In this document: one piece after another, positions 1 to 51,264 of the stretch | Numbering within the stretch: position 1 is the first letter of the stretch | Layout of the letters: each line of letters begins with the position of its first letter | NCBI GenBank assembly: GCA_009377435.1 | Contig: WHUC01000003.1 | Location: 1-51,264 of the forward strand | DNA from: Acidimicrobiia bacterium | Lineage (GTDB): Bacteria; Actinomycetota; Acidimicrobiia; Spongiisociales; ZC4RG35 | Direction: 5' to 3' | DNA length: 51,264 bases | Notes under the pieces: generated by a model | Database searches by the model: none | What the model was told of the DNA's origin: nothing | The model's input: the letters and a program-made list of their open reading frames with translations, nothing else | Made by a program: the position numbers and the translations under genes

Positions 1-85
1 GCAGGTGTATCTCGGGGCGTTTCGAGGGCATGGCAAGCACCACCAGGACGGCTATGGCGGGGACGAGGACGAGTGCGGTCAACAT
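1..85 (-). CDS. nuoM: NADH-quinone oxidoreductase subunit M, 5' end only (runs off the window)
   Basis: ATG at 85 gives hydrophobic MLTALVLVPAIAVLVVLAMPSKRPEIHL; follows nuoL in canonical order; GGAG at 99-102; alternative GTG start at 88. Confidence 0.75.
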   Translation of the reverse strand, partial: MLTALVLVPAIAVLVVLAMPSKRPEIHL

Positions 86-135
86 CACGGGAACACCGCT
101 CCATCGATCCGACGACCAGCCACATAGTGCACCAC
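85..135 (-). other. 16-aa linker mini-ORF (MVHYVAGRRIDGAVFP) between nuoL and nuoM
   Basis: Its GTG overlaps the nuoL TAG (TAGTG) and its TGA overlaps the nuoM ATG (TGATG). Confidence 0.45.
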
Positions 136-2033
136 TAGAACCACACCCCGATCACGAGCCAGGCGACCACCGCCACCGTCCCGATCAGGAAGAGGGCGGC
201 GTAGTTGCGGACGAACCCGGATTGGAGGGGTTGGATGGCACCACCGATCCGCCTCACCAGGGCCGCCACACCGGTGGCAGCCCCGTCGATGACGCGGGTG
301 TCGAAGGTGAACGCCGCGACCTCGGTGGCCCGCTTGCCCGGCGCCACCAGGAGCGCACCGTAGAGATCATCGATGTTGTAGGCGTTCTCCCATTGGGTCC
401 ACAGCCCGCCGAGCTGATCCTGGAATCTCGCCCAGGACTCGGTGGGTCGGCGGTAGACGAGGTATCCGGAGGCCACACCGATGACAGCGGCAAGAAGGGA
501 GAGTCCGGCAAGGATGAGGAATGAAGTCCAACCCTCCGGGGGGTGGATCTGGGAGATACCCTCGAAGGCCGGCGCCAGGAAATGCTCGAGTGTGAAACGG
601 AATGGGGTATTCACCAACCCCCCGACGAGAGACAGGACGGCGAGCACCAGCAAGGGGACGGTCATCGACCGGGGCGACTCGTGGGGGTGGACACCGTCCT
701 CCCAGCGGGACTCTCCGAGGAACACCATCACCCACTGACGGGTCATGTAAAAGGCGGTGAGGAGGGCGGCTATCAGCCCGACCAACCAGAGGGCGTATCC
801 GTATCCGCCCATCCCGAATGCCGAGGCGAGGATCTCGTCCTTGGACCAGAACCCGGCGAGGGGAACAATGCCGGAAATGGCCAGGGTCCCGATCAGCATG
901 GTCAGCGCCGTCACCGGCATGGCACGGAAGAGGCCACCGAGCTTCCTCATGTCCTGTTCGTCATCCATGGCGTGGATCACCGACCCCGAGCCGAGGAAGA
1001 GGAGGCCCTTGAAGAAGGCATGGGTCATGAGATGGAACATGGCCGCCGTGTACGCCCCGATGCCCACGGCGATGAACATGTAACCGAGTTGGGAGATCGT
1101 CGAGTAGGCGAGGACCTTCTTGATGTCGTTCTGGGCGATGGCGATGCTCGCGGCCCAAATCGCGGTGAGGGCACCCACCGTGGCCACGACCATCCCCGCC
1201 GTCGGAGCGAGGGTGTAGATGGGCGCGGAGCGGGCGATGACATAAACCCCGGCTGTCACCATCGTGGCGGCGTGGATCAGCGCCGACACCGGGGTGGGGC
1301 CCTCCATGGCATCGGGGAGCCAGACGTAGAGGGGGATCTGGGCCGACTTCCCGGCGGCGCCAACCAGGAACAGCAACCCGACGGCCGTGGCCGTCCCCGT
1401 GGAGAGGACATCACCGGCCCGATCGAGGACACCGGTGTAGGAGAGTGTCCCAAAGGAGGCGAACACCACCATCAGCCCGACCATGAAACCGACATCGCCG
1501 ATCCGGTTGACGATGAAGGCCTTCTTCCCGGCGGCGGCGGCGGAGGGCCGGGTGTACCAGAACGACACGAGCAGATAGGAGCACAGACCGACCAGCTCCC
1601 AACCGAGGAACAACATGGCGAAGTTCCCGGCGAGCACCAGGGTGAGCATCGAAGCCGCAAAGAGGTTGAGGTCGACAAAGAAGCGGTGGAATCTCTCGTC
1701 GCCGTGCATGTAGCCGACCGAGTACAGGTGGATCAGCGTTCCCACGCCGGTGACGATGAGGGTCATCAGTGCCGAGAGGGAATCCCATTGGATCTCCAGA
1801 TTTGCCCCGAGCGACGGCATCCACTCCCACAGCATGATGTGGGTGGCTTGCTCTCCCCCCTGGATGAACGGGACGGCGGCGATGGCGGCAACTGCGAAGG
1901 CAGCACCGATCAGGGCGGTCGCCACGTACCCGGCCATGGGCTCACCGAGACGCCGACCCCCAAAATGGAGACCGACCGCCCCGGCCAGGGGCAGCGCTAT
2001 GACCAGCCACACCGAATCGATGATTGCGTTCAA
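135..2033 (-). CDS. nuoL: NADH-quinone oxidoreductase subunit L
   Basis: 632-aa polytopic membrane protein with [38 protein letters not shown] and [10 protein letters not shown] motifs; TTG start overlaps nuoK stop. Confidence 0.97.
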
Positions 2034-2335
2034 CCGCTCAGCTCGGCAAGCTCGTCAACGGAGGCGGTGGCCCGGTTTCGGAACACCGAGACGAGGATGG
2101 CAAGCCCGACCACGACCTCGGCGGCGGCGACGACGAGGACGAAAAAGACCGAGACCTGACCGTCGAGCGTCCCCAGTTCGCGTCCTGCGGAGATGAGGGT
2201 GAGGTTGACGGCGTTGAGCATCAGCTCGACACACATGAACATGACCAGGGCGTTGCGACGGATGAGGATGCCGAGGGCACCGATGGCGAAGAGGATGGCG
2301 GCGAGACCCATGTACCAGCCGGCAGTGACGATCAC
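2030..2335 (-). CDS. nuoK: NADH-quinone oxidoreductase subunit K
   Basis: 101 aa, three TM helices, [17 protein letters not shown] and [10 protein letters not shown] motifs. Confidence 0.97.
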
Positions 2336-2886
2336 GACGTCACCTCGGGGTCGATGGGCAGATCGACGGGCTTTCCTCTACGGGAGGCGAGGGCGATCGC
2401 CCCCGCCGACCCGATCGTGAGCAGCAATGCGGTGGCCTCGAAGGCCAACACCCAGTCGGAGAAGAGAACCCGGGCGAGGGCGACGGTGGTCCCGTTCGTA
2501 GCCTGGGGGATCCTCTCGCCGGTGGCGGCGATCACCCAACTGAACCGACCGCTGAAGGCGACGGCGAATGCGGTGGCGACTATCCCGAGCACACCGAGGA
2601 TCACCAGTTGTCGTTGCCGGGGGAGCCTCTCGTTCTGGTCATCGGCCCGATCCACCCCGATCAGCATGATGACGAACAGAAAGAGGGTCATTACCGCCCC
2701 GGCGTAGACCACGACGTGGATGGCGGCGATGAAATGGGCGAGCTGGGCGACATAGAGGACCCCGAGGGCCAACATCGACCCGAGAAGACCCATGGCCCCG
2801 TAGACGGGGTTTCGGGCGAGAACGACGGTCACGCCCCCGGCGAGGGCGGGGAGCGCCATGAGCCCAAAGATGATCACCTCCGCCAT
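2332..2886 (-). CDS. nuoJ: NADH-quinone oxidoreductase subunit J
   Basis: [22 protein letters not shown] and FE motifs; start MAEVIIF at ATG 2886 overlapping the nuoI stop. Confidence 0.95.
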
Positions 2887-3515
2887 CAGGAGTCCCTCGT
2901 CTCCTGGTCGGGTTCGGGATCCCACGACGCCGGGCCCGGGGTCCCCTGCCATGTCTGGACGCCCTCGTAGGAGGCATTGCCGGCGGGGGCTGTGGCCTTC
3001 AGCCAACCGTCGGCGGTGAGAAGCTCCTTCATGTCGGCCAGCGGATCATCGGGGAACATGTGGGGCACGTTCCCGTCGGTATCCATGAGAAGCTCTTCCC
3101 GGGTGTAGATGGCATCGCCGCGGTTGGTGGTCGAGAACTCGAAGAGCTGGGTCATGGTGATGGCCTCGGTGGGGCAGGCCTCGACACAGAGCCCGCAGAA
3201 GATGCAGCGGAGCATGTTGATCTCGTAGACGAATCCGAACCGCTCCCCCGGGCTGTTGGGGTTCTCGGGGTCGTTGTCCTTGCCCCTGACGTAGATGCAG
3301 CGGGCCGGACACGCCCCGGCGCACAACTCGCAGCCGATGCACTTCTCCATGCCGTCGGGATAGCGGTTGAGCACGTGACGGCCATGGAACCGCTGCGGCT
3401 TCTCCCGCATCTCCTTGGGGTAACGGGTAGTGAGCATCTCCTTACCGGTGACGGTCTCGATCAGAACCGACCCGGTCGCCCTGAGCCCCTTGAGGAGTTC
3501 GGTCAGCACACCCAT
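2886..3515 (-). CDS. nuoI: NADH-quinone oxidoreductase subunit I
   Basis: Two ferredoxin motifs CIGCELCAGACP and CIFCGLCVEACP; RFHGRH. Confidence 0.97.
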   Translation of the reverse strand: MGVLTELLKGLRATGSVLIETVTGKEMLTTRYPKEMREKPQRFHGRHVLNRYPDGMEKCIGCELCAGACPARCIYVRGKDNDPENPNSPGERFGFVYEINMLRCIFCGLCVEACPTEAITMTQLFEFSTTNRGDAIYTREELLMDTDGNVPHMFPDDPLADMKELLTADGWLKATAPAGNASYEGVQTWQGTPGPASWDPEPDQETRDS

Positions 3516-3530
3516 GTCAGCACTCTCATC

Positions 3531-4616
3531 TCAACTCCAGGGCAGTCCGAATCGGCGGTATCCGAGCACGACTGCGGTCAGCATCAGCCAGCCCAGCGCC
3601 CCGGGGATGAGACGTTTCCATCCCAGGGCCATCAACTGGTCGTAGCGGAGCCGGGGGAGGGTGGCCCGGATCCAGAAGAATATGAAGACCAGCACGTACG
3701 TCTTGATCATGAACCACACGAAGGGGAGCAGCGCCGACAGCCACACGGGGAGCACACCGTCCCAGGTCGGGCCGTTCCACCCACCGAGGAACAGGGTGGC
3801 GGTGAGGGCAGACATGGAGAAGATGTTGATGTACTCGGCGAGAAAGAACATGGCGAAACGCATCCCCGAGTACTCGGTGAAATAGCCCCCGACAAGCTCC
3901 TGTTCCGCCTCTACGAGGTCAAATGGCGCCCGGTTGGTCTCGGCGATCGCGGCGATGAAGAAGATGACGAAGGCAACTATCTGGGGAATGAGGTTCCAGC
4001 GGGGGATGATCCCGGCCCATGTGCCCGACTGACGCTCCACCAGCTCGGCGAGCGAGAGCGTGCCCCCGGGCGCGTCGGCCGCCTGGGTGGCCGAGAACAG
4101 CACGACGGCGACCATGGCGAGACCCATGGCTGCCTCGTAGGAAATGGCCTGAGCGGTCGCCCGCACCCCACCGAGCAGTGGGTACTTGGACCCCGAAGAC
4201 CAGCCGGCGATCACGACCGCGTACACCGCCATCGAGGACATGGCCAGGACGATGAGGAGTCCAACGTCTACATCCATCCCCTGGAGGGGAATGACCCGAT
4301 CACCGATGGTGATGGGACGACCAAACGGGATATTGAGGAAGATGAGGAACGCCGGAATCACGGCGAGGAAGGGAGCAAGCAGGAACATCCCCACCTCGGA
4401 CCGGGCCGGGATGATCGACTCCTTGAAGAACAGCTTGAGACCGTCGGCAACGGTCTGAAGCATCCCGAATGGCCCGGCACGCTCCGGTCCGATCCGGTTC
4501 TGGAAGTCGGCGACGACCTTGCGCTCGGCCCAGACGTTGATAATGGTGACCAACAGGAGCAGGGCGAACACGACGACGACGCGGAGGACGACGATGAGAA
4601 AGTCGATCCAGTCCAT
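3531..4616 (-). CDS. nuoH: NADH-quinone oxidoreductase subunit H
   Basis: ERKVVADFQNRIGP, ADGLKLFFKE, ETNRAPFDLVEAEQELVGG and RLRYDQLM; start MDWIDF at 4616 (the longer ORF reads through a repeat). Confidence 0.96.
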   Translation of the reverse strand: MDWIDFLIVVLRVVVVFALLLLVTIINVWAERKVVADFQNRIGPERAGPFGMLQTVADGLKLFFKESIIPARSEVGMFLLAPFLAVIPAFLIFLNIPFGRPITIGDRVIPLQGMDVDVGLLIVLAMSSMAVYAVVIAGWSSGSKYPLLGGVRATAQAISYEAAMGLAMVAVVLFSATQAADAPGGTLSLAELVERQSGTWAGIIPRWNLIPQIVAFVIFFIAAIAETNRAPFDLVEAEQELVGGYFTEYSGMRFAMFFLAEYINIFSMSALTATLFLGGWNGPTWDGVLPVWLSALLPFVWFMIKTYVLVFIFFWIRATLPRLRYDQLMALGWKRLIPGALGWLMLTAVVLGYRRFGLPWS

Positions 4617-4671
4617 CAGCGGCGCAGGCTGGTCATAGGAACGTGGGACAGGTGGTGCAGACGGGTCTCCC

Positions 4672-4836
4672 CGGAGGCTGGTGTGGAATGCCGTCGTGCA
4701 GATCGGCGGCCAGACGCGTCGCTCGCCAGGACGCAGGACGAAGACGCACCCGGTGCGGTGCTTCGAGGACGAGGACGCCGCGAGCGGCGATGGCTGGGCG
4801 TCGAGATGTGTGACATGCGTTTCACACCGGCCTCCG
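4672..4836. mobile_element. Non-autonomous MITE-like element (family A), 165 bp
   Basis: Imperfect 20-bp terminal inverted repeats CGGAGGCTGGTGTGGAATGC / CGGAGGCCGGTGTGAAACGC (17/20); internal parts recur at 21528-21585, 40789-40827 and 40856-40892. Confidence 0.75.
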
Positions 4837-4924
4837 TCGGACGTGACGGAGATTAGGGAGCCGCAACAAGGCCAACAAACCGTTGGAGACCCCGAGACAT
4901 CCCACCGCATATAGCATTCGAGAC

Positions 4925-6004
4925 ATGGCATCGGTGACGTTCCACGACGTGGCGTTCCGACGGGGGGAGGTGGACGTGCTCACCGGCATCGATCTGGCGA
5001 TCGACGATGGTGAGATCGTGGTCGTGGTGGGCCCGTCGGGGTCGGGGAAGTCGACCATCCTGCGACTGATCGCCGGTCTGGAGGCGCCCACATCGGGGGT
5101 TGTCGTCGTCGGTGACCAGCCGACCGGCACGCGGACAACGCCGGGTGTCGCCATGGTCGCCGAACAGCCCGGTCTCTATGAGCATCTCGACGTCGGGGGC
5201 AATCTGAGCTTTCCCCTCCTCATTCGGGGTGATGCCCGGGATGAGGCACAAACAGCCGCCCGTACCCAGGCCGACGAGTTGCAGATCCGTTCCCTCGTCG
5301 ACAGGACACCGGGGAAGTTGTCCGCGGGCCAACGGGATCTGGTGGCCACGGGCCGGGCGCTCATCCGTCCCGAGATCGAGGTCCTGCTTCTCGACGAACT
5401 CCTCGCCCGGGCGGATCTCCACCTCCGGGTGCGGGTTCGGGACATCATCCGTGATCTACATCTGAGGAGAGGACCCACGGTGGTATTGGCAACCAACGAT
5501 CCCGCCGAGGCGATGGCGCTGGCGGACCGCGTCGCCGTGCTGAGCGACGGCGCCCTCAGACAGTTCGACCCCCCGATGACGGTCTATCATGATCCGGTCT
5601 CGTTGGATGTGGCCGACATCATCTCGTCGTATCCGATCAATCGACTCAAGGGTGTTCTCCGCAGCGGGGACCCGGGATGGGTCATCATCGGTGAGAACCG
5701 ACTACTGCTCCCCCGACGGCTGGGTGACGAGCACGATGGCAAACCGCTGGTCGTCGGGATCCGCCCCGAGGATCTCTCGCTCACGGACTCGGCGACGGGA
5801 CCGTCCCTGGAGGGACGTGCCGTCTCCGAGGCCGTGTTGGGTCGGAAGACCGAGATCCACTTCGAACTGGAGCCACCCGACGGTGATGGCCATGTCGCCG
5901 TGGTTGCGGGCAACCCGGAGATCCCCGGTGTGATACGGCTCGCCGTGGCCCGGCTCCTACTGTTCACCCCCGATGGTGCCCGCTGGCATCCGGCGAACCC
6001 ATGA
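4925..6004 (+). CDS. Orphan sugar-type (MalK/SugC-like) ABC transporter ATP-binding protein
   Basis: Walker A GPSGSGKS, signature LSAGQ, Walker B LLLDE, C-terminal GIRPE/TOBE-like region; TAGCAT -10 box 7 nt before ATG 4925. Confidence 0.9.
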   Translation: MASVTFHDVAFRRGEVDVLTGIDLAIDDGEIVVVVGPSGSGKSTILRLIAGLEAPTSGVVVVGDQPTGTRTTPGVAMVAEQPGLYEHLDVGGNLSFPLLIRGDARDEAQTAARTQADELQIRSLVDRTPGKLSAGQRDLVATGRALIRPEIEVLLLDELLARADLHLRVRVRDIIRDLHLRRGPTVVLATNDPAEAMALADRVAVLSDGALRQFDPPMTVYHDPVSLDVADIISSYPINRLKGVLRSGDPGWVIIGENRLLLPRRLGDEHDGKPLVVGIRPEDLSLTDSATGPSLEGRAVSEAVLGRKTEIHFELEPPDGDGHVAVVAGNPEIPGVIRLAVARLLLFTPDGARWHPANP

Positions 6005-6009
6005 CGCGC

Positions 6010-6037
6010 CGAGGGGACCGGAAGACCGGTCCCCTCG
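6010..6037. terminator. Hairpin between convergent genes, probably a bidirectional terminator
   Basis: Perfect 12-bp stem CGAGGGGACCGG-AAGA-CCGGTCCCCTCG between the ABC ATPase stop and the small lipoprotein stop. Confidence 0.75.
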
Positions 6038-6059
6038 ACATCTGATTTGGTCAGATGGT

Positions 6060-6233
6060 TCAGCCGGCGGCCGTAGTCGGCGCGATCGCCGTCGTCGGCG
6101 CGATCGCCGTCGTCGGCGCAGCCGTGTCGGCCGGCCCGGCCGGCGCTGTGTCTGTGGTGCCCCCGCCGTCGGATGTGCAGGCGCCCAGGGCGAATACCGA
6201 TATGATTCCTAGTGCGAGCAGTTTCTTCTTCAT
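6060..6233 (-). CDS. 57-aa Thr/Ala/Pro-rich lipoprotein (below the ORF-track cutoff)
   Basis: AAGGAGG RBS; MKKKLLALGIISVFALGA-C signal II/lipobox; APTTAI repeats; stop at 6060-6062. Confidence 0.85.
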   Translation of the reverse strand: MKKKLLALGIISVFALGACTSDGGGTTDTAPAGPADTAAPTTAIAPTTAIAPTTAAG

Positions 6234-6327
6234 GGGAATCCTCCTTGCTTAGTAGATCCCATACGTTTGTAAATGCCCCGTGCGGGCACTCCAGAAGGAG
6301 CTTATACCGGTCCCCGTACTATGAGAA

Positions 6328-8721
6328 TCAATCAGGCTCACCAACGGCGGTGACCCGCACCACGGGGTCATCGCCGAGCGGACCGACACCAGGTTGGTTG
6401 AAGGGAACGTAGACCACCCCGCGATGAAGGGAAGGGTCGACCTGGACGGGCAACTCGGCCTCACCACGCTTGGTGACAAGCCGCACCGCCGACCCCGTGC
6501 GCGCCCCCAGCCGACGGGCGTCGTCGGGATGGAGGTGGGCAAAACCTCCGGGTGCCAGCCGGTGCAACGACGGCCCCTTCCGCATCATCACCCCATCGTC
6601 GTAGAGCTTGCGTGCGCTGTGGAGAACGAGTTCGGCGCCAACCGTGGGCTGGGTGGTCATCTCGGGTCGGTAGACGGGAACATCGGCGCCGGGGGCGGGG
6701 ACGACCACCCCGTCGCGCTCCTCCCAATCAAGTGCATCCCAGGATGCCTCCGCATAGGCGGGGACCCGGGCCATCATGGCGTCGTTGATCTCCTGCTCGG
6801 ACGTCCATCCGAGATCCGATCCCAGCGCGGTGGCGATATCGGCGATGATCGACCAGTCGGAGCGCGACTGACCCGACCCCGGGGCGATCCTGTTCACCTT
6901 CTGGACCCGACCCTCGATGTTGGTAACCGTCCCCTCCTTCTCGCTGAATCCGAGAGCGGGGAGGATGACATCGGCATGGGCGGTCGAGTCGTTGTGGAAC
7001 ATGTCGATGGCCACGACGAACTCGGCGCCGGACAGACCGGACGTCGCCAACGAGCCGTCGGGTACGTCGCGCACCGGGTCCGCCCCCACCAACAGCAGAC
7101 CTCGGATATCCCCACTGGCGAGCCCTCCGAGTATCTGCCTCGTGTCCCGTCCCGTTTCGGTGGCGGCGATCCGTCCGGGCTCGAGATCGGGGGCGACACC
7201 CATGTCGAGGGCGCCGAAAACGTTGGCCCGACGGGCGAGCGGCAGGACCCGCGAATCCTCGAGTTCGAGAATCCAACTGGCCACGGCCTCGGCCATGGTC
7301 GGACCCTCGGTGTACCCGGTGCGACCGACGAACGCCACGACCGGACTCGCTTCGAGGAGAGCGTTCACATCATCGCGGTCTCCCCCGCGGAGTTGGGTGA
7401 GGAGGTCGCTGCCCGACCCCGGGCGATAGGTGATCTTCAGGTCCGCCCGGTCGTCGAGACCAGTGGCGCGGGGATGGATGACGATCAGGTTCGCTCCCAG
7501 CTCCTGGACCGCATGGCGGACACGGAGATAGAGCGTGGGGTGCTCCTCTTTCAGGTCGGGTCCCCACACGATGATCGTCCCGGCGGTGTCGACATCGGAG
7601 ATACGGGCCCGCCGATCGATCCCGGTGAGGAGTCGGGTGCCCAGGGCGTCGTCCATGCGACAGTCGATGTTCTTGGTCCCGAGAACGTCCCGGGCGAAAA
7701 CGGAGAGGGCATAGGCGTCTTCGTTGGTGCCGTGGGCACCACCGAGAACGGCCAGGGCATCGCCTCCATGGGCCTCCCTTATGGCACCAAAGCGCTGTGC
7801 GATGATCGAGGTGGCCTCTCCCCAGGAGACCTCCTCGTAGGTCCCGCCCTCCTGGCGGGCCAATGGGTTGGTGAGACGATCCTCGGAGTTGAGATATTCG
7901 AAGCCGAAACGGCACTTGTCGGACAACCAGCCCCGGTTGGTGGCGTCGACATCGACCCCGAGGAACCGGAGTACCTGATTCTGGGACGCCTCGATGCTGA
8001 TGCGGTCACCGGCCGTGCAATGGGGGCAGGTTGATTCGACTGCCTTGAGATCCCAGGGGCGAGCCCGGAAACGGTACGGAGTGGCGGTGAGGGCGCCGAC
8101 CGGACAAATCTGGACGGTGTTGCCCGAGAAGTAGCTGCTGAAGGGCTGGTTGGGAAAGATCGAGATCTGGGTTCCGTAACCACGCTCCTTGAACTCGATG
8201 AGCGGGTCACCGGGGACCTCGTCGGCGAATCGGGTGCAGCGGGCACAGAGGATGCACCGCTCCCGGTCCAGCAGCACCAGATCGGAGATGGGTATGGGCT
8301 TCTCGAAATGACGCTTCTCCTCGACGAACCGGGTCTCTCCGGGACCGTACGACATCGTCTGGTCCTGGAGTGGGCACTCACCGCCCCGGTCGCAGACCGG
8401 GCAATCGAGCGGGTGATTGATGAGCAGATACTCGAGGATGGCCTCCTGGGCCTTCTTCACCCTGTCGTTCTTGGTGTCGACCACCATGCCGTCACTGATC
8501 GGGTTGGTGCAGGCGGTGACCATCATGCTGCCCCCCGGGGTTTCGATGTCCACGAGACACATCCGGCACATGCCCACCTCTTTCAGACGGGGATGCCAAC
8601 AGAACCGGGGTATGTAGGTGCCGTTGTCCTCTGCCGTCTTGATGAGGAGCTCGCCCTCGGGGGCGCGCACCTCCTTGCCGTCGATGGTGACCAGAACCCC
8701 CTCGGTCTCGCGGGCGGTCAA
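6328..8721 (-). CDS. nuoG: NADH-quinone oxidoreductase subunit G
   Basis: PRFCWH..GMCRMCLV, HPLDCPVCDRGGEC, CILCARC and a molybdopterin-oxidoreductase-like C-terminus; TTG start overlaps nuoF TGA after a GAGGAGG RBS. Confidence 0.95.
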   Translation of the reverse strand: MTARETEGVLVTIDGKEVRAPEGELLIKTAEDNGTYIPRFCWHPRLKEVGMCRMCLVDIETPGGSMMVTACTNPISDGMVVDTKNDRVKKAQEAILEYLLINHPLDCPVCDRGGECPLQDQTMSYGPGETRFVEEKRHFEKPIPISDLVLLDRERCILCARCTRFADEVPGDPLIEFKERGYGTQISIFPNQPFSSYFSGNTVQICPVGALTATPYRFRARPWDLKAVESTCPHCTAGDRISIEASQNQVLRFLGVDVDATNRGWLSDKCRFGFEYLNSEDRLTNPLARQEGGTYEEVSWGEATSIIAQRFGAIREAHGGDALAVLGGAHGTNEDAYALSVFARDVLGTKNIDCRMDDALGTRLLTGIDRRARISDVDTAGTIIVWGPDLKEEHPTLYLRVRHAVQELGANLIVIHPRATGLDDRADLKITYRPGSGSDLLTQLRGGDRDDVNALLEASPVVAFVGRTGYTEGPTMAEAVASWILELEDSRVLPLARRANVFGALDMGVAPDLEPGRIAATETGRDTRQILGGLASGDIRGLLLVGADPVRDVPDGSLATSGLSGAEFVVAIDMFHNDSTAHADVILPALGFSEKEGTVTNIEGRVQKVNRIAPGSGQSRSDWSIIADIATALGSDLGWTSEQEINDAMMARVPAYAEASWDALDWEERDGVVVPAPGADVPVYRPEMTTQPTVGAELVLHSARKLYDDGVMMRKGPSLHRLAPGGFAHLHPDDARRLGARTGSAVRLVTKRGEAELPVQVDPSLHRGVVYVPFNQPGVGPLGDDPVVRVTAVGEPD

Positions 8722-10040
8722 GCCACGACCTCCTCCTCCTCGACACGCCCGAAGGGACATCCGCCGCCCTCGATATGGGCGACGACCTCATCACCGAAGT
8801 GGTCCCTGAGGGAGATGATCGGCGATACCGCCGAAGGCCCGAGGGCACAAATCGTGGTCATCTTGGGCGGCCATTCGAGTCCGATCGATATACCGTCGGA
8901 GACGTCGAGGATGACATCGAAGTCCACGGGTCGGCCCTGGCCGTTCTCGATGCGGGTGAGCATCATCTCCAGCCAGGGAGCGCCCTCCCGACAGGGGGTG
9001 CACTCGCCACACGACTCGTGGGCGAAGAAACGGACGAGCCGTAGGGCGGCCCGAACCACACAGGTCGTCTCATCCATCACCACCACGGCCCCGGACCCGA
9101 TCATGGAACCGGCGTCGGCGGTGGCCTGTTTGGTCAGCGGCATGTCGAGGTGCAGGGAGGGGACAAACCAGGGGGCCGAGGCGCCGCCGGGGATCCAGGT
9201 CTTCAACTCGTTCCCATCGCGGATGCCCCCGGCGACGTCGTAGATGATCTCCCGCCAGGTCAGACCGTGGGGCAACTCGTAGTTGCCCGGTTCGTTGACA
9301 TGACCGGAGAGAGAAAGCAGAAAGGTGCCGGTGTCCTCGGGATGGGCGATGCCCTTGAAGTCCTCGGCCCCCATGGCCAGGACGTGGGGGACGTTGCAGA
9401 TCGTCTCCACGTTGTTGACGATGGTTGGCTTCATGTAGAGCCCCTTGGCGGCGGGGAAGTAGGGCGGCTTGAGGCGAGGTTCGCCACGCAAACCCTCCAG
9501 TGAGTTGATCATGGCGGTCTCCTCCCCGCATATGTAGGCGCCCCCGCCGAGATGGACCGTGACCTCGAGATCGAAGTCGGTGCCGAATATCCCCTCACCG
9601 AGGTAGCCGGCGGCGTACGCCTCGTCGACGGCCTGTTGGACCCGACGCGCCGGTTTGGGGTACTCGCCGCGAATGTAGATGAAGGCGTGGTTGGCCTCGT
9701 TGGCCCACGAGGTGATGATCAAGCCCTCGATGAGCTGATGGGGATCCCGTTCGAGGAGCTGGCGATCCTTGAAGGTACCCGGCTCCGACTCGTCGGCGTT
9801 GACCACCACATAGGCGGGGCGGTCCGGGGCGAGGAAGCTCCATTTGAGCCCGGCCGAGAAGGCAGCCCCGCCTCTGCCGAGGAGGTTGGCACTCTTCACC
9901 GTCTCCACGATCTCGTCCCGGGTCATGTCGAGACTCCGACGTGCCATCTCGTAGCCGCCGGTCTCCTGATAGCGGTCCAGCGTGTGGGAATCGGTCGGGT
10001 GATCGACCATCCGTCGGGTGACGACGAGCGGTCTGCTCAT
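8718..10040 (-). CDS. nuoF: NADH-quinone oxidoreductase subunit F
   Basis: GRGGAAF, NADESEPGTFKDR, GAYICGEET and ESCGECTPCREG; ATGA overlap with nuoE. Confidence 0.97.
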   Translation of the reverse strand: MSRPLVVTRRMVDHPTDSHTLDRYQETGGYEMARRSLDMTRDEIVETVKSANLLGRGGAAFSAGLKWSFLAPDRPAYVVVNADESEPGTFKDRQLLERDPHQLIEGLIITSWANEANHAFIYIRGEYPKPARRVQQAVDEAYAAGYLGEGIFGTDFDLEVTVHLGGGAYICGEETAMINSLEGLRGEPRLKPPYFPAAKGLYMKPTIVNNVETICNVPHVLAMGAEDFKGIAHPEDTGTFLLSLSGHVNEPGNYELPHGLTWREIIYDVAGGIRDGNELKTWIPGGASAPWFVPSLHLDMPLTKQATADAGSMIGSGAVVVMDETTCVVRAALRLVRFFAHESCGECTPCREGAPWLEMMLTRIENGQGRPVDFDVILDVSDGISIGLEWPPKMTTICALGPSAVSPIISLRDHFGDEVVAHIEGGGCPFGRVEEEEVVA

Positions 10041-10708
10041 TCTCCTTCTCCAACTCCACCGACCGTACCGAACGGTTGGAACGCCGGGTAGGGACCCACC
10101 GCCGAGGCTTCCTCGGCGACGGCCCAGTCGAAACTGCGACGGCCCCCGAAATGACGCTGCATCTCGTCGGTGTTGATCGTGGCGGGTCGCTCCTGTTGGA
10201 GCCAACGGACCAGCTCGCGGGCCTTCACGGGAGTCACCCCCTCGATCAACTCGTAGTTCACCTGCACCGCGGGGGCACCCCCACACGCCCCGATGCATTC
10301 GACATGCTCCACCGAGATGAGTCCCTCCTCGTCGGTCTCGCCGTGGGGCACACCTGACTCCAGTTCGATGGCCTCGAAAACGTCGTCACCGCCGGTCAAC
10401 ATGCACGAGATGGAGGTGCAGGCCGAGATGAGGTACTTCCCGGTGCGCTCCCGCTTGTACATCGTGTAGAACGACGCCACCGCCAACACCTGCGCCGGGG
10501 TGATCCCGACCAGCTCGGCCACCTGTTCCATTCCGCCGTTGGTGAGACGACCGTCTTCGGCCATGGCCAGATAGAGAAGGGGCATCACCGCCGAGCGCTT
10601 CTCGGGATACCTGGCCATGATCCGCCGGGCACGCTCCAGGCTCTCATCGGACCACTTCTTCCCGCTCTCGGCGGGACGGATCGTCAGAGTGATGGGCTCG
10701 CTACCCAT
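10037..10708 (-). CDS. nuoE: NADH-quinone oxidoreductase subunit E
   Basis: VASFYTMY, CTSISC and ECIGACGGAP [2Fe-2S] motifs; GAGGTG RBS. Confidence 0.95.
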   Translation of the reverse strand: MGSEPITLTIRPAESGKKWSDESLERARRIMARYPEKRSAVMPLLYLAMAEDGRLTNGGMEQVAELVGITPAQVLAVASFYTMYKRERTGKYLISACTSISCMLTGGDDVFEAIELESGVPHGETDEEGLISVEHVECIGACGGAPAVQVNYELIEGVTPVKARELVRWLQQERPATINTDEMQRHFGGRRSFDWAVAEEASAVGPYPAFQPFGTVGGVGEGE

Positions 10709-10832
10709 TGTTCACCTCAGAGCTTCTCACAACGGATCGCAGGATAGGGATGACGTGGCGAAGGGGGAAACAGCACTCACCGTGACCCGTCGCCGGCCGG
10801 GATAGCCGTCGGCGAAGCCGTCGGTCCTCCAC

Positions 10833-10885
10833 CCGTTTGGCGCGAGATTCCAGGGCTTGGCCGCACGAATTGGGCGCGAGAACGG
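10833..10885. repeat. Palindromic intergenic repeat (family C), copy 1
   Basis: CCGTTTGGCGCG...GCGCGAGAACGG imperfect hairpin, similar to 20188-20239. Confidence 0.6.
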
Positions 10886-10909
10886 TCTGTGATGTGCCGG
10901 GGCCCGCGG

Positions 10910-13900
10910 TCAGTCCAACAGGTTCCGGAGCTGGCGCACGGCGACGAGGAGTGGGGAGACGTCGTCCTGGGGCGCCGAACTGAGACTGTGAACTACCCGG
11001 GCGACACGGTTGGTCACGTCTCCACGGGATTCGAGGAAATCGTGAACGGCGTCATGCATCGACGAGCCCGGCTCGGAGCGAGCCACGACCCGATCGGCCA
11101 GCTCGTATCTGAGGTTGATGAGTGCGTCCTCAATCGACTGACGCGCCCACCGGGCCCACCGGCCCGTGACCTCGAGTTTCCGTGCCATCCGGTTTAGTCG
11201 AGCCAGGCCAACCGCGGCGCCGAGGTGGAGGAAGACGTCGAAGACCTCGGTCACGGGGCGATCGTGTCGTTTGGCGACGGCGATGGCACCGGGAACGTGG
11301 AGCAGGACAGGGCTGATCACATGACGTCTCGCCACCGACTCATCGAACCCCTCGTCGACGAGGGCGTCCACCCTCTCGACCAGACCTGCCCTCCACCTCT
11401 CTGTGCCGAGACCGTCGATTGCATCCTCGATCTCCCGGAACAGCTTCACGTCGGCAACGGACTCGGAGAGCGATACCTCGGGTGACTGCGTTAGATACCA
11501 CCGGGTCACCGAGGCCACCAGGAGATCCGCCTCGTCCATCAGCTCGATCCACCGGGTTGTGTCCATCTTCCCGAAGAGGGCCTCCAGCCGGTCCCAATAA
11601 CGGGTGGCATCGACCACCTCGCGGGCGATTCGCTCGCTTCGGACGATCTCGGGGATGGTGGCACCCGTCCGTGCGCCGAGCTGGCTGACGAAGGTCATAC
11701 CCAGGTCGTTGACCACCTTGTTGGCGAGAATCGTGGCGGCCAGTTCCCGACGGAGCGGGAATTTTTCCACATGGTCCCCGAAACGCTCCACGACCACCGA
11801 GGGGAAGTAGTCACGAAGATCATTGAGGAAATAGGGATCGTCGGGGAGGTCGGAGGTCACAAGGGCGTCGTACACGCTTCGTTTGGCGTCGACAAGGAGA
11901 ACCGAGAGTTCGGGTCGGGTCATCCGCTTTCCCGCCGCCGAACGCTCCGACATCTCCTCGGTGTCGGGAAGACCGTCCAGCCGGCGATCGACAATGCCCT
12001 CCTCTTCGAGTTCGACCATCAAATCCTCCAGCGCCTCCACCTGCGCTCTCGCTCCCAGCTCTTCCTGGGAGAGCATCTGGGCCTGGAGATAGTTGTCGTA
12101 GAGGATCTTCTCGACGACCTCGTCGACCACCTCGCCGATGACGGCGTTGCGCTCCGGCCGGTCGAGGTCACCTGCCTCCTCGGCCCGGCCCAGGAGGATC
12201 TTGAGGTTCACCTCCCGGTCGGAGGCATCGACGCCACCGGAATTGTCGATGAAATCGGTATTGATCCTTCCCCCCGCCTGGGCGTACTCGATCCGACCGT
12301 GTTGGGTGAGCCCGAGGTTGCCACCCTCGACCAGAACCCGGGTGCGGAGATCCGAGCCATTCACACGGACCGAGTCGTTGGTCCGGTCCTCGGCGTCGGC
12401 GTGGCTCTCGTGGGAGGCCTTGACATAGGTGCCGATCCCACCATTCCACAGGAGGTCGACGGGTGCCTTCAGGATCACCGCGATCAGCTGGTCCGGGGTA
12501 AAGGTCGATTGATCGGTGCCAAGGGCAGTCTGGGCCTCCGGCGAGATCTCGACCCGCTTCGCACTGCGATCGAAGACGCCACCACCCGTCGAGATGAGAT
12601 CGCTGCCGTAGTCGGCCCAGGTCGACCCGGCGAGATGGAACAGACGCTTCCGTTCCTCGAAGGAACTGGCGGCGTCGGGGTTGGGATCGATGAAGACATG
12701 CATGTGGTTGAACGCGGCGATGAGTCTGATCCGGTCGGAACAGAGCATCCCGTTCCCAAAGACATCACCGCCCATGTCACCGATACCGACCGCGGTGAAT
12801 TCGTCTGTGGCCGGGTCGACACCCATCTCCATGAAATGGCGCTTCAACGACTCCCATGCACCCCGGGCCGTAATCCCGAGGGCCTTGTGGTCGTATCCGG
12901 TCGACCCACCCGATGCGAAGGCGTCTCCCAGCCAGAAGCCTCTGGAGACGGCTATCTCGTTGGCAACGTCGCTGAATCTGGCGGTGCCCTTGTCGGCGGC
13001 CACCACCAGATAGGGGTCTTCGCCGTCATGGATGACGACATCGGAGGGATGGACGACGTCATCACCGACACGATTGTCGGTTACGTCGAGGAGTGCGGCG
13101 ATGTACGCCCTGTATTGGCTTTCGATCACCTCGGCGCGTTCCGCCCGGTCCTGGGGAAGTCGGTTGATGACAAACCCGCCCTTGGCCCCGGTGGGGACGA
13201 TAACGGCGTTCTTGGTGATCTGTGCCTTCATCAGTCCGAGGACCTCGCTGCGGTAGTCCTCCTGCCGGTCGGAATGACGCAGACCGCCCCGGGCGACCGG
13301 GCCCCCTCTGAGGTGGATGCCCTCGAGGTTGCGTCCGATCACGAAGATCTCCGCCAGCGGTCGGGGCGCCGGTGCGTCGGGCACATCAGCGGAGCGGAAC
13401 TTGAAGCTGAGGACCTCGCGATCCTTCTGGTAGTAGTTGGTGCGGAGGGTGGCGTCGATCAGTGCCAGCATGCTGCGAAGGATGCGGTCGTGGTCGAGCT
13501 TCTTGACCTCGTCGAGGGCCACCGTTATCCGTTTGCGGATCATCTCCTCGTCGAGGTCGGAGTGGGGTTCGAAGCGCGCCCGGAACAACTCGATCAGATC
13601 GGCGGCTATCTCCGGATAGGTGATGAGAGTCTCGTTGGTGTACGAGACCGTGAACACGGGGGCGACCCTCTTCCAGTAGGTTCGGTATGCCTGGAGCAGG
13701 GCCACGTGGCTGTGGTCGAGCCCGGCGGTGACGACGAGTCGTTGCAGGGGGTCGCTGGATATCTCGCCGTTCCACACCGAAGCCAGGGTGTCGCGGATCC
13801 GTTCACCCGACTCCTCGATTTCGAGTGGCTCACCGCAGAACCTGACACCAAAATCGTGGATGAAGGCGGGTTGGTCACCCTTGAGACGGGTGGGAACCTC

Positions 13901-15673
13901 CTCGATAACCTCGAGACCGAGGTTCTCCAAGGCGGGCATCAGGTCGGAGAGGGCGCTCCTACCGCCCTTGCGATAGAGGGCGATACGGGTGAGAGGGTCC
14001 TCCTCGCTGCTGTCGGATTGGACTCCGACCCGGAAGGTGTCCTCGGAGTGCATCAGCTTGTCGAGAGACACGATGTCGCCGGTGACGACCTGGAGCGGGG
14101 TTTGCGAGGCGTAGTAACCGGGGAAGCGCTCGCTCCACTCGTTGGCAATCCGATTCGCCTCCAGAGTCCCCATGTCCGACTCGAGCGCATCCACCAGACG
14201 GTCGCGCCATGGTCTCGCCAGGGCGATGACGTCGCGCTCCAGGGAATCCTGGTCCACCTCGGGCACGACATCGTCCTCTATCCACACCGTGAAATGGATC
14301 TGGGCCGACTCCCCCTCACCGAGGGCGAGGTGGTAGTCGACGGGCCCTCCCCCGAAGCGCTCGGTGATCATGCCCTGGATCTGTTTCCGGAGGGTGGCGT
14401 TGAACCGATCACGGGGCATGCTCACCAGGATCGAGATGCTCCGCTTGAGTAGGTCCCGACGCACAAAGACCTTGACCTGTTGGCGCTCTTCCAATGTGAG
14501 GAGCCCCAACAGTTCGGCACGCAACGCTTCGGTGGGTGCCGCGAAGAGATCGTGTTTGCTGAACCCCTCGAAGATCTGGATGACGGCCTTGTGGTCGTGG
14601 GATCCCTCGATGAGGTCCTCGGCGACGAGGATCTGAGCGAGTTTTCGGCGCAATACGGGTGTCTTCGAGGCCGGCTCCATGTAGGCCCGCGAGGTGTACA
14701 ACCCGAGCATCCGGGCCTCACCGACCGTCCGGCCATCGCCATCGAGTAGACGGACCCCCACATAATCCATCCGGGATCGCCGGTGCACCGTCGACAGGGA
14801 ATTGGTCTTGGTGATGACGATCAGGTCTCCCCCTTCGAAGCGGGCGGCGAGTTCCTGGGGAAGATCGGAGAGGAGGACCGGCCGGGCCATCCGGGAGCCC
14901 TTGTCGTCGCGCAGGATCCCCAGCCCCGACCCGGGGACCACCGATACCGCCCGTCCCCCGGGGGTGTCCTGGATCTGATACTCGCGGAACCCGAGGAACA
15001 CGAAGTTGTCGTCGCGGAGCCAGTTGAGGAAGTCGATAGCCTCCCCGACGTCGGCCTCGGAATGATGGGCGCCGGCGATCCTCGCCAGGTCGATCATCCG
15101 GTCGATCCTCCCCGCCATGGCATGGAAGTCATCGACGGTGGCCCGGACGTCGTGGAGGATGTCGAACACCTTCTGCTCGAGGGATTCCTTCTCCGCTGCG
15201 GTGAGGAATCGGTCGAGCACGTAATGCTGGATGGACTCACGGTGTGTGGTCTGACGGGCGGAACGGACCTTGACCAGTTCCCCGTCGGTTCGCTCGATCC
15301 CCACGACGGGATGGACCAGCTTCACCACCTCGAGGTCACGCGCCTGGATCTCGTTGATCACCGAATCGAGCGAGAAAGGTGAGTCGGGTAGGGCGATCTC
15401 GATGACCGTGCCCGTCGACTCGTAACCGTGGGAGGCCGTGGTCGGGTCGAAAACCCTGACCATCACCTCGTACGGCCGCTGTTGGATAAAGTCGAAGATG
15501 GACTCCACCTCGGCGGCGGCATCGGGCGCGGGACCGATGGAATCGGCGGGGACCCGGCGGCAGTAGACCCGGGCGAAATCGAGTAGTGATTCGTTGCCCG
15601 GATTCGCTTCGGAGAGTCGGGCAACTATCTGATCGATGAGGTCGGGAGCTTCGGTCGTCGGTTCTGTTGCCAC
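10910..15673 (-). CDS. gdh: Large NAD-specific glutamate dehydrogenase (GDH2 type, about 1590 aa)
   Basis: GIHLRGGPVARGGLR, KNAVIVPTGAKGGF, VVAADKGTA, GIGDMGGDVFGNG and NTDFIDNSGGV; start GTG 15673 or 15679 after TACGAT. Confidence 0.96.
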   Translation of the reverse strand: MATEPTTEAPDLIDQIVARLSEANPGNESLLDFARVYCRRVPADSIGPAPDAAAEVESIFDFIQQRPYEVMVRVFDPTTASHGYESTGTVIEIALPDSPFSLDSVINEIQARDLEVVKLVHPVVGIERTDGELVKVRSARQTTHRESIQHYVLDRFLTAAEKESLEQKVFDILHDVRATVDDFHAMAGRIDRMIDLARIAGAHHSEADVGEAIDFLNWLRDDNFVFLGFREYQIQDTPGGRAVSVVPGSGLGILRDDKGSRMARPVLLSDLPQELAARFEGGDLIVITKTNSLSTVHRRSRMDYVGVRLLDGDGRTVGEARMLGLYTSRAYMEPASKTPVLRRKLAQILVAEDLIEGSHDHKAVIQIFEGFSKHDLFAAPTEALRAELLGLLTLEERQQVKVFVRRDLLKRSISILVSMPRDRFNATLRKQIQGMITERFGGGPVDYHLALGEGESAQIHFTVWIEDDVVPEVDQDSLERDVIALARPWRDRLVDALESDMGTLEANRIANEWSERFPGYYASQTPLQVVTGDIVSLDKLMHSEDTFRVGVQSDSSEEDPLTRIALYRKGGRSALSDLMPALENLGLEVIEEVPTRLKGDQPAFIHDFGVRFCGEPLEIEESGERIRDTLASVWNGEISSDPLQRLVVTAGLDHSHVALLQAYRTYWKRVAPVFTVSYTNETLITYPEIAADLIELFRARFEPHSDLDEEMIRKRITVALDEVKKLDHDRILRSMLALIDATLRTNYYQKDREVLSFKFRSADVPDAPAPRPLAEIFVIGRNLEGIHLRGGPVARGGLRHSDRQEDYRSEVLGLMKAQITKNAVIVPTGAKGGFVINRLPQDRAERAEVIESQYRAYIAALLDVTDNRVGDDVVHPSDVVIHDGEDPYLVVAADKGTARFSDVANEIAVSRGFWLGDAFASGGSTGYDHKALGITARGAWESLKRHFMEMGVDPATDEFTAVGIGDMGGDVFGNGMLCSDRIRLIAAFNHMHVFIDPNPDAASSFEERKRLFHLAGSTWADYGSDLISTGGGVFDRSAKRVEISPEAQTALGTDQSTFTPDQLIAVILKAPVDLLWNGGIGTYVKASHESHADAEDRTNDSVRVNGSDLRTRVLVEGGNLGLTQHGRIEYAQAGGRINTDFIDNSGGVDASDREVNLKILLGRAEEAGDLDRPERNAVIGEVVDEVVEKILYDNYLQAQMLSQEELGARAQVEALEDLMVELEEEGIVDRRLDGLPDTEEMSERSAAGKRMTRPELSVLLVDAKRSVYDALVTSDLPDDPYFLNDLRDYFPSVVVERFGDHVEKFPLRRELAATILANKVVNDLGMTFVSQLGARTGATIPEIVRSERIAREVVDATRYWDRLEALFGKMDTTRWIELMDEADLLVASVTRWYLTQSPEVSLSESVADVKLFREIEDAIDGLGTERWRAGLVERVDALVDEGFDESVARRHVISPVLLHVPGAIAVAKRHDRPVTEVFDVFLHLGAAVGLARLNRMARKLEVTGRWARWARQSIEDALINLRYELADRVVARSEPGSSMHDAVHDFLESRGDVTNRVARVVHSLSSAPQDDVSPLLVAVRQLRNLLD

Positions 15674-15791
15674 GTCCACGAATCGTAACCAATCCCCCCG
15701 CGTCGATCTACTCGGTTCCACCCCAGACGAGTGTGCAACAAGACCTAACGAGGACGACCCACAACACACTCGACCCGGGACGGCCCTACCG

Positions 15792-17192
15792 CTAGCGGTC
15801 GACGTCACCCATGATGGGATCGAGGGAGGCGATGGTGGCGACCGTGTCGGCAACGAGGGAGTCGGCCATCATGATGGGCAGGCCTTGAATGTTGTAGAAC
15901 GACGGGGCGCGGGTGTGCATCCGCCAGGGTTTCCCACCCCCGGTCGAGACCAGATAGCAGCCGAGCTCACCCCGGGGTGACTCGACCGCCGCATAGGTCT
16001 CACCCTCGGGCACCCGGAACCCCTCGGTGAAGAGTTTGAAGTGGTGGATCAGGGCCTCCATCGACTCATTGATGCGGCCCCGTGGCGGAGGGGCAACCTT
16101 GCGGTCACCGGTCATGTAATCGCCCTTGGGCATGGTGTCGGTGACCTGTTTGACGATATTCATGGACTGGTAGATCTCGTCGACACGGATCCGGTAGCGA
16201 TCGTATACGTCACCGTTCTCGCCGGTGATCACATCGAACTCGTACTGTTCGATGCCGGAATACGGGTTCGACTTGCGGAGATCCCACTCCAGGCCCGTTG
16301 CCCGCAGCGTCGGACCCGTCAGCCCGTAGGCGAGGGCCTCCTCGGTGGTCACCACACCGACATTCTGCGTCCGTTCCACCCAGATGGGGTTCTTCTCGAG
16401 AATGGCGTCGTACTGGTCGAGACGACGGGGAAGGGTGTCGAGGATCTCGGTAACGTCGGCCCGCCATCCGGGGGGCAGATCGGCGGCGACGCCACCGGGA
16501 CGGATGTAGTTGTGGTTCATCCGGAGGCCGGTTGCCTTCTCGAAGAAGTCGAGGATCTGTTCGCGGTCACGGAACCCGTACAACATCATCGATATGGCGC
16601 CGACATCCATGGCGTTGGTGGCGAGGGCGACAAGATGCGAACTGATCCGATTGAGTTCGGTCATCAGGATCCGGATCGCCTGGGCCCGTGGTGGGATGTC
16701 GGTTCCGAGAAGCCTCTCCACCGCCAAGGAGTAACACAGTTCGTTGTGGAAGGGAGCGAGGTAGTCCATCCGGGTGACGTTGGTGCCACCCTGCATGAAC
16801 ATCAGATCCTCGGCGGTCTTCTCCATGCCTGTGTGGAGATAGCCGATGATGGGCTTGGTGCGGCGGATGATCTCACCCTCGAGCTCGATCTGGAGACGGA
16901 GGACACCGTGGGTCGACGGGTGTTGGGGGCCCATGTTGACGATCATCCTCTCGTCGTCGCCCTGGGGCTGCTCCTCGATGAAGTAGTCGTCGTCGACGAC
17001 CGAGCCCAGTTGTTCGGCGAGCTCACGCTCGGTGTCGTCGGGTTGGAACTCCTGGGACGCCTCGTCGGTGTAGTCCGGTTCCTCGGTTCCGGTCAGCCAG
17101 ACATCCACGGTGCGACGCCGCGGCCGCTCCCCGGTCTGTGCGGCCGCTTCCCCGGTGAGAGCCGTCTGGTCGGGTTCGTTGGTCCGGGTCAC
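15792..17192 (-). CDS. nuoD: NADH-quinone oxidoreductase subunit D
   Basis: NMGPQHPSTHGVLRL, GYLHTGMEK and C-terminal DPIMGDVDR. Confidence 0.97.
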   Translation of the reverse strand: MTRTNEPDQTALTGEAAAQTGERPRRRTVDVWLTGTEEPDYTDEASQEFQPDDTERELAEQLGSVVDDDYFIEEQPQGDDERMIVNMGPQHPSTHGVLRLQIELEGEIIRRTKPIIGYLHTGMEKTAEDLMFMQGGTNVTRMDYLAPFHNELCYSLAVERLLGTDIPPRAQAIRILMTELNRISSHLVALATNAMDVGAISMMLYGFRDREQILDFFEKATGLRMNHNYIRPGGVAADLPPGWRADVTEILDTLPRRLDQYDAILEKNPIWVERTQNVGVVTTEEALAYGLTGPTLRATGLEWDLRKSNPYSGIEQYEFDVITGENGDVYDRYRIRVDEIYQSMNIVKQVTDTMPKGDYMTGDRKVAPPPRGRINESMEALIHHFKLFTEGFRVPEGETYAAVESPRGELGCYLVSTGGGKPWRMHTRAPSFYNIQGLPIMMADSLVADTVATIASLDPIMGDVDR

Positions 17193-17194
17193 GC

Positions 17195-17824
17195 TCAGAT
17201 CACCTCGTGCGAGCCCTTGAACTGAACGGGGACGCCACCCACGTCGAAGTCCTTGCGGAGGGGATATCCGGTCCAGTCGTCGGGCATGAGGATTCGGGTG
17301 AGGTCGGGGTGGTCCTCGAAGATGATCCCGAACATGTCGTACACCTCGCGCTCGGGGAAGTTCGCCCCCGGGTACACCGGCACCAGTGAGGGCACCGTGA
17401 GGTCGTCACGGGGGACACCGGCGATGATCCGCACCCGTTGGTTTCGGGACACGCTGAGAAGCGAAACGACGACGTCGTAGCGGACCCGACGCTCCCGGAA
17501 CCAGTCGACGGCCGTGATGTCGGCGCACACTTCGAAACCGGCCTCCCTGGCCGCCTCGGCCACCGTCCGCAGCGAGTCCTTGGGTAGCCGGATAACCGTC
17601 TGGCCAACCGAGTCCTCGATCGAGGCGCCCTCGATGCCCTCGATGAGGGACACCAGGCCGGGATCGACCGTGGGTTCGTCACCGTCCCGATCGGCCGATC
17701 CCACCCCGCCGTTGGTCTCGCGGTCGAACTCGATGCCCTCCTCGGCGTTGTCCCCGGTCTCGGCGGGTGTGCGCGGGGCGTCGACCATGTCCTTGCCGAC
17801 CCGGTCGGATCCGTCGACACTCAC
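17195..17824 (-). CDS. nuoC: NADH-quinone oxidoreductase subunit C
   Basis: [31 protein letters not shown]; GTGA overlap with the nuoB stop; acidic N-terminal extension. Confidence 0.94.
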
Positions 17825-18291
17825 GATGCGATCTCGCCGCTCATGATCTTGTCGTGGAGGGTGAGGATCCCGTGCATCAGGGACGTCGGGCCCGGTGGGC
17901 ACCCGGGAACGTAGATGTCGACGGGTACCACCTGATCGACACCCTGGACGAGGGCATAGTTGTTGAACATGCCACCGGTCGAGGCGCACGCTCCCATCGA
18001 GACGACCCATTTCGGTTCGGGCATCTGGTCGTATACCTGGCGGAGCACCGGGGCCATCTTCTGGCTGACCCGTCCGGCGACGATCATCAAATCGGCCTGG
18101 CGGGGTGATGCCCGGAAGACCTCCATGCCGAAGCGTGCCGAGTCGTAATGGGCGGTGCCCATCGCCATCATCTCGATGGCACAGCAGGCCAAACCGAAGG
18201 TCATAGGGAACATCGACCTGGTGCGGGCCCACGACGCCAGCTTGTCGATTCTGGCGGTGAGGAAACCGGGGGGGTTGGTGGGGTGGGGCAC
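17821..18291 (-). CDS. nuoB: NADH-quinone oxidoreductase subunit B
   Basis: [25 protein letters not shown] and YVPGCPP; start taken at GTG 18291 ([12 protein letters not shown]). Confidence 0.95.
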
Positions 18292-18335
18292 TAGGAGGCT
18301 GGTGTGGAGCAAAGGATGGGGGTGGCGTCGGTCAT
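18291..18335 (-). other. 14-aa linker mini-ORF ([14 protein letters not shown]) containing a family-A MITE terminus
   Basis: ATGA overlap with the nuoA stop and TAGTG overlap with the nuoB GTG; 18294-18308 GGAGGCTGGTGTGGA is identical to 4673-4687. Confidence 0.55.
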
Positions 18336-18745
18336 GCCGCCTCCTCGATGCGGAAATGCTCCCGGGCATAACGAGACCGGGTCTTGACATTCCAGTCGAG
18401 GGCACCCCGCTTCCACACATACACCAGGGTTTCGAGCACGAACAGGGTGAAGATGCCGGCGGCGGCGATCCCGTACCAGGCCAGCTCGTTGAAGATCGAC
18501 GCCCAGGCGAAGAGGAACACGATCTCGACATCGAAGATGACGAACAACATGGCCACGAGGTAAAACTTGACCGGGAAGCGCTGGGTGGGCTCGACCTCGG
18601 AGGTGATCCCACATTCGTAGGGGGCGAGCTTCTCGGGGGTGGGGTTGCTGGGTCTGGCGAAACGGGACGCCACCAGGGAGACGGCCACAAAACCGGCCGC
18701 GAGGACCAACATCACCACAAATGGCAGATAGTCGACAAGAGCCAT
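18332..18745 (-). CDS. nuoA: NADH-quinone oxidoreductase subunit A
   Basis: [22 protein letters not shown] and WKRGALDW; TATTCT -10 box 6 nt before the ATG. Confidence 0.97.
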
Positions 18746-18778
18746 GCCCGGAGAATAGGAGGTCCCGGCTTAACCCGG

Positions 18779-18885
18779 AAACGTGCGAGCCGGCGTCTGT
18801 TTCTCCGGGCTTCCCGACCGACCGACGAATGGGCAGACCCGTGACCCAGATCATCGCGACGGAGTCCGGAGAAAGCTCGCACACA
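18779..18885. repeat. Intergenic palindromic repeat (family B)
   Basis: AAACGTGCGAGCCGGCG...TCCGGAGAAAGCTCGCACACA with both ends nearly identical to 35274-35379; GTGCGAGC/GCTCGCAC inverted ends. Confidence 0.8.
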
Positions 18886-18887
18886 AA

Positions 18888-20126
18888 TCAACGGGTGGGC
18901 AGAAGCCGTACCGTTCCGGCCAGGGTTTGGTAGATGTACTCCCCGAGGTGTTTGTCATCCTCGTCGAGGAGGTTGGCCATCACCTTGAGGGTCCATTCCA
19001 TGAGGGTCCGGTTGCGGAGACCGGTGTGGGCGAGTGACCGCATCACCGCGGGGTTGCCGATCAGCTTGACGAAAATACGGGCCGTCCTGTAGTAGAGCCC
19101 GTACTCGTCGTCGAGTATCACCGGGTAGCGACGCAACAGGGTGGGGTCATCGGCCCCGATGGCATCCGATACCAGCCCGGCGGCGATGCGCCCCGTCTCG
19201 TAGGCGTAGGCGATACCCTCACCGTTCCACGGGTTGATGGCACCGACGGCATCACCGATCACCAGCCAGTTGGCACCCACCTGTGGGCCCTTGGAGAAGG
19301 ACATGGTGAGCTTTCCTCCCTTGGCGTCCGAGGTGGCCTTCTCCGCCGAGATTCCCCAGTAGTCGGGGGCGGCCTCGACATAGTTCTCCATCATCACGGT
19401 GGTGTTGACGTGTTTCCACCGCTTGAAGGTGGACAGCAGCCCGACCCCGACGTTTATCTCGCCATCACCGAGCGGGAAGACCCACCCGTAGCCGGGCATG
19501 GACGCCCCCGAGGAGTCCCGGATGTCCAGCTGGCTCTCCAGGAAGGGATCGGCCGACCGCGGCGAACTGAAGTAGCCCCGGGCGGCGAGACCCATGGGGA
19601 AGTCCTTGCGACGGGTCGTGCCCAACCCACGGCCAAAGCGGTCGAGGGAACCATCGGCGATGATCACATAGGCGGGATCGACCCGTTGCACCCCGGCGGC
19701 ACCACGTAATTCCACCGCCGTCAGCATCCCGTTCTCGACGATCGGATGGGCCTCGGTCCCCGACCGGACGGTGACGCCCTCCTTCTCGGCGAGTGCCGCC
19801 ACCTGCAGGTCGAGGTCCTTGCGTCGGATGACACCTCCCCAGTTGGGGAACCGGGAGTGCTCCGGCCACTCCATCTCCAACATGACGTCGTCACCGGCGT
19901 AGGAGCGGAGTCCGGTTATGCGGTGGAATTGGGGGACCTCGAAGTCGAACCCCATGTCCTCGAGTTGAAGGATCGCCCGCGGGGTGAGACCGTCCCCACA
20001 GGTCTTCTCCCGGGGGAACTCCTTTTTCTCGACGAGTGTGACCGGATGTCCAGAGCGTGCCAGCCAGTATGCGGCCGCCGATCCGGCTGGCCCGCCCCCG
20101 ACCACGAGAACCTCATGAGATGACAT
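18888..20126 (-). CDS. menJ: Geranylgeranyl reductase family, menaquinone reductase MenJ-like
   Basis: GGGPAGS FAD motif, FPREKTCGDGLTPRA, GYGWVFP and GDAVGAINPWNGEGI; sits upstream of nuoA as in other actinobacteria. Confidence 0.85.
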   Translation of the reverse strand: MSSHEVLVVGGGPAGSAAAYWLARSGHPVTLVEKKEFPREKTCGDGLTPRAILQLEDMGFDFEVPQFHRITGLRSYAGDDVMLEMEWPEHSRFPNWGGVIRRKDLDLQVAALAEKEGVTVRSGTEAHPIVENGMLTAVELRGAAGVQRVDPAYVIIADGSLDRFGRGLGTTRRKDFPMGLAARGYFSSPRSADPFLESQLDIRDSSGASMPGYGWVFPLGDGEINVGVGLLSTFKRWKHVNTTVMMENYVEAAPDYWGISAEKATSDAKGGKLTMSFSKGPQVGANWLVIGDAVGAINPWNGEGIAYAYETGRIAAGLVSDAIGADDPTLLRRYPVILDDEYGLYYRTARIFVKLIGNPAVMRSLAHTGLRNRTLMEWTLKVMANLLDEDDKHLGEYIYQTLAGTVRLLPTR

Positions 20127-20187
20127 CACGACAAGAGTACGAGAGGAGGGCCCAGTGCGGGAATCGGAGGGGCGGGTGGCTTCGGGA

Positions 20188-20239
20188 CGTTCTGGCGCGC
20201 AATTCCTGCGGCATGGCGCGGGAATAGCGCGCGAGAACG
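20188..20239. repeat. Palindromic intergenic repeat (family C), copy 2
   Basis: Long imperfect hairpin CGTTCTGGCGCGCAATTCCTGCG...CGCGGGAATAGCGCGCGAGAACG just downstream of the lipoprotein stop. Confidence 0.65.
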
Positions 20240-20258
20240 GAAATCAGGCCGAAGAACC

Positions 20259-20924
20259 TCAGCTTCGGGTGAAGGTGAAGGTGCCTTCTCCGTCCTGGAT
20301 CTCAAGCGACGTGTCCGAGCAGGTGTAACCGGTGGATGCGGTGGGGAGGATGTCCTCATCCTGGGGCATCTCCTCACCGCCCATGGACATCGAGATGTTG
20401 TCCTCCTCGACCGAGGTCGAGAGGGTGGTTCCATCAGCCGAATACGTGCCGGTGGCGGTGCCCGTCATGGTCATCGAGAAATCCTCGGGCAGGGACACGT
20501 CCGCTCCCTCGGGAATGCTGATTTCCGGCAGCTGCATCGAGATGTTCACGTCGTTTGCCGAATATTCGAATGTGTTGTCGGCATTGAAAGTCGCCACGAG
20601 TTCGCCGGTTACCTGAGCCTCTATTTCCTCCATTCCTGGTCCGGAGATGAGCTCCTCGAATTCCTCCGGCCCCACGGACCAGTTTCCAACCACACACTCG
20701 TCGATCTCACCTTCGGCAGCCGTGGCCGCGGTGGTTTCGGGGGTTGCGGTGGTCTCGGGGGGGGCGGTGGTCTCAGGGGGGACGGCGGTCCCAGTGTCGG
20801 GGGTCTCCGCTTCCGTGGTCACCGTGGCCTCATCGCCAGCGGTGGTAGCGGCCGACTCGGAGTCTCCACCACAGGCGGCGAGGACGAGGGCCAACACGGT
20901 GAGTATGGCAAACAGACGTTTCAT
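20259..20924 (-). CDS. Acidic lipoprotein of unknown function
   Basis: MKRLFAILTVLALVLAA-C lipobox, Thr/Pro linker, beta-rich C-terminal domain with two Cys. Confidence 0.85.
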   Translation of the reverse strand: MKRLFAILTVLALVLAACGGDSESAATTAGDEATVTTEAETPDTGTAVPPETTAPPETTATPETTAATAAEGEIDECVVGNWSVGPEEFEELISGPGMEEIEAQVTGELVATFNADNTFEYSANDVNISMQLPEISIPEGADVSLPEDFSMTMTGTATGTYSADGTTLSTSVEEDNISMSMGGEEMPQDEDILPTASTGYTCSDTSLEIQDGEGTFTFTRS

Positions 20925-21076
20925 GGTTCCCCATTTCTATGTGGGATTCGTGATCTTTTCATATGGGAGATTCGTGATCTCTGAACGTTGGGATGATCCT
21001 CTCGTGTCATGGATACAGGTAATCCTCCGTGAGACCACTAGGAGATTGGCCTGTAATGACGGCACGCCGGGGAGGG

Positions 21077-21430
21077 CTACTCGCCTTCCTGGGCCTTCTC
21101 GTACTGGTTGAGCGCCACCACGAAGGCGACGAACACGATGAACGAGACCACCATGTAGGTGATGGGGATGATCCGGATCTCAAATGGGTTGAGACCCTCG
21201 ATCTCGACGGGACGCGGCCCACGGGGTGCGTAGAGCACGTACAGAAGCGAGCCGATGGTCATCCATCCGCCCACGGCGGCACCGGTGACCAGGAACCCCA
21301 GCTTCTTGCCGAGATTGGTGTAGTTGAGCAGATAGATGGTCCCGTAGAACACCAGGATGGCGGCGGCGAACAGGATGATCCCGGTGACGAACAGGTTCGC
21401 CGAGAGCAGGCTCCGCATCAGCTCGCGCAC
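21077..21430 (-). CDS. Small membrane protein (about 3 TM), last gene of the Rieske/cytochrome b operon
   Basis: 117-aa hydrophobic ORF; removing the MITE places its GTG directly after the cytochrome c stop. Confidence 0.8.
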   Translation of the reverse strand: MRELMRSLLSANLFVTGIILFAAAILVFYGTIYLLNYTNLGKKLGFLVTGAAVGGWMTIGSLLYVLYAPRGPRPVEIEGLNPFEIRIIPITYMVVSFIVFVAFVVALNQYEKAQEGE

Positions 21431-21433
21431 TTA

Positions 21434-21628
21434 GTGCTCCCCACCGTAAATACGGTCGCATGTTTCGGCGAGCCAGAGGCGTCGCTCGCCAGCGGCTCTC
21501 CCGAGCCGCCCCCACCTCCCACCCGGCCGCAGGACGAAGACGCACCCGGTGCGGTGCTTCGAGGACGAGGACGCCGCGAGCGGCGTCACTGGCCGTTGAA
21601 ACGTCAGCGTAATTGCGGTGGGGTGCAC
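21434..21628. mobile_element. 195-bp MITE with a TTA target-site duplication
   Basis: TIRs GTGCTCCCCACCGTAAATACG / GTGCACCCCACCGCAATTACG (18/21); TTA at 21431-21433 and 21629-21631; 58-bp core identical to 4732-4789. Confidence 0.8.
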
Positions 21629-23671
21629 TTAGTCCCCCGTCCCGTTCAGATTGCCGCCACGGAGATACCGGGCGAGCATCTCGAGGTCGGCCTGGCTGAG
21701 GAGACCTCCGAAAGCCGGCATCCTGCCGGTGCCCATTCCATTGAGGCCATAGGGCTCGTCGACGACCGATCCGTTGGTGAGGAAGTCGACGAGAAGATCC
21801 GCCTCATCTCCCTGCGGGGCCTCTCCGAACTGGACGACCGGTCGGCCGTGCCACAACGCCGGACCGAGCGCACCGGATCCGGGCTCGCTCGAATACGGAA
21901 CACCAGCGGACCATCCGGCGGTATGACAACGTGCGCAGTACCCGTTGAACAGTCCAACGGCGCGGTCGGCGTCCTCGACGTTGCCGTCGAAGGCGGCGTC
22001 CGCGACGCCCTGGATATCAATATTCCACGGCTCCTCCTCGGCGGCCTGGCGGAGGAAGGTGAGACCTTCCTCCGCCGGGGGAAGAACCCGCTCGATGTTC
22101 TGAGCGGTGACTTCGAGGTTGGTGGCCGACGACTCGAGGGCACTGACAAATGTGTTTGCCGCCTCCGCATCCGGCTGACCTGAGCTTTCCGGGCCGGTCG
22201 GGTCTAACGTCACCGGGGGGATGTCGGCGGGTCGGGTGGCGGTATCGGCGTCGCTGAGGACCTGGCTGAGCTGCTGCTCCCCCGAATTGGAGAGCCCGTC
22301 GCCGTCGTTGTCCATGCCCCCGTCGAGGACGGTCTGGGCCTCGGTGGCGAGGTCGGCGCCACCCCCACCACCTTCGCCGGGCGCGGTGGTCTCGGTGGTT
22401 GCTCCGCCCGCGGCGGTGGTGGCGGGAGCGTCACCCGCCACGGTCGTCTCCGTGGACTCACCACCGGCTGCTGTGGTGGTCGGGCCTGCGGCGTCACCGC
22501 CGTCAGCGGGTGCGGGGAGGGCGGCGATGAACGCCTCTGCGCTCTCGGGATCGGTGACTTCGCCGGGGACATCGATGCCCTGCGCCTCCGCCGTGTCTAC
22601 CAGCTCATTGAGTTGTCTTATAGCGCCAGCGGACAGGCCGTCGTCCATCATGGCGTCATCGAGGGCAGCCGAGAACTCCGGGGCGAAGGGTCCGAGGATT
22701 GGGTCCGACTCGGCGGCGGACCTCAGCCGGCCGAGGGAGTCTTGTGCGGTCGTTGCGTCATCGGCACCCTCGACAGATTGTGCGGCCTCCGGATCGAACT
22801 GGACGGGCTCGACCACCCGGAAGAGGGCAATGGCCTCCTCCGAGAGCGCGGTCAGCTCGGTCTCGGCGGTATCGGAGACACCGTCACCATCGGTGTCGAT
22901 CTGGTCGACCGAAGCGTCGAGAATGGCCCGGCCCCGGCCCGCCAATTCACGAACCCCGGGAGCGAGCTCCCCGGACTGCTCGATGTCTTCGACAACCTGG
23001 GCCTGCTCGACAATGGCGCTCTGCACCGCATCGTCGGCCCCGGCGAGCTTTTGCTGGGCCGCGTCGATCTGGGGTTCGATCTCCCCAAGGACACTCGCCT
23101 GCTCGACCTGGATAGAGCGCAGATAGAGGAGGAGATCATCGACCCCGTCCTCATTGAGGGGGCCACCACCATCGAGACCCCACGGCGGCATCGGTGTGTT
23201 GGCCCGGCCATACGTGACCCAATAGCGAATCTCGTCCTCTTCGTAACGGAGGAACACGTCGTCGATCGACGGGGCCTCCCAGACGACGGTCACGTTTGAT
23301 CTCGGGTCGACGAACTCTGCGACACCGCCGCTTCCGCCCGGGCCGTGGCAACTGGCGCAATCCAACTCCACCCAGTGCTCCTCACCACGGGTCAGGGCCT
23401 GCTCGTTGAACTCCGCTGCGAAACCCTCCTGGCGGTCGTTCTCGCTGAGGAAATAGAGGGGGATGGCCACGGCGAGAAAGGCGGACAACAGGGCCGCCGC
23501 CTTCTGCCATCCCTCGAGACGCCGGGTCTCCAACAGCTCATCGGTCCCTCCGGGGGAGAGGTTGGAGGCGACCTCCTCGGGGCCGCGCCTCCGGATGGCG
23601 GACACGGCGAGGAACGCCAACCAGGCGACACCGGCGATCACCGCGAGGGTGAGGACGAGACTCGAGCTCAC
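21629..23671 (-). CDS. Large membrane-anchored dihaem cytochrome c of the Rieske/cytochrome b complex
   Basis: Two N-terminal TM helices; CASCH..PMPPW and CARCH..RMPAF; two DxDGDG motifs; start GTG 23671 or 23698. Confidence 0.88.
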   Translation of the reverse strand: MSSSLVLTLAVIAGVAWLAFLAVSAIRRRGPEEVASNLSPGGTDELLETRRLEGWQKAAALLSAFLAVAIPLYFLSENDRQEGFAAEFNEQALTRGEEHWVELDCASCHGPGGSGGVAEFVDPRSNVTVVWEAPSIDDVFLRYEEDEIRYWVTYGRANTPMPPWGLDGGGPLNEDGVDDLLLYLRSIQVEQASVLGEIEPQIDAAQQKLAGADDAVQSAIVEQAQVVEDIEQSGELAPGVRELAGRGRAILDASVDQIDTDGDGVSDTAETELTALSEEAIALFRVVEPVQFDPEAAQSVEGADDATTAQDSLGRLRSAAESDPILGPFAPEFSAALDDAMMDDGLSAGAIRQLNELVDTAEAQGIDVPGEVTDPESAEAFIAALPAPADGGDAAGPTTTAAGGESTETTVAGDAPATTAAGGATTETTAPGEGGGGGADLATEAQTVLDGGMDNDGDGLSNSGEQQLSQVLSDADTATRPADIPPVTLDPTGPESSGQPDAEAANTFVSALESSATNLEVTAQNIERVLPPAEEGLTFLRQAAEEEPWNIDIQGVADAAFDGNVEDADRAVGLFNGYCARCHTAGWSAGVPYSSEPGSGALGPALWHGRPVVQFGEAPQGDEADLLVDFLTNGSVVDEPYGLNGMGTGRMPAFGGLLSQADLEMLARYLRGGNLNGTGD

Positions 23672-23675
23672 GGGA

Positions 23676-24551
23676 TCAAAATCCGATGCACGAGGCACCC
23701 TGGGGGTATTGGACGATCGGCGAGGCGGCGCGTGGGGTCTGCACTATGGAACCCGTCCGCACGACCAGATCGCCATCGCGCTCCTCGACCACGAAACGGT
23801 CGAGGTTGCGTGGTGCCGGACCGGCGGAATACTCGCCGACCATGTCGTACTTGGAACCGTGACAGGGGCACTCGAAACCCTGCGAGCTCTCGCACCACGG
23901 CACCGTGCAGCCGAGATGGACACAACGCTGATAGAGGGCCATCAACCCACCGGCGACGACACCTACGTCGGAGAACTGCTCCCCGAGATCGTCCGGTGCC
24001 GGAACTATGTATCCCCGCGCCTCGGGGATGTAGACCGGGGTGACGGTCCGATCTGGGTTGAACACCTCGGTCCGAAGATCGTTGATCGCACCGGCCACCA
24101 CATCGGCGCCGAAACCGCCGGACAGCTTGGGCCAGAGCATCGCCAGCGACGCCAGGCTGAAGAGTCCCAGATAGGAGCCGAATGCGGTTCCTATGGCCCG
24201 ATTGAAGAACTGGCGTCGGGTGACACCGGCCTCCTCCGGGGACACCTCGACGACACGCTGGGTTTCGACCACCTCGACCGCATCACTGGCCACCGGGGCC
24301 GGTACGGGGGCCTCCTCCTCGGTCTCGGGGACCTCCTCCACCAAGGTCGGGGTTCCGGCCTGGATGGGTTCCAACCGAACCCCGGCGCGGGATCTGTCGG
24401 CTTGGCGGGTCTCGGCGCTCACCCCCGCGGTGGCGTCGGGCTCGGGCCGGGGCTCGGGTCGGGAGCGCCGGAAGGCGACGACGAACGCCCCGGCCGCAGC
24501 CGTGATGGCGACGACGGCCACGCCGATGAGGGCCCATGCGGTGGCGTCCAT
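23676..24551 (-). CDS. Rieske [2Fe-2S] subunit of menaquinol:cytochrome c reductase
   Basis: CVHLGC and CPCHGSKY boxes, GPAPRNL, internal twin-arginine TRRQFF before a TM helix. Confidence 0.95.
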   Translation of the reverse strand: MDATAWALIGVAVVAITAAAGAFVVAFRRSRPEPRPEPDATAGVSAETRQADRSRAGVRLEPIQAGTPTLVEEVPETEEEAPVPAPVASDAVEVVETQRVVEVSPEEAGVTRRQFFNRAIGTAFGSYLGLFSLASLAMLWPKLSGGFGADVVAGAINDLRTEVFNPDRTVTPVYIPEARGYIVPAPDDLGEQFSDVGVVAGGLMALYQRCVHLGCTVPWCESSQGFECPCHGSKYDMVGEYSAGPAPRNLDRFVVEERDGDLVVRTGSIVQTPRAASPIVQYPQGASCIGF

Positions 24552-25696
24552 TATTCCTCACCACCCTCGAAATGGACCCAGTCCTTCAGATCGTCAAAGA
24601 AGATCCCATCCGACCAGGGATAGGCGAAGTTGAAGCCCTCCCCCCGGAAGAGCACACCGATGATGGTCAGCGAAGCGGCGCCGGTGAGGAAGATGCTGAA
24701 CAGCAAGATGGCGAACTTCCGCTGCGAGGGTCTTGTCGATGGGTTGCGATCGATGTAGGGAATCAGCATGAACCCGACTAAACCGATGATGGTGGGGACG
24801 GTGACACCAGCGATCTGTGGGTCGAAATAGCTGAGTAGCTCCTGGAGCCCGAGGAAATACCAGGGGGCCTTCGACGGGTTGGGGGTCACATTGAAGTTGG
24901 CCGGTTCGAGAAGTGGGGCGGCGAGCGCCACCGACATCACCACGAGTAGCACAGTCATCGCCATCAGGGCCGAGAACTCGGCGATCATGAGATGGGGCCA
25001 GGTGTTGACCTTGTCGGTCGGCTCGGCCTTGACGTCTTGTATGGCGCGTGCCTTGACAACGGTGAGAAGACGTTGGGTCCGCACCCCCTCCGGGGTCCCG
25101 GCGGCGGGCGCAACCGGTCGGGGATCGACCATGGCGGCGACACGCCCATTGCCGGCGCCGCCTTCCTGGTGCCCGTCGGATGACGGGGGGGGCCCCTCTG
25201 ATGCGGGGTCGGCGACCGCCACCGCGGCAGGCTCCTCCTCGGCGGCAGGCTCCCCCTCGGCGGCAGGCTCCCCCTCGGCGGCAGGCTCCCCCTCGGCGGC
25301 AGGCTCCTCCTCGGCGGCAGGCTCCTCCTCGGCGGCAGGCTCCTCCTCGGCGGCAGGCTCCTCCTCGGCGGCAGGCTCCTCCTCGGCGGCAGGCTCCTCC
25401 TCGGCGGGAGGCTCGTCTGCGGTGGACTCGTCTGACTCCGGGACCGCTGGTTTGGATGGTTCGAAGGCGGGGGGCTTGGAAATGGTGACACCACCACCCT
25501 CACCGGTGTCCGCCGGTGTCGCCGTCTCAGGGGTGGCGTCGGCAGCCTCGGGCGCCGCGGTGTCGCCGACGGCGTCGTCACTCGCCGGTGGAGCCTCCCC
25601 CTTCATCTCGGCGAGCACCTGCTCCACGGGAAGATCGAGTGCCTTGGCCTTGGCCTCGGCCGACCGACGGAGAAGATCTTCGGGGATCTCAGCCAT
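24551..25696 (-). CDS. Cytochrome b subunit IV-like (C-terminal half of split cytochrome b) with a long acidic N-terminal extension
   Basis: WPHL, TPNPSKAPWYFLGLQELL and PYIDRNPS..P..RK motifs; three TM helices. Confidence 0.9.
   Translation of the reverse strand: MAEIPEDLLRRSAEAKAKALDLPVEQVLAEMKGEAPPASDDAVGDTAAPEAADATPETATPADTGEGGGVTISKPPAFEPSKPAVPESDESTADEPPAEEEPAAEEEPAAEEEPAAEEEPAAEEEPAAEEEPAAEGEPAAEGEPAAEGEPAAEEEPAAVAVADPASEGPPPSSDGHQEGGAGNGRVAAMVDPRPVAPAAGTPEGVRTQRLLTVVKARAIQDVKAEPTDKVNTWPHLMIAEFSALMAMTVLLVVMSVALAAPLLEPANFNVTPNPSKAPWYFLGLQELLSYFDPQIAGVTVPTIIGLVGFMLIPYIDRNPSTRPSQRKFAILLFSIFLTGAASLTIIGVLFRGEGFNFAYPWSDGIFFDDLKDWVHFEGGEE
25223..25402. repeat. In-frame 18-bp tandem repeat, 10 units encoding E(E/G)EPAA
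   Basis: Ten consecutive units of CGGCAGGCTCC(T/C)CCTCGG inside the subunit IV N-terminal linker. Confidence 0.95.
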
Positions 25697-25744
25697 GTCT
25701 CATCCCTTCTTCGGCCGCCTGATAGGGAACGCTATGGTGTCCCA

Positions 25745-26512
25745 TCACAATGGGCCCGAGATGCCGCCGTCCTTGCGGACCCTCCAGAAGTGCACCGACA
25801 GGAAGATGACGAGCACGAAGGGGAGGAACAGGACGTGGAGAACATACCACCGCAACAAGGTGTTGGCCGTCACCTCGGAACCGGACAGCAAGGCGAACTT
25901 GACCTGATCGCCGATCACAGGGACGAAGCCGGCCATGTTGGTCCCCACCGTGACGGCCCACAGGGCGAGCTGATCCCAAGGCAGCAGATAGCCGGTGAAA
26001 GAGAGCAGCAGGGTGAGGAGGAGCAGAACGACCCCAACCACCCAGTTGAACTCGCGTGGTGGTTTGTAGGCGCCGTGGTAGAAGACACGGCTCATATGAA
26101 GGAACACGGTGAGCACCATGAGATGGGCACCCCACCGGTGCATGTTCCTCAGCAGGGTCCCGAAGGCGACGTTGGTGGAAAGTGCCTGGATGTCGGCGTA
26201 GGCGGTGGCCTCCGACGGTGTGTAGTAGAACATCAGGAAGATGCCCGTGATGGTCAACAGTATGAACAGGAAGAAGGTGAGACCACCAAGGCAGAGGGTG
26301 TAGGACAGACGAACACCGTGCCTCTTCACCTTCACGGGATGGAGGTGATAGAGCACGTTGTTCATGACCACGTACGAACGGTTTCTCGGGCTATCGGCAT
26401 AGCCCTTCTTGAACGGCGATCCGGGCCGCAGCACAGAGGCGACGAACTGAGAGTTGGCGAGCTTGTCGCTCGCTTCCCGCACCCGTTCTCTCACAGGGAC
26501 CTTGTCAGCCAC
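25745..26512 (-). CDS. Cytochrome b6-like N-terminal cytochrome b subunit
   Basis: CLGG haem-ci motif, [32 protein letters not shown]-x14-H in helix D, ends GGISGPL; GGAGG RBS before GTG 26512. Confidence 0.95.
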
Positions 26513-26520
26513 ACATCCTC

Positions 26521-26970
26521 CTACCAGCGCATCCCGTATGAATATCCGTTCTTGAAGTCTCGTTGACCCGTGTCGAGATCCCAAGGTCGTCGGTCGAGCC
26601 CCATCTCCTCCGCCTGGGCGGCGAGGGAGCCTTCGAACTTACCCAACGTGATCACGTTCGTGGGGCACCGGTCGATGCACAGGGCGCACCGGGTGCACTC
26701 GTTCTCGTCGACCACGAAGAATCCGTAGTTCTGCGGATCGTCAACGGGATGATCGACCAGGATGGCCTCATCGATGGCGTCCAGGCTGAGATACATAATG
26801 CACTTCCACGGACAGATGTCGACACAGCCCTCACAGAGGATGCACTCGGCCTGGTCGATGTGGAGGAACTGCTTGGGTCGGAGCTTGTCCTTGAAGTAAT
26901 CCCCGTCCACCGGTGCGAGTTGATAGTCATCCCGGAAAGGCGGTGTCTCGTCGACGACTCCTCGTGGCAT
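26521..26970 (-). CDS. 2x[4Fe-4S] ferredoxin-like protein
   Basis: [12 protein letters not shown] and [12 protein letters not shown]; no signal peptide; ATG 26970 just after the upstream stop. Confidence 0.92.
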
Positions 26971-26971
26971 A

Positions 26972-27571
26972 TCAGCGATCTCCCGAGGTAAGGGGACGGC
27001 CGTAGGGAGAGCTCTTCGGCTCCGGCTCGGGTGGGGGAGTACCGCCACCGGCCAGATCCTGGATCTTGTAGGCGAACAACGCCCCCGCTCCCAGCATCCC
27101 CAGGTTGTAGGTCGCCGAGACCATGTCCTTGAGTGCGGCGAAGCTGAGGGCGACCTCGTTACCGAGCACAAGGAAGGGTGGGATGGTCAGGGCGGACCGT
27201 TGCGGTGACCAGTCGAGGTCGGTGGTGGCGAGGGTGAGCCACTCCGAGGGGACGATCCCGAAGATAATCACCAGTTCCACCCAGACGAGAAAGGCCGCGG
27301 TCGCCGCCAGCGCCCATGTCATCGGACGACCAAGGACCAGGGCTATGCCGGCACCCGCCAGCACCATCTGGGAGGCGCCGAAGACGAATAGATAGGCCAA
27401 ACCCTTCGACAACCAGCCCCGGGGGATGAGTCCGAGGCTATCGGGGTTGTCGATCTGGGCGGAATAGTGGACCCAGACCACCCCGACGGCGAGGAGGAAC
27501 AGCCCACCGGCGATCATGGACCAACCGATCCTGCGTCGCTGCGTCTCGTCTAGTTGTGCCAACCGATACAT
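26972..27571 (-). CDS. Membrane protein (about 4 TM), first gene of the Rieske/cytochrome b operon
   Basis: 199-aa hydrophobic ORF tightly coupled to the ferredoxin gene. Confidence 0.8.
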   Translation of the reverse strand: MYRLAQLDETQRRRIGWSMIAGGLFLLAVGVVWVHYSAQIDNPDSLGLIPRGWLSKGLAYLFVFGASQMVLAGAGIALVLGRPMTWALAATAAFLVWVELVIIFGIVPSEWLTLATTDLDWSPQRSALTIPPFLVLGNEVALSFAALKDMVSATYNLGMLGAGALFAYKIQDLAGGGTPPPEPEPKSSPYGRPLTSGDR

Positions 27572-27814
27572 GCGGTGGCGCTCCGGGATAGCCGATCGTT
27601 CCTACGGGTTGTTTGTACCACAGTCACCCTATCGCTGAGAATCGCGATTGTCGGGTCGGATCCGAAATCGGATGCGGCACAATACACCCCTATTGGGATG
27701 ACCGAACGACGGCTTTCTCTTCTAGTTGTGATGTGGTTCCCTTCCCGCTCCCGCATCTTCTATCCTCCGGCCCCTAGGAGGCCGGGAGGCGAAACGACGA
27801 GGAGAACGGAATTC

Positions 27815-29275
27815 GTGGCTGACGCTCCGACCACAACCCCGCAACACCCGGTACTCGAGGGAGCAGACGAGGCCTCGCGTCTCCATCTGGTGGCGTCGAT
27901 CCCCTTCCTGGGATTGGGTGCCCTCCTGGTGGTCACCTCGTTGTTCGCCATGGTCTTCCCCTCGGCCCTCCCCCTGCTCTATGGACGGATCCGCTCACTC
28001 GGGATGGCGGCGCTGATGTTGGGATGGTTGACCAATGTCCTCGTCGGGGGCACGTATTACGTCCTCCCCCGTCTCACCGGGGCACGTCTCGGCTCGGAGA
28101 GGTTGGCCCGTCTCGGATTTCTGGCGATCAACGCGGCCGCCGTGGGGGGGATGGTCCTGGTGGCCATCGGTCTGGGTGACGGTCGCGAGCCGTTGGCGTT
28201 CCCCTGGTACGCCGACATCGTTGTCCTGGGCGCCCTGCTGATCCCGGCAATCGTGATGATCATGACCCTGAGCGACCGAGAGGAGAAGACCTCGTTCCCC
28301 ACCGTGTGGTTCACGGGTGCCGGTCTGGCGATCCTGCCCCTCTCCTATGCCGTGGGGAACATCCCCGGTCTCGGTCCCATCCCGTCGACCCTGGGTGATC
28401 TCCATTTCGTCGGGACCTTCCCCGTGGGGGTAATGCTCACCATCGGTGTTGGGCTGACGTACTTCGCCCTCGTCAGGGAGTACGACATCCCCCTCGCCTC
28501 GCGGAGTCTGGCCCAGGTCGGTCTCTGGTCATTCGTGTTCGCCTCGGGTTGGATCGGCATCGCCCAGATCGCCCAGGGGCCGGTCCCGGGCTGGCTCGGT
28601 GGTGTCACCGCCCTGCTCGGTCTCGCCCTCCCCGTCGGAATGGTGGCGACCGCGGCGAATCTCGTGGTGACACTCGAAGACGAACTCGCCGGGATCCGTG
28701 ATCGCCCCGTGGCCTTGAGTGCGGTCTGGGGAATCGGTCTCGGTGTCGTGATCGGAGCCATCGCCGCCTTCGGGTCGCTGCGTTCGGCCGCGGGTCTGGT
28801 CGCCCTCACCCCGTTTTGGGAGGGCATCCTGATCGGACTGCTGCTCGGGGTGGGGAGCCTGCTCGTCGCCTCGTTCACCTATGAGGCGTACCCCCACGTC
28901 CTCGGTAGGGCCGTCGCCTCCCCATCTCTGGCCAGGACCCACGTGCGCCTCACCGTGTTTGGAATCGGTGGGGCATCCATCGCGTTGGCCATCGGCGGGA
29001 TCGCCTCCGGTTACGCCTGGTCGGGTGGGGCCTTCACCAGCGCCTACCAGCCATTCGGGGAGGGTTGGGCCCAGGCATCATCGGCGGGGCGGTTGTTCGC
29101 AGGCATCGCCTTGCTGTTGGCCCTGGTAGGTCTGGTAGGTATCGGTGCCCTCATGGTCAACCAGTTCCAGACGGTGACCCAGGGACATGCCGTCGCCCAG
29201 GAGATCCTCGTGACCAAGGTGGCCCCGGAGGATGAGGACCTCCCCGAGGACGTAAGCGAGGACAACGATGAGTGA
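27815..29275 (+). CDS. cbb3-type oxidase subunit I (CcoN)-like protein without haem/Cu ligand histidines
   Basis: Collinear with CcoN landmarks (YGRIR, YYVLPRLTG..L.SERLA, GRE....PW, S.SLA.V..W, VP.W, GR...S..LA..H) over about 12 TM helices; GAGGAG RBS before GTG 27815. Confidence 0.85.
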   Translation: MADAPTTTPQHPVLEGADEASRLHLVASIPFLGLGALLVVTSLFAMVFPSALPLLYGRIRSLGMAALMLGWLTNVLVGGTYYVLPRLTGARLGSERLARLGFLAINAAAVGGMVLVAIGLGDGREPLAFPWYADIVVLGALLIPAIVMIMTLSDREEKTSFPTVWFTGAGLAILPLSYAVGNIPGLGPIPSTLGDLHFVGTFPVGVMLTIGVGLTYFALVREYDIPLASRSLAQVGLWSFVFASGWIGIAQIAQGPVPGWLGGVTALLGLALPVGMVATAANLVVTLEDELAGIRDRPVALSAVWGIGLGVVIGAIAAFGSLRSAAGLVALTPFWEGILIGLLLGVGSLLVASFTYEAYPHVLGRAVASPSLARTHVRLTVFGIGGASIALAIGGIASGYAWSGGAFTSAYQPFGEGWAQASSAGRLFAGIALLLALVGLVGIGALMVNQFQTVTQGHAVAQEILVTKVAPEDEDLPEDVSEDNDE

Positions 29276-29580
29276 TCTCGCAGCCGCCGCCGAAGCGGTC
29301 GGGGCCCCCGAGGAGATGGTCCAGCGATCGGCCGAGGCCCGCGCCCAGGCCGACGGGACCAGTGTCGAGGAGGTGCTGGCGGCCTGGGCGGGGGGTGGGG
29401 GCGGCTCGGCCGCACCGGCTGAGTCCGAGGCCGACGAGGCCGCCCCCGAAACCCCGCCCGAGGAGACCGCGGAGACACCGGCCGAGGGAGCACCCGAGGA
29501 AGAACCCGCCGAACAACCCGACACCACACCCAGCGCCGCCCCGGCCCCCGCCGCGGCGGCAGAACCCGCGGCGGCGGCAC
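29266..29580 (+). repeat. Direct repeat, copy 1 (copy 2 at about 30077-30380)
   Basis: First ~125 bp differ at about 6 positions; the linker-coding part aligns with indels. Confidence 0.9.
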
Positions 29581-30086
29581 CCTCACAGGTGGAAGAAGCG
29601 GCGGTGACGGCGATTCCCATCCTCGAGAGCGACAAGGCCGATCAACCCCTCCTGGTCGTCCTCGGTGCGGTGGCCGTCTTCGCCCTCACCGCATTGCTTG
29701 GATTCGTGTTCCCCTCCCTTCCCGCCGACTCCGACCAGGTGGTCACCTCGAACATCGCCTTCTCCGAGAGCGCCATCGAGGGTCGCACCCTCTATCAGCA
29801 GCTCGACTGCGCCTCGTGTCACACCCAGATGGTGCGACCGGTCGTCGCCGACGTCGCACTAGGTCCGGTCACACTCGAGGACACCAATCAGGTCCTCGGT
29901 GTCCGCAGGATCGGTCCCGATCTGAGTTACGTCGGGTCCCGACTGGACCCGGCCGCCATCAGGGCGATCATCACGGGTGGGGGGAACCATCCCGCGGTCT
30001 CCCTCGCCGAGGACGATCTGGACGCCCTCACCAGCTATCTCACCGAATCCCGGTCCGAGAACGTGGAGACTGACGCCGATGAGTGA
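29268..30086 (+). CDS. CcoO-like monohaem cytochrome c with an N-terminal tag and acidic linker
   Basis: EGRTLYQQLDCASCHTQMVRP and GVRRIGPDLSYVG match CcoO motifs; one TM helix. Confidence 0.88.
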   Translation: MSDLAAAAEAVGAPEEMVQRSAEARAQADGTSVEEVLAAWAGGGGGSAAPAESEADEAAPETPPEETAETPAEGAPEEEPAEQPDTTPSAAPAPAAAAEPAAAAPSQVEEAAVTAIPILESDKADQPLLVVLGAVAVFALTALLGFVFPSLPADSDQVVTSNIAFSESAIEGRTLYQQLDCASCHTQMVRPVVADVALGPVTLEDTNQVLGVRRIGPDLSYVGSRLDPAAIRAIITGGGNHPAVSLAEDDLDALTSYLTESRSENVETDADE

Positions 30087-31107
30087 TCTCTCAGCAGCCG
30101 CCGAAGCGGTCGGGGCCCCCGAGGCGATGGTCCAGCGATCGGCCGAGGCCCGCGCCCAGGCCGACGGGACCAGTGTCGAAGAGGTGTTGGCGGCCTGGGC
30201 CGGGGGCGGTACCGCCGCAGGGGCGGCGCCCCCGACCGAAGAGGCTCCCGAAGCCCCCACCGAGGAGACCGCGGAGACACCCGCCGAGGAAGCACCCGAG
30301 GAAGCACCCGCCGAACAACCCGACGCCGCACCGAGCGAGGCCCCAGCGCCCGCCGCGGCAGAACCGGCCGCCGCCGCCATCGCCCCCAGGGCCGCCCCAC
30401 CCGCACCGGAGACCGTCACGCCCGACGAAGCCGCCAACTACCCGGTGGTGATCACCGTTCCCACCGCGGGCATCAAGGAGCGCACCAACTACGCGGTGCC
30501 GACGTGGCTCGTCGCCCTGTTCATGCTGGTGCCCCTGTTCGGGCTGCTCGGCCTCGCCGGTGGCGCCGAGACGGTCTGCAACGAGGCGACGGAGCTCCAG
30601 ATGGACCGCCAGACGGGGAACCTCGTCAATTGTGACGGAACCGCCTTCGAGGGACGGGAGGCCGCCGGTGGCGGGGCGGACTTCATCGCCATCGGCGAGG
30701 GGATCTATCCCGAGTGCGCCAGTTGTCATGGCCCCAACGGTGAGGGAGGTGTCGGTCCCGCATTGGCACCGGTGACCGGGACCTTTGGCTCGTGCACCGA
30801 CCACATCGCCTGGGTCGCCGCGGGCACATCGGGGTTCCAGGCCCAGGGTCTGGGGACCTATGGGGACTCCGGTAAACCGGTGGGGGGCGGAGGCAACATG
30901 CCCGGGTTCGAGGGGACACTCGACGCCGAGCAGATGGCCTCGGTGGTGGCGTTCGAACGCGTCCGCTTCGGGGGGGAGAACCCCGAGGCGGCGTTGGTCG
31001 CCTGTGGTCTCGCCGAGGAGGAGACCACCGAAGGTGGGGAGGAGGGCGCCGAGGAAGCCGAGGGTGGCGACGGCGCCACCGTGACCACGGCCGGTTCCGG
31101 GGGCTGA
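30079..31107 (+). CDS. Membrane-anchored monohaem cytochrome c with the same N-terminal tag
   Basis: CASCHGPNGEGGVGPAL..NMPGF; one TM helix; ATG 30079 overlaps the upstream stop. Confidence 0.9.
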   Translation: MSDLSAAAEAVGAPEAMVQRSAEARAQADGTSVEEVLAAWAGGGTAAGAAPPTEEAPEAPTEETAETPAEEAPEEAPAEQPDAAPSEAPAPAAAEPAAAAIAPRAAPPAPETVTPDEAANYPVVITVPTAGIKERTNYAVPTWLVALFMLVPLFGLLGLAGGAETVCNEATELQMDRQTGNLVNCDGTAFEGREAAGGGADFIAIGEGIYPECASCHGPNGEGGVGPALAPVTGTFGSCTDHIAWVAAGTSGFQAQGLGTYGDSGKPVGGGGNMPGFEGTLDAEQMASVVAFERVRFGGENPEAALVACGLAEEETTEGGEEGAEEAEGGDGATVTTAGSGG

Positions 31108-31143
31108 TCACTCCCGGGTGATGGGCACTAGCCTTCATGATCT

Positions 31144-31236
31144 ATGCGTCCGGCAACATCCCTCGTCATAGTCATCCTCATGGCGGTCATCGTGATCGCC
31201 GGCGCCATCAAGGCTGTCGGCCTGCTTTTCCCGTGA
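31144..31236 (+). CDS. 30-aa single-TM small protein (MRPATSLVIVILMAVIVIAGAIKAVGLLFP)
   Basis: Uninterrupted hydrophobic helix, GC-rich third codon positions, 37 nt downstream of the cytochrome c gene. Confidence 0.6.
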   Translation: MRPATSLVIVILMAVIVIAGAIKAVGLLFP

Positions 31237-32029
31237 TGACCGTCCGCCCCAGGGTGAGACCGCACTCCTCGTCGGCACGCCCCTCCCGAATGGCGATGGC
31301 GAGGAGACCCGACGAGTCGACATGTAGCAGGGGGGCGCCCGGCTCGACGTCGGCGTAGGTGGTCACCCACAACAGCTCGTGATCGGTCGAGCCGATCCGA
31401 ACGGTGACCTTGTCCCCCACATTGCATCCCAGTCCCATCAGGGTCTCGGGGTCGAGGTTGGTTTGGGCGTTTCCGAAGTTGTCGATCCACCACACCTCGC
31501 CGTGAAGCTTGTCGTCCTTGATCTCGGGAAGAGGGAGAAGGAGGGGGCTGACCGAGTCGGGGTCGACTTCGGGGCCGAGATCCCCAATGCTCATCTCGCC
31601 GGTGGCGAGAAGGGCGGCCGCGGGGGCGAAGACATCACGACCGGCGAAGGTGTCACCGGGTGAGGTGATCCGGGCATCGGGATTCTCCACGGAGTGGATC
31701 CGGGTCGCCCCCCCGACCAGTGCCACCGCAGGTGACAGCAGACCGTTGTCGGGACCGATGAAGTGTCCCCGTTGGGTCTCGGCGGCGAGGGCCCGTCGGC
31801 TGGTGCCCACCCCGGGATCGACGACCGCGAGCACGATCCCGTCCTCCGGCAGATACTGAACGGCCCGCATCAGGGTGAGGGCACCGCCCCGCAGATCCCC
31901 ACGATCGACCCCGTGGGTGATATCGATCACCCGTGACTCCGGCGCCAAAGTCGCCAGGACCCCGTGGATGACCCCCACGAACTCGTCGATCAACCCGAAA
32001 TCGGATAGGAAGCTGATGGGCGCCGTCAT
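31208..32029 (-). CDS. SAM hydrolase/halogenase (DUF62) family protein
   Basis: FLSDFG..D, IDITH, VVDPGVG..RR, GPDNG, TFAGRDVFAP and IDNFGN; TACCGT -10 box 7 nt before the ATG. Confidence 0.93.
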   Translation of the reverse strand: MTAPISFLSDFGLIDEFVGVIHGVLATLAPESRVIDITHGVDRGDLRGGALTLMRAVQYLPEDGIVLAVVDPGVGTSRRALAAETQRGHFIGPDNGLLSPAVALVGGATRIHSVENPDARITSPGDTFAGRDVFAPAAALLATGEMSIGDLGPEVDPDSVSPLLLPLPEIKDDKLHGEVWWIDNFGNAQTNLDPETLMGLGCNVGDKVTVRIGSTDHELLWVTTYADVEPGAPLLHVDSSGLLAIAIREGRADEECGLTLGRTVITGKAGRQP

Positions 32030-32223
32030 GGATGGAACGGTAGTAGGGGCCGCCACACCCCCGATTCCGAACTCGTATCGATCGGCAAACCATCGGGCCG
32101 ACCCGTGACAAGAGGCATCGTGGATGGGGACGGTCGGTTGGGTTGAACCGACACCGGGTTTGGTATCCTCTAATCCTCAAAGGCAAAAGCGGGGTACGAA
32201 GCAACGAGAAAGGGGAATCCTCC

Positions 32224-34080
32224 ATGCATGGTCCAAAGCGTCTTGCCCTCATCTTGATGGTCATGGCAATGTTCTCTGCGCTCCTTCCCGTCGGCGGCCA
32301 GGAGGCGGAATCCGCCGACGCCGAGGCCGAGACCCCCGGTGAAACCGTTTACGTCTGGGCCATCACGGGCGGCACCAGTGCCGCCAGTGATTTCGCCGCC
32401 ACCGCGGCACAGGCCGACGGTGTCGTCGAGGCGACGGCAACTCTCGGTGGACTCGATCTGTCCAGCGTCGTCCGTCTTGAAGTCGAGGGAACCGATCGCG
32501 CAGCCATCGCCTCCCGACTCAGCGACGAGCTCGGTGTCCCTGTCGCACCGGGGACGACGGAGCTCTCCATCGGCGACGACCCATTGCAGGGAGAGCAGTG
32601 GGCACTTGATCCTCCCGCAGAAGGTGGCATCGAGGTGGATGACGCCTGGCAACGCTCCCGCGGCGAGGGAGTGGTTGTTGCGGTCGCCGACAGTGGTATC
32701 GACCCGAGCCACCCCGACATGGACGACATCATCGCCATCAACACCGACGAGATACCCGACAATGGCGTCGATGACGACAACAACGGGTTCATCGACGATG
32801 TCGCCGGTTGGGACTTCATCGAGAACGACCCTGTCCCCCAGGAGACCATCGGCCATGGGACTTCGGTGTCGTCGCTGATCGCCGCCCCCGAAAACGGCGT
32901 CGGAATGGTCGGAGTGGCCCCGGAGGCCAAGATCATGCCGCTGCGGGTATGTGCCGATCGGTCATGCGACCTCGACGCCGTCCTCAACGCAGTGATCTAT
33001 GCCGGTGCGAATGGCGCCGATGTCGTCAACCTGTCCCTCGGTGGGACTGCTCCCGAGGGTCATCCCGACGCCGAGACCATCAACGAGATCATCGCCGATG
33101 CCGTCGAGGAATACGACATCATCGTGATCGCAGCCGCCGGTAATAGCGCCGAAAGCACCGAGGACGTTGAACTCATCCCCGCCGAGGGCTCCGCCGTTCT
33201 CGGAGTCGCATCGACGAGCCGGGATGGATCGTTCACGGACGTCTTCGATGAGGCGGCCCCCGAGTTCGGTTCGAGCTACGGCCCCGGTATCGAGGTCGCC
33301 GCACCCGGTGATGATGTGCTCGTCGCCGACGCCACGTCCGGGGAATGGAGTCGGGGGGACGGAACCTCGTTCTCGACGCCACTGACGTCGGGCGTGGCCG
33401 CTCTCATCGAGGGCGCAAACGACCGGTCGGCGGAAGAGATTCGGGAGTACATCATGCAGACCGTCTCCGAGCACGAAAGCCTCGAAGGCCGCGTCGACAC
33501 CGCCGGAAGGACAAACGCTCGCTTTGCGGTATGGGCCAGCAAGTTCACCGACTCCCTCGGCAGCATCTTCATCGAGGACATCGCCTGGCTGACCCAGCAG
33601 CGGATCACCCTCGGATGTAACCCGCCCGTCAACAGCCTGTACTGTCCCGACCAGGACGTGGAAAGGGAGGAAATGGCGTCGTTCATCGTAAGGGCGCTCG
33701 ACCTCCCGGCCACCGATCAGGATTACTTCGAGGACGACGAGGGTTCGGTCCATGAGGGCGATATCAACTCCTTGCGCGAGGCCGGGATCACCTACGGGTG
33801 TAACCCACCGGAGAACACCGAGTACTGCCCGACCGATGTTGTGACCCGTGGCCAGATGGCGGCGTTCCTCTCCAGGGCCTTTGACCTGGAGGCAGGCGCC
33901 GACGAGAGCGCCTTCACCGACCATCAGGACAGCGTGTTCTACGAGGACATCAACAAGTTGGCCAAGGAGAACATCACCATCGGCTGCAACCCCCCGGAGA
34001 ACGACCGCTACTGCGCCGACGAGGCTGTCGATCGTGGCCAGATGGCGGCGTTCCTGCGGAGGGCCATCACCCAACAGTAA
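32224..34080 (+). CDS. Secreted S8 subtilisin-like serine protease with C-terminal SLH-like repeats
   Basis: Signal peptide; triad VAVADSG, GHGT and GTSFS; AAAGN oxyanion motif; three I(T)xGCNPP..YCP..V.R..MA.F repeats. Confidence 0.93.
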   Translation: MHGPKRLALILMVMAMFSALLPVGGQEAESADAEAETPGETVYVWAITGGTSAASDFAATAAQADGVVEATATLGGLDLSSVVRLEVEGTDRAAIASRLSDELGVPVAPGTTELSIGDDPLQGEQWALDPPAEGGIEVDDAWQRSRGEGVVVAVADSGIDPSHPDMDDIIAINTDEIPDNGVDDDNNGFIDDVAGWDFIENDPVPQETIGHGTSVSSLIAAPENGVGMVGVAPEAKIMPLRVCADRSCDLDAVLNAVIYAGANGADVVNLSLGGTAPEGHPDAETINEIIADAVEEYDIIVIAAAGNSAESTEDVELIPAEGSAVLGVASTSRDGSFTDVFDEAAPEFGSSYGPGIEVAAPGDDVLVADATSGEWSRGDGTSFSTPLTSGVAALIEGANDRSAEEIREYIMQTVSEHESLEGRVDTAGRTNARFAVWASKFTDSLGSIFIEDIAWLTQQRITLGCNPPVNSLYCPDQDVEREEMASFIVRALDLPATDQDYFEDDEGSVHEGDINSLREAGITYGCNPPENTEYCPTDVVTRGQMAAFLSRAFDLEAGADESAFTDHQDSVFYEDINKLAKENITIGCNPPENDRYCADEAVDRGQMAAFLRRAITQQ

Positions 34081-34104
34081 ACGCACAACGAATCGCGACG
34101 AGTT

Positions 34105-34136
34105 CGGGCGCCCCACCACGGGGCGCCCGTCTTGTT
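34105..34136 (+). terminator. Intrinsic terminator after the protease gene
   Basis: 10-bp GC stem CGGGCGCCCC-ACCAC-GGGGCGCCCG followed by TCTTGTT. Confidence 0.75.
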
Positions 34137-34196
34137 GCTCGCCAACCCGGCGACTGGCGATGTGGAACTCGTGCGTCAAACCCATACCATTTGCTC

Positions 34197-35075
34197 ATGG
34201 AGATCGCACCCGACGACGTGATCACGGAATTGGCCGGCGTCGACATCGTGATGGTGATCGGCGATACCGACACCGGAAAAACGACTCTGGCCCTGACGGT
34301 TGCCCGTGAGGCGATCGGGAACGGGCGGACCGTTGCCGTCGTCGACGGCGATGTGGGCTACCCGATGAATGGTCCCCCGGGATGTCTGTCCCTTACCGTC
34401 TTCCGCACCGGTGACGACGTCGACCGACTACCGGCGCCCGAGCTCCTCCATTTCGTCGGGCACATCGACCCGACGCGTCTCGCCCTCCAGCAAGTGGTGG
34501 CCACGACCAGTCTGGTAGGTCGGGCCCGCGAGATCGCCGATCTGATCATCATCGACACCACCGGTGTCATATCGGGGGTGGCCGGCCAAACCCTGCGCTA
34601 CCACGAGACCGAGTTGGTTCGACCCGACCGCATCGTGGCGATGCATCGCGGTGGGGAGCTAGAACCGGTCATCGGGATGCTGACCCGATTCTTCGATGCC
34701 AACGTTGTCGGGGTGCGGACCGCCTCCGAGCTCAACCCGTCGACGCCCGACCAACGCGCCGAGCATCGAAAGAGGAGATTCGCAACGGCCTTCGCCGCTC
34801 CCCTCGACACCTGGAAGGTGAGACCCACGGTGTTCGCCCCGACGCTTCCCGCCGGTCTCGACCTGTCACGGATCGACGGCGTCCTCGTCGGCGTCCAGGA
34901 TGGCGCCGGGTCGTGTCTCGGGGTCGGTCGCCTCGAGTATGGCGACGACACCCTACGGGTCCGCACCAACCGTGGCGAGGGCATGCGCGGTCTCCGGCTG
35001 GGATCGCTACGGATCGACCTCGATACCTTCCACACCACCCCGGTCAACCTCCGAGAACTGATGTTTGGGTTCTGA
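34197..35075 (+). CDS. Clp1/Grc3-family polynucleotide 5'-hydroxyl kinase-like protein
   Basis: P-loop GDTDTGKTT, DGDVG, GPPG and IIDTTG motifs, C-terminal G.G/LRLG region; TACCAT -10 box 6 nt before the ATG. Confidence 0.85.
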   Translation: MEIAPDDVITELAGVDIVMVIGDTDTGKTTLALTVAREAIGNGRTVAVVDGDVGYPMNGPPGCLSLTVFRTGDDVDRLPAPELLHFVGHIDPTRLALQQVVATTSLVGRAREIADLIIIDTTGVISGVAGQTLRYHETELVRPDRIVAMHRGGELEPVIGMLTRFFDANVVGVRTASELNPSTPDQRAEHRKRRFATAFAAPLDTWKVRPTVFAPTLPAGLDLSRIDGVLVGVQDGAGSCLGVGRLEYGDDTLRVRTNRGEGMRGLRLGSLRIDLDTFHTTPVNLRELMFGF

Positions 35076-35079
35076 CTTG

Positions 35080-35380
35080 ATGTGTGCGAGCTTTTTTCGG
35101 ACCCTGGTTGCATCCGGTCGTGTTGGAATCGGGACCACCGTTTTGCCCCCCTACCTGCTTCGCAGGGACCTTCCCCCCACTCCGTGGGGGGACAACGGGG
35201 CGAAGGGAAGTGGTGTGACACCACGGGACACCGCCCGTCCATCGTGGCGACGGGATCGCAGCGCGATCAGGCCAAACGTGCGAGCCGGCGGCTGTTTTTC
35301 CGGATTCCCCGACCGACCGAGGTGACCGTCAACCCGTGGTAAACCCAAGACGCCAGAATCCGGAAAAAGCTCGCACACAT
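35080..35380. repeat. 301-bp composite element bounded by 22-bp inverted repeats (family B ends) enclosing a REP-like palindrome
   Basis: ATGTGTGCGAGCTTTTTTCGGA at 35080-35101 versus TCCGGAAAAAGCTCGCACACAT at 35359-35380 (21/22); internal CCTGCTTCGCAGG and CCCCCCACTCCGTGGGGGG hairpins. Confidence 0.75.
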
Positions 35381-35564
35381 TAGAGCCTGCCCAAGGAACC
35401 CGGCGTATTCCATCCGCACTTCCCCGAACGGGTTTGTTCCGACAGGCACCTTGGGCAGTGCCGCGAACGTACGTCTCGGGGCGGCGCCAGTCAACCGGGT
35501 CGAAACCACACGTAACTGTGGTTATTCGGTCTAATTTGGGTCTACTGGATGTCGAAGATGACGC

Positions 35565-35619
35565 TTGTCCCCAGTATCCACAGGTTTCCACAGGGCTTAT
35601 CCACACCCTCTTGTCGACA
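35565..35619 (+). promoter_or_regulatory. DnaA-box cluster
   Basis: TTGTCCCCA 35565, GTATCCACA 35574, GTTTCCACA 35584, perfect TTATCCACA 35597 and TTGTCGACA 35611, all co-oriented. Confidence 0.75.
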
Positions 35620-35668
35620 ACGACCTACCGGGTTTTTTCGCGAGGACTCGGGGGACGTCGGTAACGAC

Positions 35669-36094
35669 CTACGCCCTGAGGAGGAGTCGCCAGGTGCGTT
35701 CGATCTGGTCATAGATCTCCCCGAGGATCAGATCCATCTCCTCATCGGTGACGACCTCCACCGCCGTCCGGGAGCGGAGCACCAGCCAGTCGTCATCATC
35801 GAGACACCAACGCACCCTCCACGTATCGTCGTTGCGACGCATCACAATCCTCGCCCGATCGAGACGTCCACCCAGGGGTAGCACCCCGGCCTCGGCCCGG
35901 ACCGACCGCTCCCCGACCCACCACCACACGGTGGTCGCATCCCGCACCCCCTGGGTCATCCGCACCGCCCAACGACCCTCGAACCATTCCGCCGCGACCA
36001 CATCGGAGTCGGGATGGGCCACCCAGCGGGCGATGACATCCTCCACCAGTTGACCGACGGTCACAAATACGCGTCCCGCAACAGCATTATCCAA
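35669..36094 (-). CDS. YbjN-like domain protein
   Basis: Immediately downstream of mshA as in other actinobacteria; RRND..W..R..LD.D.D..L and LILGEIY pattern; alternative start GTG 36064. Confidence 0.7.
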   Translation of the reverse strand: MDNAVAGRVFVTVGQLVEDVIARWVAHPDSDVVAAEWFEGRWAVRMTQGVRDATTVWWWVGERSVRAEAGVLPLGGRLDRARIVMRRNDDTWRVRWCLDDDDWLVLRSRTAVEVVTDEEMDLILGEIYDQIERTWRLLLRA

Positions 36095-37301
36095 CGGCCC
36101 CCTCGTACAACTCGAGAAAGCGGTCGACGCTCACCTTCCAGTCGAACTGCTCCGACCACTCTCGTGCCCCCTGGGAGAGACGCGAGGCGAGATCCTCGTC
36201 GCTTAGCACCCGCGTCACCGCAGCCGCATGATCCTCGGGCGCCCAACCCTTCACAAGGATCCCGGAGACGTCGTCCTCGATGACATGGGCGAGACCACCG
36301 ACATCGGCGGCCACCACGGGAAGACCACAGCTCTGCGCCTCGACGGCGACCAGTCCGAACGACTCCGACCGGGACGGCATCATGATCACGTCGGCGGCCC
36401 GGTAATAGTCCACGGTGTCGGCATGGGGCACCGGACCCCGGAAGTCAACGGGGAGGTGGTGCTGCTCCGCATAGCTTCGGGCCCGCCTCCGCTCACTCTC
36501 CCCACTGGATCCCGAGGCGCCACCGACAACGAGCATACGGACGTCGAGGGACTGGTTGGCGATCAGTGCGAACGCCTCCAGCGCCACATCGAGACCCTTG
36601 AGTGGCTGGATCCGCCCTATGAACAGAACGAGCGGGGCGTCCCCATCGACACCGATACGCCCCCTTGCGACCCGAGGTGGCCCCGGTGAGAAACGGGTGC
36701 GATCCACCCCGGGGGGGGTGATACACAGACTCTCCGGGCGTGCCCCATAATGGAGAAGGAGGTCGTCGGCTTCATCGCTGGTCGAGGCGATTATGCAGTC
36801 GGCCTCGGAGATCACCTCGGTCTCGGTGACTATCCGTACCAGCGGCTCCGGCTGATCGTCGTGGCGTCGGTTGATCTCCTTCACCCGACCGAGGGTGTGA
36901 AAGCTGATGACATGGGGAAGCCCCAGGGCCCGTTTCGCCAAGGCGCCGACCCACCCCGACAACCAGTAGTGGGAATGGACGAGATCAACGGTCGGCTCGT
37001 TCCTGAGTCGTTCGATAACCCGCTCGGCGAAGGTGCGCGTCCATGGGATCTGGTCGGCGATGGACAAGGGTGCCGCCGGGCCGGCGGCGATGTGATGGAC
37101 CCGACATCCTTCTACCACCTCGATGACATCGGGATCGGCGTCGTTGGTGCGACGGGTGTAGACATCGACCTCGATCCCCTCCCCGAGCATGGCGAGGGCA
37201 AGCCCCCTCACATAAACGTTCAGACCCCCGGCATCACCACTGCCCGGGTTGCCCAGAGGCGAGGTATGCATGGAGAGGAAAGCAATACGGCGGATCACCA
37301 T
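36087..37301 (-). CDS. mshA: D-inositol-3-phosphate glycosyltransferase (mycothiol synthesis)
   Basis: SMHTSPL..PG.GDAGGLNVY, HSHYWLSG, GRIQPLKG and SESFGLVAVEAQSCG. Confidence 0.9.
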   Translation of the reverse strand: MVIRRIAFLSMHTSPLGNPGSGDAGGLNVYVRGLALAMLGEGIEVDVYTRRTNDADPDVIEVVEGCRVHHIAAGPAAPLSIADQIPWTRTFAERVIERLRNEPTVDLVHSHYWLSGWVGALAKRALGLPHVISFHTLGRVKEINRRHDDQPEPLVRIVTETEVISEADCIIASTSDEADDLLLHYGARPESLCITPPGVDRTRFSPGPPRVARGRIGVDGDAPLVLFIGRIQPLKGLDVALEAFALIANQSLDVRMLVVGGASGSSGESERRRARSYAEQHHLPVDFRGPVPHADTVDYYRAADVIMMPSRSESFGLVAVEAQSCGLPVVAADVGGLAHVIEDDVSGILVKGWAPEDHAAAVTRVLSDEDLASRLSQGAREWSEQFDWKVSVDRFLELYEGAVG

Positions 37302-38194
37302 GTCGCGTCGATCCTGGAGAGTTGTCGTGAATCCGCCCCGAGCCTGAATTTGTACGCCTCGTCACCCTTGAGGAAGTCGAAGCGGCCGATGCCCTCGGAG
37401 ATCGCCGTCTCGATCATGGACGCCACCAGCACCCACCCGGGGCTGGCATCGGCGAGGTCCGCATCGAAGGAGGAGTTGTAGAGGTAGTAGCCGGTCTCGT
37501 CGGTGTAGCCGAAGACGGTGGCGGTGGCACCCTCGGGATGACGGAGAAGATCGACCCGCCATCCGTCACCGAGGATGAGGTCGGCGAAGAACTTCTCCAT
37601 CTCGGATGTCATGAACTCCCCCTTGTCGCCGGGGGCGGAGCGATGGAGTCGAACGAACTCGTCGAAACCGAACCCCGCTCCCCGGTGGGTCTCGTGCTCC
37701 CACTCCCCCAGCATCAGCGTGTAACGCCGTCGCTTGCGACGCACCTCGTGACGCTGCTTCTTGGACAAGCCGGCCAGATACTCCTCGAAGGAGCCGGGTA
37801 GGTCGACAACAGCGGTCGCCTCGTGCTCGACCACCTCGACGTCTGCCCCTCCCCCACGCAGACCCTCGGCCAGCATCTCGGCGTGGGGGGTGGGAATCGA
37901 ATCGAGTTCGGCCCGCCCGCGAGGATGAGTGGCTAGTTGACGGCCCAGGGCGGACACATCGGTGCCGAGGGGTGTGTGATAGTCGGTTAGGTCGCCATGA
38001 CCGGCGAAACGTAGGACATCGCCATCGTCGACAAGGGTGAGGAGACTGTCCCCGGCCATGATCTCCACGGCCTCGAGACCCGTCCCGGCGAAATGGTCCC
38101 ACCAGAGACAAAGAAACTCCGGTCCGGCGAAGGGCCCGGTTCCGTCCGCCGCCGGCGCCGGTGCTCCCTCCAGAGAGGTCCAAAGTGAGGTCAC
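37295..38194 (-). CDS. GNAT acetyltransferase, CelD/BcsL-like
   Basis: DLTDY, LPGSFEEYLAGLSKKQRHEVRRK, YLYNS, SPG and FDFLKGDEAYKFRLGA; GTGA overlap with the asparaginase stop. Confidence 0.88.
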   Translation of the reverse strand: MTSLWTSLEGAPAPAADGTGPFAGPEFLCLWWDHFAGTGLEAVEIMAGDSLLTLVDDGDVLRFAGHGDLTDYHTPLGTDVSALGRQLATHPRGRAELDSIPTPHAEMLAEGLRGGGADVEVVEHEATAVVDLPGSFEEYLAGLSKKQRHEVRRKRRRYTLMLGEWEHETHRGAGFGFDEFVRLHRSAPGDKGEFMTSEMEKFFADLILGDGWRVDLLRHPEGATATVFGYTDETGYYLYNSSFDADLADASPGWVLVASMIETAISEGIGRFDFLKGDEAYKFRLGADSRQLSRIDATW

Positions 38195-39129
38195 GGTGAC
38201 CCCCCCATGATTTCCAATCGTCCCACCTGTTGGCCACCACCGAGCACGGGCGGGTTGGCGAGATCGGCCACGGCTGCCTCGGCTGCCGTTGTCATCAAAC
38301 CGATCCGACGGAGTGTCTCCATCAGAACCACGCCGATGGCGGGCTCGGTCCCGTCCCAGCTCTTGACGGCGATGCCGACCCCATCTCCCAAAGCGACACC
38401 GAGGCATCCGATGGCTCCGATCTTGGCGACGGCGTTCCACCAACGAGCCACCGTGTCGTCGACCATTCCCACGCCCCGGGTCATCCCGGGATAACGGTGC
38501 ATGGCGATGAAAACATCGGAGAAGGCGGGATCATTCCCGAGACGGTGAAAGGCCCGGGCCAATCCCTCCGTCGTCACCGTTGTCACCGGTGCCCCACAGC
38601 CGTCGATACCGACCGGGTCACCGGGTCGTGCGGTCACCACCGCCAGCATCTCCGCTACGGACTTCTGGAGGGGATGCCCCGGATCCAGGTAGGTCTCAAG
38701 GTCCCAGCCGTTGGCAACACACGCCCGCAGCATGGCGGCGTGCTTGCCCGAACAGTTGTGCCAGAGCGACGAAGGCTGGTCGAAGCCGGCCCTGATCACC
38801 AGGTCACGAGCAGACGACGACGCGGGGAATGAAGGGGGGCACCCCAGATCGGAGCTGTCGAGACCTGCCTCGTCGAGCATCACCTCGACCATGGCGATGT
38901 GCACGGGGAAGCCCTGGTGGCTGGCGGCGGCGAGGGCGAGGCGCAGTGGGTCAAGATCGGCACCGTTGAGCTGGGATACCGCAGCCTGGAAGGGTTTGGC
39001 CGACGAGCGGATGTAGAAGGGTCGGTCGATATCCCCCGACGAGAGGATGACGCCATCGGTGTCGAAGACGGCAACGGACAAGTCGTGCCCGCCCTCGACC
39101 ACTCCGTTGCGGGTCTCGGCGACCCTCAC
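38191..39129 (-). CDS. L-asparaginase II (Rhizobium AnsA-type) family protein
   Basis: RSSAKPFQA, ASH.G, HNCSGKHA, DGCGAP and AKIGA motifs. Confidence 0.92.
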   Translation of the reverse strand: MRVAETRNGVVEGGHDLSVAVFDTDGVILSSGDIDRPFYIRSSAKPFQAAVSQLNGADLDPLRLALAAASHQGFPVHIAMVEVMLDEAGLDSSDLGCPPSFPASSSARDLVIRAGFDQPSSLWHNCSGKHAAMLRACVANGWDLETYLDPGHPLQKSVAEMLAVVTARPGDPVGIDGCGAPVTTVTTEGLARAFHRLGNDPAFSDVFIAMHRYPGMTRGVGMVDDTVARWWNAVAKIGAIGCLGVALGDGVGIAVKSWDGTEPAIGVVLMETLRRIGLMTTAAEAAVADLANPPVLGGGQQVGRLEIMGGSP

Positions 39130-39221
39130 GCCTCTTCCAGCCGCCGGTGCTGGGCGCAGACGCTGGTGTGGTCGGACACAAACCCGGGATCGAGGACTAG
39201 GAGGCGGCGTTTCTCGTGCAC
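39126..39221 (-). pseudogene. 31-aa ORF, probable remnant of an RsiG/AmfC-like gene
   Basis: MHEKRRLLVLDPGFVSD resembles the RR....LDP.F start of RsiG/AmfC; TACCCT -10 box 6 nt upstream; GTGA-coupled to the asparaginase gene. Confidence 0.45.
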
Positions 39222-39249
39222 CCTCCCAGGGTACCGCTCGCGATCAACC

Positions 39250-40770
39250 TCACGACACCTGCACCGAGATGGTGTGCCAGCCGGAGGCGCCGTCGGGAGC
39301 GACGGGGGTCCGCTCCTCGGTCTGGGTCGTCCCGGTGGCGTCGGTGGCCCTCACCCGGATGCGGTGCTCGCCCGGGGCGGCATCCCATCTATGCACCCAT
39401 TGGCGCCAGGAGTTGTCGGAGACAGAGTCGGCAAGCTCGGCGTCGACCCAAGGTTCACCGTCGACCTGTACCTCGACCCGCGTGATCCCGATGTTGGGCG
39501 CCCAGGCGACACCGGCGATCGGTGTCATGCCGGCGGCAATGGAACCGTGTGACGGGATGTCGATCCGGGACTGGGTCTTGACGGGACCCTCCTTTGCCCA
39601 CCCTCGGGGCACCCAGTAGGCATCGAACCCCTCCCAGGTGGTCAGCTCGATCTCCGTGAGCCACTTCGTCGCCGAGACATAGCCGTACAGACCGGCGACC
39701 ACCAGCCGTGCCGGGAATCCGTGTTCAAAGGGAAGGGGCTCACCATTCATCTCCACGGCGACGATGGCTGTCCGACCGTCACGAGCGGCCTCCACCGGAA
39801 AGCCCACGGTGAACTCGTCGACGGAACGGCCGACGAGCTGCTCGGCGCCGTCCTGGACACCGGCCCGGTCGAGGATCTCGGTGAGGGGCACCCCGACCCA
39901 GCGGGCGTTCCCCACTAAGCCCCCGCCGACCTGGTTGGACACACACGACAGGGTCACATCGGTCTCCACCAGCGGCATGGCGATCAGATCGTCGAAGCTC
40001 ATCTCGAGCTCTCGCCCCACCATCCCGGTGACACGGAGCCGCCACTCCGCCACGTCGACCCGGGGGACGGAAAGGGCGGTGTCGATCCGGTAGAACTCAT
40101 CGTTGGGGACGAACAGGGGTGTGATGCCCTCAACATCGAGCATCGTCGCCGGGTCGGGTTCGGGCAGGGTGAGCGGCGGGGAAGAAACAGCCAGATCTGT
40201 CCGACTCTCGGTGGCTGCGCCCCTTCGGCCGAGGAGAAACCGGCCAAACCCTCCGGCCAGCGCGGAGACACCGAGCACCGCCCCGGCGCCGGCGAGCACC
40301 CTCCGTCGATTGGTGGCTGCCTCGGGGTCGTCGGAAGCCACATCGCCCAGACCGGAAAGGAGCACGTACGTCCCCACCCCCACGATCACAGCGGCGACAG
40401 CTCCCAGTGCGGCCGACGACAGCGGTTCCGCCGAACCGACGACCGTGGCGGAGGCGGCGCCCACCCCGAAGAGGACAAAGACGGCGGTGATGATTCCCAT
40501 CCGGCCCCGCCCGAAAGCCCCGACCATCCCACCGAGAAGAAGTGCCGTCACCAACATGCTCCCTATCAGAACCGGCTTGTCAGCGGTTCCGAATGTGTCG
40601 ATCGCCCAGTTCTTGACGGGGGTGGGGGCCTGGTCGATGACCCAATCGCCGATCCCCAGGACGAGGGACGGGATCAATGACACCAGACCGGCGACGAGCT
40701 CCGACGCGGCGAGGGCGGCCGCGACGGACACGACTCCGATGACCATCCAAAGTGGGCGTTTCATTTCCAT
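39250..40770 (-). CDS. Membrane-bound molybdopterin-dependent oxidoreductase (sulfite oxidase family)
   Basis: N-terminal TM domain, RRRVL, FYRIDTAL, TLSCVSN, NGEPLPFEHGFPARLVV and GYVSATKWL. Confidence 0.93.
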   Translation of the reverse strand: MEMKRPLWMVIGVVSVAAALAASELVAGLVSLIPSLVLGIGDWVIDQAPTPVKNWAIDTFGTADKPVLIGSMLVTALLLGGMVGAFGRGRMGIITAVFVLFGVGAASATVVGSAEPLSSAALGAVAAVIVGVGTYVLLSGLGDVASDDPEAATNRRRVLAGAGAVLGVSALAGGFGRFLLGRRGAATESRTDLAVSSPPLTLPEPDPATMLDVEGITPLFVPNDEFYRIDTALSVPRVDVAEWRLRVTGMVGRELEMSFDDLIAMPLVETDVTLSCVSNQVGGGLVGNARWVGVPLTEILDRAGVQDGAEQLVGRSVDEFTVGFPVEAARDGRTAIVAVEMNGEPLPFEHGFPARLVVAGLYGYVSATKWLTEIELTTWEGFDAYWVPRGWAKEGPVKTQSRIDIPSHGSIAAGMTPIAGVAWAPNIGITRVEVQVDGEPWVDAELADSVSDNSWRQWVHRWDAAPGEHRIRVRATDATGTTQTEERTPVAPDGASGWHTISVQVS

Positions 40771-40788
40771 CGGCGCAGTCTCCGTGGC

Positions 40789-40906
40789 GGCCGCCGATCT
40801 CCACAACGGCATTCCACAACAGCCTCCTAGTAATTGCAAACGGTACTAGGAGAATGGTGTGAAACGCATGTCACACATCTCGACGCCCAGCCGCTGGCGG
40901 CGTCCT
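40789..40906. mobile_element. Two abutted family-A MITE halves separated by CTAG-15 nt-CTAG
   Basis: 40789-40827 is the reverse complement of 4673-4711 (36/39); 40856-40892 is the exact reverse complement of 4792-4828. Confidence 0.8.
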
Positions 40907-40936
40907 ATCGGGTCTGAATCGGTCGACCGACGAGGG

Positions 40937-41713
40937 TCAGCCCCGGTTCCTCTCGTCCCGGAAGGCGATCCAGTCGGCGACCGGGCCGAGGTCGTAGTCG
41001 GGTCCGCTCACGCCGAGGGTGAATCGCCGCGTCCCGATGGCGTGGTAGGAGTCGGCTCGGTCGATCCCCCTCGGATTGACGCCGACCGAACGCTCGATCT
41101 CGGATGGGTCCCGGCCCACCGCCCCGCAGTGACGGTCGAGGACCTCGTGTTTGTGGGCGATGGTCTCCGGATCCCCGAATCCGTGCCATATGTCGGCGTG
41201 CCTGGCAACGATCCGAAGGGTTTTCCTCTCCCCGCCCCCACCGATCAACACCGGGATGTGACGGGTCGATGCGGGGTTGCCCTTGCCGAGCCTGGCCTCA
41301 ATTCGGGGCAGCGCCTCGGCGAGAGCGGCGAGACGCTTTCCCGGGGTTCCGAACTCGTACCCGAACTCCTCGTAGTCCTTGCGAAACCAACCGGCCCCGA
41401 TCCCGAGGATGAGACGGCCATCCGAGATGTGGTCGATGGTTCGGGCCATGTCGGCGAGGAGCTCGGGATTGCGGTAGCTGTTGCAGGTCACGAGACAGCC
41501 GATCTCGACCCGTTCGGTCTGCTCCGCCCATGCCCCCAGCATGGTCCAACCCTCGAAGTGCTTACCGTCCGAAGCCCCCCGGAGTGGGAAAAAGTGGTCC
41601 CAGTTGAAGATGGTGTCCACCCCCATCTCCTCGGCCCGCTCCACCACCCCCCTGATATCCGAATACTCCGCATGCTGGGGTTGTAGCTGGATATCGACCT
41701 TGACGTCGCTCAT
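40937..41713 (-). CDS. LLM-class F420-dependent oxidoreductase
   Basis: QLQPQH, FNWDHFFPL, YRNPELLADMART.DHISDGR.ILGIGAGW and IGGGGERKTL. Confidence 0.92.
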   Translation of the reverse strand: MSDVKVDIQLQPQHAEYSDIRGVVERAEEMGVDTIFNWDHFFPLRGASDGKHFEGWTMLGAWAEQTERVEIGCLVTCNSYRNPELLADMARTIDHISDGRLILGIGAGWFRKDYEEFGYEFGTPGKRLAALAEALPRIEARLGKGNPASTRHIPVLIGGGGERKTLRIVARHADIWHGFGDPETIAHKHEVLDRHCGAVGRDPSEIERSVGVNPRGIDRADSYHAIGTRRFTLGVSGPDYDLGPVADWIAFRDERNRG

Positions 41714-41746
41714 GGCGTCACCCTAGACCGCGTTCGGATTTGGGGT

Positions 41747-42883
41747 TCAGAGGCCGTGGAGAGTGTCGACGATGAGATGGTCGACGACGGCCTGGAGGGC
41801 TTCACCGTGGTCGGCCCCAGTGGCGATGGCGGCCTCGTAGGCGGCCAACTGGCGATCAGCAGAGGTCCCCTCGACGACGATCTTGCGGGCGTGCTCCATA
41901 TGCCGGCTGACACCGAGGGCCTCGGCATCCTCCGAGGTCATCTCGATCAGCTCCTCGATGAGATCGGCGAACGGCACCAACTCGCCCCGGCCGAAGTCGA
42001 TCATCGAGCCCTCGTGCCCATATCGTTGCGCCCGCCACACGTTCTCCGATATCAGCGCCGGGCTGTACATGCGCCAACGATGGTTGTTGAGTCTCATCCG
42101 GTACATCATGTGGAGCAGACAGAGGTAGAAGGCGGCGATGGTGATCCCATCCTGGAGCCGGGTGGCCATGTCGGAGATACGCATCTCCAGGGTGGGATAT
42201 CGGTGCGACGGCCGGATATCCCACCACAGCTTGGTCGGGTCCTCGATGATGCCCGCCCCGACCAGGATGTCGACATGTCGCTCGTACTCGCGCCACGAGC
42301 TGAACTCCTCGGGGATGCCGGTACGGGGGAGGCTCTGGAACACGGATAGGCGATAGCACTTGAGCCCGGTGTTGCGACCGGTCCAGAAGGGCGAAGAGGT
42401 GGATAGGGCGAGAATGTGGGGAAGGAAGTACTTGACCTGATTCATCATGTCGATCCGAAGATCGGGGTCCTCGATCCCGACATGGACGTGCATGCCACAG
42501 ATCACCAGCCGTCGCGCCACCTGCTGGAGATCGGAGGCGAGCTCACGATACCGATCGTGGTCGGTGGTCTCCTGGCTCCACCACTCGGCGGAGGGATGGG
42601 TAGAGGACGCGATGAGGGCCCCTCCGTACTCGGCGACCACTCCGTCGAGGGCGGTGCGCATCGATCCGAGGTCCTCCATGGCCTCGTCGAGGCGGTTGGC
42701 GACCTGGGTACCCACCTCGATCTGGGCCTTGAGGAACTCGGGACCTACCTTCTCCCCGAGGATCTCTTTCAAACCGTCCCACATTCCCTCGGGCGGGGAC
42801 TTCATGAGATCCCTGGTCTCGCGATCGACGACCAGGTACTCCTCCTCGATCCCGACGGTAAACGCCGGTTTGGTGACGGGCAT
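41747..42883 (-). CDS. ybdK: Carboxylate-amine ligase YbdK / glutamate-cysteine ligase 2 family
   Basis: TVGIEEE, ICGMHVHVG, LALSTSSPFW and WWDIRPS..YPTLEMRI.D; AGGAG RBS. Confidence 0.93.
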   Translation of the reverse strand: MPVTKPAFTVGIEEEYLVVDRETRDLMKSPPEGMWDGLKEILGEKVGPEFLKAQIEVGTQVANRLDEAMEDLGSMRTALDGVVAEYGGALIASSTHPSAEWWSQETTDHDRYRELASDLQQVARRLVICGMHVHVGIEDPDLRIDMMNQVKYFLPHILALSTSSPFWTGRNTGLKCYRLSVFQSLPRTGIPEEFSSWREYERHVDILVGAGIIEDPTKLWWDIRPSHRYPTLEMRISDMATRLQDGITIAAFYLCLLHMMYRMRLNNHRWRMYSPALISENVWRAQRYGHEGSMIDFGRGELVPFADLIEELIEMTSEDAEALGVSRHMEHARKIVVEGTSADRQLAAYEAAIATGADHGEALQAVVDHLIVDTLHGL

Positions 42884-42909
42884 CGGGCATCTCTCCTTTT
42901 GTCGCCGGT

Positions 42910-43518
42910 TCACCCTATCAGCCGGTGAGCACAGCCCCGCCGTCGCATTTCGCATTCCTCCCGGGCGTGGCATCCCTCGGCGTGGTCATTGACCAGACCC
43001 ATGGCCTGCATGAAGGCGTAGATCGTGGTGGGGCCGACGAACTTCCACCCACGACGTTTCAGATCCCGGGCGATGGCGGTCGAGGTCTCGGTGGTGGCGA
43101 CCGTTTTTGTGGGGAGCGACGGGGCCAGGTCGGCGTGAGCCCAGAAGTAGTCGGCGAGAGGGCCGTGTTCATCAACCAGTTCGATGGCGCGGGAGGCGTT
43201 GTTGATCGCGGCCCGGATCTTGCCCTCGTGACGGATTATCCCGGCATCGCCGAGGAGCCGGGCAACGTCATCCTCGCCGAAGCGGGCGACCGTCATCATG
43301 TCGAAGTCGGCGAAGGCCTCCCGGAAGGCCGGTCGCTTCCGCAGGATGGTGATCCAGGACAGACCGGATTGGAAACCCTCGAGACAGATCTTCTCGAACA
43401 GGATACGGTCATCGGTGGTGGGCCGACCCCACTCCTCATCGTGGTAGGCGACATAGAGGGGATCGTCACCACACCACGAGCAACGGGGCACGCCGTCGGA
43501 CCCGGTGATCAACTCCAT
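42910..43518 (-). CDS. tag: DNA-3-methyladenine glycosylase I
   Basis: RC.W, YHDEEWG, LEGFQSGLSWITIL and FVGPTTIYAFMQAMGLVNDH...C; TAACCT -10 box 7 nt before the ATG. Confidence 0.96.
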   Translation of the reverse strand: MELITGSDGVPRCSWCGDDPLYVAYHDEEWGRPTTDDRILFEKICLEGFQSGLSWITILRKRPAFREAFADFDMMTVARFGEDDVARLLGDAGIIRHEGKIRAAINNASRAIELVDEHGPLADYFWAHADLAPSLPTKTVATTETSTAIARDLKRRGWKFVGPTTIYAFMQAMGLVNDHAEGCHAREECEMRRRGCAHRLIG

Positions 43519-43568
43519 CGGCGACAGGTTACGCAACCATCACCACCGTTTGGGCGGTGGGGAGATGG

Positions 43569-44624
43569 TCAGGAGGTGTGTTCCCCGGCCCGCATCTCGT
43601 GCTGGAGACGCCGCGACTCCTCGAGGACACGACGGAAGAGATCGGCGGCGTGCTCGGGCTCGAGCCCGTGATGGATCGCCTCCTTGCGGATGAGATCCAA
43701 CAGCTCCTCCTCCCGATCGGGTATCTGCACCGGCATTCCCCGGCGGAACTTGACCTCCCCGATCTGGAGGGCAAGCTGCTGGCGACGTCCCAGGAGTCGG
43801 ACGATCTGTCGGTCGATCTGATCGATGTTGGTCCTCATCCGATGGATCCCCAGTGCGGTCATGAGATCGGCGAACGGCACGAGTCCGAGCTGTTTGTCGG
43901 AGGACCGCGCGATCTCCGGTGTTGGATGGACCTCCACGATCAGCCCATCGGCACCCACGCCCTGGGCGGCGAGAGCGAGGGGGCGAACCCGCCCGGCGCC
44001 ACCGGCGGCATGGGAGGGGTCGACGATGATCGGGAGATGGGTGAGCTCGCGCAGCGAGGGTACCGACGTGATGTCCAACATGTCGGTGCGACCCGTGCCG
44101 AAGGTGCGGATGCCACGCTCGACGAGGATGACCTGATCATTGCCCTCGGCAAGGACGTATTCGGCCGACCACAGCCACTCGTCGAGGGTCGCCGAGGGTC
44201 CGCGACGGATCAGAACCGGTTTGCCGAGACGTCCCAGCACCCGGAGCAACTCGAAATCCTGCATGTTGGCCGATGCCACCTCGAGGGCATCGACCTTTTC
44301 GGCGACCTCCTCGGCGTGGGCCGCCTCGGTGACCTGGGTGACGGTGGGCAACCCAACACGTTTGCCGGCGGCGGCGAGCATATCGAGGGCCTCCGAGCCC
44401 AGGCCACGGAACTCGTACGGCGACGACGTCGGCTTGTAGGCATTTCCCCGCAGCAGCGACGCCCCGAACTCGACGGCGGCATCGGCGACGGTATTGATCT
44501 GGTCCTCGGACTCGATGGCGCACGGCCCGGCGATCACGGTAAAGGGATCGTGACCGATGCGAACCGAACCGATCGTGACGACGGTGGCCCCTCTATCGCC
44601 GTGGCGTTGTGCCTTACGTTCCAT
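43569..44624 (-). CDS. Type I-beta DAHP synthase-like domain fused to a C-terminal AroQ chorismate mutase
   Basis: IAGPCAIES, ERGIRTF, DPSHA and VEVHP; C-terminal R..ID.ID..I..LL..R...IG..K..RE; GAGGAG RBS. Confidence 0.9.
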   Translation of the reverse strand: MERKAQRHGDRGATVVTIGSVRIGHDPFTVIAGPCAIESEDQINTVADAAVEFGASLLRGNAYKPTSSPYEFRGLGSEALDMLAAAGKRVGLPTVTQVTEAAHAEEVAEKVDALEVASANMQDFELLRVLGRLGKPVLIRRGPSATLDEWLWSAEYVLAEGNDQVILVERGIRTFGTGRTDMLDITSVPSLRELTHLPIIVDPSHAAGGAGRVRPLALAAQGVGADGLIVEVHPTPEIARSSDKQLGLVPFADLMTALGIHRMRTNIDQIDRQIVRLLGRRQQLALQIGEVKFRRGMPVQIPDREEELLDLIRKEAIHHGLEPEHAADLFRRVLEESRRLQHEMRAGEHTS

Positions 44625-44741
44625 GATTTCTCCTCGATGGACGAGGCCCGGGACGTGGAACGACCCGGGCCTGGCCCGGGTCGACGTGGTTGGTGTGGTT
44701 GTCGTTTCAGCCCATCACGTCGACCGGGGCCCGGCCCCGGT
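44625..44741 (-). promoter_or_regulatory. Attenuator with mutually exclusive RNA hairpins
   Basis: Complementary segments 1:2, 2:3, 3:4 (44661-44683), 4:5 and an SD-covering CCTCG/CGAGG stem (44632-44646). Confidence 0.8.
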
Positions 44742-44774
44742 AAAGACGAAATAGGCGTAGAAACGATCGGACAT
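44715..44774 (-). CDS. Phe/Tyr-rich leader peptide MSDRFYAYFVFTGAGPRST
   Basis: 19 codons with 3 Phe and 2 Tyr in a 7-codon window, directly upstream of an aromatic biosynthesis gene; TAAGGT -10 box 8 nt upstream. Confidence 0.88.
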   Translation of the reverse strand: MSDRFYAYFVFTGAGPRST

Positions 44775-44881
44775 GTCCCATCACCTTAGCGCCCCATCGA
44801 GCGGATGGCTACGGAGGGTGGCGAGCGTCGACGACACCGGCATCGACCGCCTCACGGGGCCACGCCACCGCAGGACCCGTA

Positions 44882-45310
44882 TCAATCGGTCGGGTCCTCT
44901 TCGACGCACTTGCCGGTGATCTTGGCGAGTGCGGCTATCTCCTCGGGTGTCAGCCGGGAGAAGAACAGCTCGTTCAACCGATCGAGGTGGGTTTCCTGGA
45001 CCCGCTTGAAGAGCTCCATGCCGGTGTCGGTGATCGACACCGAGACCACCCGGGCGTCCCTGGTCGACGACGATCGCTCCACAAGACCCCGTGCCGCCAA
45101 CTCGGCGACGAGACGGGAGACCCGACTCTGGCTCAGTGGGGCGTGCGCCGCCAGATCGGTGATTCGCTGGGTCCCGCCCTCGGAGAACACGGCAAGGAAC
45201 AGCAACACCTCGAAACCACGGAGGCTGATCCCGTAACGGGCTCGGAGGTCGGCGTCGAGCAGATGCGAGATCCTCTCACCGTGGGGTCTGGAGGAATACG
45301 AACAGCCCAC
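44882..45310 (-). pseudogene. MarR-family regulator with an apparently damaged 5' end
   Basis: wHTH core FEVLL..LSQSRVSRLV..L..RGLVER..DAR..ITD.G; no convincing start or RBS; possible frameshift near 45284. Confidence 0.55.
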
Positions 45311-45334
45311 AACAAACGTGAAAGAGAGCCAATC

Positions 45335-45781
45335 GTGACGAGCACACCGAACCACAACACAAACAGTGGGCCACGGCCCCGGTCATCCCGATGGCTGCGA
45401 TCCGCAGGGGTGCTCACCGCGGTCGTGATCGCCCTGGCGATCTGGGCCGTGGCCAGGTTTGCGGGCGCCGGGTTCCTCGTGCCTGCCTGGGACGGGTCAC
45501 AGGACCAGGTGGGACCGGTCGACGTCATCGTCATGGCAACCGTCGCCTCCCTGGCGGGCTGGGCGCTCTTGGCTGTAATGGAGCGTTTCGTCAGCCGGGC
45601 GCTCCGGGTGTGGACGATCACGGCGGCGACCGTTACCGCCCTGTCGATCGTCCCCCTCGTCCTGATGACGGGCTCTCAGGCGCCGCCAGCCACAACCATC
45701 CCGCTCGCCCTCATGCACATCGCAGTCGGGGCGACCGTGATCTCCTTCTTCCGCAGATCCGCTGTGAACACCAGCGGATAG
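45335..45781 (+). CDS. Four-TM membrane protein (DUF6069-like)
   Basis: Hydrophobic ORF with GWALLA..ER...RA..VW and LALMH motifs; start GTG 45335. Confidence 0.75.
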   Translation: MTSTPNHNTNSGPRPRSSRWLRSAGVLTAVVIALAIWAVARFAGAGFLVPAWDGSQDQVGPVDVIVMATVASLAGWALLAVMERFVSRALRVWTITAATVTALSIVPLVLMTGSQAPPATTIPLALMHIAVGATVISFFRRSAVNTSG

Positions 45782-45849
45782 GGACAGTCGGCCCGGCTAC
45801 TTGCCCTGGCGAGAGCTTCGGCCTCCCTACTACCCGCTGATGTTCAAGG

Positions 45850-47094
45850 TCAGGTGAGCAGTTGCACCAGGGCGTGGATGACCAGACCGGCGGTGGCTCC
45901 GACCAGGGTCCCGTTGATCCGGACGAATTGAAGGTCACGACCCATCCACAGCTCGAGACGACGACTGGTGTCGTCGGAATCCCATTCCTGAACGGTGGTC
46001 GAGATGAGCCCGGTCAACTCCCGCTCCCCCACCCTGGCGATGGGCTCGGCGAATGATCGCAGCCAAACCAAGATGCGCTCCCGTATGTCGGCATCGGCGA
46101 CGAGTCGGTCCCCGAGCTGACCGAGTGTGGCCGCGATCCTCACCTTCATCTCAGAGTCGGGGCGCTCCGTGGCGTCGGCCACGGCCCCGGCGAGGGCCGA
46201 CCAGGTCCCCCGGGCCCAACTTCTCAGTTCGGGATGATCGAGCAGGGTGTCGACCCGCTCCGCGATTCGGGACCGCAGGCTGTCATCGTCACGCAGGCGC
46301 ACCGCCAACATCCGGAGACGTCGGTCCAACGCCTTGCGAATCTCGTGATCGGGGTTGCCGGCGAGCTCGACCAGATAACGCTGCACCGCATCGAAGGCGG
46401 TCTCGAAGACGGCGTCGTCGATGGTCTCCGGAACCCACCATGGTGACTGCTCCCCAAGTCGCTCCCTGAGTGCGAAGCGGTTGTCATTGAGCCCGTTGGC
46501 GATGCCCTCGATCCCGGCTGTGATCATGGGCGTGTGCTGACCATCGGCCATGGCGATCTCGAGACCCTTCGCCGCGAGATCCGCATAGGGAACGCTACGG
46601 AGGCGCTCCACGACGATTCGCTCCATCTCCGACTCGATCTCGGTGGAATCCAGGCCCTCGGCCAACGCTCCTGTCGCCGAGACGAGATGCTCGGCGAGGG
46701 TGTCGGCGTGGCGCGGGTCGCTTAGCCATCCTCCCAGCCGCATCGGGATGTCGGCCTCCTCCATCCGTTCGATGACCATGTCCGGGGATAGGAAATTCTG
46801 TCGGACGAACTCGGCGAGATTCTGACCGAGCCCCTCCTTCGAGCGGGGGATGATTGCGGTATGGGGGATAGGGATCCCCAGGGGGTAGCGAAACAGGGCG
46901 ACTACGGCGAACCAGTCGGCGAGGCCGCCGATCATCCCCGCCTCCATCGCCGAGCGGAGATAACCCACCCAGGTGGCGCCGCCCATGAAGAACGTGCCGA
47001 TGAAGACGACGAACACGAGAGCCAACAGCCCGGTGGCGCGTCTCCGGGCGGTGCGGAGGGCGGCACCCCTTCGGTGGTCGTAATCGGAGATCAT
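45850..47094 (-). CDS. DUF445-family membrane protein
   Basis: EAGMIGGLADWFAVVALFRYPLGIPIPHTAIIP and GRDLQFVRINGTLVG. Confidence 0.93.
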   Translation of the reverse strand: MISDYDHRRGAALRTARRRATGLLALVFVVFIGTFFMGGATWVGYLRSAMEAGMIGGLADWFAVVALFRYPLGIPIPHTAIIPRSKEGLGQNLAEFVRQNFLSPDMVIERMEEADIPMRLGGWLSDPRHADTLAEHLVSATGALAEGLDSTEIESEMERIVVERLRSVPYADLAAKGLEIAMADGQHTPMITAGIEGIANGLNDNRFALRERLGEQSPWWVPETIDDAVFETAFDAVQRYLVELAGNPDHEIRKALDRRLRMLAVRLRDDDSLRSRIAERVDTLLDHPELRSWARGTWSALAGAVADATERPDSEMKVRIAATLGQLGDRLVADADIRERILVWLRSFAEPIARVGERELTGLISTTVQEWDSDDTSRRLELWMGRDLQFVRINGTLVGATAGLVIHALVQLLT

Positions 47095-47149
47095 GGCAGG
47101 GATGTTGGCACAAGCCATCGGACTCGACGCCAATGCGGCCGAGGCGAAG

Positions 47150-47566
47150 CTACGCCCCATTCGTAGACGTCGGCGTGGGGATGAGGTCAACGATGCCATC
47201 GTGGAGCGCCGCCAGACCCTTGTCGAAGCTGGCGAGACGACCACCACGCTCTCGGGCAAGCTGCACCAGATATGCATCGGTCACCTGACGATGCCCGATC
47301 ACCCCTTTCAGCGAAACGTCACGATACGGAATCGCGTCGGGCCAGAACTCATGGCGGGGGTCGTCGGCGACCTGGGTCAACAGATCCTGGGCGGTGTCTG
47401 CTGTTTGGCCTTGGCGGATCAGCAACCGCATCAGGCTTCCCTCGGTTATCGGGCAGGTCGCAAACCGGTCCGTCGTGCTCGCCAACCAAATCTCCGCTGC
47501 GGGATGGTGCACATGGTCGGCGACGAGCAGACCGATCAGCACATTGGCGTCGAGAAGGACATTCAC
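47150..47566 (-). CDS. vapC: VapC PIN-domain toxin
   Basis: LLDANVL, TE, GHRQVTDAYL and LASFD acidic PIN residues; ATGA overlap with the antitoxin. Confidence 0.93.
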   Translation of the reverse strand: MNVLLDANVLIGLLVADHVHHPAAEIWLASTTDRFATCPITEGSLMRLLIRQGQTADTAQDLLTQVADDPRHEFWPDAIPYRDVSLKGVIGHRQVTDAYLVQLARERGGRLASFDKGLAALHDGIVDLIPTPTSTNGA

Positions 47567-47793
47567 CGGTCCTCATCTTCGAGAGCTCGAACATCCTCGG
47601 TCGTTATCACCGTGCCGAGGTGGACGACGGGTAGACCGGTGCGTTCGCTCCGGGTCACCTCGGCCGTCTGGCCCTGACCCAGGGCGCGCCGCAGGAGATC
47701 GGCAATGGTATCGCTCAAACTCCGCGACGTATCCCGGGCAATCGCCCGAGCTTGTCGGTGGAGGTCATTGGGAAGATCGATGGTGGTCCGCAT
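47563..47793 (-). CDS. vapB: VapB ribbon-helix-helix antitoxin
   Basis: [14 protein letters not shown] start and TGLPVV..IT.EDV tail; upstream of the toxin; GCATC/GATGC repeats overlap the promoter. Confidence 0.9.
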
Positions 47794-47896
47794 CTCATCA
47801 TCGTAGCATCATCACATCATGATGCGGATCCTGGGTGGGAGGAGCAAGACCACGCGCCGTTGGATCGGCTCATCCGTTATCATGAGAGTCCGCGCT

Positions 47897-47985
47897 CGCC
47901 GAGGGGCGTTGCGACCGCACAGTCTTCTGCAAGCGGCCAGGCTCGGCTGGAGCGCACGCTGAGAGATCAGCAACGGCGCCCGCTC
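47897..47985 (+). ncRNA. SAH riboswitch
   Basis: GCCGAGGGGCGTTGCGAC...CCAGGCTCGGC and downstream CAACGGCGCCC pseudoknot partner, immediately upstream of ahcY. Confidence 0.9.
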
Positions 47986-48006
47986 GCTACACGAGGAGCA
48001 ACCGCC

Positions 48007-49434
48007 ATGAGCACCACCACTCCCACGAAGACCGCCGACCACGCCGTGCGTGACATCGGGCTGGCCCACCTGGGTCGGAAGCGAATCCGGATGGCCGAGG
48101 AGGAGATGCCGGGTCTCATGCAGATCCGGGACCGATTTGCCGCCGACAAGCCACTCGAGGGTGTCCGTCTCACCGGGTCCCTCCACATGACCAAGGAGAC
48201 CGCCGTCCTCATCGAGACCCTGGTCACCCTGGGCGCCTCGGTGCGGTGGGCATCGTGCAACATCTTCTCCACCCAGGACGACGCCGCCGCCGCCATCGCC
48301 GCTGCCGGTGTCCCCGTCTTCGCCTGGAAGGGCGAGACCCTCGAGGAGTACTGGCAGTGCACTCTCGACGCTCTCACCCACCCCGACATGAAGGGTCCCC
48401 AACTCGTCGTCGACGACGGGGGCGATGCCACCCTCCTCATCCACAAGGGCGTGGAGATGGAAGAGGGTGATGATTGGGTCGACACCCCCGGGGCCAACCA
48501 CGAGGAGCAGGTGATCAAGGACCTCCTCCGGGGCACCCGCGACGACCGCCCCGGCTTCTGGACCCAGGTCGCCACCGACTGGCGGGGTGTCTCCGAGGAG
48601 ACCACAACCGGTGTCCACCGTCTCTACCAACTCGCCGAGGCCAAAAAGCTCCTGGTCCCCGCCATCAACGTCAACGACTCTGTCACCAAGTCGAAGTTCG
48701 ACAACCTCTATGGCTGCCGGGAGTCCCTCGCCGACGGTATCAAGAGGGCGACCGATCTGATGATCGCCGGAAAGGTCGCCGTCGTGTGCGGCTATGGCGA
48801 CGTCGGCAAGGGCTCCGCCCAGAGTCTCCGTGGGTTCGGCGCCCGGGTCATCGTCACCGAGATCGACCCCATCAACGCCCTCCAGGCGGCGATGGAGGGT
48901 TTCGAGGTGACCACCCTTGAGGAGGCCCTCCCCGACGGCGACATCTTCATCACCACCACGGGGAACCGCGACATCATCACACTCGAGCACATGCGGGAGA
49001 TGGCCGACAATGCCCTCGTGGCCAACATCGGCCATTTCGACAACGAGATCCAGGTGTCCCGTCTCAACGAGGCCGCCGACATCGAGAAGGACCGGATCAA
49101 GGACGGTGTCGACCGCTACACCTTCCCCGACGGCACCTCGCTGTATGTCCTGGCCGAGGGTCGTCTCGTCAACCTCGGTGTCGCCCACGGTCATCCGTCG
49201 TTCGTGATGTCGAACTCGTTCTCCAACCAGACCCTGGCCCAGATCGAGCTGTGGGACAACAGGGACGACTACGAAAAGACGGTGTACCGGCTCCCCAAGA
49301 AGCTCGACGAGGAGGTGGCCCGACTCCATCTGGAGCAGATCGGTGTCAAGCTGACCACCCTCACCCCCGACCAGGCCGAATATATCGGTGTCCCCGTGGA
49401 AGGGCCGTACAAACCGGACCACTACCGGTACTGA
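48007..49434 (+). CDS. ahcY: S-adenosylhomocysteine hydrolase
   Basis: [49 protein letters not shown] and [10 protein letters not shown]; GAGGAG RBS. Confidence 0.98.
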
Positions 49435-49556
49435 TCGGGGGGTCTCCCCGATGAGGGCTCATGGTGGTCCGGACGACCCGAGGTCAGGCCGCCGCCTTCA
49501 TGAGACGAGCCCTACTCCCCTGACATCACGTCCCGGGACGATGAGCCATCTTCGAG

Positions 49557-50333
49557 CTACTGGTCGGCCACCCATCGACCGACCTGGATGACAAACTCGT
49601 CGAGGTCGCCGAGACGATCGAGATTCTCCACGACCCGGTCATCGTCGACATCGGCGTACCGGTGGACCAGGATGTTCCGGAACCCGGAAGCCGCTCCGAG
49701 CCGCTCGGCAACGGCGGTGTCGATGACGTCGTTTCTCGCCAGTTCGGCAAAGGCGTCGGCATTGGTCTCGGGAGTGCTCCAACCTTCTGACACCGATAAA
49801 TGGTGGGCCACCCGGGCGGCGCCCTCGATGGCGGTGATGAACCGATACTTGATGGCGTCGAGGTCGGTCTCGGTTAATGACGAACCCACGAATCGTCCCA
49901 GGACGTCACGGTCCCGGCGGACCCGATCGAGGAGTCGGAGGACGCGTTCGGCGTCAACCATCGGTGACTCTGCCTCCAGCCACTCCCGTTGGCGGCGACG
50001 GAGATGGGGGATCTCGTCCAAATAGATGAACCGGGTGTCGGCCTGCCAGGCCACCCGCCGCGGGGGGTCGTCATCGAACAGCACCCGGCCCTCGAGGGCC
50101 ACCCGCCCGGCGAGCCAGAGCGGTGCGGTGTCGAGAACGGTGAGGTCGACTCCCGCAGGGAGGCCGACGTCCCACCGATCCGGCGGGTCCTGTCCCCACC
50201 AGGCGGCCACATCGAGATCGGAATCCGGTCGCTCGGTGCCACCAGCCCGGCTTCCGAACACGAAGGCGAACCGGGAGTCGGACTTTCGCAGTGTGGCAGC
50301 GACGGTTGACTCCAGGTCGGCTGTCGGTTCCAT
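49557..50333 (-). CDS. MntA-like minimal nucleotidyltransferase fused in frame to a HepT-like (DUF86) HEPN RNase
   Basis: FGSRA......SDLDVA in the N-terminal half and RNILVHRY in the C-terminal half with no stop between; internal ATG 49961 with GGAGG; TACCCT -10 box 6 nt before ATG 50333. Confidence 0.9.
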   Translation of the reverse strand: MEPTADLESTVAATLRKSDSRFAFVFGSRAGGTERPDSDLDVAAWWGQDPPDRWDVGLPAGVDLTVLDTAPLWLAGRVALEGRVLFDDDPPRRVAWQADTRFIYLDEIPHLRRRQREWLEAESPMVDAERVLRLLDRVRRDRDVLGRFVGSSLTETDLDAIKYRFITAIEGAARVAHHLSVSEGWSTPETNADAFAELARNDVIDTAVAERLGAASGFRNILVHRYADVDDDRVVENLDRLGDLDEFVIQVGRWVADQ

Positions 50334-50479
50334 GGGCTCAGGGTACCGAGCCAGTCCCCCCCGATCGTGCCATAGCGAACGGCGCCGCTCCCCGAAGCCT
50401 CGGTGCGACAGAGCCCCGAACCGTGGGCCGGCGGTGACGGCAGGCGTGAGCGCGAGCCCTAATGGGTGTGTAACTGGGT

Positions 50480-51264
50480 TCAGGGGATGAGGACGTCGGC
50501 GACGATGATCGCCGAGAGGGCCGCCAGGTAGATGTTGGAGGCGGTGAAGAGACGGATCGGCTTGGTGTCGGGTCGGGTCATCCGCCACGACTCCCAGAAG
50601 AACCAGCCCCCCAGACCAATGGCCCCGACCAGATAGACCCATCCCATACCGGCCACCGGCACCAGCAAGAGGGTGAGCCAAACCAGGATCGCCGAGTAGA
50701 GGAGGATCTGGCGTACGGTCGCCTCACGACCACGAACGACCGGGAGCATCGGCACCGAGGCCGCGGCGTAGTCGGACTGGTAACGGAGTGCCAGAGCCCA
50801 GAAATGTGGTGGCGTCCAATAGAAGACGATGGCAAACAGGATCCAGGCGGGAAGACCCACCCCCCCGGTCACCGCGGCCCAACCCACCAGGGCGGGAGCG
50901 GCACCGGCAGCACCACCGATAACGATGTTCCGGGTGGTGGTCCGCTTGAGAAGAATGGTGTAGACGACCACATAGAAGAGGAGAGCCGCCGTCGACCAGA
51001 CGGCGGCGGTGAGGTTGGTGAAGACCCACAACCAGGCGAACCCGACCACCCCGAGCCCGACGCCGAACCAAAGGGCATTCCTCGCCTCCACACCATGCAC
51101 CGGTAGGGGCCGCCGCTTGGTGCGTCCCATCAGCCCGTCGATGTCCCTATCTAGATAGCTGTTGAGTGTGTTGGCGCCAGCCGCCGACAGGGTGCCGCCG
51201 ATGAGGGTCGCCAGCACCAGCCAGGTGCCGGGCCAACCCTGGGCGGCGAGGACCATCGCCGGAA
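50480..51264 (-). CDS. ctaB: Protohaem IX farnesyltransferase (haem O synthase), 5' end outside the window
   Basis: N..LDRDID.LM.RT..RPL, YT.LLKR.T..NIVIGG.AGA, WTPPHFWAL and DY....VPMLPV. Confidence 0.96.
   Translation of the reverse strand, partial: PAMVLAAQGWPGTWLVLATLIGGTLSAAGANTLNSYLDRDIDGLMGRTKRRPLPVHGVEARNALWFGVGLGVVGFAWLWVFTNLTAAVWSTAALLFYVVVYTILLKRTTTRNIVIGGAAGAAPALVGWAAVTGGVGLPAWILFAIVFYWTPPHFWALALRYQSDYAAASVPMLPVVRGREATVRQILLYSAILVWLTLLLVPVAGMGWVYLVGAIGLGGWFFWESWRMTRPDTKPIRLFTASNIYLAALSAIIVADVLIP

Follow-up and report, generated by a model that had tools for sequence, protein, structure and literature searches.

What does a relative of the cbb3 oxidase subunit CcoN do once all of its metal ligands have been replaced, and why does its gene lie back to back with those of a complex III? 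The question is raised by two divergent operons in a window of 51,264 nucleotides (the whole stretch of DNA analyzed) from an Acidimicrobiia bacterium, one with seven genes for a b6c-type complex on the minus strand and one with four genes for a ccoN-like module on the plus strand (Table 1). Genes were identified by ORFs, Pfam, and NCBIfam, and transmembrane (TM) segments by a crude hydropathy scan; every gene that a first-pass annotation had listed for the two operons was present where it had been placed. The most likely start of p1 is the GTG at 27815, behind AGGAGAA, which sets the intergenic gap at 243 bp, and the p1-p2 and p2-p3 ORFs each overlap by 8 nt.

Table 1. Features of region 21077-31236 of contig WHUC01000003.1 (assembly GCA_009377435.1)
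Feature	Description	Coordinates	Strand	Evidence
g7	Small membrane protein, 117 aa, last gene of the b6c operon	21077..21430	-	ORF
g6	Membrane-anchored dihaem cytochrome c, 689 aa	21629..23698	-	PF13442 1.4e-15
g5	Rieske iron-sulfur protein, 291 aa	23676..24551	-	PF00355 32.9 bits, cut-off 20.3
g4	Subunit IV (PetD-like), 381 aa, tagged	24551..25696	-	PF00032 1.7e-07
Tag copy on g4		about 25568-25696	-	tag HMM 3e-18
g3	Cytochrome b6, start codon uncertain	25745..26584	-	PF00033 1.2e-47
g2	2x[4Fe-4S] ferredoxin-like, 149 aa	26521..26970	-	Fer4 1.6e-10
g1	Polytopic membrane protein, 199 aa, first gene of the b6c operon	26972..27571	-	ORF
Intergenic	Divergent intergenic region, 243 bp	27572..27814	.	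sequence read
p1	CcoN-like 12-TM protein, 486 aa	27815..29275	+	PF00115 80.6 bits
p2	CcoO-like monohaem cytochrome c, 272 aa	29268..30086	+	FixO 34.1 bits, cut-off 29.6
Tag copy on p2		29268-29414	+	tag HMM 1e-27
p3	Membrane-anchored monohaem cytochrome c in the place of CcoP, 342 aa	30079..31107	+	PF00034 4e-07
Tag copy on p3		30079-30225	+	tag HMM 5.5e-27
p4	Single-TM peptide, 30 residues, motif RPATxxV...	31144..31236	+	conserved motif

The minus-strand operon is best explained as the ordinary complex III of Acidimicrobiia, a split b6c-type menaquinol:cytochrome c oxidoreductase of the APWY clade. The first-pass annotation had taken qcrCAB with an unsplit cytochrome b as the actinobacterial standard, and had paired the b6f-like complex with its ferredoxin specifically with the CcoN module. 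Neither view holds here, as a b6-type cytochrome b occurs in 195 of 201 Acidimicrobiia genomes and the same seven-gene operon, in an untagged and module-free version, was found in all four genomes examined from other families of the class. The closest solved relatives of g3 are cyanobacterial and chloroplast cytochromes b6 (1e-47), whereas solved QcrB reaches just 1e-22 and the QcrB model NF050120 scores 115 bits, its cut-off being 500. The family matches of the g3 ORF start around residue 73, and the Cys of the CLGG motif and four His align with those of the b6 proteins; in b6f complexes this Cys is a haem ci ligand. In these respects the locus resembles b6f and Firmicutes-type b6c complexes. 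Because the source genome is just 88% complete, g3, the sole cytochrome b in it, should be read as the only one found. As in the APWY clade, two separate proteins, b6 and subunit IV, make up cytochrome b, and g4 has APWY as its Qo motif (KAPWYF in the translation). The b6-type complex as such is thus not undescribed, as had been supposed: Kao and Hunte 2014 (PMC4122944) already set out this sequence clade, including one Acidimicrobidae strain (Ilumatobacter) and Rubrobacteridae, and state that none of its members is characterized.

Several subunits depart from the known b6c, b6f, and APWY complexes. Subunit IV carries, in the order to which the window belongs, an N-terminal tag, followed in g4 by a 200-residue Ala/Glu/Pro linker (net charge -39) and three TM helices. 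The cytochrome of the complex is a dihaem c whose CxxCH motifs, at residues 114 and 588 of g6, belong to haem domains separated by an acidic linker of roughly 400 residues; both motifs are kept in 55 of 59 well-covered orthologues. The Rieske protein g5, with CVHLGC and CPCHGS in its translation, has b6f PetC as its best NCBIfam match but falls under the cut-off of that model. In addition, the operon includes, across the class, genes for a 2x[4Fe-4S] protein and for two small membrane proteins, and we found no paper describing such genes in an operon of this kind. The hydropathy scan gives g2 no TM-like segment, and it has no signal sequence, so the protein is presumably cytoplasmic; it is 79-90% identical over 76 loci and about 50% identical in module-free Acidimicrobiia, with 1086 homologues at E<=1e-10. 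Neither g1 nor g7 matches a Pfam or NCBIfam family above cut-off. The former, conserved in 76 of 76 loci having upstream DNA, is a membrane protein as first annotated, but with three strong segments in the crude scan rather than four TM helices; the latter follows the dihaem cytochrome c gene at 58 of 80 loci, with 63-81% identity, and also occurs in other Acidimicrobiia families.

The best-scoring named family for g3 is the ExtP model NF040969 (308 bits, cut-off 290), which invites comparison with the Geobacter extHIJKLMNOPQS cluster, in which ExtO is a Rieske protein, ExtP a cytochrome b, and ExtQ a membrane protein (PMC5877670). The cluster also encodes multihaem cytochromes and porin-like and rhodanese-like proteins, and no ferredoxin (PMC5877670). 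Since the multihaem cytochromes and the porin-like and rhodanese-like proteins are absent here, the name "selenite/tellurite reduction" is not transferable.

The CcoN-like protein p1 has the fold of an oxidase core subunit and lacks its metal ligands. Its AF2 model (pLDDT 92.5) retrieves CcoN in Foldseek, with TM-scores of 0.80-0.88 to solved CcoN, chains of bc1-cbb3 supercomplexes among them; sequence identity to solved CcoN is 18-21%. In alignments to these structures the ligand positions read G, T, A/Q replacing HH, and I/I. The description "His-less CcoN" therefore stands for the six ligand positions, none of which is His, but not for the protein as a whole, which has 6 His; one of 78 family members has none at all. 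The loss is family-wide: among the 78 members, five of the six columns contain no His, the sixth (H347) contains it in two, and a tree places p1 inside a well-supported clade of 79 rows, every one of them ligand-less. Since none of the six positions retains its ligand for haem b, haem b3, or CuB, reduction of O2 or NO at a binuclear center is impossible.

The rest of the module follows the cbb3 CcoNOQP pattern (3mk7, 8smr, 6xkw, 9g83), with a 12-helix N fold, the order N, O, further cytochrome c, and small TM peptide, and a p2 that passes the FixO cut-off; in the alignment, p1 and real CcoN also have some loop motifs in common. It differs in the missing ligands, in a P-position subunit with one haem rather than two, and in O and P equivalents that each bear a cytoplasmic tag and an acidic linker. 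In p2 the tag leads through an acidic linker of 82 residues to a single TM helix and then to a haem domain with one CxxCH, and p3 repeats this arrangement with a linker of 97 residues. Exactly one CxxCH is found in 137 of 152 tagged plus-strand ORFs; the other 15, many at contig ends, have none. The p4 motif, which occurs once in the source genome, is present at 42 of 80 loci, in 39 of them on the strand of the module and about 450-500 nt past p3. We found no paper on a ligand-less CcoN family adjoining a b6c operon.

The two operons are further linked by the tag. Searching the whole genome with an HMM of the three window copies retrieves exactly these and one more (E from 1e-27 to 2e-9), the next match having an E value of 0.28, which bears out the shared N-terminal motif reported at first; wherever the DNA exists among the 80 loci, the tag is kept on subunit IV, p2, and p3. 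It is a domain of roughly 45 residues with three predicted helices (pLDDT >90 over most of residues 1-43) and invariant P, R, S, A, and A, always N-terminal, with 71-200 disordered residues before the first TM helix. We take it to be a cytoplasmic domain on an acidic Ala/Glu/Pro linker, a combination on which we found no paper. Of the 21 sampled genomes of the window's family (G000 included), 19 have exactly four copies and the other two have three. The fourth copy sits on a polytopic membrane protein, encoded 0.4-3.6 kb from ctaCDE in four of five genomes examined and not near an oxidase in the fifth; its proximity to the caa3 genes fits a link to an oxidase encoded elsewhere. In 2-oxoacid dehydrogenase E2, a peripheral-subunit-binding domain is set on Ala/Pro-rich linkers, and the tag resembles it in architecture only, as a tiny helical domain with a long, flexible Ala/Pro/Glu-rich linker. 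As far as tested the two are not homologous, and we rejected the tag as a member of that family: PF02817 finds the three E2 domains of the genome and no tag, and the profile-profile probability is 0.3%.

Gene neighborhoods support the pairing of the operons that the first-pass annotation had assumed: wherever upstream DNA is available (76 of 76 loci), a divergent b6c operon adjoins the CcoN-like gene; all seven b6c genes are present at 58 of the 80 loci, and the contig ends first at the other 22. Tag and module occur together in families f1-f5, f7, f8, and f12, and neither was found in f9, f10, f14, f15, and f17 (0 of 54 genomes). We found no paper on families so largely common to the two. In most of the Acidimicrobiia families sampled, the same b6c operon occurs and the CcoN-like module does not, so that the module is, judged by gene content, dispensable for the class; subunit IV was untagged in the four module-free genomes inspected. 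Nor is the tag needed by the module, to judge from the untagged ligand-less genes of families f13, f16, f49, f51, and f44, while f6 has tags and lacks a CcoN-like match at E<=1e-30. Among the five ligand-less loci fetched from other classes of the phylum, four have the CcoN-like gene 5-6.5 kb from a ferredoxin-b6 operon, and none of the three relatives retaining all six His is near such an operon.

We tentatively propose that the module has no catalytic role and serves as a scaffold for c-type cytochromes, placing them between complex III and the caa3 oxidases, with the tags joining the parts; we regard this as plausible, if somewhat short of probable. The module would descend from a cbb3-type operon (N, O, a cytochrome c replacing P, and a small peptide) whose CcoN-like subunit retained the 12-helix fold and lost the binding of haem b, haem b3, and CuB. 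This dead oxidase would serve as a membrane scaffold for the two membrane-anchored monohaem cytochromes c, and electrons could then move sideways, leaving the dihaem cytochrome c of the b6c complex and reaching, by way of the module, the cytochrome c domains of caa3 subunit II. The source genome has two caa3-type oxidase sets with a cytochrome c fused to subunit II. Tags on subunit IV, p2, p3, and the polytopic protein near caa3 may tether the parts into one putative physical assembly, and the 2x[4Fe-4S] protein would probably lie at the cytoplasmic face near haem bH/ci. A metal-ligand-free oxidase relative beside complex III, together with a common tag, suggests an undescribed wiring of the respiratory chain in uncultured Acidimicrobiia.

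Other readings of the module and of its tag fit part of these data. The module might be a separate periplasm-facing redox device that shares regulation with complex III and forms no bridge to caa3, for example a point where electrons enter from or leave to a substrate in the periplasm or outside the cell, or a peroxidase or detoxifier working through haem c. In favor of this, the module retains no haems but those of type c, which lie on the periplasmic side, and it is an accessory feature found in some lineages; in other classes its neighbors are cytochrome c maturation genes and not oxidase genes. A further small cytochrome c, a 105-residue ORF on contig C223, could also be an ordinary shuttle, so that p2 and p3 are not the sole candidate carriers. 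We nonetheless consider such a device unlikely, given that Pfam and NCBIfam reveal no catalytic domain beyond class I cytochrome c, that the tag common to subunit IV and the near-caa3 protein points to the respiratory chain, and that adjacency to b6c recurs in two separate lineages. Alternatively, a chaperone, insertase, or quality control system might read the tag as a signal for targeting or assembly and so coordinate the biogenesis of a set of respiratory membrane proteins; the tag would then be no tether, and the CcoN-like protein an assembly platform instead of a functioning component. The strictly N-terminal position of the tag ahead of a long disordered stretch, its variable copy number (in tandem on subunit IV at 5 of 80 loci, and threefold within one ORF of G013), and the existence of untagged modules in other lineages would all suit this role, which we still find doubtful: a folded 45-residue domain with five invariant residues before a long acidic linker is unlike known signal peptides, and non-systematic inspection identified no co-occurring partner gene.

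The remaining alternatives concern the CcoN-like protein itself. That it binds cofactors through non-His ligands and is still an enzyme or ion translocator could be argued from its complete fold, from strong purifying selection, and from a Tyr at the haem b ligand column H347 in 60 of 78 members. We think this very unlikely, as p1 of the window carries Ile there, Gly, Ala, Thr, Val, and Ile occupy the six columns and differ from member to member, and the nearly invariant charged residues (R86, R155, E157, R230, R365, and E463) lie, by topology inference, at loop ends outside the membrane core; the NCBIfam ccoN model moreover gives 75.9 bits, far under its cut-off of 583. As for the plus-strand operon being a functionless, decaying cbb3 remnant, this would agree with the loss of every catalytic ligand, with a TGA inside the CcoN-like match of one sampled genome (G154), and with the faster evolution of p1, which is ~40% identical across loci where b6 and the ferredoxin are 80-90% identical and has a median dN/dS of 0.38 versus 0.09 for b6 over all pairs with dS 0.1-1.5, a range in which dS is saturated. 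We give this idea almost no credence, and the conservation data already contradict it: over 49 unsaturated pairs (dS 0.03-0.5) the median dN/dS of p1 is 0.063 (range 0.031-0.28), so that the plus-strand genes show no pseudogene-like decay; reading frames are intact at 80 of 80 loci; 142 species-level genomes are matched; loop motifs are nearly invariant; and CxxCH is conserved in the partner proteins.

In the QcrCAB-CtaCDEF (bcc-aa3) supercomplex of actinobacteria, a Gram-positive chain, a dihaem cytochrome c delivers electrons directly to an aa3-type oxidase. The present locus differs in that its cytochrome b is not QcrB, and that system has neither a CcoN-like protein nor the tag; entries of the bcc-aa3 type, such as 7qhm and 9gy6, are among the Foldseek matches. 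According to the titles of solved structure entries, cbb3 oxidases also form supercomplexes with bc1. At the edge of the window, the gene first annotated as ctaB is confirmed by the heme o synthase model NF003349 (340 bits, cut-off 246).

The region at 21077-31236 consists of two tightly packed operons that diverge from a gap of 243 bp, with the start of p1 placed at GTG 27815. This two-operon arrangement, noticed in the first-pass annotation, is confirmed and strengthened by the open reading frames, by synteny, and by Pfam and NCBIfam, which bear out each of the named domains. The minus-strand genes of the b6c operon are called g1 to g7 and the plus-strand genes of the CcoN-like module p1 to p4; p2 and p3 both begin before the gene ahead of them ends, with an overlap of 8 nt in each case. 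A haem o synthase gene (ctaB) lies at the end of the window, and NuoD and NuoC of complex I are encoded just upstream of the region (15792-18232, minus strand), so that complex I, complex III, the module and ctaB are all found inside one 51-kb stretch. The window also carries an ORF of 1647 residues (10910-15853, minus strand) and a single ORF (49557-50681, minus strand) with nucleotidyltransferase (Polbeta) and HepT-like RNase matches, which is reminiscent of an MNT/HepT toxin-antitoxin pair, either fused or side by side.

Genes of the two divergent operons, in order of transcription
Gene	Product	Position	Strand	Remark
g1	polytopic membrane protein	26972-27571	minus	ORF; first in transcription
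g2	2x[4Fe-4S] protein, 149 residues	26521-26970	minus	without TM segment
g3	cytochrome b6	25745 to about 26584	minus	
g4	subunit IV	24551-25696	minus	
g5	Rieske protein	23676-24551	minus	
g6	dihaem cytochrome c, 689 residues	21629-23698	minus	
g7	small membrane protein	21077-21430	minus	
p1	CcoN-like protein	start at 27815	plus	likely start GTG, preceded by AGGAGAA
p2	CcoO-like monohaem cytochrome c		plus	
p3	second monohaem cytochrome c		plus	
p4	TM peptide, 30 residues		plus	

The product of p1 has the 12-helix fold of oxidase subunit I, scoring 80.6 bits against PF00115 (cut-off 34.8), and its AF2 model (pLDDT 92.5, pTM 0.92) finds CcoN chains as its top Foldseek matches (TM 0.80-0.88, 18-21% identity). 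It stays far below the ccoN equivalog model TIGR00780 (75.9 bits, cut-off 583). Aligned with solved CcoN, p1 has all six His ligands of haem b, haem b3 and CuB replaced, with G, T, A/Q and I/I in their places, while the same alignment displays all six His in the His-bearing controls P0112 and P0120. Among 78 homologues drawn from a collection of 5.8 billion proteins, five of the six ligand columns contain no His and the sixth contains His in two sequences; one of the 78 family members is without any His.

A wider profile search of 1.84 billion representatives returned 511 matches at E<=1e-30. Of 212 long rows, 152 lack every one of the six His and 24 retain the full set. In a FastTree phylogeny of these rows, p1 belongs to a supported clade whose 79 rows are without exception ligand-less, and the six-His state changes at least five to six times on a tree with weak support for many of its branches. 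The pattern suggests that the His ligands were lost several times independently, and we claim neither the order of the losses nor a donor. The nearest named cluster with the His ligands comes from Anaerolineae, and the protein atlas provides leads, and leads only, to other ligand-less relatives in Verrucomicrobiota and Actinomycetota. The first-pass annotation had raised pseudogene-like decay of the plus-strand genes as a way in which its proposal could fail. No such decay is seen, and we reject the pseudogene reading: the median dN/dS of p1 is 0.063 over 49 unsaturated pairs (0-0.04 for b6 in those pairs), and the gene is under strong purifying selection, even as it diverges much faster than the b6c core. 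A pass that mixed in saturated pairs gave 0.38 for p1 and is not relied on.

Variants of the CcoN-like gene were also encountered. In the sister families f2 and f3 the open frames that hold the CcoN-like match are 620-930 residues long, and at locus L092 (genome G058) a CcoO-like match follows the CcoN-like one in the same stretch, suggesting CcoN-CcoO fusions in these families, like the representatives of 620-970 residues in the profile search. At G154:C11:9131-10471, a locus in another sampled genome, a TGA lies within the CcoN-like match and reflects either a sequencing error or a real inactivation.

The partners of p1 only partly reproduce a cbb3 operon. Directly after the ccoN-like gene, as expected for CcoO, p2 encodes a protein with one CxxCH that reaches 34.1 bits against PF02433 (FixO; cut-off 29.6) and matches only profile positions 8-112 of 219. 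Whereas CcoP of a cbb3 operon is dihaem, p3 is monohaem, with a single CxxCH and no significant match to TIGR00782. The small peptide p4 belongs to no NCBIfam family; its motif RPATxxV was detected by an all-frame scan in 42 of 80 loci related to the region, usually further downstream, and once in the genome of the window itself, and it lies within 260-400 nt of the p3 stop in just 3 of 67 loci, the window included.

The cytochrome b of the minus-strand operon is split, with PF00033 and PF00032 on two neighbouring ORFs that encode a four-helix b6, ending in GISGPL like solved b6, and a subunit IV with three TM segments. The best solved relatives of b6 are the cyanobacterial and plastid proteins (1e-47), ahead of actinobacterial QcrB (1e-22), and g3 obtains 115.1 bits with the QcrB model NF050120, under the 500-bit cut-off, and is a split gene where QcrB is unsplit. 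The four His of haems bL and bH and the haem ci Cys of b6f align with solved b6 (7r0w, 6rqf), and haem ci itself may be present. Subunit IV carries the Qo motif APWY (KAPWYF in the translation), the signature of the "APWY clade" of split cytochromes b that Kao and Hunte defined in several phyla, including one Acidimicrobidae strain (PMC4122944); in the portion of that paper available to us, the authors state that no member of the clade had been characterised. The b6c complex is thus a member of a known but uncharacterised clade. Two features of its subunits are recorded here: the linker of subunit IV (24985-25400, g4) is built from EEPAA(E) units repeated almost without change, and g6 encodes an acidic insert of about 400 residues between the haem domains (22000-23100), with two DxDGDG stretches and a weak TSP3-type (calcium-binding repeat) Pfam match (E 0.006).

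The first-pass annotation had set this complex against the standard actinobacterial qcrCAB with its unsplit cytochrome b. That contrast stands for other actinobacteria and is not valid for the class Acidimicrobiia, since a b6-type match is present in 195 of 201 class genomes (162 of them passing the curated cut-off) and the same seven genes, in the same order and with the ferredoxin included, were found in four out of four genomes of other Acidimicrobiia families. In the window's own genome (88% complete) no second cytochrome b was found besides b6. In this widespread class as a whole, no complex III was found other than the ferredoxin-bearing, APWY-type b6c complex, itself uncharacterised. 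The ferredoxin (g2) ranks with the most strongly conserved proteins of the cluster (79-90% identity across 76 loci), and in the literature outside supplementary tables we found no description of a ferredoxin subunit, or of a fixed ferredoxin gene, in an actinobacterial b6c complex. Automatic annotation points elsewhere for b6, which scores 308 bits against the ExtP model NF040969 for selenite/tellurite reduction (cut-off 290). We reject this function: the surroundings of b6 contain no ext-type cluster (multihaem cytochromes, porin-like ExtI, rhodanese-like ExtH), the gene content of the Geobacter ext cluster, as far as the source available describes it, is quite unlike that of the b6c operon, and the passing of NF040969 in those 162 genomes means that the score here reports a b6-type sequence and not an ext function.

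A scan of one genome per species gave 142 matching stretches, the best 80 of which, all from MAGs, were examined; they are mostly labelled Acidimicrobiia, the rest Acidobacteriota, Actinomycetota, "uncultured bacterium" and the like. The co-conservation of the two operons, proposed earlier as a check, is borne out in this set. The first two b6c genes lie divergently upstream of the module in 76 of the 80 loci, the other four having under 410 nt of sequence on that side; the complete set of seven is present in 58, the remaining 22 contigs stopping earlier, and equivalents of p2 and p3 occur in 79 and 78 loci, respectively. At E<=1e-30 the CcoN-like profile matches 75 of 201 genomes in the class sample, covering the window's family (20/20), most of its order, 30 of 47 members of a family of 1-Mb genomes (with weak matches) and two single genomes. 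The module is accessory in the class. In the phylum sample, 24 of 151 genomes match. Eight loci were fetched from other classes: the three with all six His are not near a ferredoxin-b6 operon, and four of the five ligand-less ones are 5-6.5 kb from one, which argues that the link between a dead CcoN and complex III is older and wider than the window's lineage. At these four loci (L102, L103, L105 and L106, families f49 and f51), ligand-less CcoN-like and CcoO-like genes lie at that distance from a ferredoxin-b6-subunit IV-Rieske operon, no tags of the kind described below were found, and at L102 the CcmF and CcmC-like cytochrome c maturation genes stand between the CcoN-like gene and the operon.

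The N-terminal motif that had been seen on proteins of both operons is indeed present on subunit IV, p2 and p3, where it forms a domain of about 45 residues with the consensus MSDLxAAAxAxGxPExLVxRSAEARAxAxGxxVExVLAAWAGG, its P, R, S, A and A being invariant in 54 copies. AF2 predicts three short helices, with pLDDT >90 across most of residues 1-43. Pfam offers no family at E<=10 except a chance match to MIF (0.21), a Foldseek search of the PDB yielded nothing under E=2 and designed helical repeats only, and the idea of an E2 peripheral-subunit-binding domain was rejected, as no E2 binding domain matched. Between each tag and the first TM helix lies an Ala/Glu/Pro-rich linker of 71-200 residues whose net charge ranges from -10 to -39; from the known topologies of PetD and CcoO, we infer that the tags are cytoplasmic. 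A fourth tag is borne by a 421-residue polytopic protein of no known family, NCBIfam included, which is encoded on contig C17 of the same genome, with ctaE-ctaD-ctaC(cytochrome c) about 0.4 kb away; in three of four further genomes an orthologue stands 1.5-3.6 kb from ctaCDE.

Among the 80 loci, the tag is on subunit IV, p2 and p3 wherever DNA exists, and tandem tags occur on subunit IV in five (L007, L015, L029, L040 and L072). A further ORF of 527 residues with three tags stands beside the module at G013:C9:17500-18159 (family f2). Exactly four copies are found in 19 of 21 genomes of the window's family, its own genome included, and three in the other two. The tag occurs in 98 of 201 class genomes and in 5 of 151 phylum genomes, all five from the window's order. 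Tag and CcoN-like module are both present in families f1-f5, f7, f8 and f12 of the class sample, and neither was found in f9, f10, f14, f15 and f17; f6, f11 (weak matches), f13 and f16 are exceptions to the pairing. Subunit IV lacks the tag in the module-free genomes inspected, and the module occurs without tags in other lineages. A complex prediction for the four tags (p2, p3 and the C17 protein, with subunit IV as partner) scored 0.00, with a mark of 0.32, and weighs neither way. The tag offers a compact, testable handle on how respiratory complexes come together.

Without haem b, haem b3 and CuB, p1 would reduce neither O2 nor NO, and what is left of the cbb3 design would be a membrane platform with two c-type haems on its periplasmic side. 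The window's own genome encodes, outside the window, two caa3-type oxidase sets whose subunit II is fused to a cytochrome c domain; together with the predicted lack of O2 and NO reduction and with the dihaem cytochrome c of the b6c complex, this leads us to read the module as a non-catalytic scaffold. Our working model is that the module positions p2 and p3 as an electron relay between complex III and the oxidases, with the tags serving, on the cytoplasmic side, as the tethers that join subunit IV, p2, p3 and the caa3-linked membrane protein. The ferredoxin probably sits at the cytoplasmic face of b6, as suggested by its operon membership, its lack of TM segments and export signals, and analogy; docked near haem bH/ci, it could serve electron transfer between the low-potential chain and the cytoplasm. 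Similar cytoplasmic electron links have been proposed for b6f and for anammox Rieske/cytochrome b complexes.

We hold the scaffold-and-relay model, in which physical contact is predicted, as a candidate with slightly less than an even chance of being right. Against it stand the accessory status of the module in the class and its tag-free existence elsewhere, as well as a further small cytochrome c encoded on contig C223 of the same genome (C223:3935-4156, minus strand), an ORF of 105 residues that matches class I cytochrome c (PF13442, 52 bits). No other c-type cytochrome domain was found beyond the window and the two caa3 subunit II genes. The fuller version, a tethered respirasome with a dead CcoN as hub for membrane-anchored c-type cytochromes, tags coupling complex III, the hub and the caa3-associated protein, and a dedicated 2x[4Fe-4S] gate at haem ci, we regard as rather unlikely; if true, it would represent a new assembly principle for respiratory chains in bacteria lacking a soluble cytochrome c pool, and p1 would be the earliest known case of a haem-copper oxidase relative without any cofactor.

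Three things appear to be new to the literature, namely the family of ligand-less CcoN proteins, the fixed association of that family with the b6c complex, and the cytoplasmic tag common to both operons: our literature search found neither a ligand-less CcoN nor such a tag, and the supplementary tables of PMC4122944 and PMC11214002 may list related sequences. In the part available to us, PMC11214002, the most recent wide survey of haem-copper oxidases among those consulted, presents gNOR as the first case in which even a single His of the active site is replaced, which makes a large family under selection with all six replaced unexpected. With such a family, nature offers a test of the role that the oxidase fold plays once its chemistry is gone. 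P0020, P0026, P0031, P0074 and other homologues bear the public name "cbb3-type cytochrome c oxidase subunit I" despite their absent ligands. In PMC8357290, annotations of this kind, whether or not the genes concerned belong to the ligand-less family, are read as a capacity for high-affinity oxygen respiration in MAGs; for the Acidimicrobiia that carry the module, inferring high-affinity oxygen respiration from the cbb3 name would be wrong.

Follow-up and report, generated by a model that had tools for sequence, protein, structure and literature searches.

The histidines that are invariant among haem-copper oxidases are regarded as the hallmark of that superfamily. In the bcc-aa3 systems of actinobacteria (C. 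glutamicum 7QHM, M. smegmatis 6HWH), a complex III with a dihaem cytochrome c is hard-wired to an A-type oxidase and no soluble cytochrome c is used. In cbb3-type oxidases of the haem-copper C family, such as that of P. stutzeri (3MK7/5DJQ), the catalytic subunit CcoN is accompanied by the membrane-anchored monohaem cytochrome CcoO and by CcoP, which has two CxxCH motifs. The bc1-cbb3 supercomplexes of R. capsulatus (6XKW), P. aeruginosa (8SMR) and an alphaproteobacterial source (9G83) place a CcoN that is a working oxygen reductase beside a Rieske/cytochrome b complex; c-type cytochromes anchored in the membrane lie between the two modules. For gNOR and other recently proposed haem-copper oxidase families, an excerpt of the work of Murali et al. 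(10.1101/2021.10.15.464467) describes active sites that are altered and have no cross-link tyrosine.

The window analysed here, a stretch of 51,264 nucleotides from an Acidimicrobiia bacterium (contig WHUC01000003.1, assembly GCA_009377435.1), contains a ligand-less homologue of CcoN (27815..29275, plus strand) that was designated pCcoN. The gene starts with GTG at 27815, with AGGAG about 10 nt 5' of it, and encodes 486 aa with 12 transmembrane (TM) helices. Its stop overlaps the ATG of the following gene by 8 nt (ATGAGTGA), which bears out the claim of a full-length reading frame coupled to its neighbour, and the junction between the second and third genes repeats this 8-nt overlap. Counted from the GTG, residues 63, 197, 250 and 338 lie at 28001, 28403, 28562 and 28826, in agreement with all of the motif coordinates in the original prediction.

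The fold of the protein is that of CcoN, as had been proposed. The superfamily profile PF00115 matched positions 4 to 422 of its 436 (E 1.1e-22; 80.9 bits, cut-off 34.8), and the AlphaFold2 model (pLDDT 91.2, pTM 0.91) has 12 long helices. Score and fold together place pCcoN in the haem-copper oxidase superfamily as a subunit I. When the model was compared with the PDB by Foldseek, the best seven matches were CcoN chains of cbb3 oxidases, with query-normalised TM scores of 0.81 to 0.83, and NorB chains were weaker matches (E 3e-9). In contrast, the CcoN equivalog model TIGR00780 gave 76.6 bits, below its cut-off of 583.15.

In order to read the ligand sites, pCcoN was aligned by HMMER to P. 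stutzeri CcoN (3mk7_A, whose numbering follows from the alignment). Both axial histidines of haem b are replaced (H60 by G63, H347 by I340), as are the axial histidine of haem b3 (H345 by I338) and the three CuB histidines (H207 by T201, H257 by A250, H258 by Q251), and the cross-link tyrosine Y251 has become S244. The predicted structure agrees with that of P. stutzeri CcoN but the sequence alignment does not recover its ligands, and the original prediction that all six metal-ligand histidines and the cross-linked tyrosine are gone is confirmed. The histidine ligands of NorB in cNOR are missing as well, because the positions homologous to the CcoN histidines are all replaced.

The same pattern extends through the family. 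Across 75 family clusters, histidine is absent from six of the seven sites and is found at the H347 site in 2 of 75. The H347 site is tyrosine and the H60 site alanine in 60 of 75 clusters each, and the cross-link site is occupied by Ala, Ser, Gly or other residues, with Tyr in 0 of 75. Allowing for misalignment by ±4 residues, histidine lies near any one ligand site in at most 4 of 75 clusters, and no conserved His, Met, Cys or Lys was detected at or within 4 residues of the ligand sites among the 75. The only family column in which at least 50% of the members have His, Met or Cys is that of His24, where helix 1 begins on the cytoplasmic side. The loss is not a matter of chance, because 29 canonical relatives in a wider sample keep the ligand histidines. 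His197 (28403), which had been flagged earlier as lying close to a CuB-ligand position, was discarded as a substitute ligand because it is histidine in only 3 of 75 family members.

Two membrane-anchored monohaem c-type cytochromes are encoded downstream of pCcoN. The first (29268..30086, plus strand) is CcoO-like: it matches FixO (PF02433, E 2.6e-8), and a phmmer match to CcoO of the cbb3 structure (3mk7_B, E 1.6e-6) spans the TM helix, the CxxCH and the RxGPDL motif. The locus therefore has the TM-anchored monohaem CcoO partner that stands beside ccoN in cbb3 gene clusters, and its CxxCH recurs in all 76 orthologue fragments. The second (30079..31107, plus strand) is a class I cytochrome c (PF00034, E 8.5e-7) with an NMP distal motif and a single CxxCH in 71 of 71 orthologue fragments. 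A dihaem CcoP is lacking; TIGR00782 reached 13.7 bits, where its cut-off is 180. In its distal-ligand motif, the CcoO-like protein has a conserved histidine where the second cytochrome has methionine, and judging from this sequence feature its haem may be bis-His.

The CcoO-like protein has a short cytoplasmic N-terminal domain and a Pro/Ala/Glu-rich linker, and the second cytochrome carries the same domain. In all loci this domain heads the CcoO-like protein, the cytochrome c and also subunit IV of the adjacent complex III operon, where the match is at 25690; it was found in addition on a 421-aa membrane protein beside the caa3 operon. No Pfam family was found for the domain, for the 421-aa protein or for a 199-aa membrane protein of the complex III operon. 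In a complex prediction, three copies of the shared domain scored 0.01, with the mark at 0.42, a value that weighs neither way.

The complex III operon, here called the b6c operon, consists of seven Rieske/cytochrome b6 genes that are divergent from pCcoN, across an intergenic region (27572..27814) delimited by the ORF map and sequence. All seven lie on the minus strand. The first gene encodes the 199-aa membrane protein (26972..27571), for which no Pfam or NCBIfam family reached threshold and whose position is conserved in related loci. It is followed by a 2x[4Fe-4S] ferredoxin subunit (26521..26970; PF00037 and PF13237, two stretches), which likely starts at an ATG immediately behind the preceding stop codon; the mechanically called ORF extends to 27171, and the matches of relatives to it begin at about residue 60-77. 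Next are cytochrome b6, the N-terminal part of a split cytochrome b (25745..26584; PF00033, E 1.2e-47), and PetD-like subunit IV (24551..25696; PF00032), which has an APWY Qo motif in its translation and, besides the shared domain, a long acidic repeat linker. The Rieske iron-sulfur protein (23676..24551; PF00355) precedes a dihaem cytochrome c (21629..23698; PF13442, two stretches) with CxxCH at residues 114 and 588 and a long insert with TSP3-like Asp-rich motifs. A small membrane protein of 117 aa (21077..21430), an ORF whose position is conserved, ends the operon. An idea that the pCcoN module supplies a missing cytochrome c1 to this complex was dropped because of the dihaem cytochrome c at the operon end.

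This arrangement is strictly conserved among loci with enough flanking sequence. The CcoO-like and cytochrome c genes follow pCcoN in 69 of 69, five b6c genes are divergent upstream in 61 of 61, and the dihaem cytochrome c gene downstream of the Rieske gene, together with the small membrane gene, was found in 55 of 55. The cluster also occurs in four more distant families of Acidimicrobiia, and pCcoN and CcoO form a single fused reading frame in three of five genomes examined from distant families of the class. When 10 distant ligand-less relatives were scanned, seven were fusions of COX1 with FixO and one was a fusion of COX1 with a cupredoxin. By Rosetta-stone logic, such fusions are evidence that the dead subunit serves as the carrier of a redox domain.

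Selection on pCcoN was evaluated from pairs of orthologues other than the window's own gene, whose nearest relative in the DNA set is 46% identical; a relative outside that set is 75% identical. Pairs with dS >0.6 were dropped as saturated, which left 58 pairs, 14 of them non-overlapping. The median dN/dS of these independent pairs was 0.085, with 14 of 14 in the range 0.037 to 0.28, far from 1 and similar to the medians for an uncharacterised membrane subunit (0.096) and the CcoO-like gene (0.128). Medians only were used, as a few control pairs for cytochrome b6, ferredoxin and Rieske genes exceeded 1; these values are taken as artefacts that arise when genes with overlapping neighbours are cut out by their best tblastn segment. 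All 80 loci keep an unbroken reading frame, the gene is present in 34 of 35 other genomes of the same family, and 21 columns are invariant across 49 sequences. By identity to the window, pCcoN (about 40%, versus about 80% for cytochrome b6) is less conserved than any other gene of the cluster, and it evolves faster than cytochrome b6.

In the phylogenetic tree, the window protein falls inside a set of 103 rows, all ligand-less (SH-like support 98). It belongs to a ligand-less clade of Acidimicrobiia by this grouping, by the clade motifs YYxLPRxTG, WxGxxQ and LTxFWEG, and by its position divergent from the b6c operon. Further ligand-less lineages are nested among canonical CcoN and thus may represent independent losses. 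The clade, defined in the present analysis, is undescribed; no description of a ligand-less CcoN was found in open-access papers or bioRxiv, although one may exist in a subscription journal or a supplement.

The genome, an assembly that is 88% complete, contains other terminal oxidases: two A-type COX1, one of them caa3, plus cytochrome bd. No canonical ccoN above the TIGR00780 cut-off was present in the 88%-complete genome, in which the best score was 73.8 bits. There is one FixO, and the single cytochrome b match is that of the b6c operon. Of the cbb3 assembly genes (ccoGHIS), FixH (PF05751) and FixS (PF03597) were tested; neither had a match in the 88%-complete genome, which leaves their absence unproven. 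Family-wide ligand loss in an intact fold under purifying selection, in a genome with other oxidases, upholds the original prediction that pCcoN is a maintained pseudoenzyme.

Without residues to hold haem or copper, pCcoN is most likely a membrane scaffold and not the oxidase that databases name. It would be a redox-inert descendant of the cbb3 catalytic subunit that retains the 12-helix membrane fold without haem b, haem b3 or CuB, and therefore would reduce neither O2 nor NO. On balance, it probably keeps c-type cytochromes beside the b6c complex: pCcoN would form a membrane core by which both monohaem cytochromes, the CcoO-like protein and the second one, are held on the outer membrane face, and the three-gene module would work with the adjacent Rieske/cytochrome b6/dihaem-c complex, apparently the only complex III of the cell. 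As an actinobacterium, the host presumably has no periplasm for a soluble cytochrome c, and the module would most likely be an anchored electron relay or docking platform from complex III to the caa3-type oxidase. We infer that the three proteins form one complex in contact with the b6c complex, and that electrons flow in this direction. The strict linkage of the genes, the natural fusions of CcoN with CcoO and the intact state of the haem-c partners are consistent with the earlier suggestion of a scaffold or partner subunit, which stands as a proposal.

Several observations fit a scaffold or relay less well. A dihaem cytochrome c is already encoded within the b6c operon itself, and this operon occurs without the pCcoN module in five of five Acidimicrobiia genomes from four other families; the module is therefore accessory, and a relay is not required by complex III. 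If the haem of the CcoO-like protein is a low-potential bis-His haem, it suits a path to a high-potential oxidase less easily. The low identity of pCcoN relative to cytochrome b6 also counts against a scaffold. Complexes of the APWY type may run in reverse according to an excerpt of Kao and Hunte (PMC4122944), which would change the assumed direction of flow. The split cytochrome b of Ilumatobacter is listed by the same authors.

It is possible, but unlikely, that pCcoN has a haem-independent activity, such as proton or ion conduction or the binding of menaquinol that reduces an attached haem c, with the cytochromes as redox partners. In favour are purifying selection as strong as that on other accessory subunits and the family's own conserved polar residues (R86, R155, E157, R230 and Q251 [57 of 75]), a Glu or Asp in the FWEG motif and the frequent tyrosine at the H347 site. 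However, neither this tyrosine nor the acidic residue is universal, the window itself having Ile340, and most of the invariant residues are predicted by the model to lie in loops at both membrane faces rather than in mid-membrane. S240 and H243 of CcoN are, we assume, canonical proton-path residues; at these positions the family has alanine (invariant) and the window glycine, which speaks against a proton path. A quinone-site motif was not identified in pCcoN.

A smaller likelihood attaches to the module as an electron entry, in which anchored cytochromes would collect electrons from a donor that is external or of high potential and feed them into the b6c complex in reverse. The reverse operation proposed for APWY complexes (Kao and Hunte, excerpt, PMC4122944) and the possible bis-His haem would suit such a route, but the sole cytochrome b is found beside two A-type oxidases and cytochrome bd, a pattern that fits ordinary forward aerobic respiration, and no conserved donor-oxidising enzyme is encoded in the cluster.

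It is very improbable that pCcoN binds haem or metal through unusual ligands and is still an O2 or NO reductase. Although the fold is fully kept and the H347-site tyrosine is common, no conserved candidate ligand lies at or near the sites, the window has isoleucine at the H347 site, whose partner site, H60, is mostly alanine, the cross-link tyrosine is absent from 75 of 75 clusters, and the 88%-complete genome gave no match to FixH or FixS. A functionless relic heading for loss, as missing catalytic residues and the lowest identity in the cluster might suggest, is the least credible reading of all, given the dN/dS of the independent pairs, the gene's presence in nearly all genomes of the family and the invariant columns; selection and intact frames rule out a decaying pseudogene.

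The preferred scaffold reading can be extended, much more tentatively. Cofactor-less CcoN might be the membrane core of an unrecognised respiratory adaptor, a dead oxidase subunit that was taken up repeatedly during evolution to fasten c-type cytochromes or a cupredoxin to quinol:cytochrome c oxidoreductases. In Acidimicrobiia, the cytoplasmic N-terminal domain shared by subunit IV, both cytochromes and the membrane protein beside the caa3 operon might link the adaptor with b6c and caa3 in one hard-wired assembly.

Acidimicrobiia are abundant in soil, freshwater and the sea. Among family clusters named in their source, 13 of 14 are labelled cbb3-type oxidase subunit I; with such labels, and with the Pfam COX1 threshold passed, metabolic reconstructions can credit Acidimicrobiia with a high-affinity oxidase and with microaerobic respiration, which pCcoN cannot provide. 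In an excerpt of a paper on acid-mine metagenome-assembled genomes (MAGs), cbb3-type oxidases are listed for actinobacterial MAGs (PMC8357290). A large clade under selection without any of the hallmark histidines gives the fold a second life, and offers a natural test of what it does without its cofactors. It also directs attention to an unstudied respiratory assembly, made up of the pCcoN module and a b6-type complex III that includes a ferredoxin subunit.

gNOR and the other proposed families, as far as the excerpt describes them, share with pCcoN the missing cross-link tyrosine but differ in that pCcoN has all six histidines replaced. Actinobacterial bcc-aa3 resembles the present locus in having a complex III with a dihaem cytochrome c, and its structures are among the fold matches of pCcoN; however, its QcrB is unsplit, and it has no CcoN-like, CcoO-like or ferredoxin subunits. 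The cbb3 oxidase is alike in the 12-helix fold of subunit I (TM 0.83 to 3mk7), in a gene order of subunit I, TM-anchored monohaem CcoO homologue and further c-type cytochrome, and in the CcoO motifs CxxCH, QMxRP and RxGPDL, which the CcoO-like protein retains. Unlike in cbb3, the six histidine ligands and Y251 are absent, the third protein has one CxxCH instead of two, and both cytochromes of the module bear the cytoplasmic N-terminal domain. The bc1-cbb3 supercomplexes, whose chains are among the best fold matches of pCcoN, likewise have a CcoN-type module adjoining a Rieske/cytochrome b complex and anchored c-type cytochromes; here, in contrast, the CcoN-type subunit is without cofactor ligands, and its neighbour, placed beside it solely on gene linkage, is a split b6-type complex III with a ferredoxin subunit.

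The open reading frame at window positions 27815 (GTG) to 29275 (TGA) on the forward strand encodes a 486-amino-acid CcoN homologue, designated pCcoN, with an AGGAG sequence approximately 10 nt 5' of the GTG. A TTG start at 27554 from a mechanical ORF call was rejected; it would add 87 residues that are present in no homologue. The protein matched PF00115 (COX1) with 80.9 bits (E 1.1e-22; profile positions 4-422 of 436) and scored 76.6 bits against TIGR00780, the curated cbb3 CcoN model (cut-off, 583). Comparison with all PDB sequences yielded only five matches, each a cbb3 CcoN chain. The chain numbering of the alignment to Pseudomonas stutzeri CcoN reproduced the known ligand numbers (H60, H207, Y251, H257, H258, H345, and H347), whose roles are established from structure 3MK7. 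The corresponding pCcoN residues were G63, T201, S244, A250, Q251, I338, and I340. The original prediction that all six histidine ligands were replaced, and the cross-link tyrosine lost as well (S244 at the Y251 site), was therefore borne out, and its coordinates were all correct.

An AlphaFold2 model built from a family alignment of 49 sequences had a mean pLDDT of 91.2, a pTM of 0.91, and twelve long helices. Among PDB structures, Foldseek ranked cbb3 CcoN chains in the first seven places (query-normalised TM, 0.81-0.83; E 6e-17 to 2e-15), with cNOR NorB and the A- and B-type subunits I after them. The ranking of the CcoN chains, the confident twelve-helix model, and the replacements in the alignment show that the fold is intact and the ligands are absent.

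The ligand loss extended across the family. Searching 5.8 billion proteins by word index recovered 76 clusters at E < 1e-40 (30-75% identity, window protein counted), of which 75 were retained after one garbled row was dropped. None of the 75 had histidine at the H60, H207, H257, H258, or H345 site or tyrosine at the Y251 site, and only two had histidine at the H347 site. When a shift of up to 4 residues either way was allowed, histidine was near any ligand site in at most 4 of the 75. His197, raised in the original prediction as lying close to the CuB-ligand position, did not hold up as a family feature (histidine in 3 of 75 members). No column among the 75 clusters had methionine or cysteine in at least half of the members, and the sole column with histidine in at least half was residue 24, where helix 1 begins on the cytoplasmic side. 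The H347 site was tyrosine in 60 of 75 clusters but isoleucine in the window, so tyrosine is not a general substitute ligand. The family had conserved motifs of its own, and 21 columns of the 49-sequence alignment were invariant.

When the family profile was run against all 1.84 billion representatives, 1960 matched at E <= 1e-3 and 311 at E <= 1e-30. The alignable near-full-length set comprised 168 rows (the top 150 plus the family alignment); at eight ligand columns, 129 rows had at most one histidine, 29 were canonical, and 10 were intermediate. In a midpoint-rooted FastTree tree, calculated with the ligand columns removed from this profile-biased sample, the window protein fell within 103 rows, every one ligand-less (SH-like support, 98), and other ligand-less rows were nested among canonical CcoN. 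Well-supported branches forced at least five state changes, so that ligands were probably lost more than once among CcoN relatives. Domain scans of ten distant ligand-less proteins identified seven COX1-FixO fusions, one COX1-cupredoxin fusion, and two proteins with COX1 alone. In P0128, a database protein and ligand-less CcoN relative, a cupredoxin domain (PF13473; E 3e-10) replaces the FixO cytochrome domain in the fusion.

Selection was evaluated in relatives from a one-genome-per-species scan, in which the best 80 of 142 loci, nearly all from Acidimicrobiia MAGs, were retained. Codon alignments analyzed by the Nei-Gojobori method provided 58 pairs at dS 0.05-0.6, including 14 without a common locus. 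The median dN/dS of pCcoN was 0.085 (range, 0.037-0.28; 14 pairs), compared to 0.041 for cytochrome b6 (11 pairs), 0.024 for subunit IV (9 pairs), 0.096 for a 199-amino-acid membrane protein (12 pairs), 0.128 for the CcoO-like protein (13 pairs), and 0.186 for the second cytochrome c (11 pairs). Extraction artefacts are the apparent source of a few control values above 1. The window's own gene was in none of the pairs because its nearest relative with available DNA was 46% identical, and it is for the family that the value near 1, which would have refuted the original prediction, was not seen. The ligand loss in the window and the family, the intact fold, and the purifying dN/dS support the interpretation of pCcoN as a maintained pseudoenzyme. 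Full-text searches of open-access papers turned up no description of a ligand-less CcoN.

The pCcoN gene was also full length and coupled to its neighbor as predicted, its stop overlapping by 8 nt the ATG of a 272-amino-acid CcoO-like protein (29268-30086, forward strand) that matches FixO/CcoO (E 2.6e-8) and contains one CxxCH and a transmembrane helix. The stop of the CcoO-like gene and the start of the next gene, which encodes a 342-amino-acid monohaem class I cytochrome c (30079-31107, forward strand), overlap at an identical ATGAGTGA junction. Both cytochrome genes were 3' of pCcoN in all 69 loci with enough downstream flank in the 80-locus set. In the motif that holds the methionine of the second cytochrome, the CcoO-like protein has a histidine that is at least 95% conserved; judged from this motif position, its haem may be bis-His. 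In most related loci the module is followed by a SAM hydroxide adenosyltransferase-family gene (PF01887/PF20257; window 31208-32056, reverse strand); adjoining it is a gene for a 645-amino-acid subtilase with C-terminal repeats (PF00082; 32143-34080, forward strand).

On the opposite strand, 243 bp from pCcoN, begins a seven-gene b6c operon (21077-27571, reverse strand), which encodes a complex III of the b6 type. Its genes encode, in order, the 199-amino-acid membrane protein, of no known family; a 2x[4Fe-4S] ferredoxin; cytochrome b6; subunit IV with an APWY Qo motif (24551-25696); a Rieske protein; a dihaem cytochrome c (21629-23698); and a 117-amino-acid membrane protein, likewise without a known family. 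The first five were divergent upstream of pCcoN in 61/61 loci with enough flank, and all seven in 55/55. The dihaem cytochrome c has approximately 470 acidic, low-complexity residues between its two haem domains, including two Asp-rich TSP3-like motifs (weak PF18884 match); the gap between the matched haem domains was approximately 310 residues in the window versus approximately 200 in most related loci.

A cytoplasmic N-terminal domain of approximately 40 amino acids, with an invariant RSAxA core and no Pfam match, heads subunit IV (25595-25693, reverse strand), the CcoO-like protein (29268-29396, forward strand), and the second cytochrome c (30079-30207, forward strand), in the window and in every locus holding their genes. 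In subunit IV, a long PAAEEE/PAAEGE repeat run (residues ~95-160) lies between this domain and the membrane part, and similar Pro/Ala/Glu linkers come after the domain in both cytochromes. Within one genome, the two cytochromes carry almost the same domain sequence (93% identical in the window); this points to gene conversion or to a recent duplication that took in the ATGAGTGA junction. Some cytochromes carried up to four tandem copies; four are present in the cytochrome c 3' of pCcoN-CcoO at locus L089 (11357-12179, forward strand) of a fused-form genome. The sole further copy in the window's own genome (G000:C17:1165-1296, G000 being a genome handle) heads a 421-amino-acid polytopic membrane protein of no Pfam family. 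Its gene is convergent with the caa3 oxidase operon, a neighborhood shared by 7 of the 8 other genera examined. Subunit IV of pCcoN-free genomes retains only a weak form of the domain (E 1e-5 to 0.1). As a common tag, the domain appears to link complex III, the pCcoN module, and the caa3 region.

The window's own genome (2.25 Mb, 227 contigs, 88% complete) yielded no cytochrome b and no FixO homologue other than the window copies, and neither a canonical ccoN at cut-off nor FixH or FixS was found in it. It encodes two A-type subunits I, one in the caa3 operon with a subunit II that has a CxxCH domain, as well as cytochrome bd. The two A-type subunits I cover oxygen reduction.

Among 301 sampled Acidimicrobiia genomes, 119 had a match at E <= 1e-20, and 34 of the 35 further members of the window's family were among them; one of these, G254, is unpublished. 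Five genomes belonging to four more distant families in the class also had this cluster of pCcoN and b6c genes, and in three of them pCcoN and the CcoO-like part were fused in a single frame. The seven-gene b6c operon was present without pCcoN in 5/5 complete or near-complete genomes from four other Acidimicrobiia families. Thus, the b6c complex is self-sufficient, with the pCcoN module an accessory that some lineages have.

As an actinobacterium, the cell presumably lacks a periplasm that could hold a soluble carrier. Its single complex III is accompanied by oxidases for which cytochrome c is the required donor. The pCcoN module would amount to a large, inert membrane body that bears two membrane-anchored c-haems, and it was head-to-head with complex III in every pCcoN-bearing genome examined. 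The catalytically dead subunit is naturally fused to CcoO, and in one case to a cupredoxin, which indicates that this body serves to carry a redox domain. These features point to a scaffold role for pCcoN, in which it would support an anchored relay of electrons, or a docking platform, linking the b6c complex to the oxidases; we favor this plausible mechanism with moderate confidence, and the three-protein assembly, its contact with b6c, and the direction of electron flow are what we infer. Several points weigh against this reading: a dihaem cytochrome c is already encoded in the b6c operon, relatives live without the module, and the CcoO-like haem may, as its motif suggests, be bis-His. Possible reverse operation of APWY-type complexes, put forward by Kao and Hunte (PMC4122944), also counts against this reading; the same authors report that no such complex has been characterised.

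The ligand-less state of pCcoN has practical weight for genome annotation. By sequence and fold pCcoN is homologous to CcoN and belongs to the haem-copper oxidase superfamily, but it has none of the catalytic features that define the cbb3 family and thus should not be annotated as a cbb3 oxidase.

Follow-up and report, generated by a model that had tools for sequence, protein, structure and literature searches.

The window, that is, the whole stretch of 51,264 nt that was analysed, comes from a MAG (2.25 Mb, 88% complete), and both the attenuator described here and the gene that it would regulate lie on its minus strand. This gene (43569..44624) encodes a fusion protein of 351 aa in which a family I, KDO8P-synthase-like DAHP synthase (PF00793 at residues 20-245, E 8e-59 in Pfam) is joined to a C-terminal chorismate mutase (PF01817, residues 264-342, E 9.2e-22 in Pfam). 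It is followed on the same strand by genes for a 3-methyladenine glycosylase and a GCS2-family glutamate-cysteine ligase and preceded, again on the same strand, by a MarR-family gene (45355-44882), which ends 108 nt before the leader ORF. An inverted repeat, GGACCCG ... CGGGTCC (44873-44897, minus strand), spans the stop codon of the MarR-family gene (TGA 44884-44882); it has no T-run and is possibly the end of the MarR-gene transcript. The nearest relative at the locus, L003, belongs to an 'Acidimicrobiia bacterium' MAG and has 87% protein identity. The window's own genome also contains a second, paralogous DAHP synthase gene (L002, contig C129:12376-13080, minus strand; 47% identity over residues 12-246), for which the Pfam scan covered the DAHP synthase part; no evident aromatic-rich leader was found within 400 nt upstream of it.

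The leader ORF, MSDRFYAYFVFTGAGPRST, has 19 codons and a stop codon (44715..44774, minus strand), runs from the ATG at 44774 to the TGA at 44715, and ends 90 nt upstream of the DAHP synthase-chorismate mutase gene. Read from the sequence, the codons at 44742..44762 (minus strand) are TTC TAC GCC TAT TTC GTC TTT, giving F Y A Y F V F; five of these seven consecutive codons specify Phe or Tyr, and the last Phe codon of the run directly adjoins the first of the pairing segments described below. The choice of codons fits the regulated gene, the product of which combines the entry into the pathway with the branch to Phe and Tyr. Another ORF, which starts with GTG in a different frame (44784-44707), is without conservation and was set aside.

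Eight nt before the leader ATG lies a -10-like hexamer of the TANNNT type, TAAGGT (44783..44788, minus strand), and a putative -35-like hexamer, TAGCCA (44806..44811, minus strand), is found 17 nt upstream of it. A TANNNT ending 6-11 nt before the leader start codon is present at 73 of 85 aligned loci compared with 11 of 423 control windows, and TTG-type motifs can be seen by eye in relatives at the matching -35 distance. Because of the spacing between hexamer and ATG, transcription would start at the ATG or within a few bases of it. The sequence therefore suggests that the leader mRNA is leaderless or nearly so; leaderless mRNAs are common in Actinobacteria (10.1101/834739). The SD-like AAGGTGA in front of the leader is more likely, to judge from these motifs, to be the -10 element than an SD. 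A sigma-70 consensus scan of the window region gave 0 promoters, so the argument for a promoter is based on the TANNNT pattern of actinobacteria. For annotation, the element marks a real gene of 19 codons, with a probable leaderless start, that gene callers have overlooked.

From the end of the aromatic run to the SD of the fusion gene, five segments (all on the minus strand) can pair in alternative ways. Segment 1 (ACCGGGGCC, 44733..44741) lies in the T-G-A codons of the leader and pairs with segment 2 (GGCCCCGGTCGACGTG, 44716..44731), which takes in two bases of the leader stop codon and can pair with either segment 1 or segment 3. A spacer that is C/A-rich and G-poor (44689..44714) separates the leader stop codon from segment 3 (CACGTCGACCCGGGC, 44674..44688), the partners of which are segment 2, in an antiterminator, and segment 4 (GGCCCGGGTCG, 44661..44671), in a terminator-type hairpin. 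The 3:4 hairpin is followed by a tail that is a decayed U-tract (TTCCACGT, 44653..44660) and by segment 5 (CCCGGGCC, 44645..44652), which is an alternative partner for segment 4. An anti-SD, CCTCG (44642..44646), overlaps segment 5 by two bases, and the SD region of the DAHP synthase gene, as read from the sequence, is CGAGGAG (44630..44636). The helices are as follows: 1:2 joins ACCGGGGCC (44741-44733) to GGCCCCGGT (44731-44723), with 7-8 bp given a real loop and -15.3 kcal/mol; 2:3 joins CCGGTCGACGTG (44727-44716) to CACGTCGACCCGG (44688-44676), with 12 bp, one bulged C and a duplex energy of -19.4 kcal/mol; 3:4 joins CGACCCGGGC (44683-44674) to GCCCGGGTCG (44670-44661), with -20.6 kcal/mol, and runs into TTCCACGT; 4:5 joins GGCCCGGG (44671-44664) to CCCGGGCC (44652-44645), with -21.6 kcal/mol; and in the SD hairpin, CCTCG (44646-44642) pairs with CGAGG (44636-44632) over the SD GAGGAG, with 5 bp and -7.2 kcal/mol.

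The 201-nt leader folds with -93.5 kcal/mol, as against -74.9 +/- 4.8 kcal/mol for 200 dinucleotide shuffles, none of which was as good (z -3.85). When the nascent transcript of the window was folded under constraints as far as segment 4, free RNA or a ribosome at the stop codon led to 3:4, and stalling at the last Phe codon led to 2:3; in these models, the window follows the expected attenuator logic. The geometry of the leader end varies: the stop codon is inside an extension of segment 2 in the window and a median of 14 nt past segment 2 in the relatives, where this distance means that 1:2 would re-form behind the ribosome.

Conservation was followed in the same order, where a protein search of 201 genomes gave matches with E <= 1e-60 in 176, a tally in which a shorter paralogue and two genomes marked as unpublished are counted; the matches listed at full length, chorismate mutase part included, came to well over a hundred places. 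The 91 orthologous loci that were compared consist of the window, L003, 29 loci from the protein search and 60 hand-picked full-length matches, which were selected to spread over families and are a non-random sample. A leader was taken to be an ORF of 8-40 codons with at least three aromatic residues in some window of seven, ending 40-140 nt before the gene. Such an ORF was found at 86 of the 91 loci and was missing at five (L028, L038, L040, L048 and L049). Every element listed in the original prediction is present in its place on the minus strand, and the layout recurs at these 86 loci. At L028, an aromatic ORF remains open, with no stop codon before the DAHP synthase start, up to position -1; a frameshift, an error in sequencing and a genuine fusion of the reading frames are all possible explanations. 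L046 is formally among the 86 and has a doubtful peptide; it was excluded, and the alignments therefore hold 85 sequences.

The pairs were counted in a MAFFT alignment (A1) of these 85 sequences. In helix 1:2, 91.6% of cells are paired and three of six pairs have changes on both sides; in helix 3:4, 98.5% of cells are paired and four of ten pairs have such changes (for example, G-C to A-U in nine sequences). The figures for helix 2:3 are 90.6% of cells, falling to at most 56.7% when the partner is slid, and three of seven pairs; its doubly changed cells number 57, compared with 27.0 +/- 4.4 for shuffled sequences, 0 of 500 being as high. Because the sequences are related, these statistics overstate the support and the independence of the changes. 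The sharing of segment 2 between two partners can be seen in four sequences where it is GCTCGGG: all four have CCCGAAG as segment 3, which keeps U-A in 2:3 and G-U in 1:2. Moreover, RNAalifold recovers 1:2 and 3:4 with no structure supplied. Covariation in relatives had been named in the original prediction as a way of checking it, and changes on both sides do occur in 1:2, 2:3 and 3:4. The observation is real and far above chance.

The peptides point in the same direction as regards the amino acids. Among the 1724 residues in the 85 aligned leaders, there are 244 F, 142 Y and 13 W; at least one Y is present in 83 of the 85 leaders and at least two F in 82, and W occurs in only 13. The codons used for these residues are TTT 112 versus TTC 132 and TAT 72 versus TAC 70, whereas the bodies of the DAHP synthase genes (11,918 codons) favour C-ending codons, with TTT:TTC 31:233 and TAT:TAC 11:75. 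This excess of T-ending codons in the leaders is compatible with two explanations, namely that slow decoding is selected for or that G+C pairing is avoided in the sensor stretch. In the conserved T-G codons, ACC GGG, the third positions are at least 90% invariant across the alignment, which points to a constraint on the RNA sequence rather than on the peptide; because of this invariance, the 'FTG' peptide motif is best read as RNA segment 1. It could still be proposed that the small ORF encodes a functional micro-protein with an F-T-G-P motif, the FTG(P/A) motif being highly conserved, or that the hairpins are a mere terminator at the end of the MarR gene, 108 nt upstream on the same strand, with no sensing, but both are scarcely credible, as the conserved nucleotides include third codon positions and form segment 1 of a covarying helix, the peptide varies freely in its N- and C-terminal parts but retains the aromatic run, and a promoter-like TANNNT lies between the MarR gene and the leader at 73 of the 85 loci.

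How the 3:4 hairpin acts depends on what follows it. At 73 of the 85 loci, the 9 nt that follow the conserved GGG at the end of segment 4 contain at least five T (3 T at 5 loci, 4 at 7, 5 at 17, 6 at 30, 7 at 18, 8 at 7 and 9 at 1). On account of this T-rich tail, the element family appears to be a classic ribosome-mediated transcription attenuator. The tail in the window (TCGTTCCAC; the sequence of the 3:4 tail is also given as UUCCACGU) has 3 T in 9 and falls in the lowest class, and a terminator consensus scan found 0 terminators there. The tail of L003, TCGTTTTGC, contains TTTT. When the truncated transcripts of relatives were folded at equilibrium, 3:4 was favoured even with a stalled ribosome (median probability 0.84), so antitermination would have to be kinetic, and equilibrium modelling of the termination decision, being uninformative for a kinetic switch, was abandoned. 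In the full-length RNA of the window at equilibrium, 4:5 is preferred to 3:4 even without a stalled ribosome, the probability of 4:3 being 0.02-0.06. As for transcripts, a 163-nt contig from an ice metatranscriptome matches 44496-44658, which comprises the 5' end of the gene, the SD, segment 5 and the tail, and stops just short of segment 4; its 7 differences indicate that it is from a relative. Three further raw-read RNA runs gave no matches to the locus.

The distribution of the element was studied with a covariance model, R1, built from the 85 sequences (124 positions, 16 pairs). In the window's own genome, R1 finds the locus at 76 bits, together with one weak match, which is a different (Cys) leader, and two matches with E above 0.2. 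In that genome, at L096 (contig C175:4419-4546, minus strand, outside the window), the ORF MTRRRATFCCCICTWCGRRA has five Cys in eight residues and is followed by a hairpin with a T-run; it is located upstream of genes for TusA (PF01206) and a DsrE-like protein (PF13686), and resembles the cysteine-sensing attenuators of mycobacteria. In a sample of 151 genomes from the class, 17 had a match with E <= 0.001, of which 16 belong to the window's order and the 17th is a tRNA-plus-terminator false positive. In a sample of 151 genomes from the phylum, eight genomes outside the order had weak matches of 30-35 bits. Seven of these were examined: three are bare terminators and four (L115, L116, L117 and L119, from four other families) are real look-alikes, with the leaders MERTYRYWFFYFGPGPA, MQRDFGFWFAYFGPGPG, MKGFFGFGWFYAGFGPA and MTQHRWFFGSYAPRGGPADVPAA. 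These leaders hold Trp besides Phe and Tyr, and they are followed by a terminator with a T-run and by a segment-5-like CCCCGGG; the genes encode DAHP synthases that start with MVVVM... and have a different extra N-terminal domain. On the basis of these four look-alikes, aromatic leader peptides before DAHP synthases extend beyond this order to other parts of the phylum.

Within the order, one genus has R1 matches at L111, L112 and L113 in front of an E. coli-like, unfused DAHP synthase gene (363 aa, PF00793), which is preceded by a TTGACA promoter-like box, by the leader MNVVRYSFFYFFGPSGSK or a variant of it, and by a TTTTTT-containing terminator. The fusion gene of this genus has a leader from which the aromatic run has disappeared, as in MNQLAVTRRYVVSFYDSAC at L046, and none was found at L040, L048 and L049.

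We consider it probable that the element is a ribosome-mediated attenuator by which the DAHP synthase-chorismate mutase gene responds to the supply of charged tRNA-Phe and tRNA-Tyr. A Phe/Tyr leader-peptide attenuator with mutually exclusive hairpins had been predicted, and this part of the prediction stands, with the gene now recognised as that for DAHP synthase and chorismate mutase. Transcription would probably begin at, or just before, the leader ATG, and a ribosome would translate the leaderless leader of 19 codons. With Phe and Tyr plentiful, the ribosome would reach the stop codon, segment 2 would be covered or taken by segment 1, and 3:4 would form; in most relatives, 3:4 together with the U-tract would then terminate transcription. 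With Phe or Tyr scarce, the ribosome would stall in the FYAYFVF run and cover segment 1 but not the 3' part of segment 2, whereupon 2:3 would form, 3:4 would be barred, and the polymerase would enter the gene. The freed segment 4 would next pair with the conserved segment 5, and, in the window, this 4:5 pairing would draw off part of the anti-SD and open the ribosome-binding site. Since the U-tract of the window has decayed, the share of regulation that falls to a translational layer is probably larger here than in most relatives.

The evidence for this layer comes from segment 5. A CCCGG(A/G)GC element follows the T-run at nearly all of the 85 aligned loci, and its pairing with segment 4 holds in 87.2% of cells, compared with 62-66% when it is slid by one column; the covariation is modest (two of nine pairs), and the median duplex energy across loci is -19.2 kcal/mol. 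Segment 5 cannot influence termination because it is downstream of the termination point. At 52 of the 85 loci, at least 20% of the predicted SD pairing goes to segment-5 bases, and masking segment 5 raises the mean predicted accessibility of the SD from 0.38 to 0.62. The native SD is less accessible than it is with a shuffled upstream sequence at 69 of the 85 loci (0.40 versus 0.52). A local model was also used, in which the RNA from segment 4 to +25 of the gene is folded with segment 4 either occupied or free. On passing from the occupied to the free state, the predicted unpaired SD increases from 0.39 to 0.80 in the window and from 0.20 to 0.64 in L003, the largest effects predicted; the family mean is +0.10, with a rise of more than 0.1 at 31 of the 85 loci, a fall at 9 and no change at 45, and among 46 representatives with less than 75% identity, 17 are up and 6 are down. 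An 'insulator' role, in which segment 5 would block the pairing of GCUCC in segment 4 with GGAGC in the SD, was rejected, the predicted 4:SD pairing being about 0 with or without segment 5.

An explanation that goes further in this direction is that attenuation at the locus is purely translational: the polymerase would always read through, 1:2 and 3:4 would form in the absence of a stall and leave CCUCG to close the SD, and a stall would bring about 2:3 and 4:5 and free the SD. The poor tail of the window, with its absence of a terminator in the scan, the opening of the SD in the local folding of the window and L003, and the conservation of a segment past the termination point would all be in keeping with this, and there is a precedent in the leaderless polycysteine sORFs of mycobacteria, which unmask a ribosome-binding site (10.1101/834739). 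However, the T-rich tail has been kept in 73 of the 85 relatives, and L003, for all its 87% protein identity, has TTTT. Moreover, the SD hairpin of the window, with its 5 bp and -7.2 kcal/mol, is not above chance, as its SD accessibility is 0.36 in the native state and 0.30 when the upstream sequence is shuffled. According to the whole-leader model, the unpaired SD of the window is 0.80 with a stalled ribosome and 0.55-0.57 otherwise, and that of the family hardly shifts at all (0.43 stalled, 0.39 with the ribosome at the stop codon and 0.37 free). The on/off model of two distant relatives gives 0.26 on and 0.69 off in L115, which is the wrong way, and 0.83 and 0.74 in L116, which is flat. A purely translational attenuator is consequently unlikely. 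The folding makes it plausible that translational control is a second layer of the ribosome-mediated attenuator, stronger in the window than elsewhere, rather than the mechanism of the family; it is the predicted opening of the SD on 4:5 pairing that gives plausibility to a translational contribution at the window locus. The proposal that the element acts on translation initiation, which was part of the original prediction, is thereby retained as plausible for the window, where SD opening is predicted, but is weak for the family, with its T-rich tails and small mean effect.

Another mechanism could be based on Rho, which would load on the C/A-rich, G-poor spacer after release of the leader ribosome. 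The E. coli tna operon is subject to Rho-dependent attenuation of this type. The composition of the spacer over the 85 loci (C 886, A 728, G 464, T 178), which could serve Rho or could equally reflect a spacer that is kept unstructured, and the window's want of a U-tract would suit such a mechanism, but the spacer, with a median length of 26 nt between the stop codon and segment 3, is short, and it is flanked by strongly conserved, covarying hairpins for which an intrinsic mechanism provides a full explanation. Rho-dependent attenuation is therefore very improbable here.

The ribosome-mediated attenuator might be extended to a relay of five segments, in which a stall on segment 1 leads to 2:3, then to 4:5 and then to an open SD. 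A single Phe/Tyr signal would thus set the termination of transcription and, subsequently, the translation of the finished mRNAs, the translational arm being the main control in the window's lineage. This we offer as a tentative proposal that may well prove wrong. If it were true, the gene would be shut off rapidly once aromatic amino acids returned, and the locus, read from a leaderless leader ORF, would represent a natural halfway stage between transcriptional and translational attenuation.

The logic of 1:2, 2:3 and 3:4, with the sensing codons just upstream of segment 1, is that of pheA (pheL) and trp (trpL) in E. coli, which are textbook leader-peptide attenuators and are represented among the Rfam leader families. 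Like these, most members of the present family have a putative intrinsic terminator. Unlike them, the element would sense Phe and Tyr together, its target is the first enzyme of the common pathway, it has a segment 5 and an SD-proximal hairpin, and its U-tract has decayed in the window. The trp leader of B. subtilis, where TRAP acts both on termination and on an SD-sequestering hairpin, offers another parallel: one signal would have two actions on one leader RNA, on termination and then, in the read-through transcripts, on a hairpin that sequesters the SD. The sensor there is a protein, TRAP, whereas here it would be the translating ribosome.

In the actinobacteria, the closest case is that of C. 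glutamicum, where the leader peptide aroR (Phe-Tyr-Phe), upstream of the aroF operon, is described as responsible for a Phe-responsive transcription attenuation in a review (PMC11802643; original work by Neshat et al. 2014); again, a leader with Phe/Tyr codons precedes a DAHP synthase gene in an actinobacterium, and stalling raises transcription. By description, the present element is set apart from aroR-aroF by its enzyme, a family I DAHP synthase fused to a chorismate mutase, by its occurrence in the class Acidimicrobiia, by its five aromatic codons in seven, by its apparently leaderless leader and by its conserved fifth segment. The aroF product of C. glutamicum is an E. coli-like unfused DAHP synthase.

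The leaderless polycysteine sORFs of M. smegmatis, which Canestrari et al. present as a Cys-sensing translational attenuation (10.1101/834739), resemble the present element in that a leaderless short ORF is the first cistron and a stalled ribosome prevents the formation of a structure that sequesters the ribosome-binding site. They differ from it, on the same account, in acting on translation only and in sensing Cys; here, the conserved core is a terminator-type hairpin with a U-tract, and control of the SD is at most a second layer. In M. tuberculosis, ilvB1 is subject to transcription attenuation via a uORF with a U-tract terminator (PMC13236596).

The original prediction listed Trp, Leu, Ile/Val and Cys as the amino acids of known actinobacterial attenuators, in agreement with a 2005 survey of actinobacterial RNA elements, which has nothing for Phe or Tyr (PMC1262725). 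Its suggestion that this one may be undescribed has to be divided. The concept is known, as the account of aroR-aroF in C. glutamicum makes clear (PMC11802643), and, among the papers listed in literature searches on leader peptides or attenuators of DAHP synthase or of Acidimicrobiia, that case was the only one; no paper listed for Acidimicrobiia had the name of the class in its text. In these searches, the family itself is without a match or a paper: Rfam 15, which includes the amino-acid leader families, gave no match at the gathering score, and the four sub-threshold hits were to unrelated miRNA and sRNA models on the other strand. The principle, then, is well known, and the conserved Acidimicrobiia version of it is uncatalogued. 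What is unusual in this version is the probably leaderless leader, the conserved fifth segment beside the SD and, in the window, the decayed U-tract, which may shift control to translation.

This analysis adds a well-supported and hitherto uncatalogued family of cis-regulatory RNAs to a poorly studied and mostly uncultured class, the Acidimicrobiia. To the extent that the response can be read from sequence, entry into the aromatic pathway would commonly be gated by tRNA charging in these bacteria. Finally, the combination of a segment 5 with a decayed terminator may provide a testable case of how transcriptional attenuators turn into translational ones.
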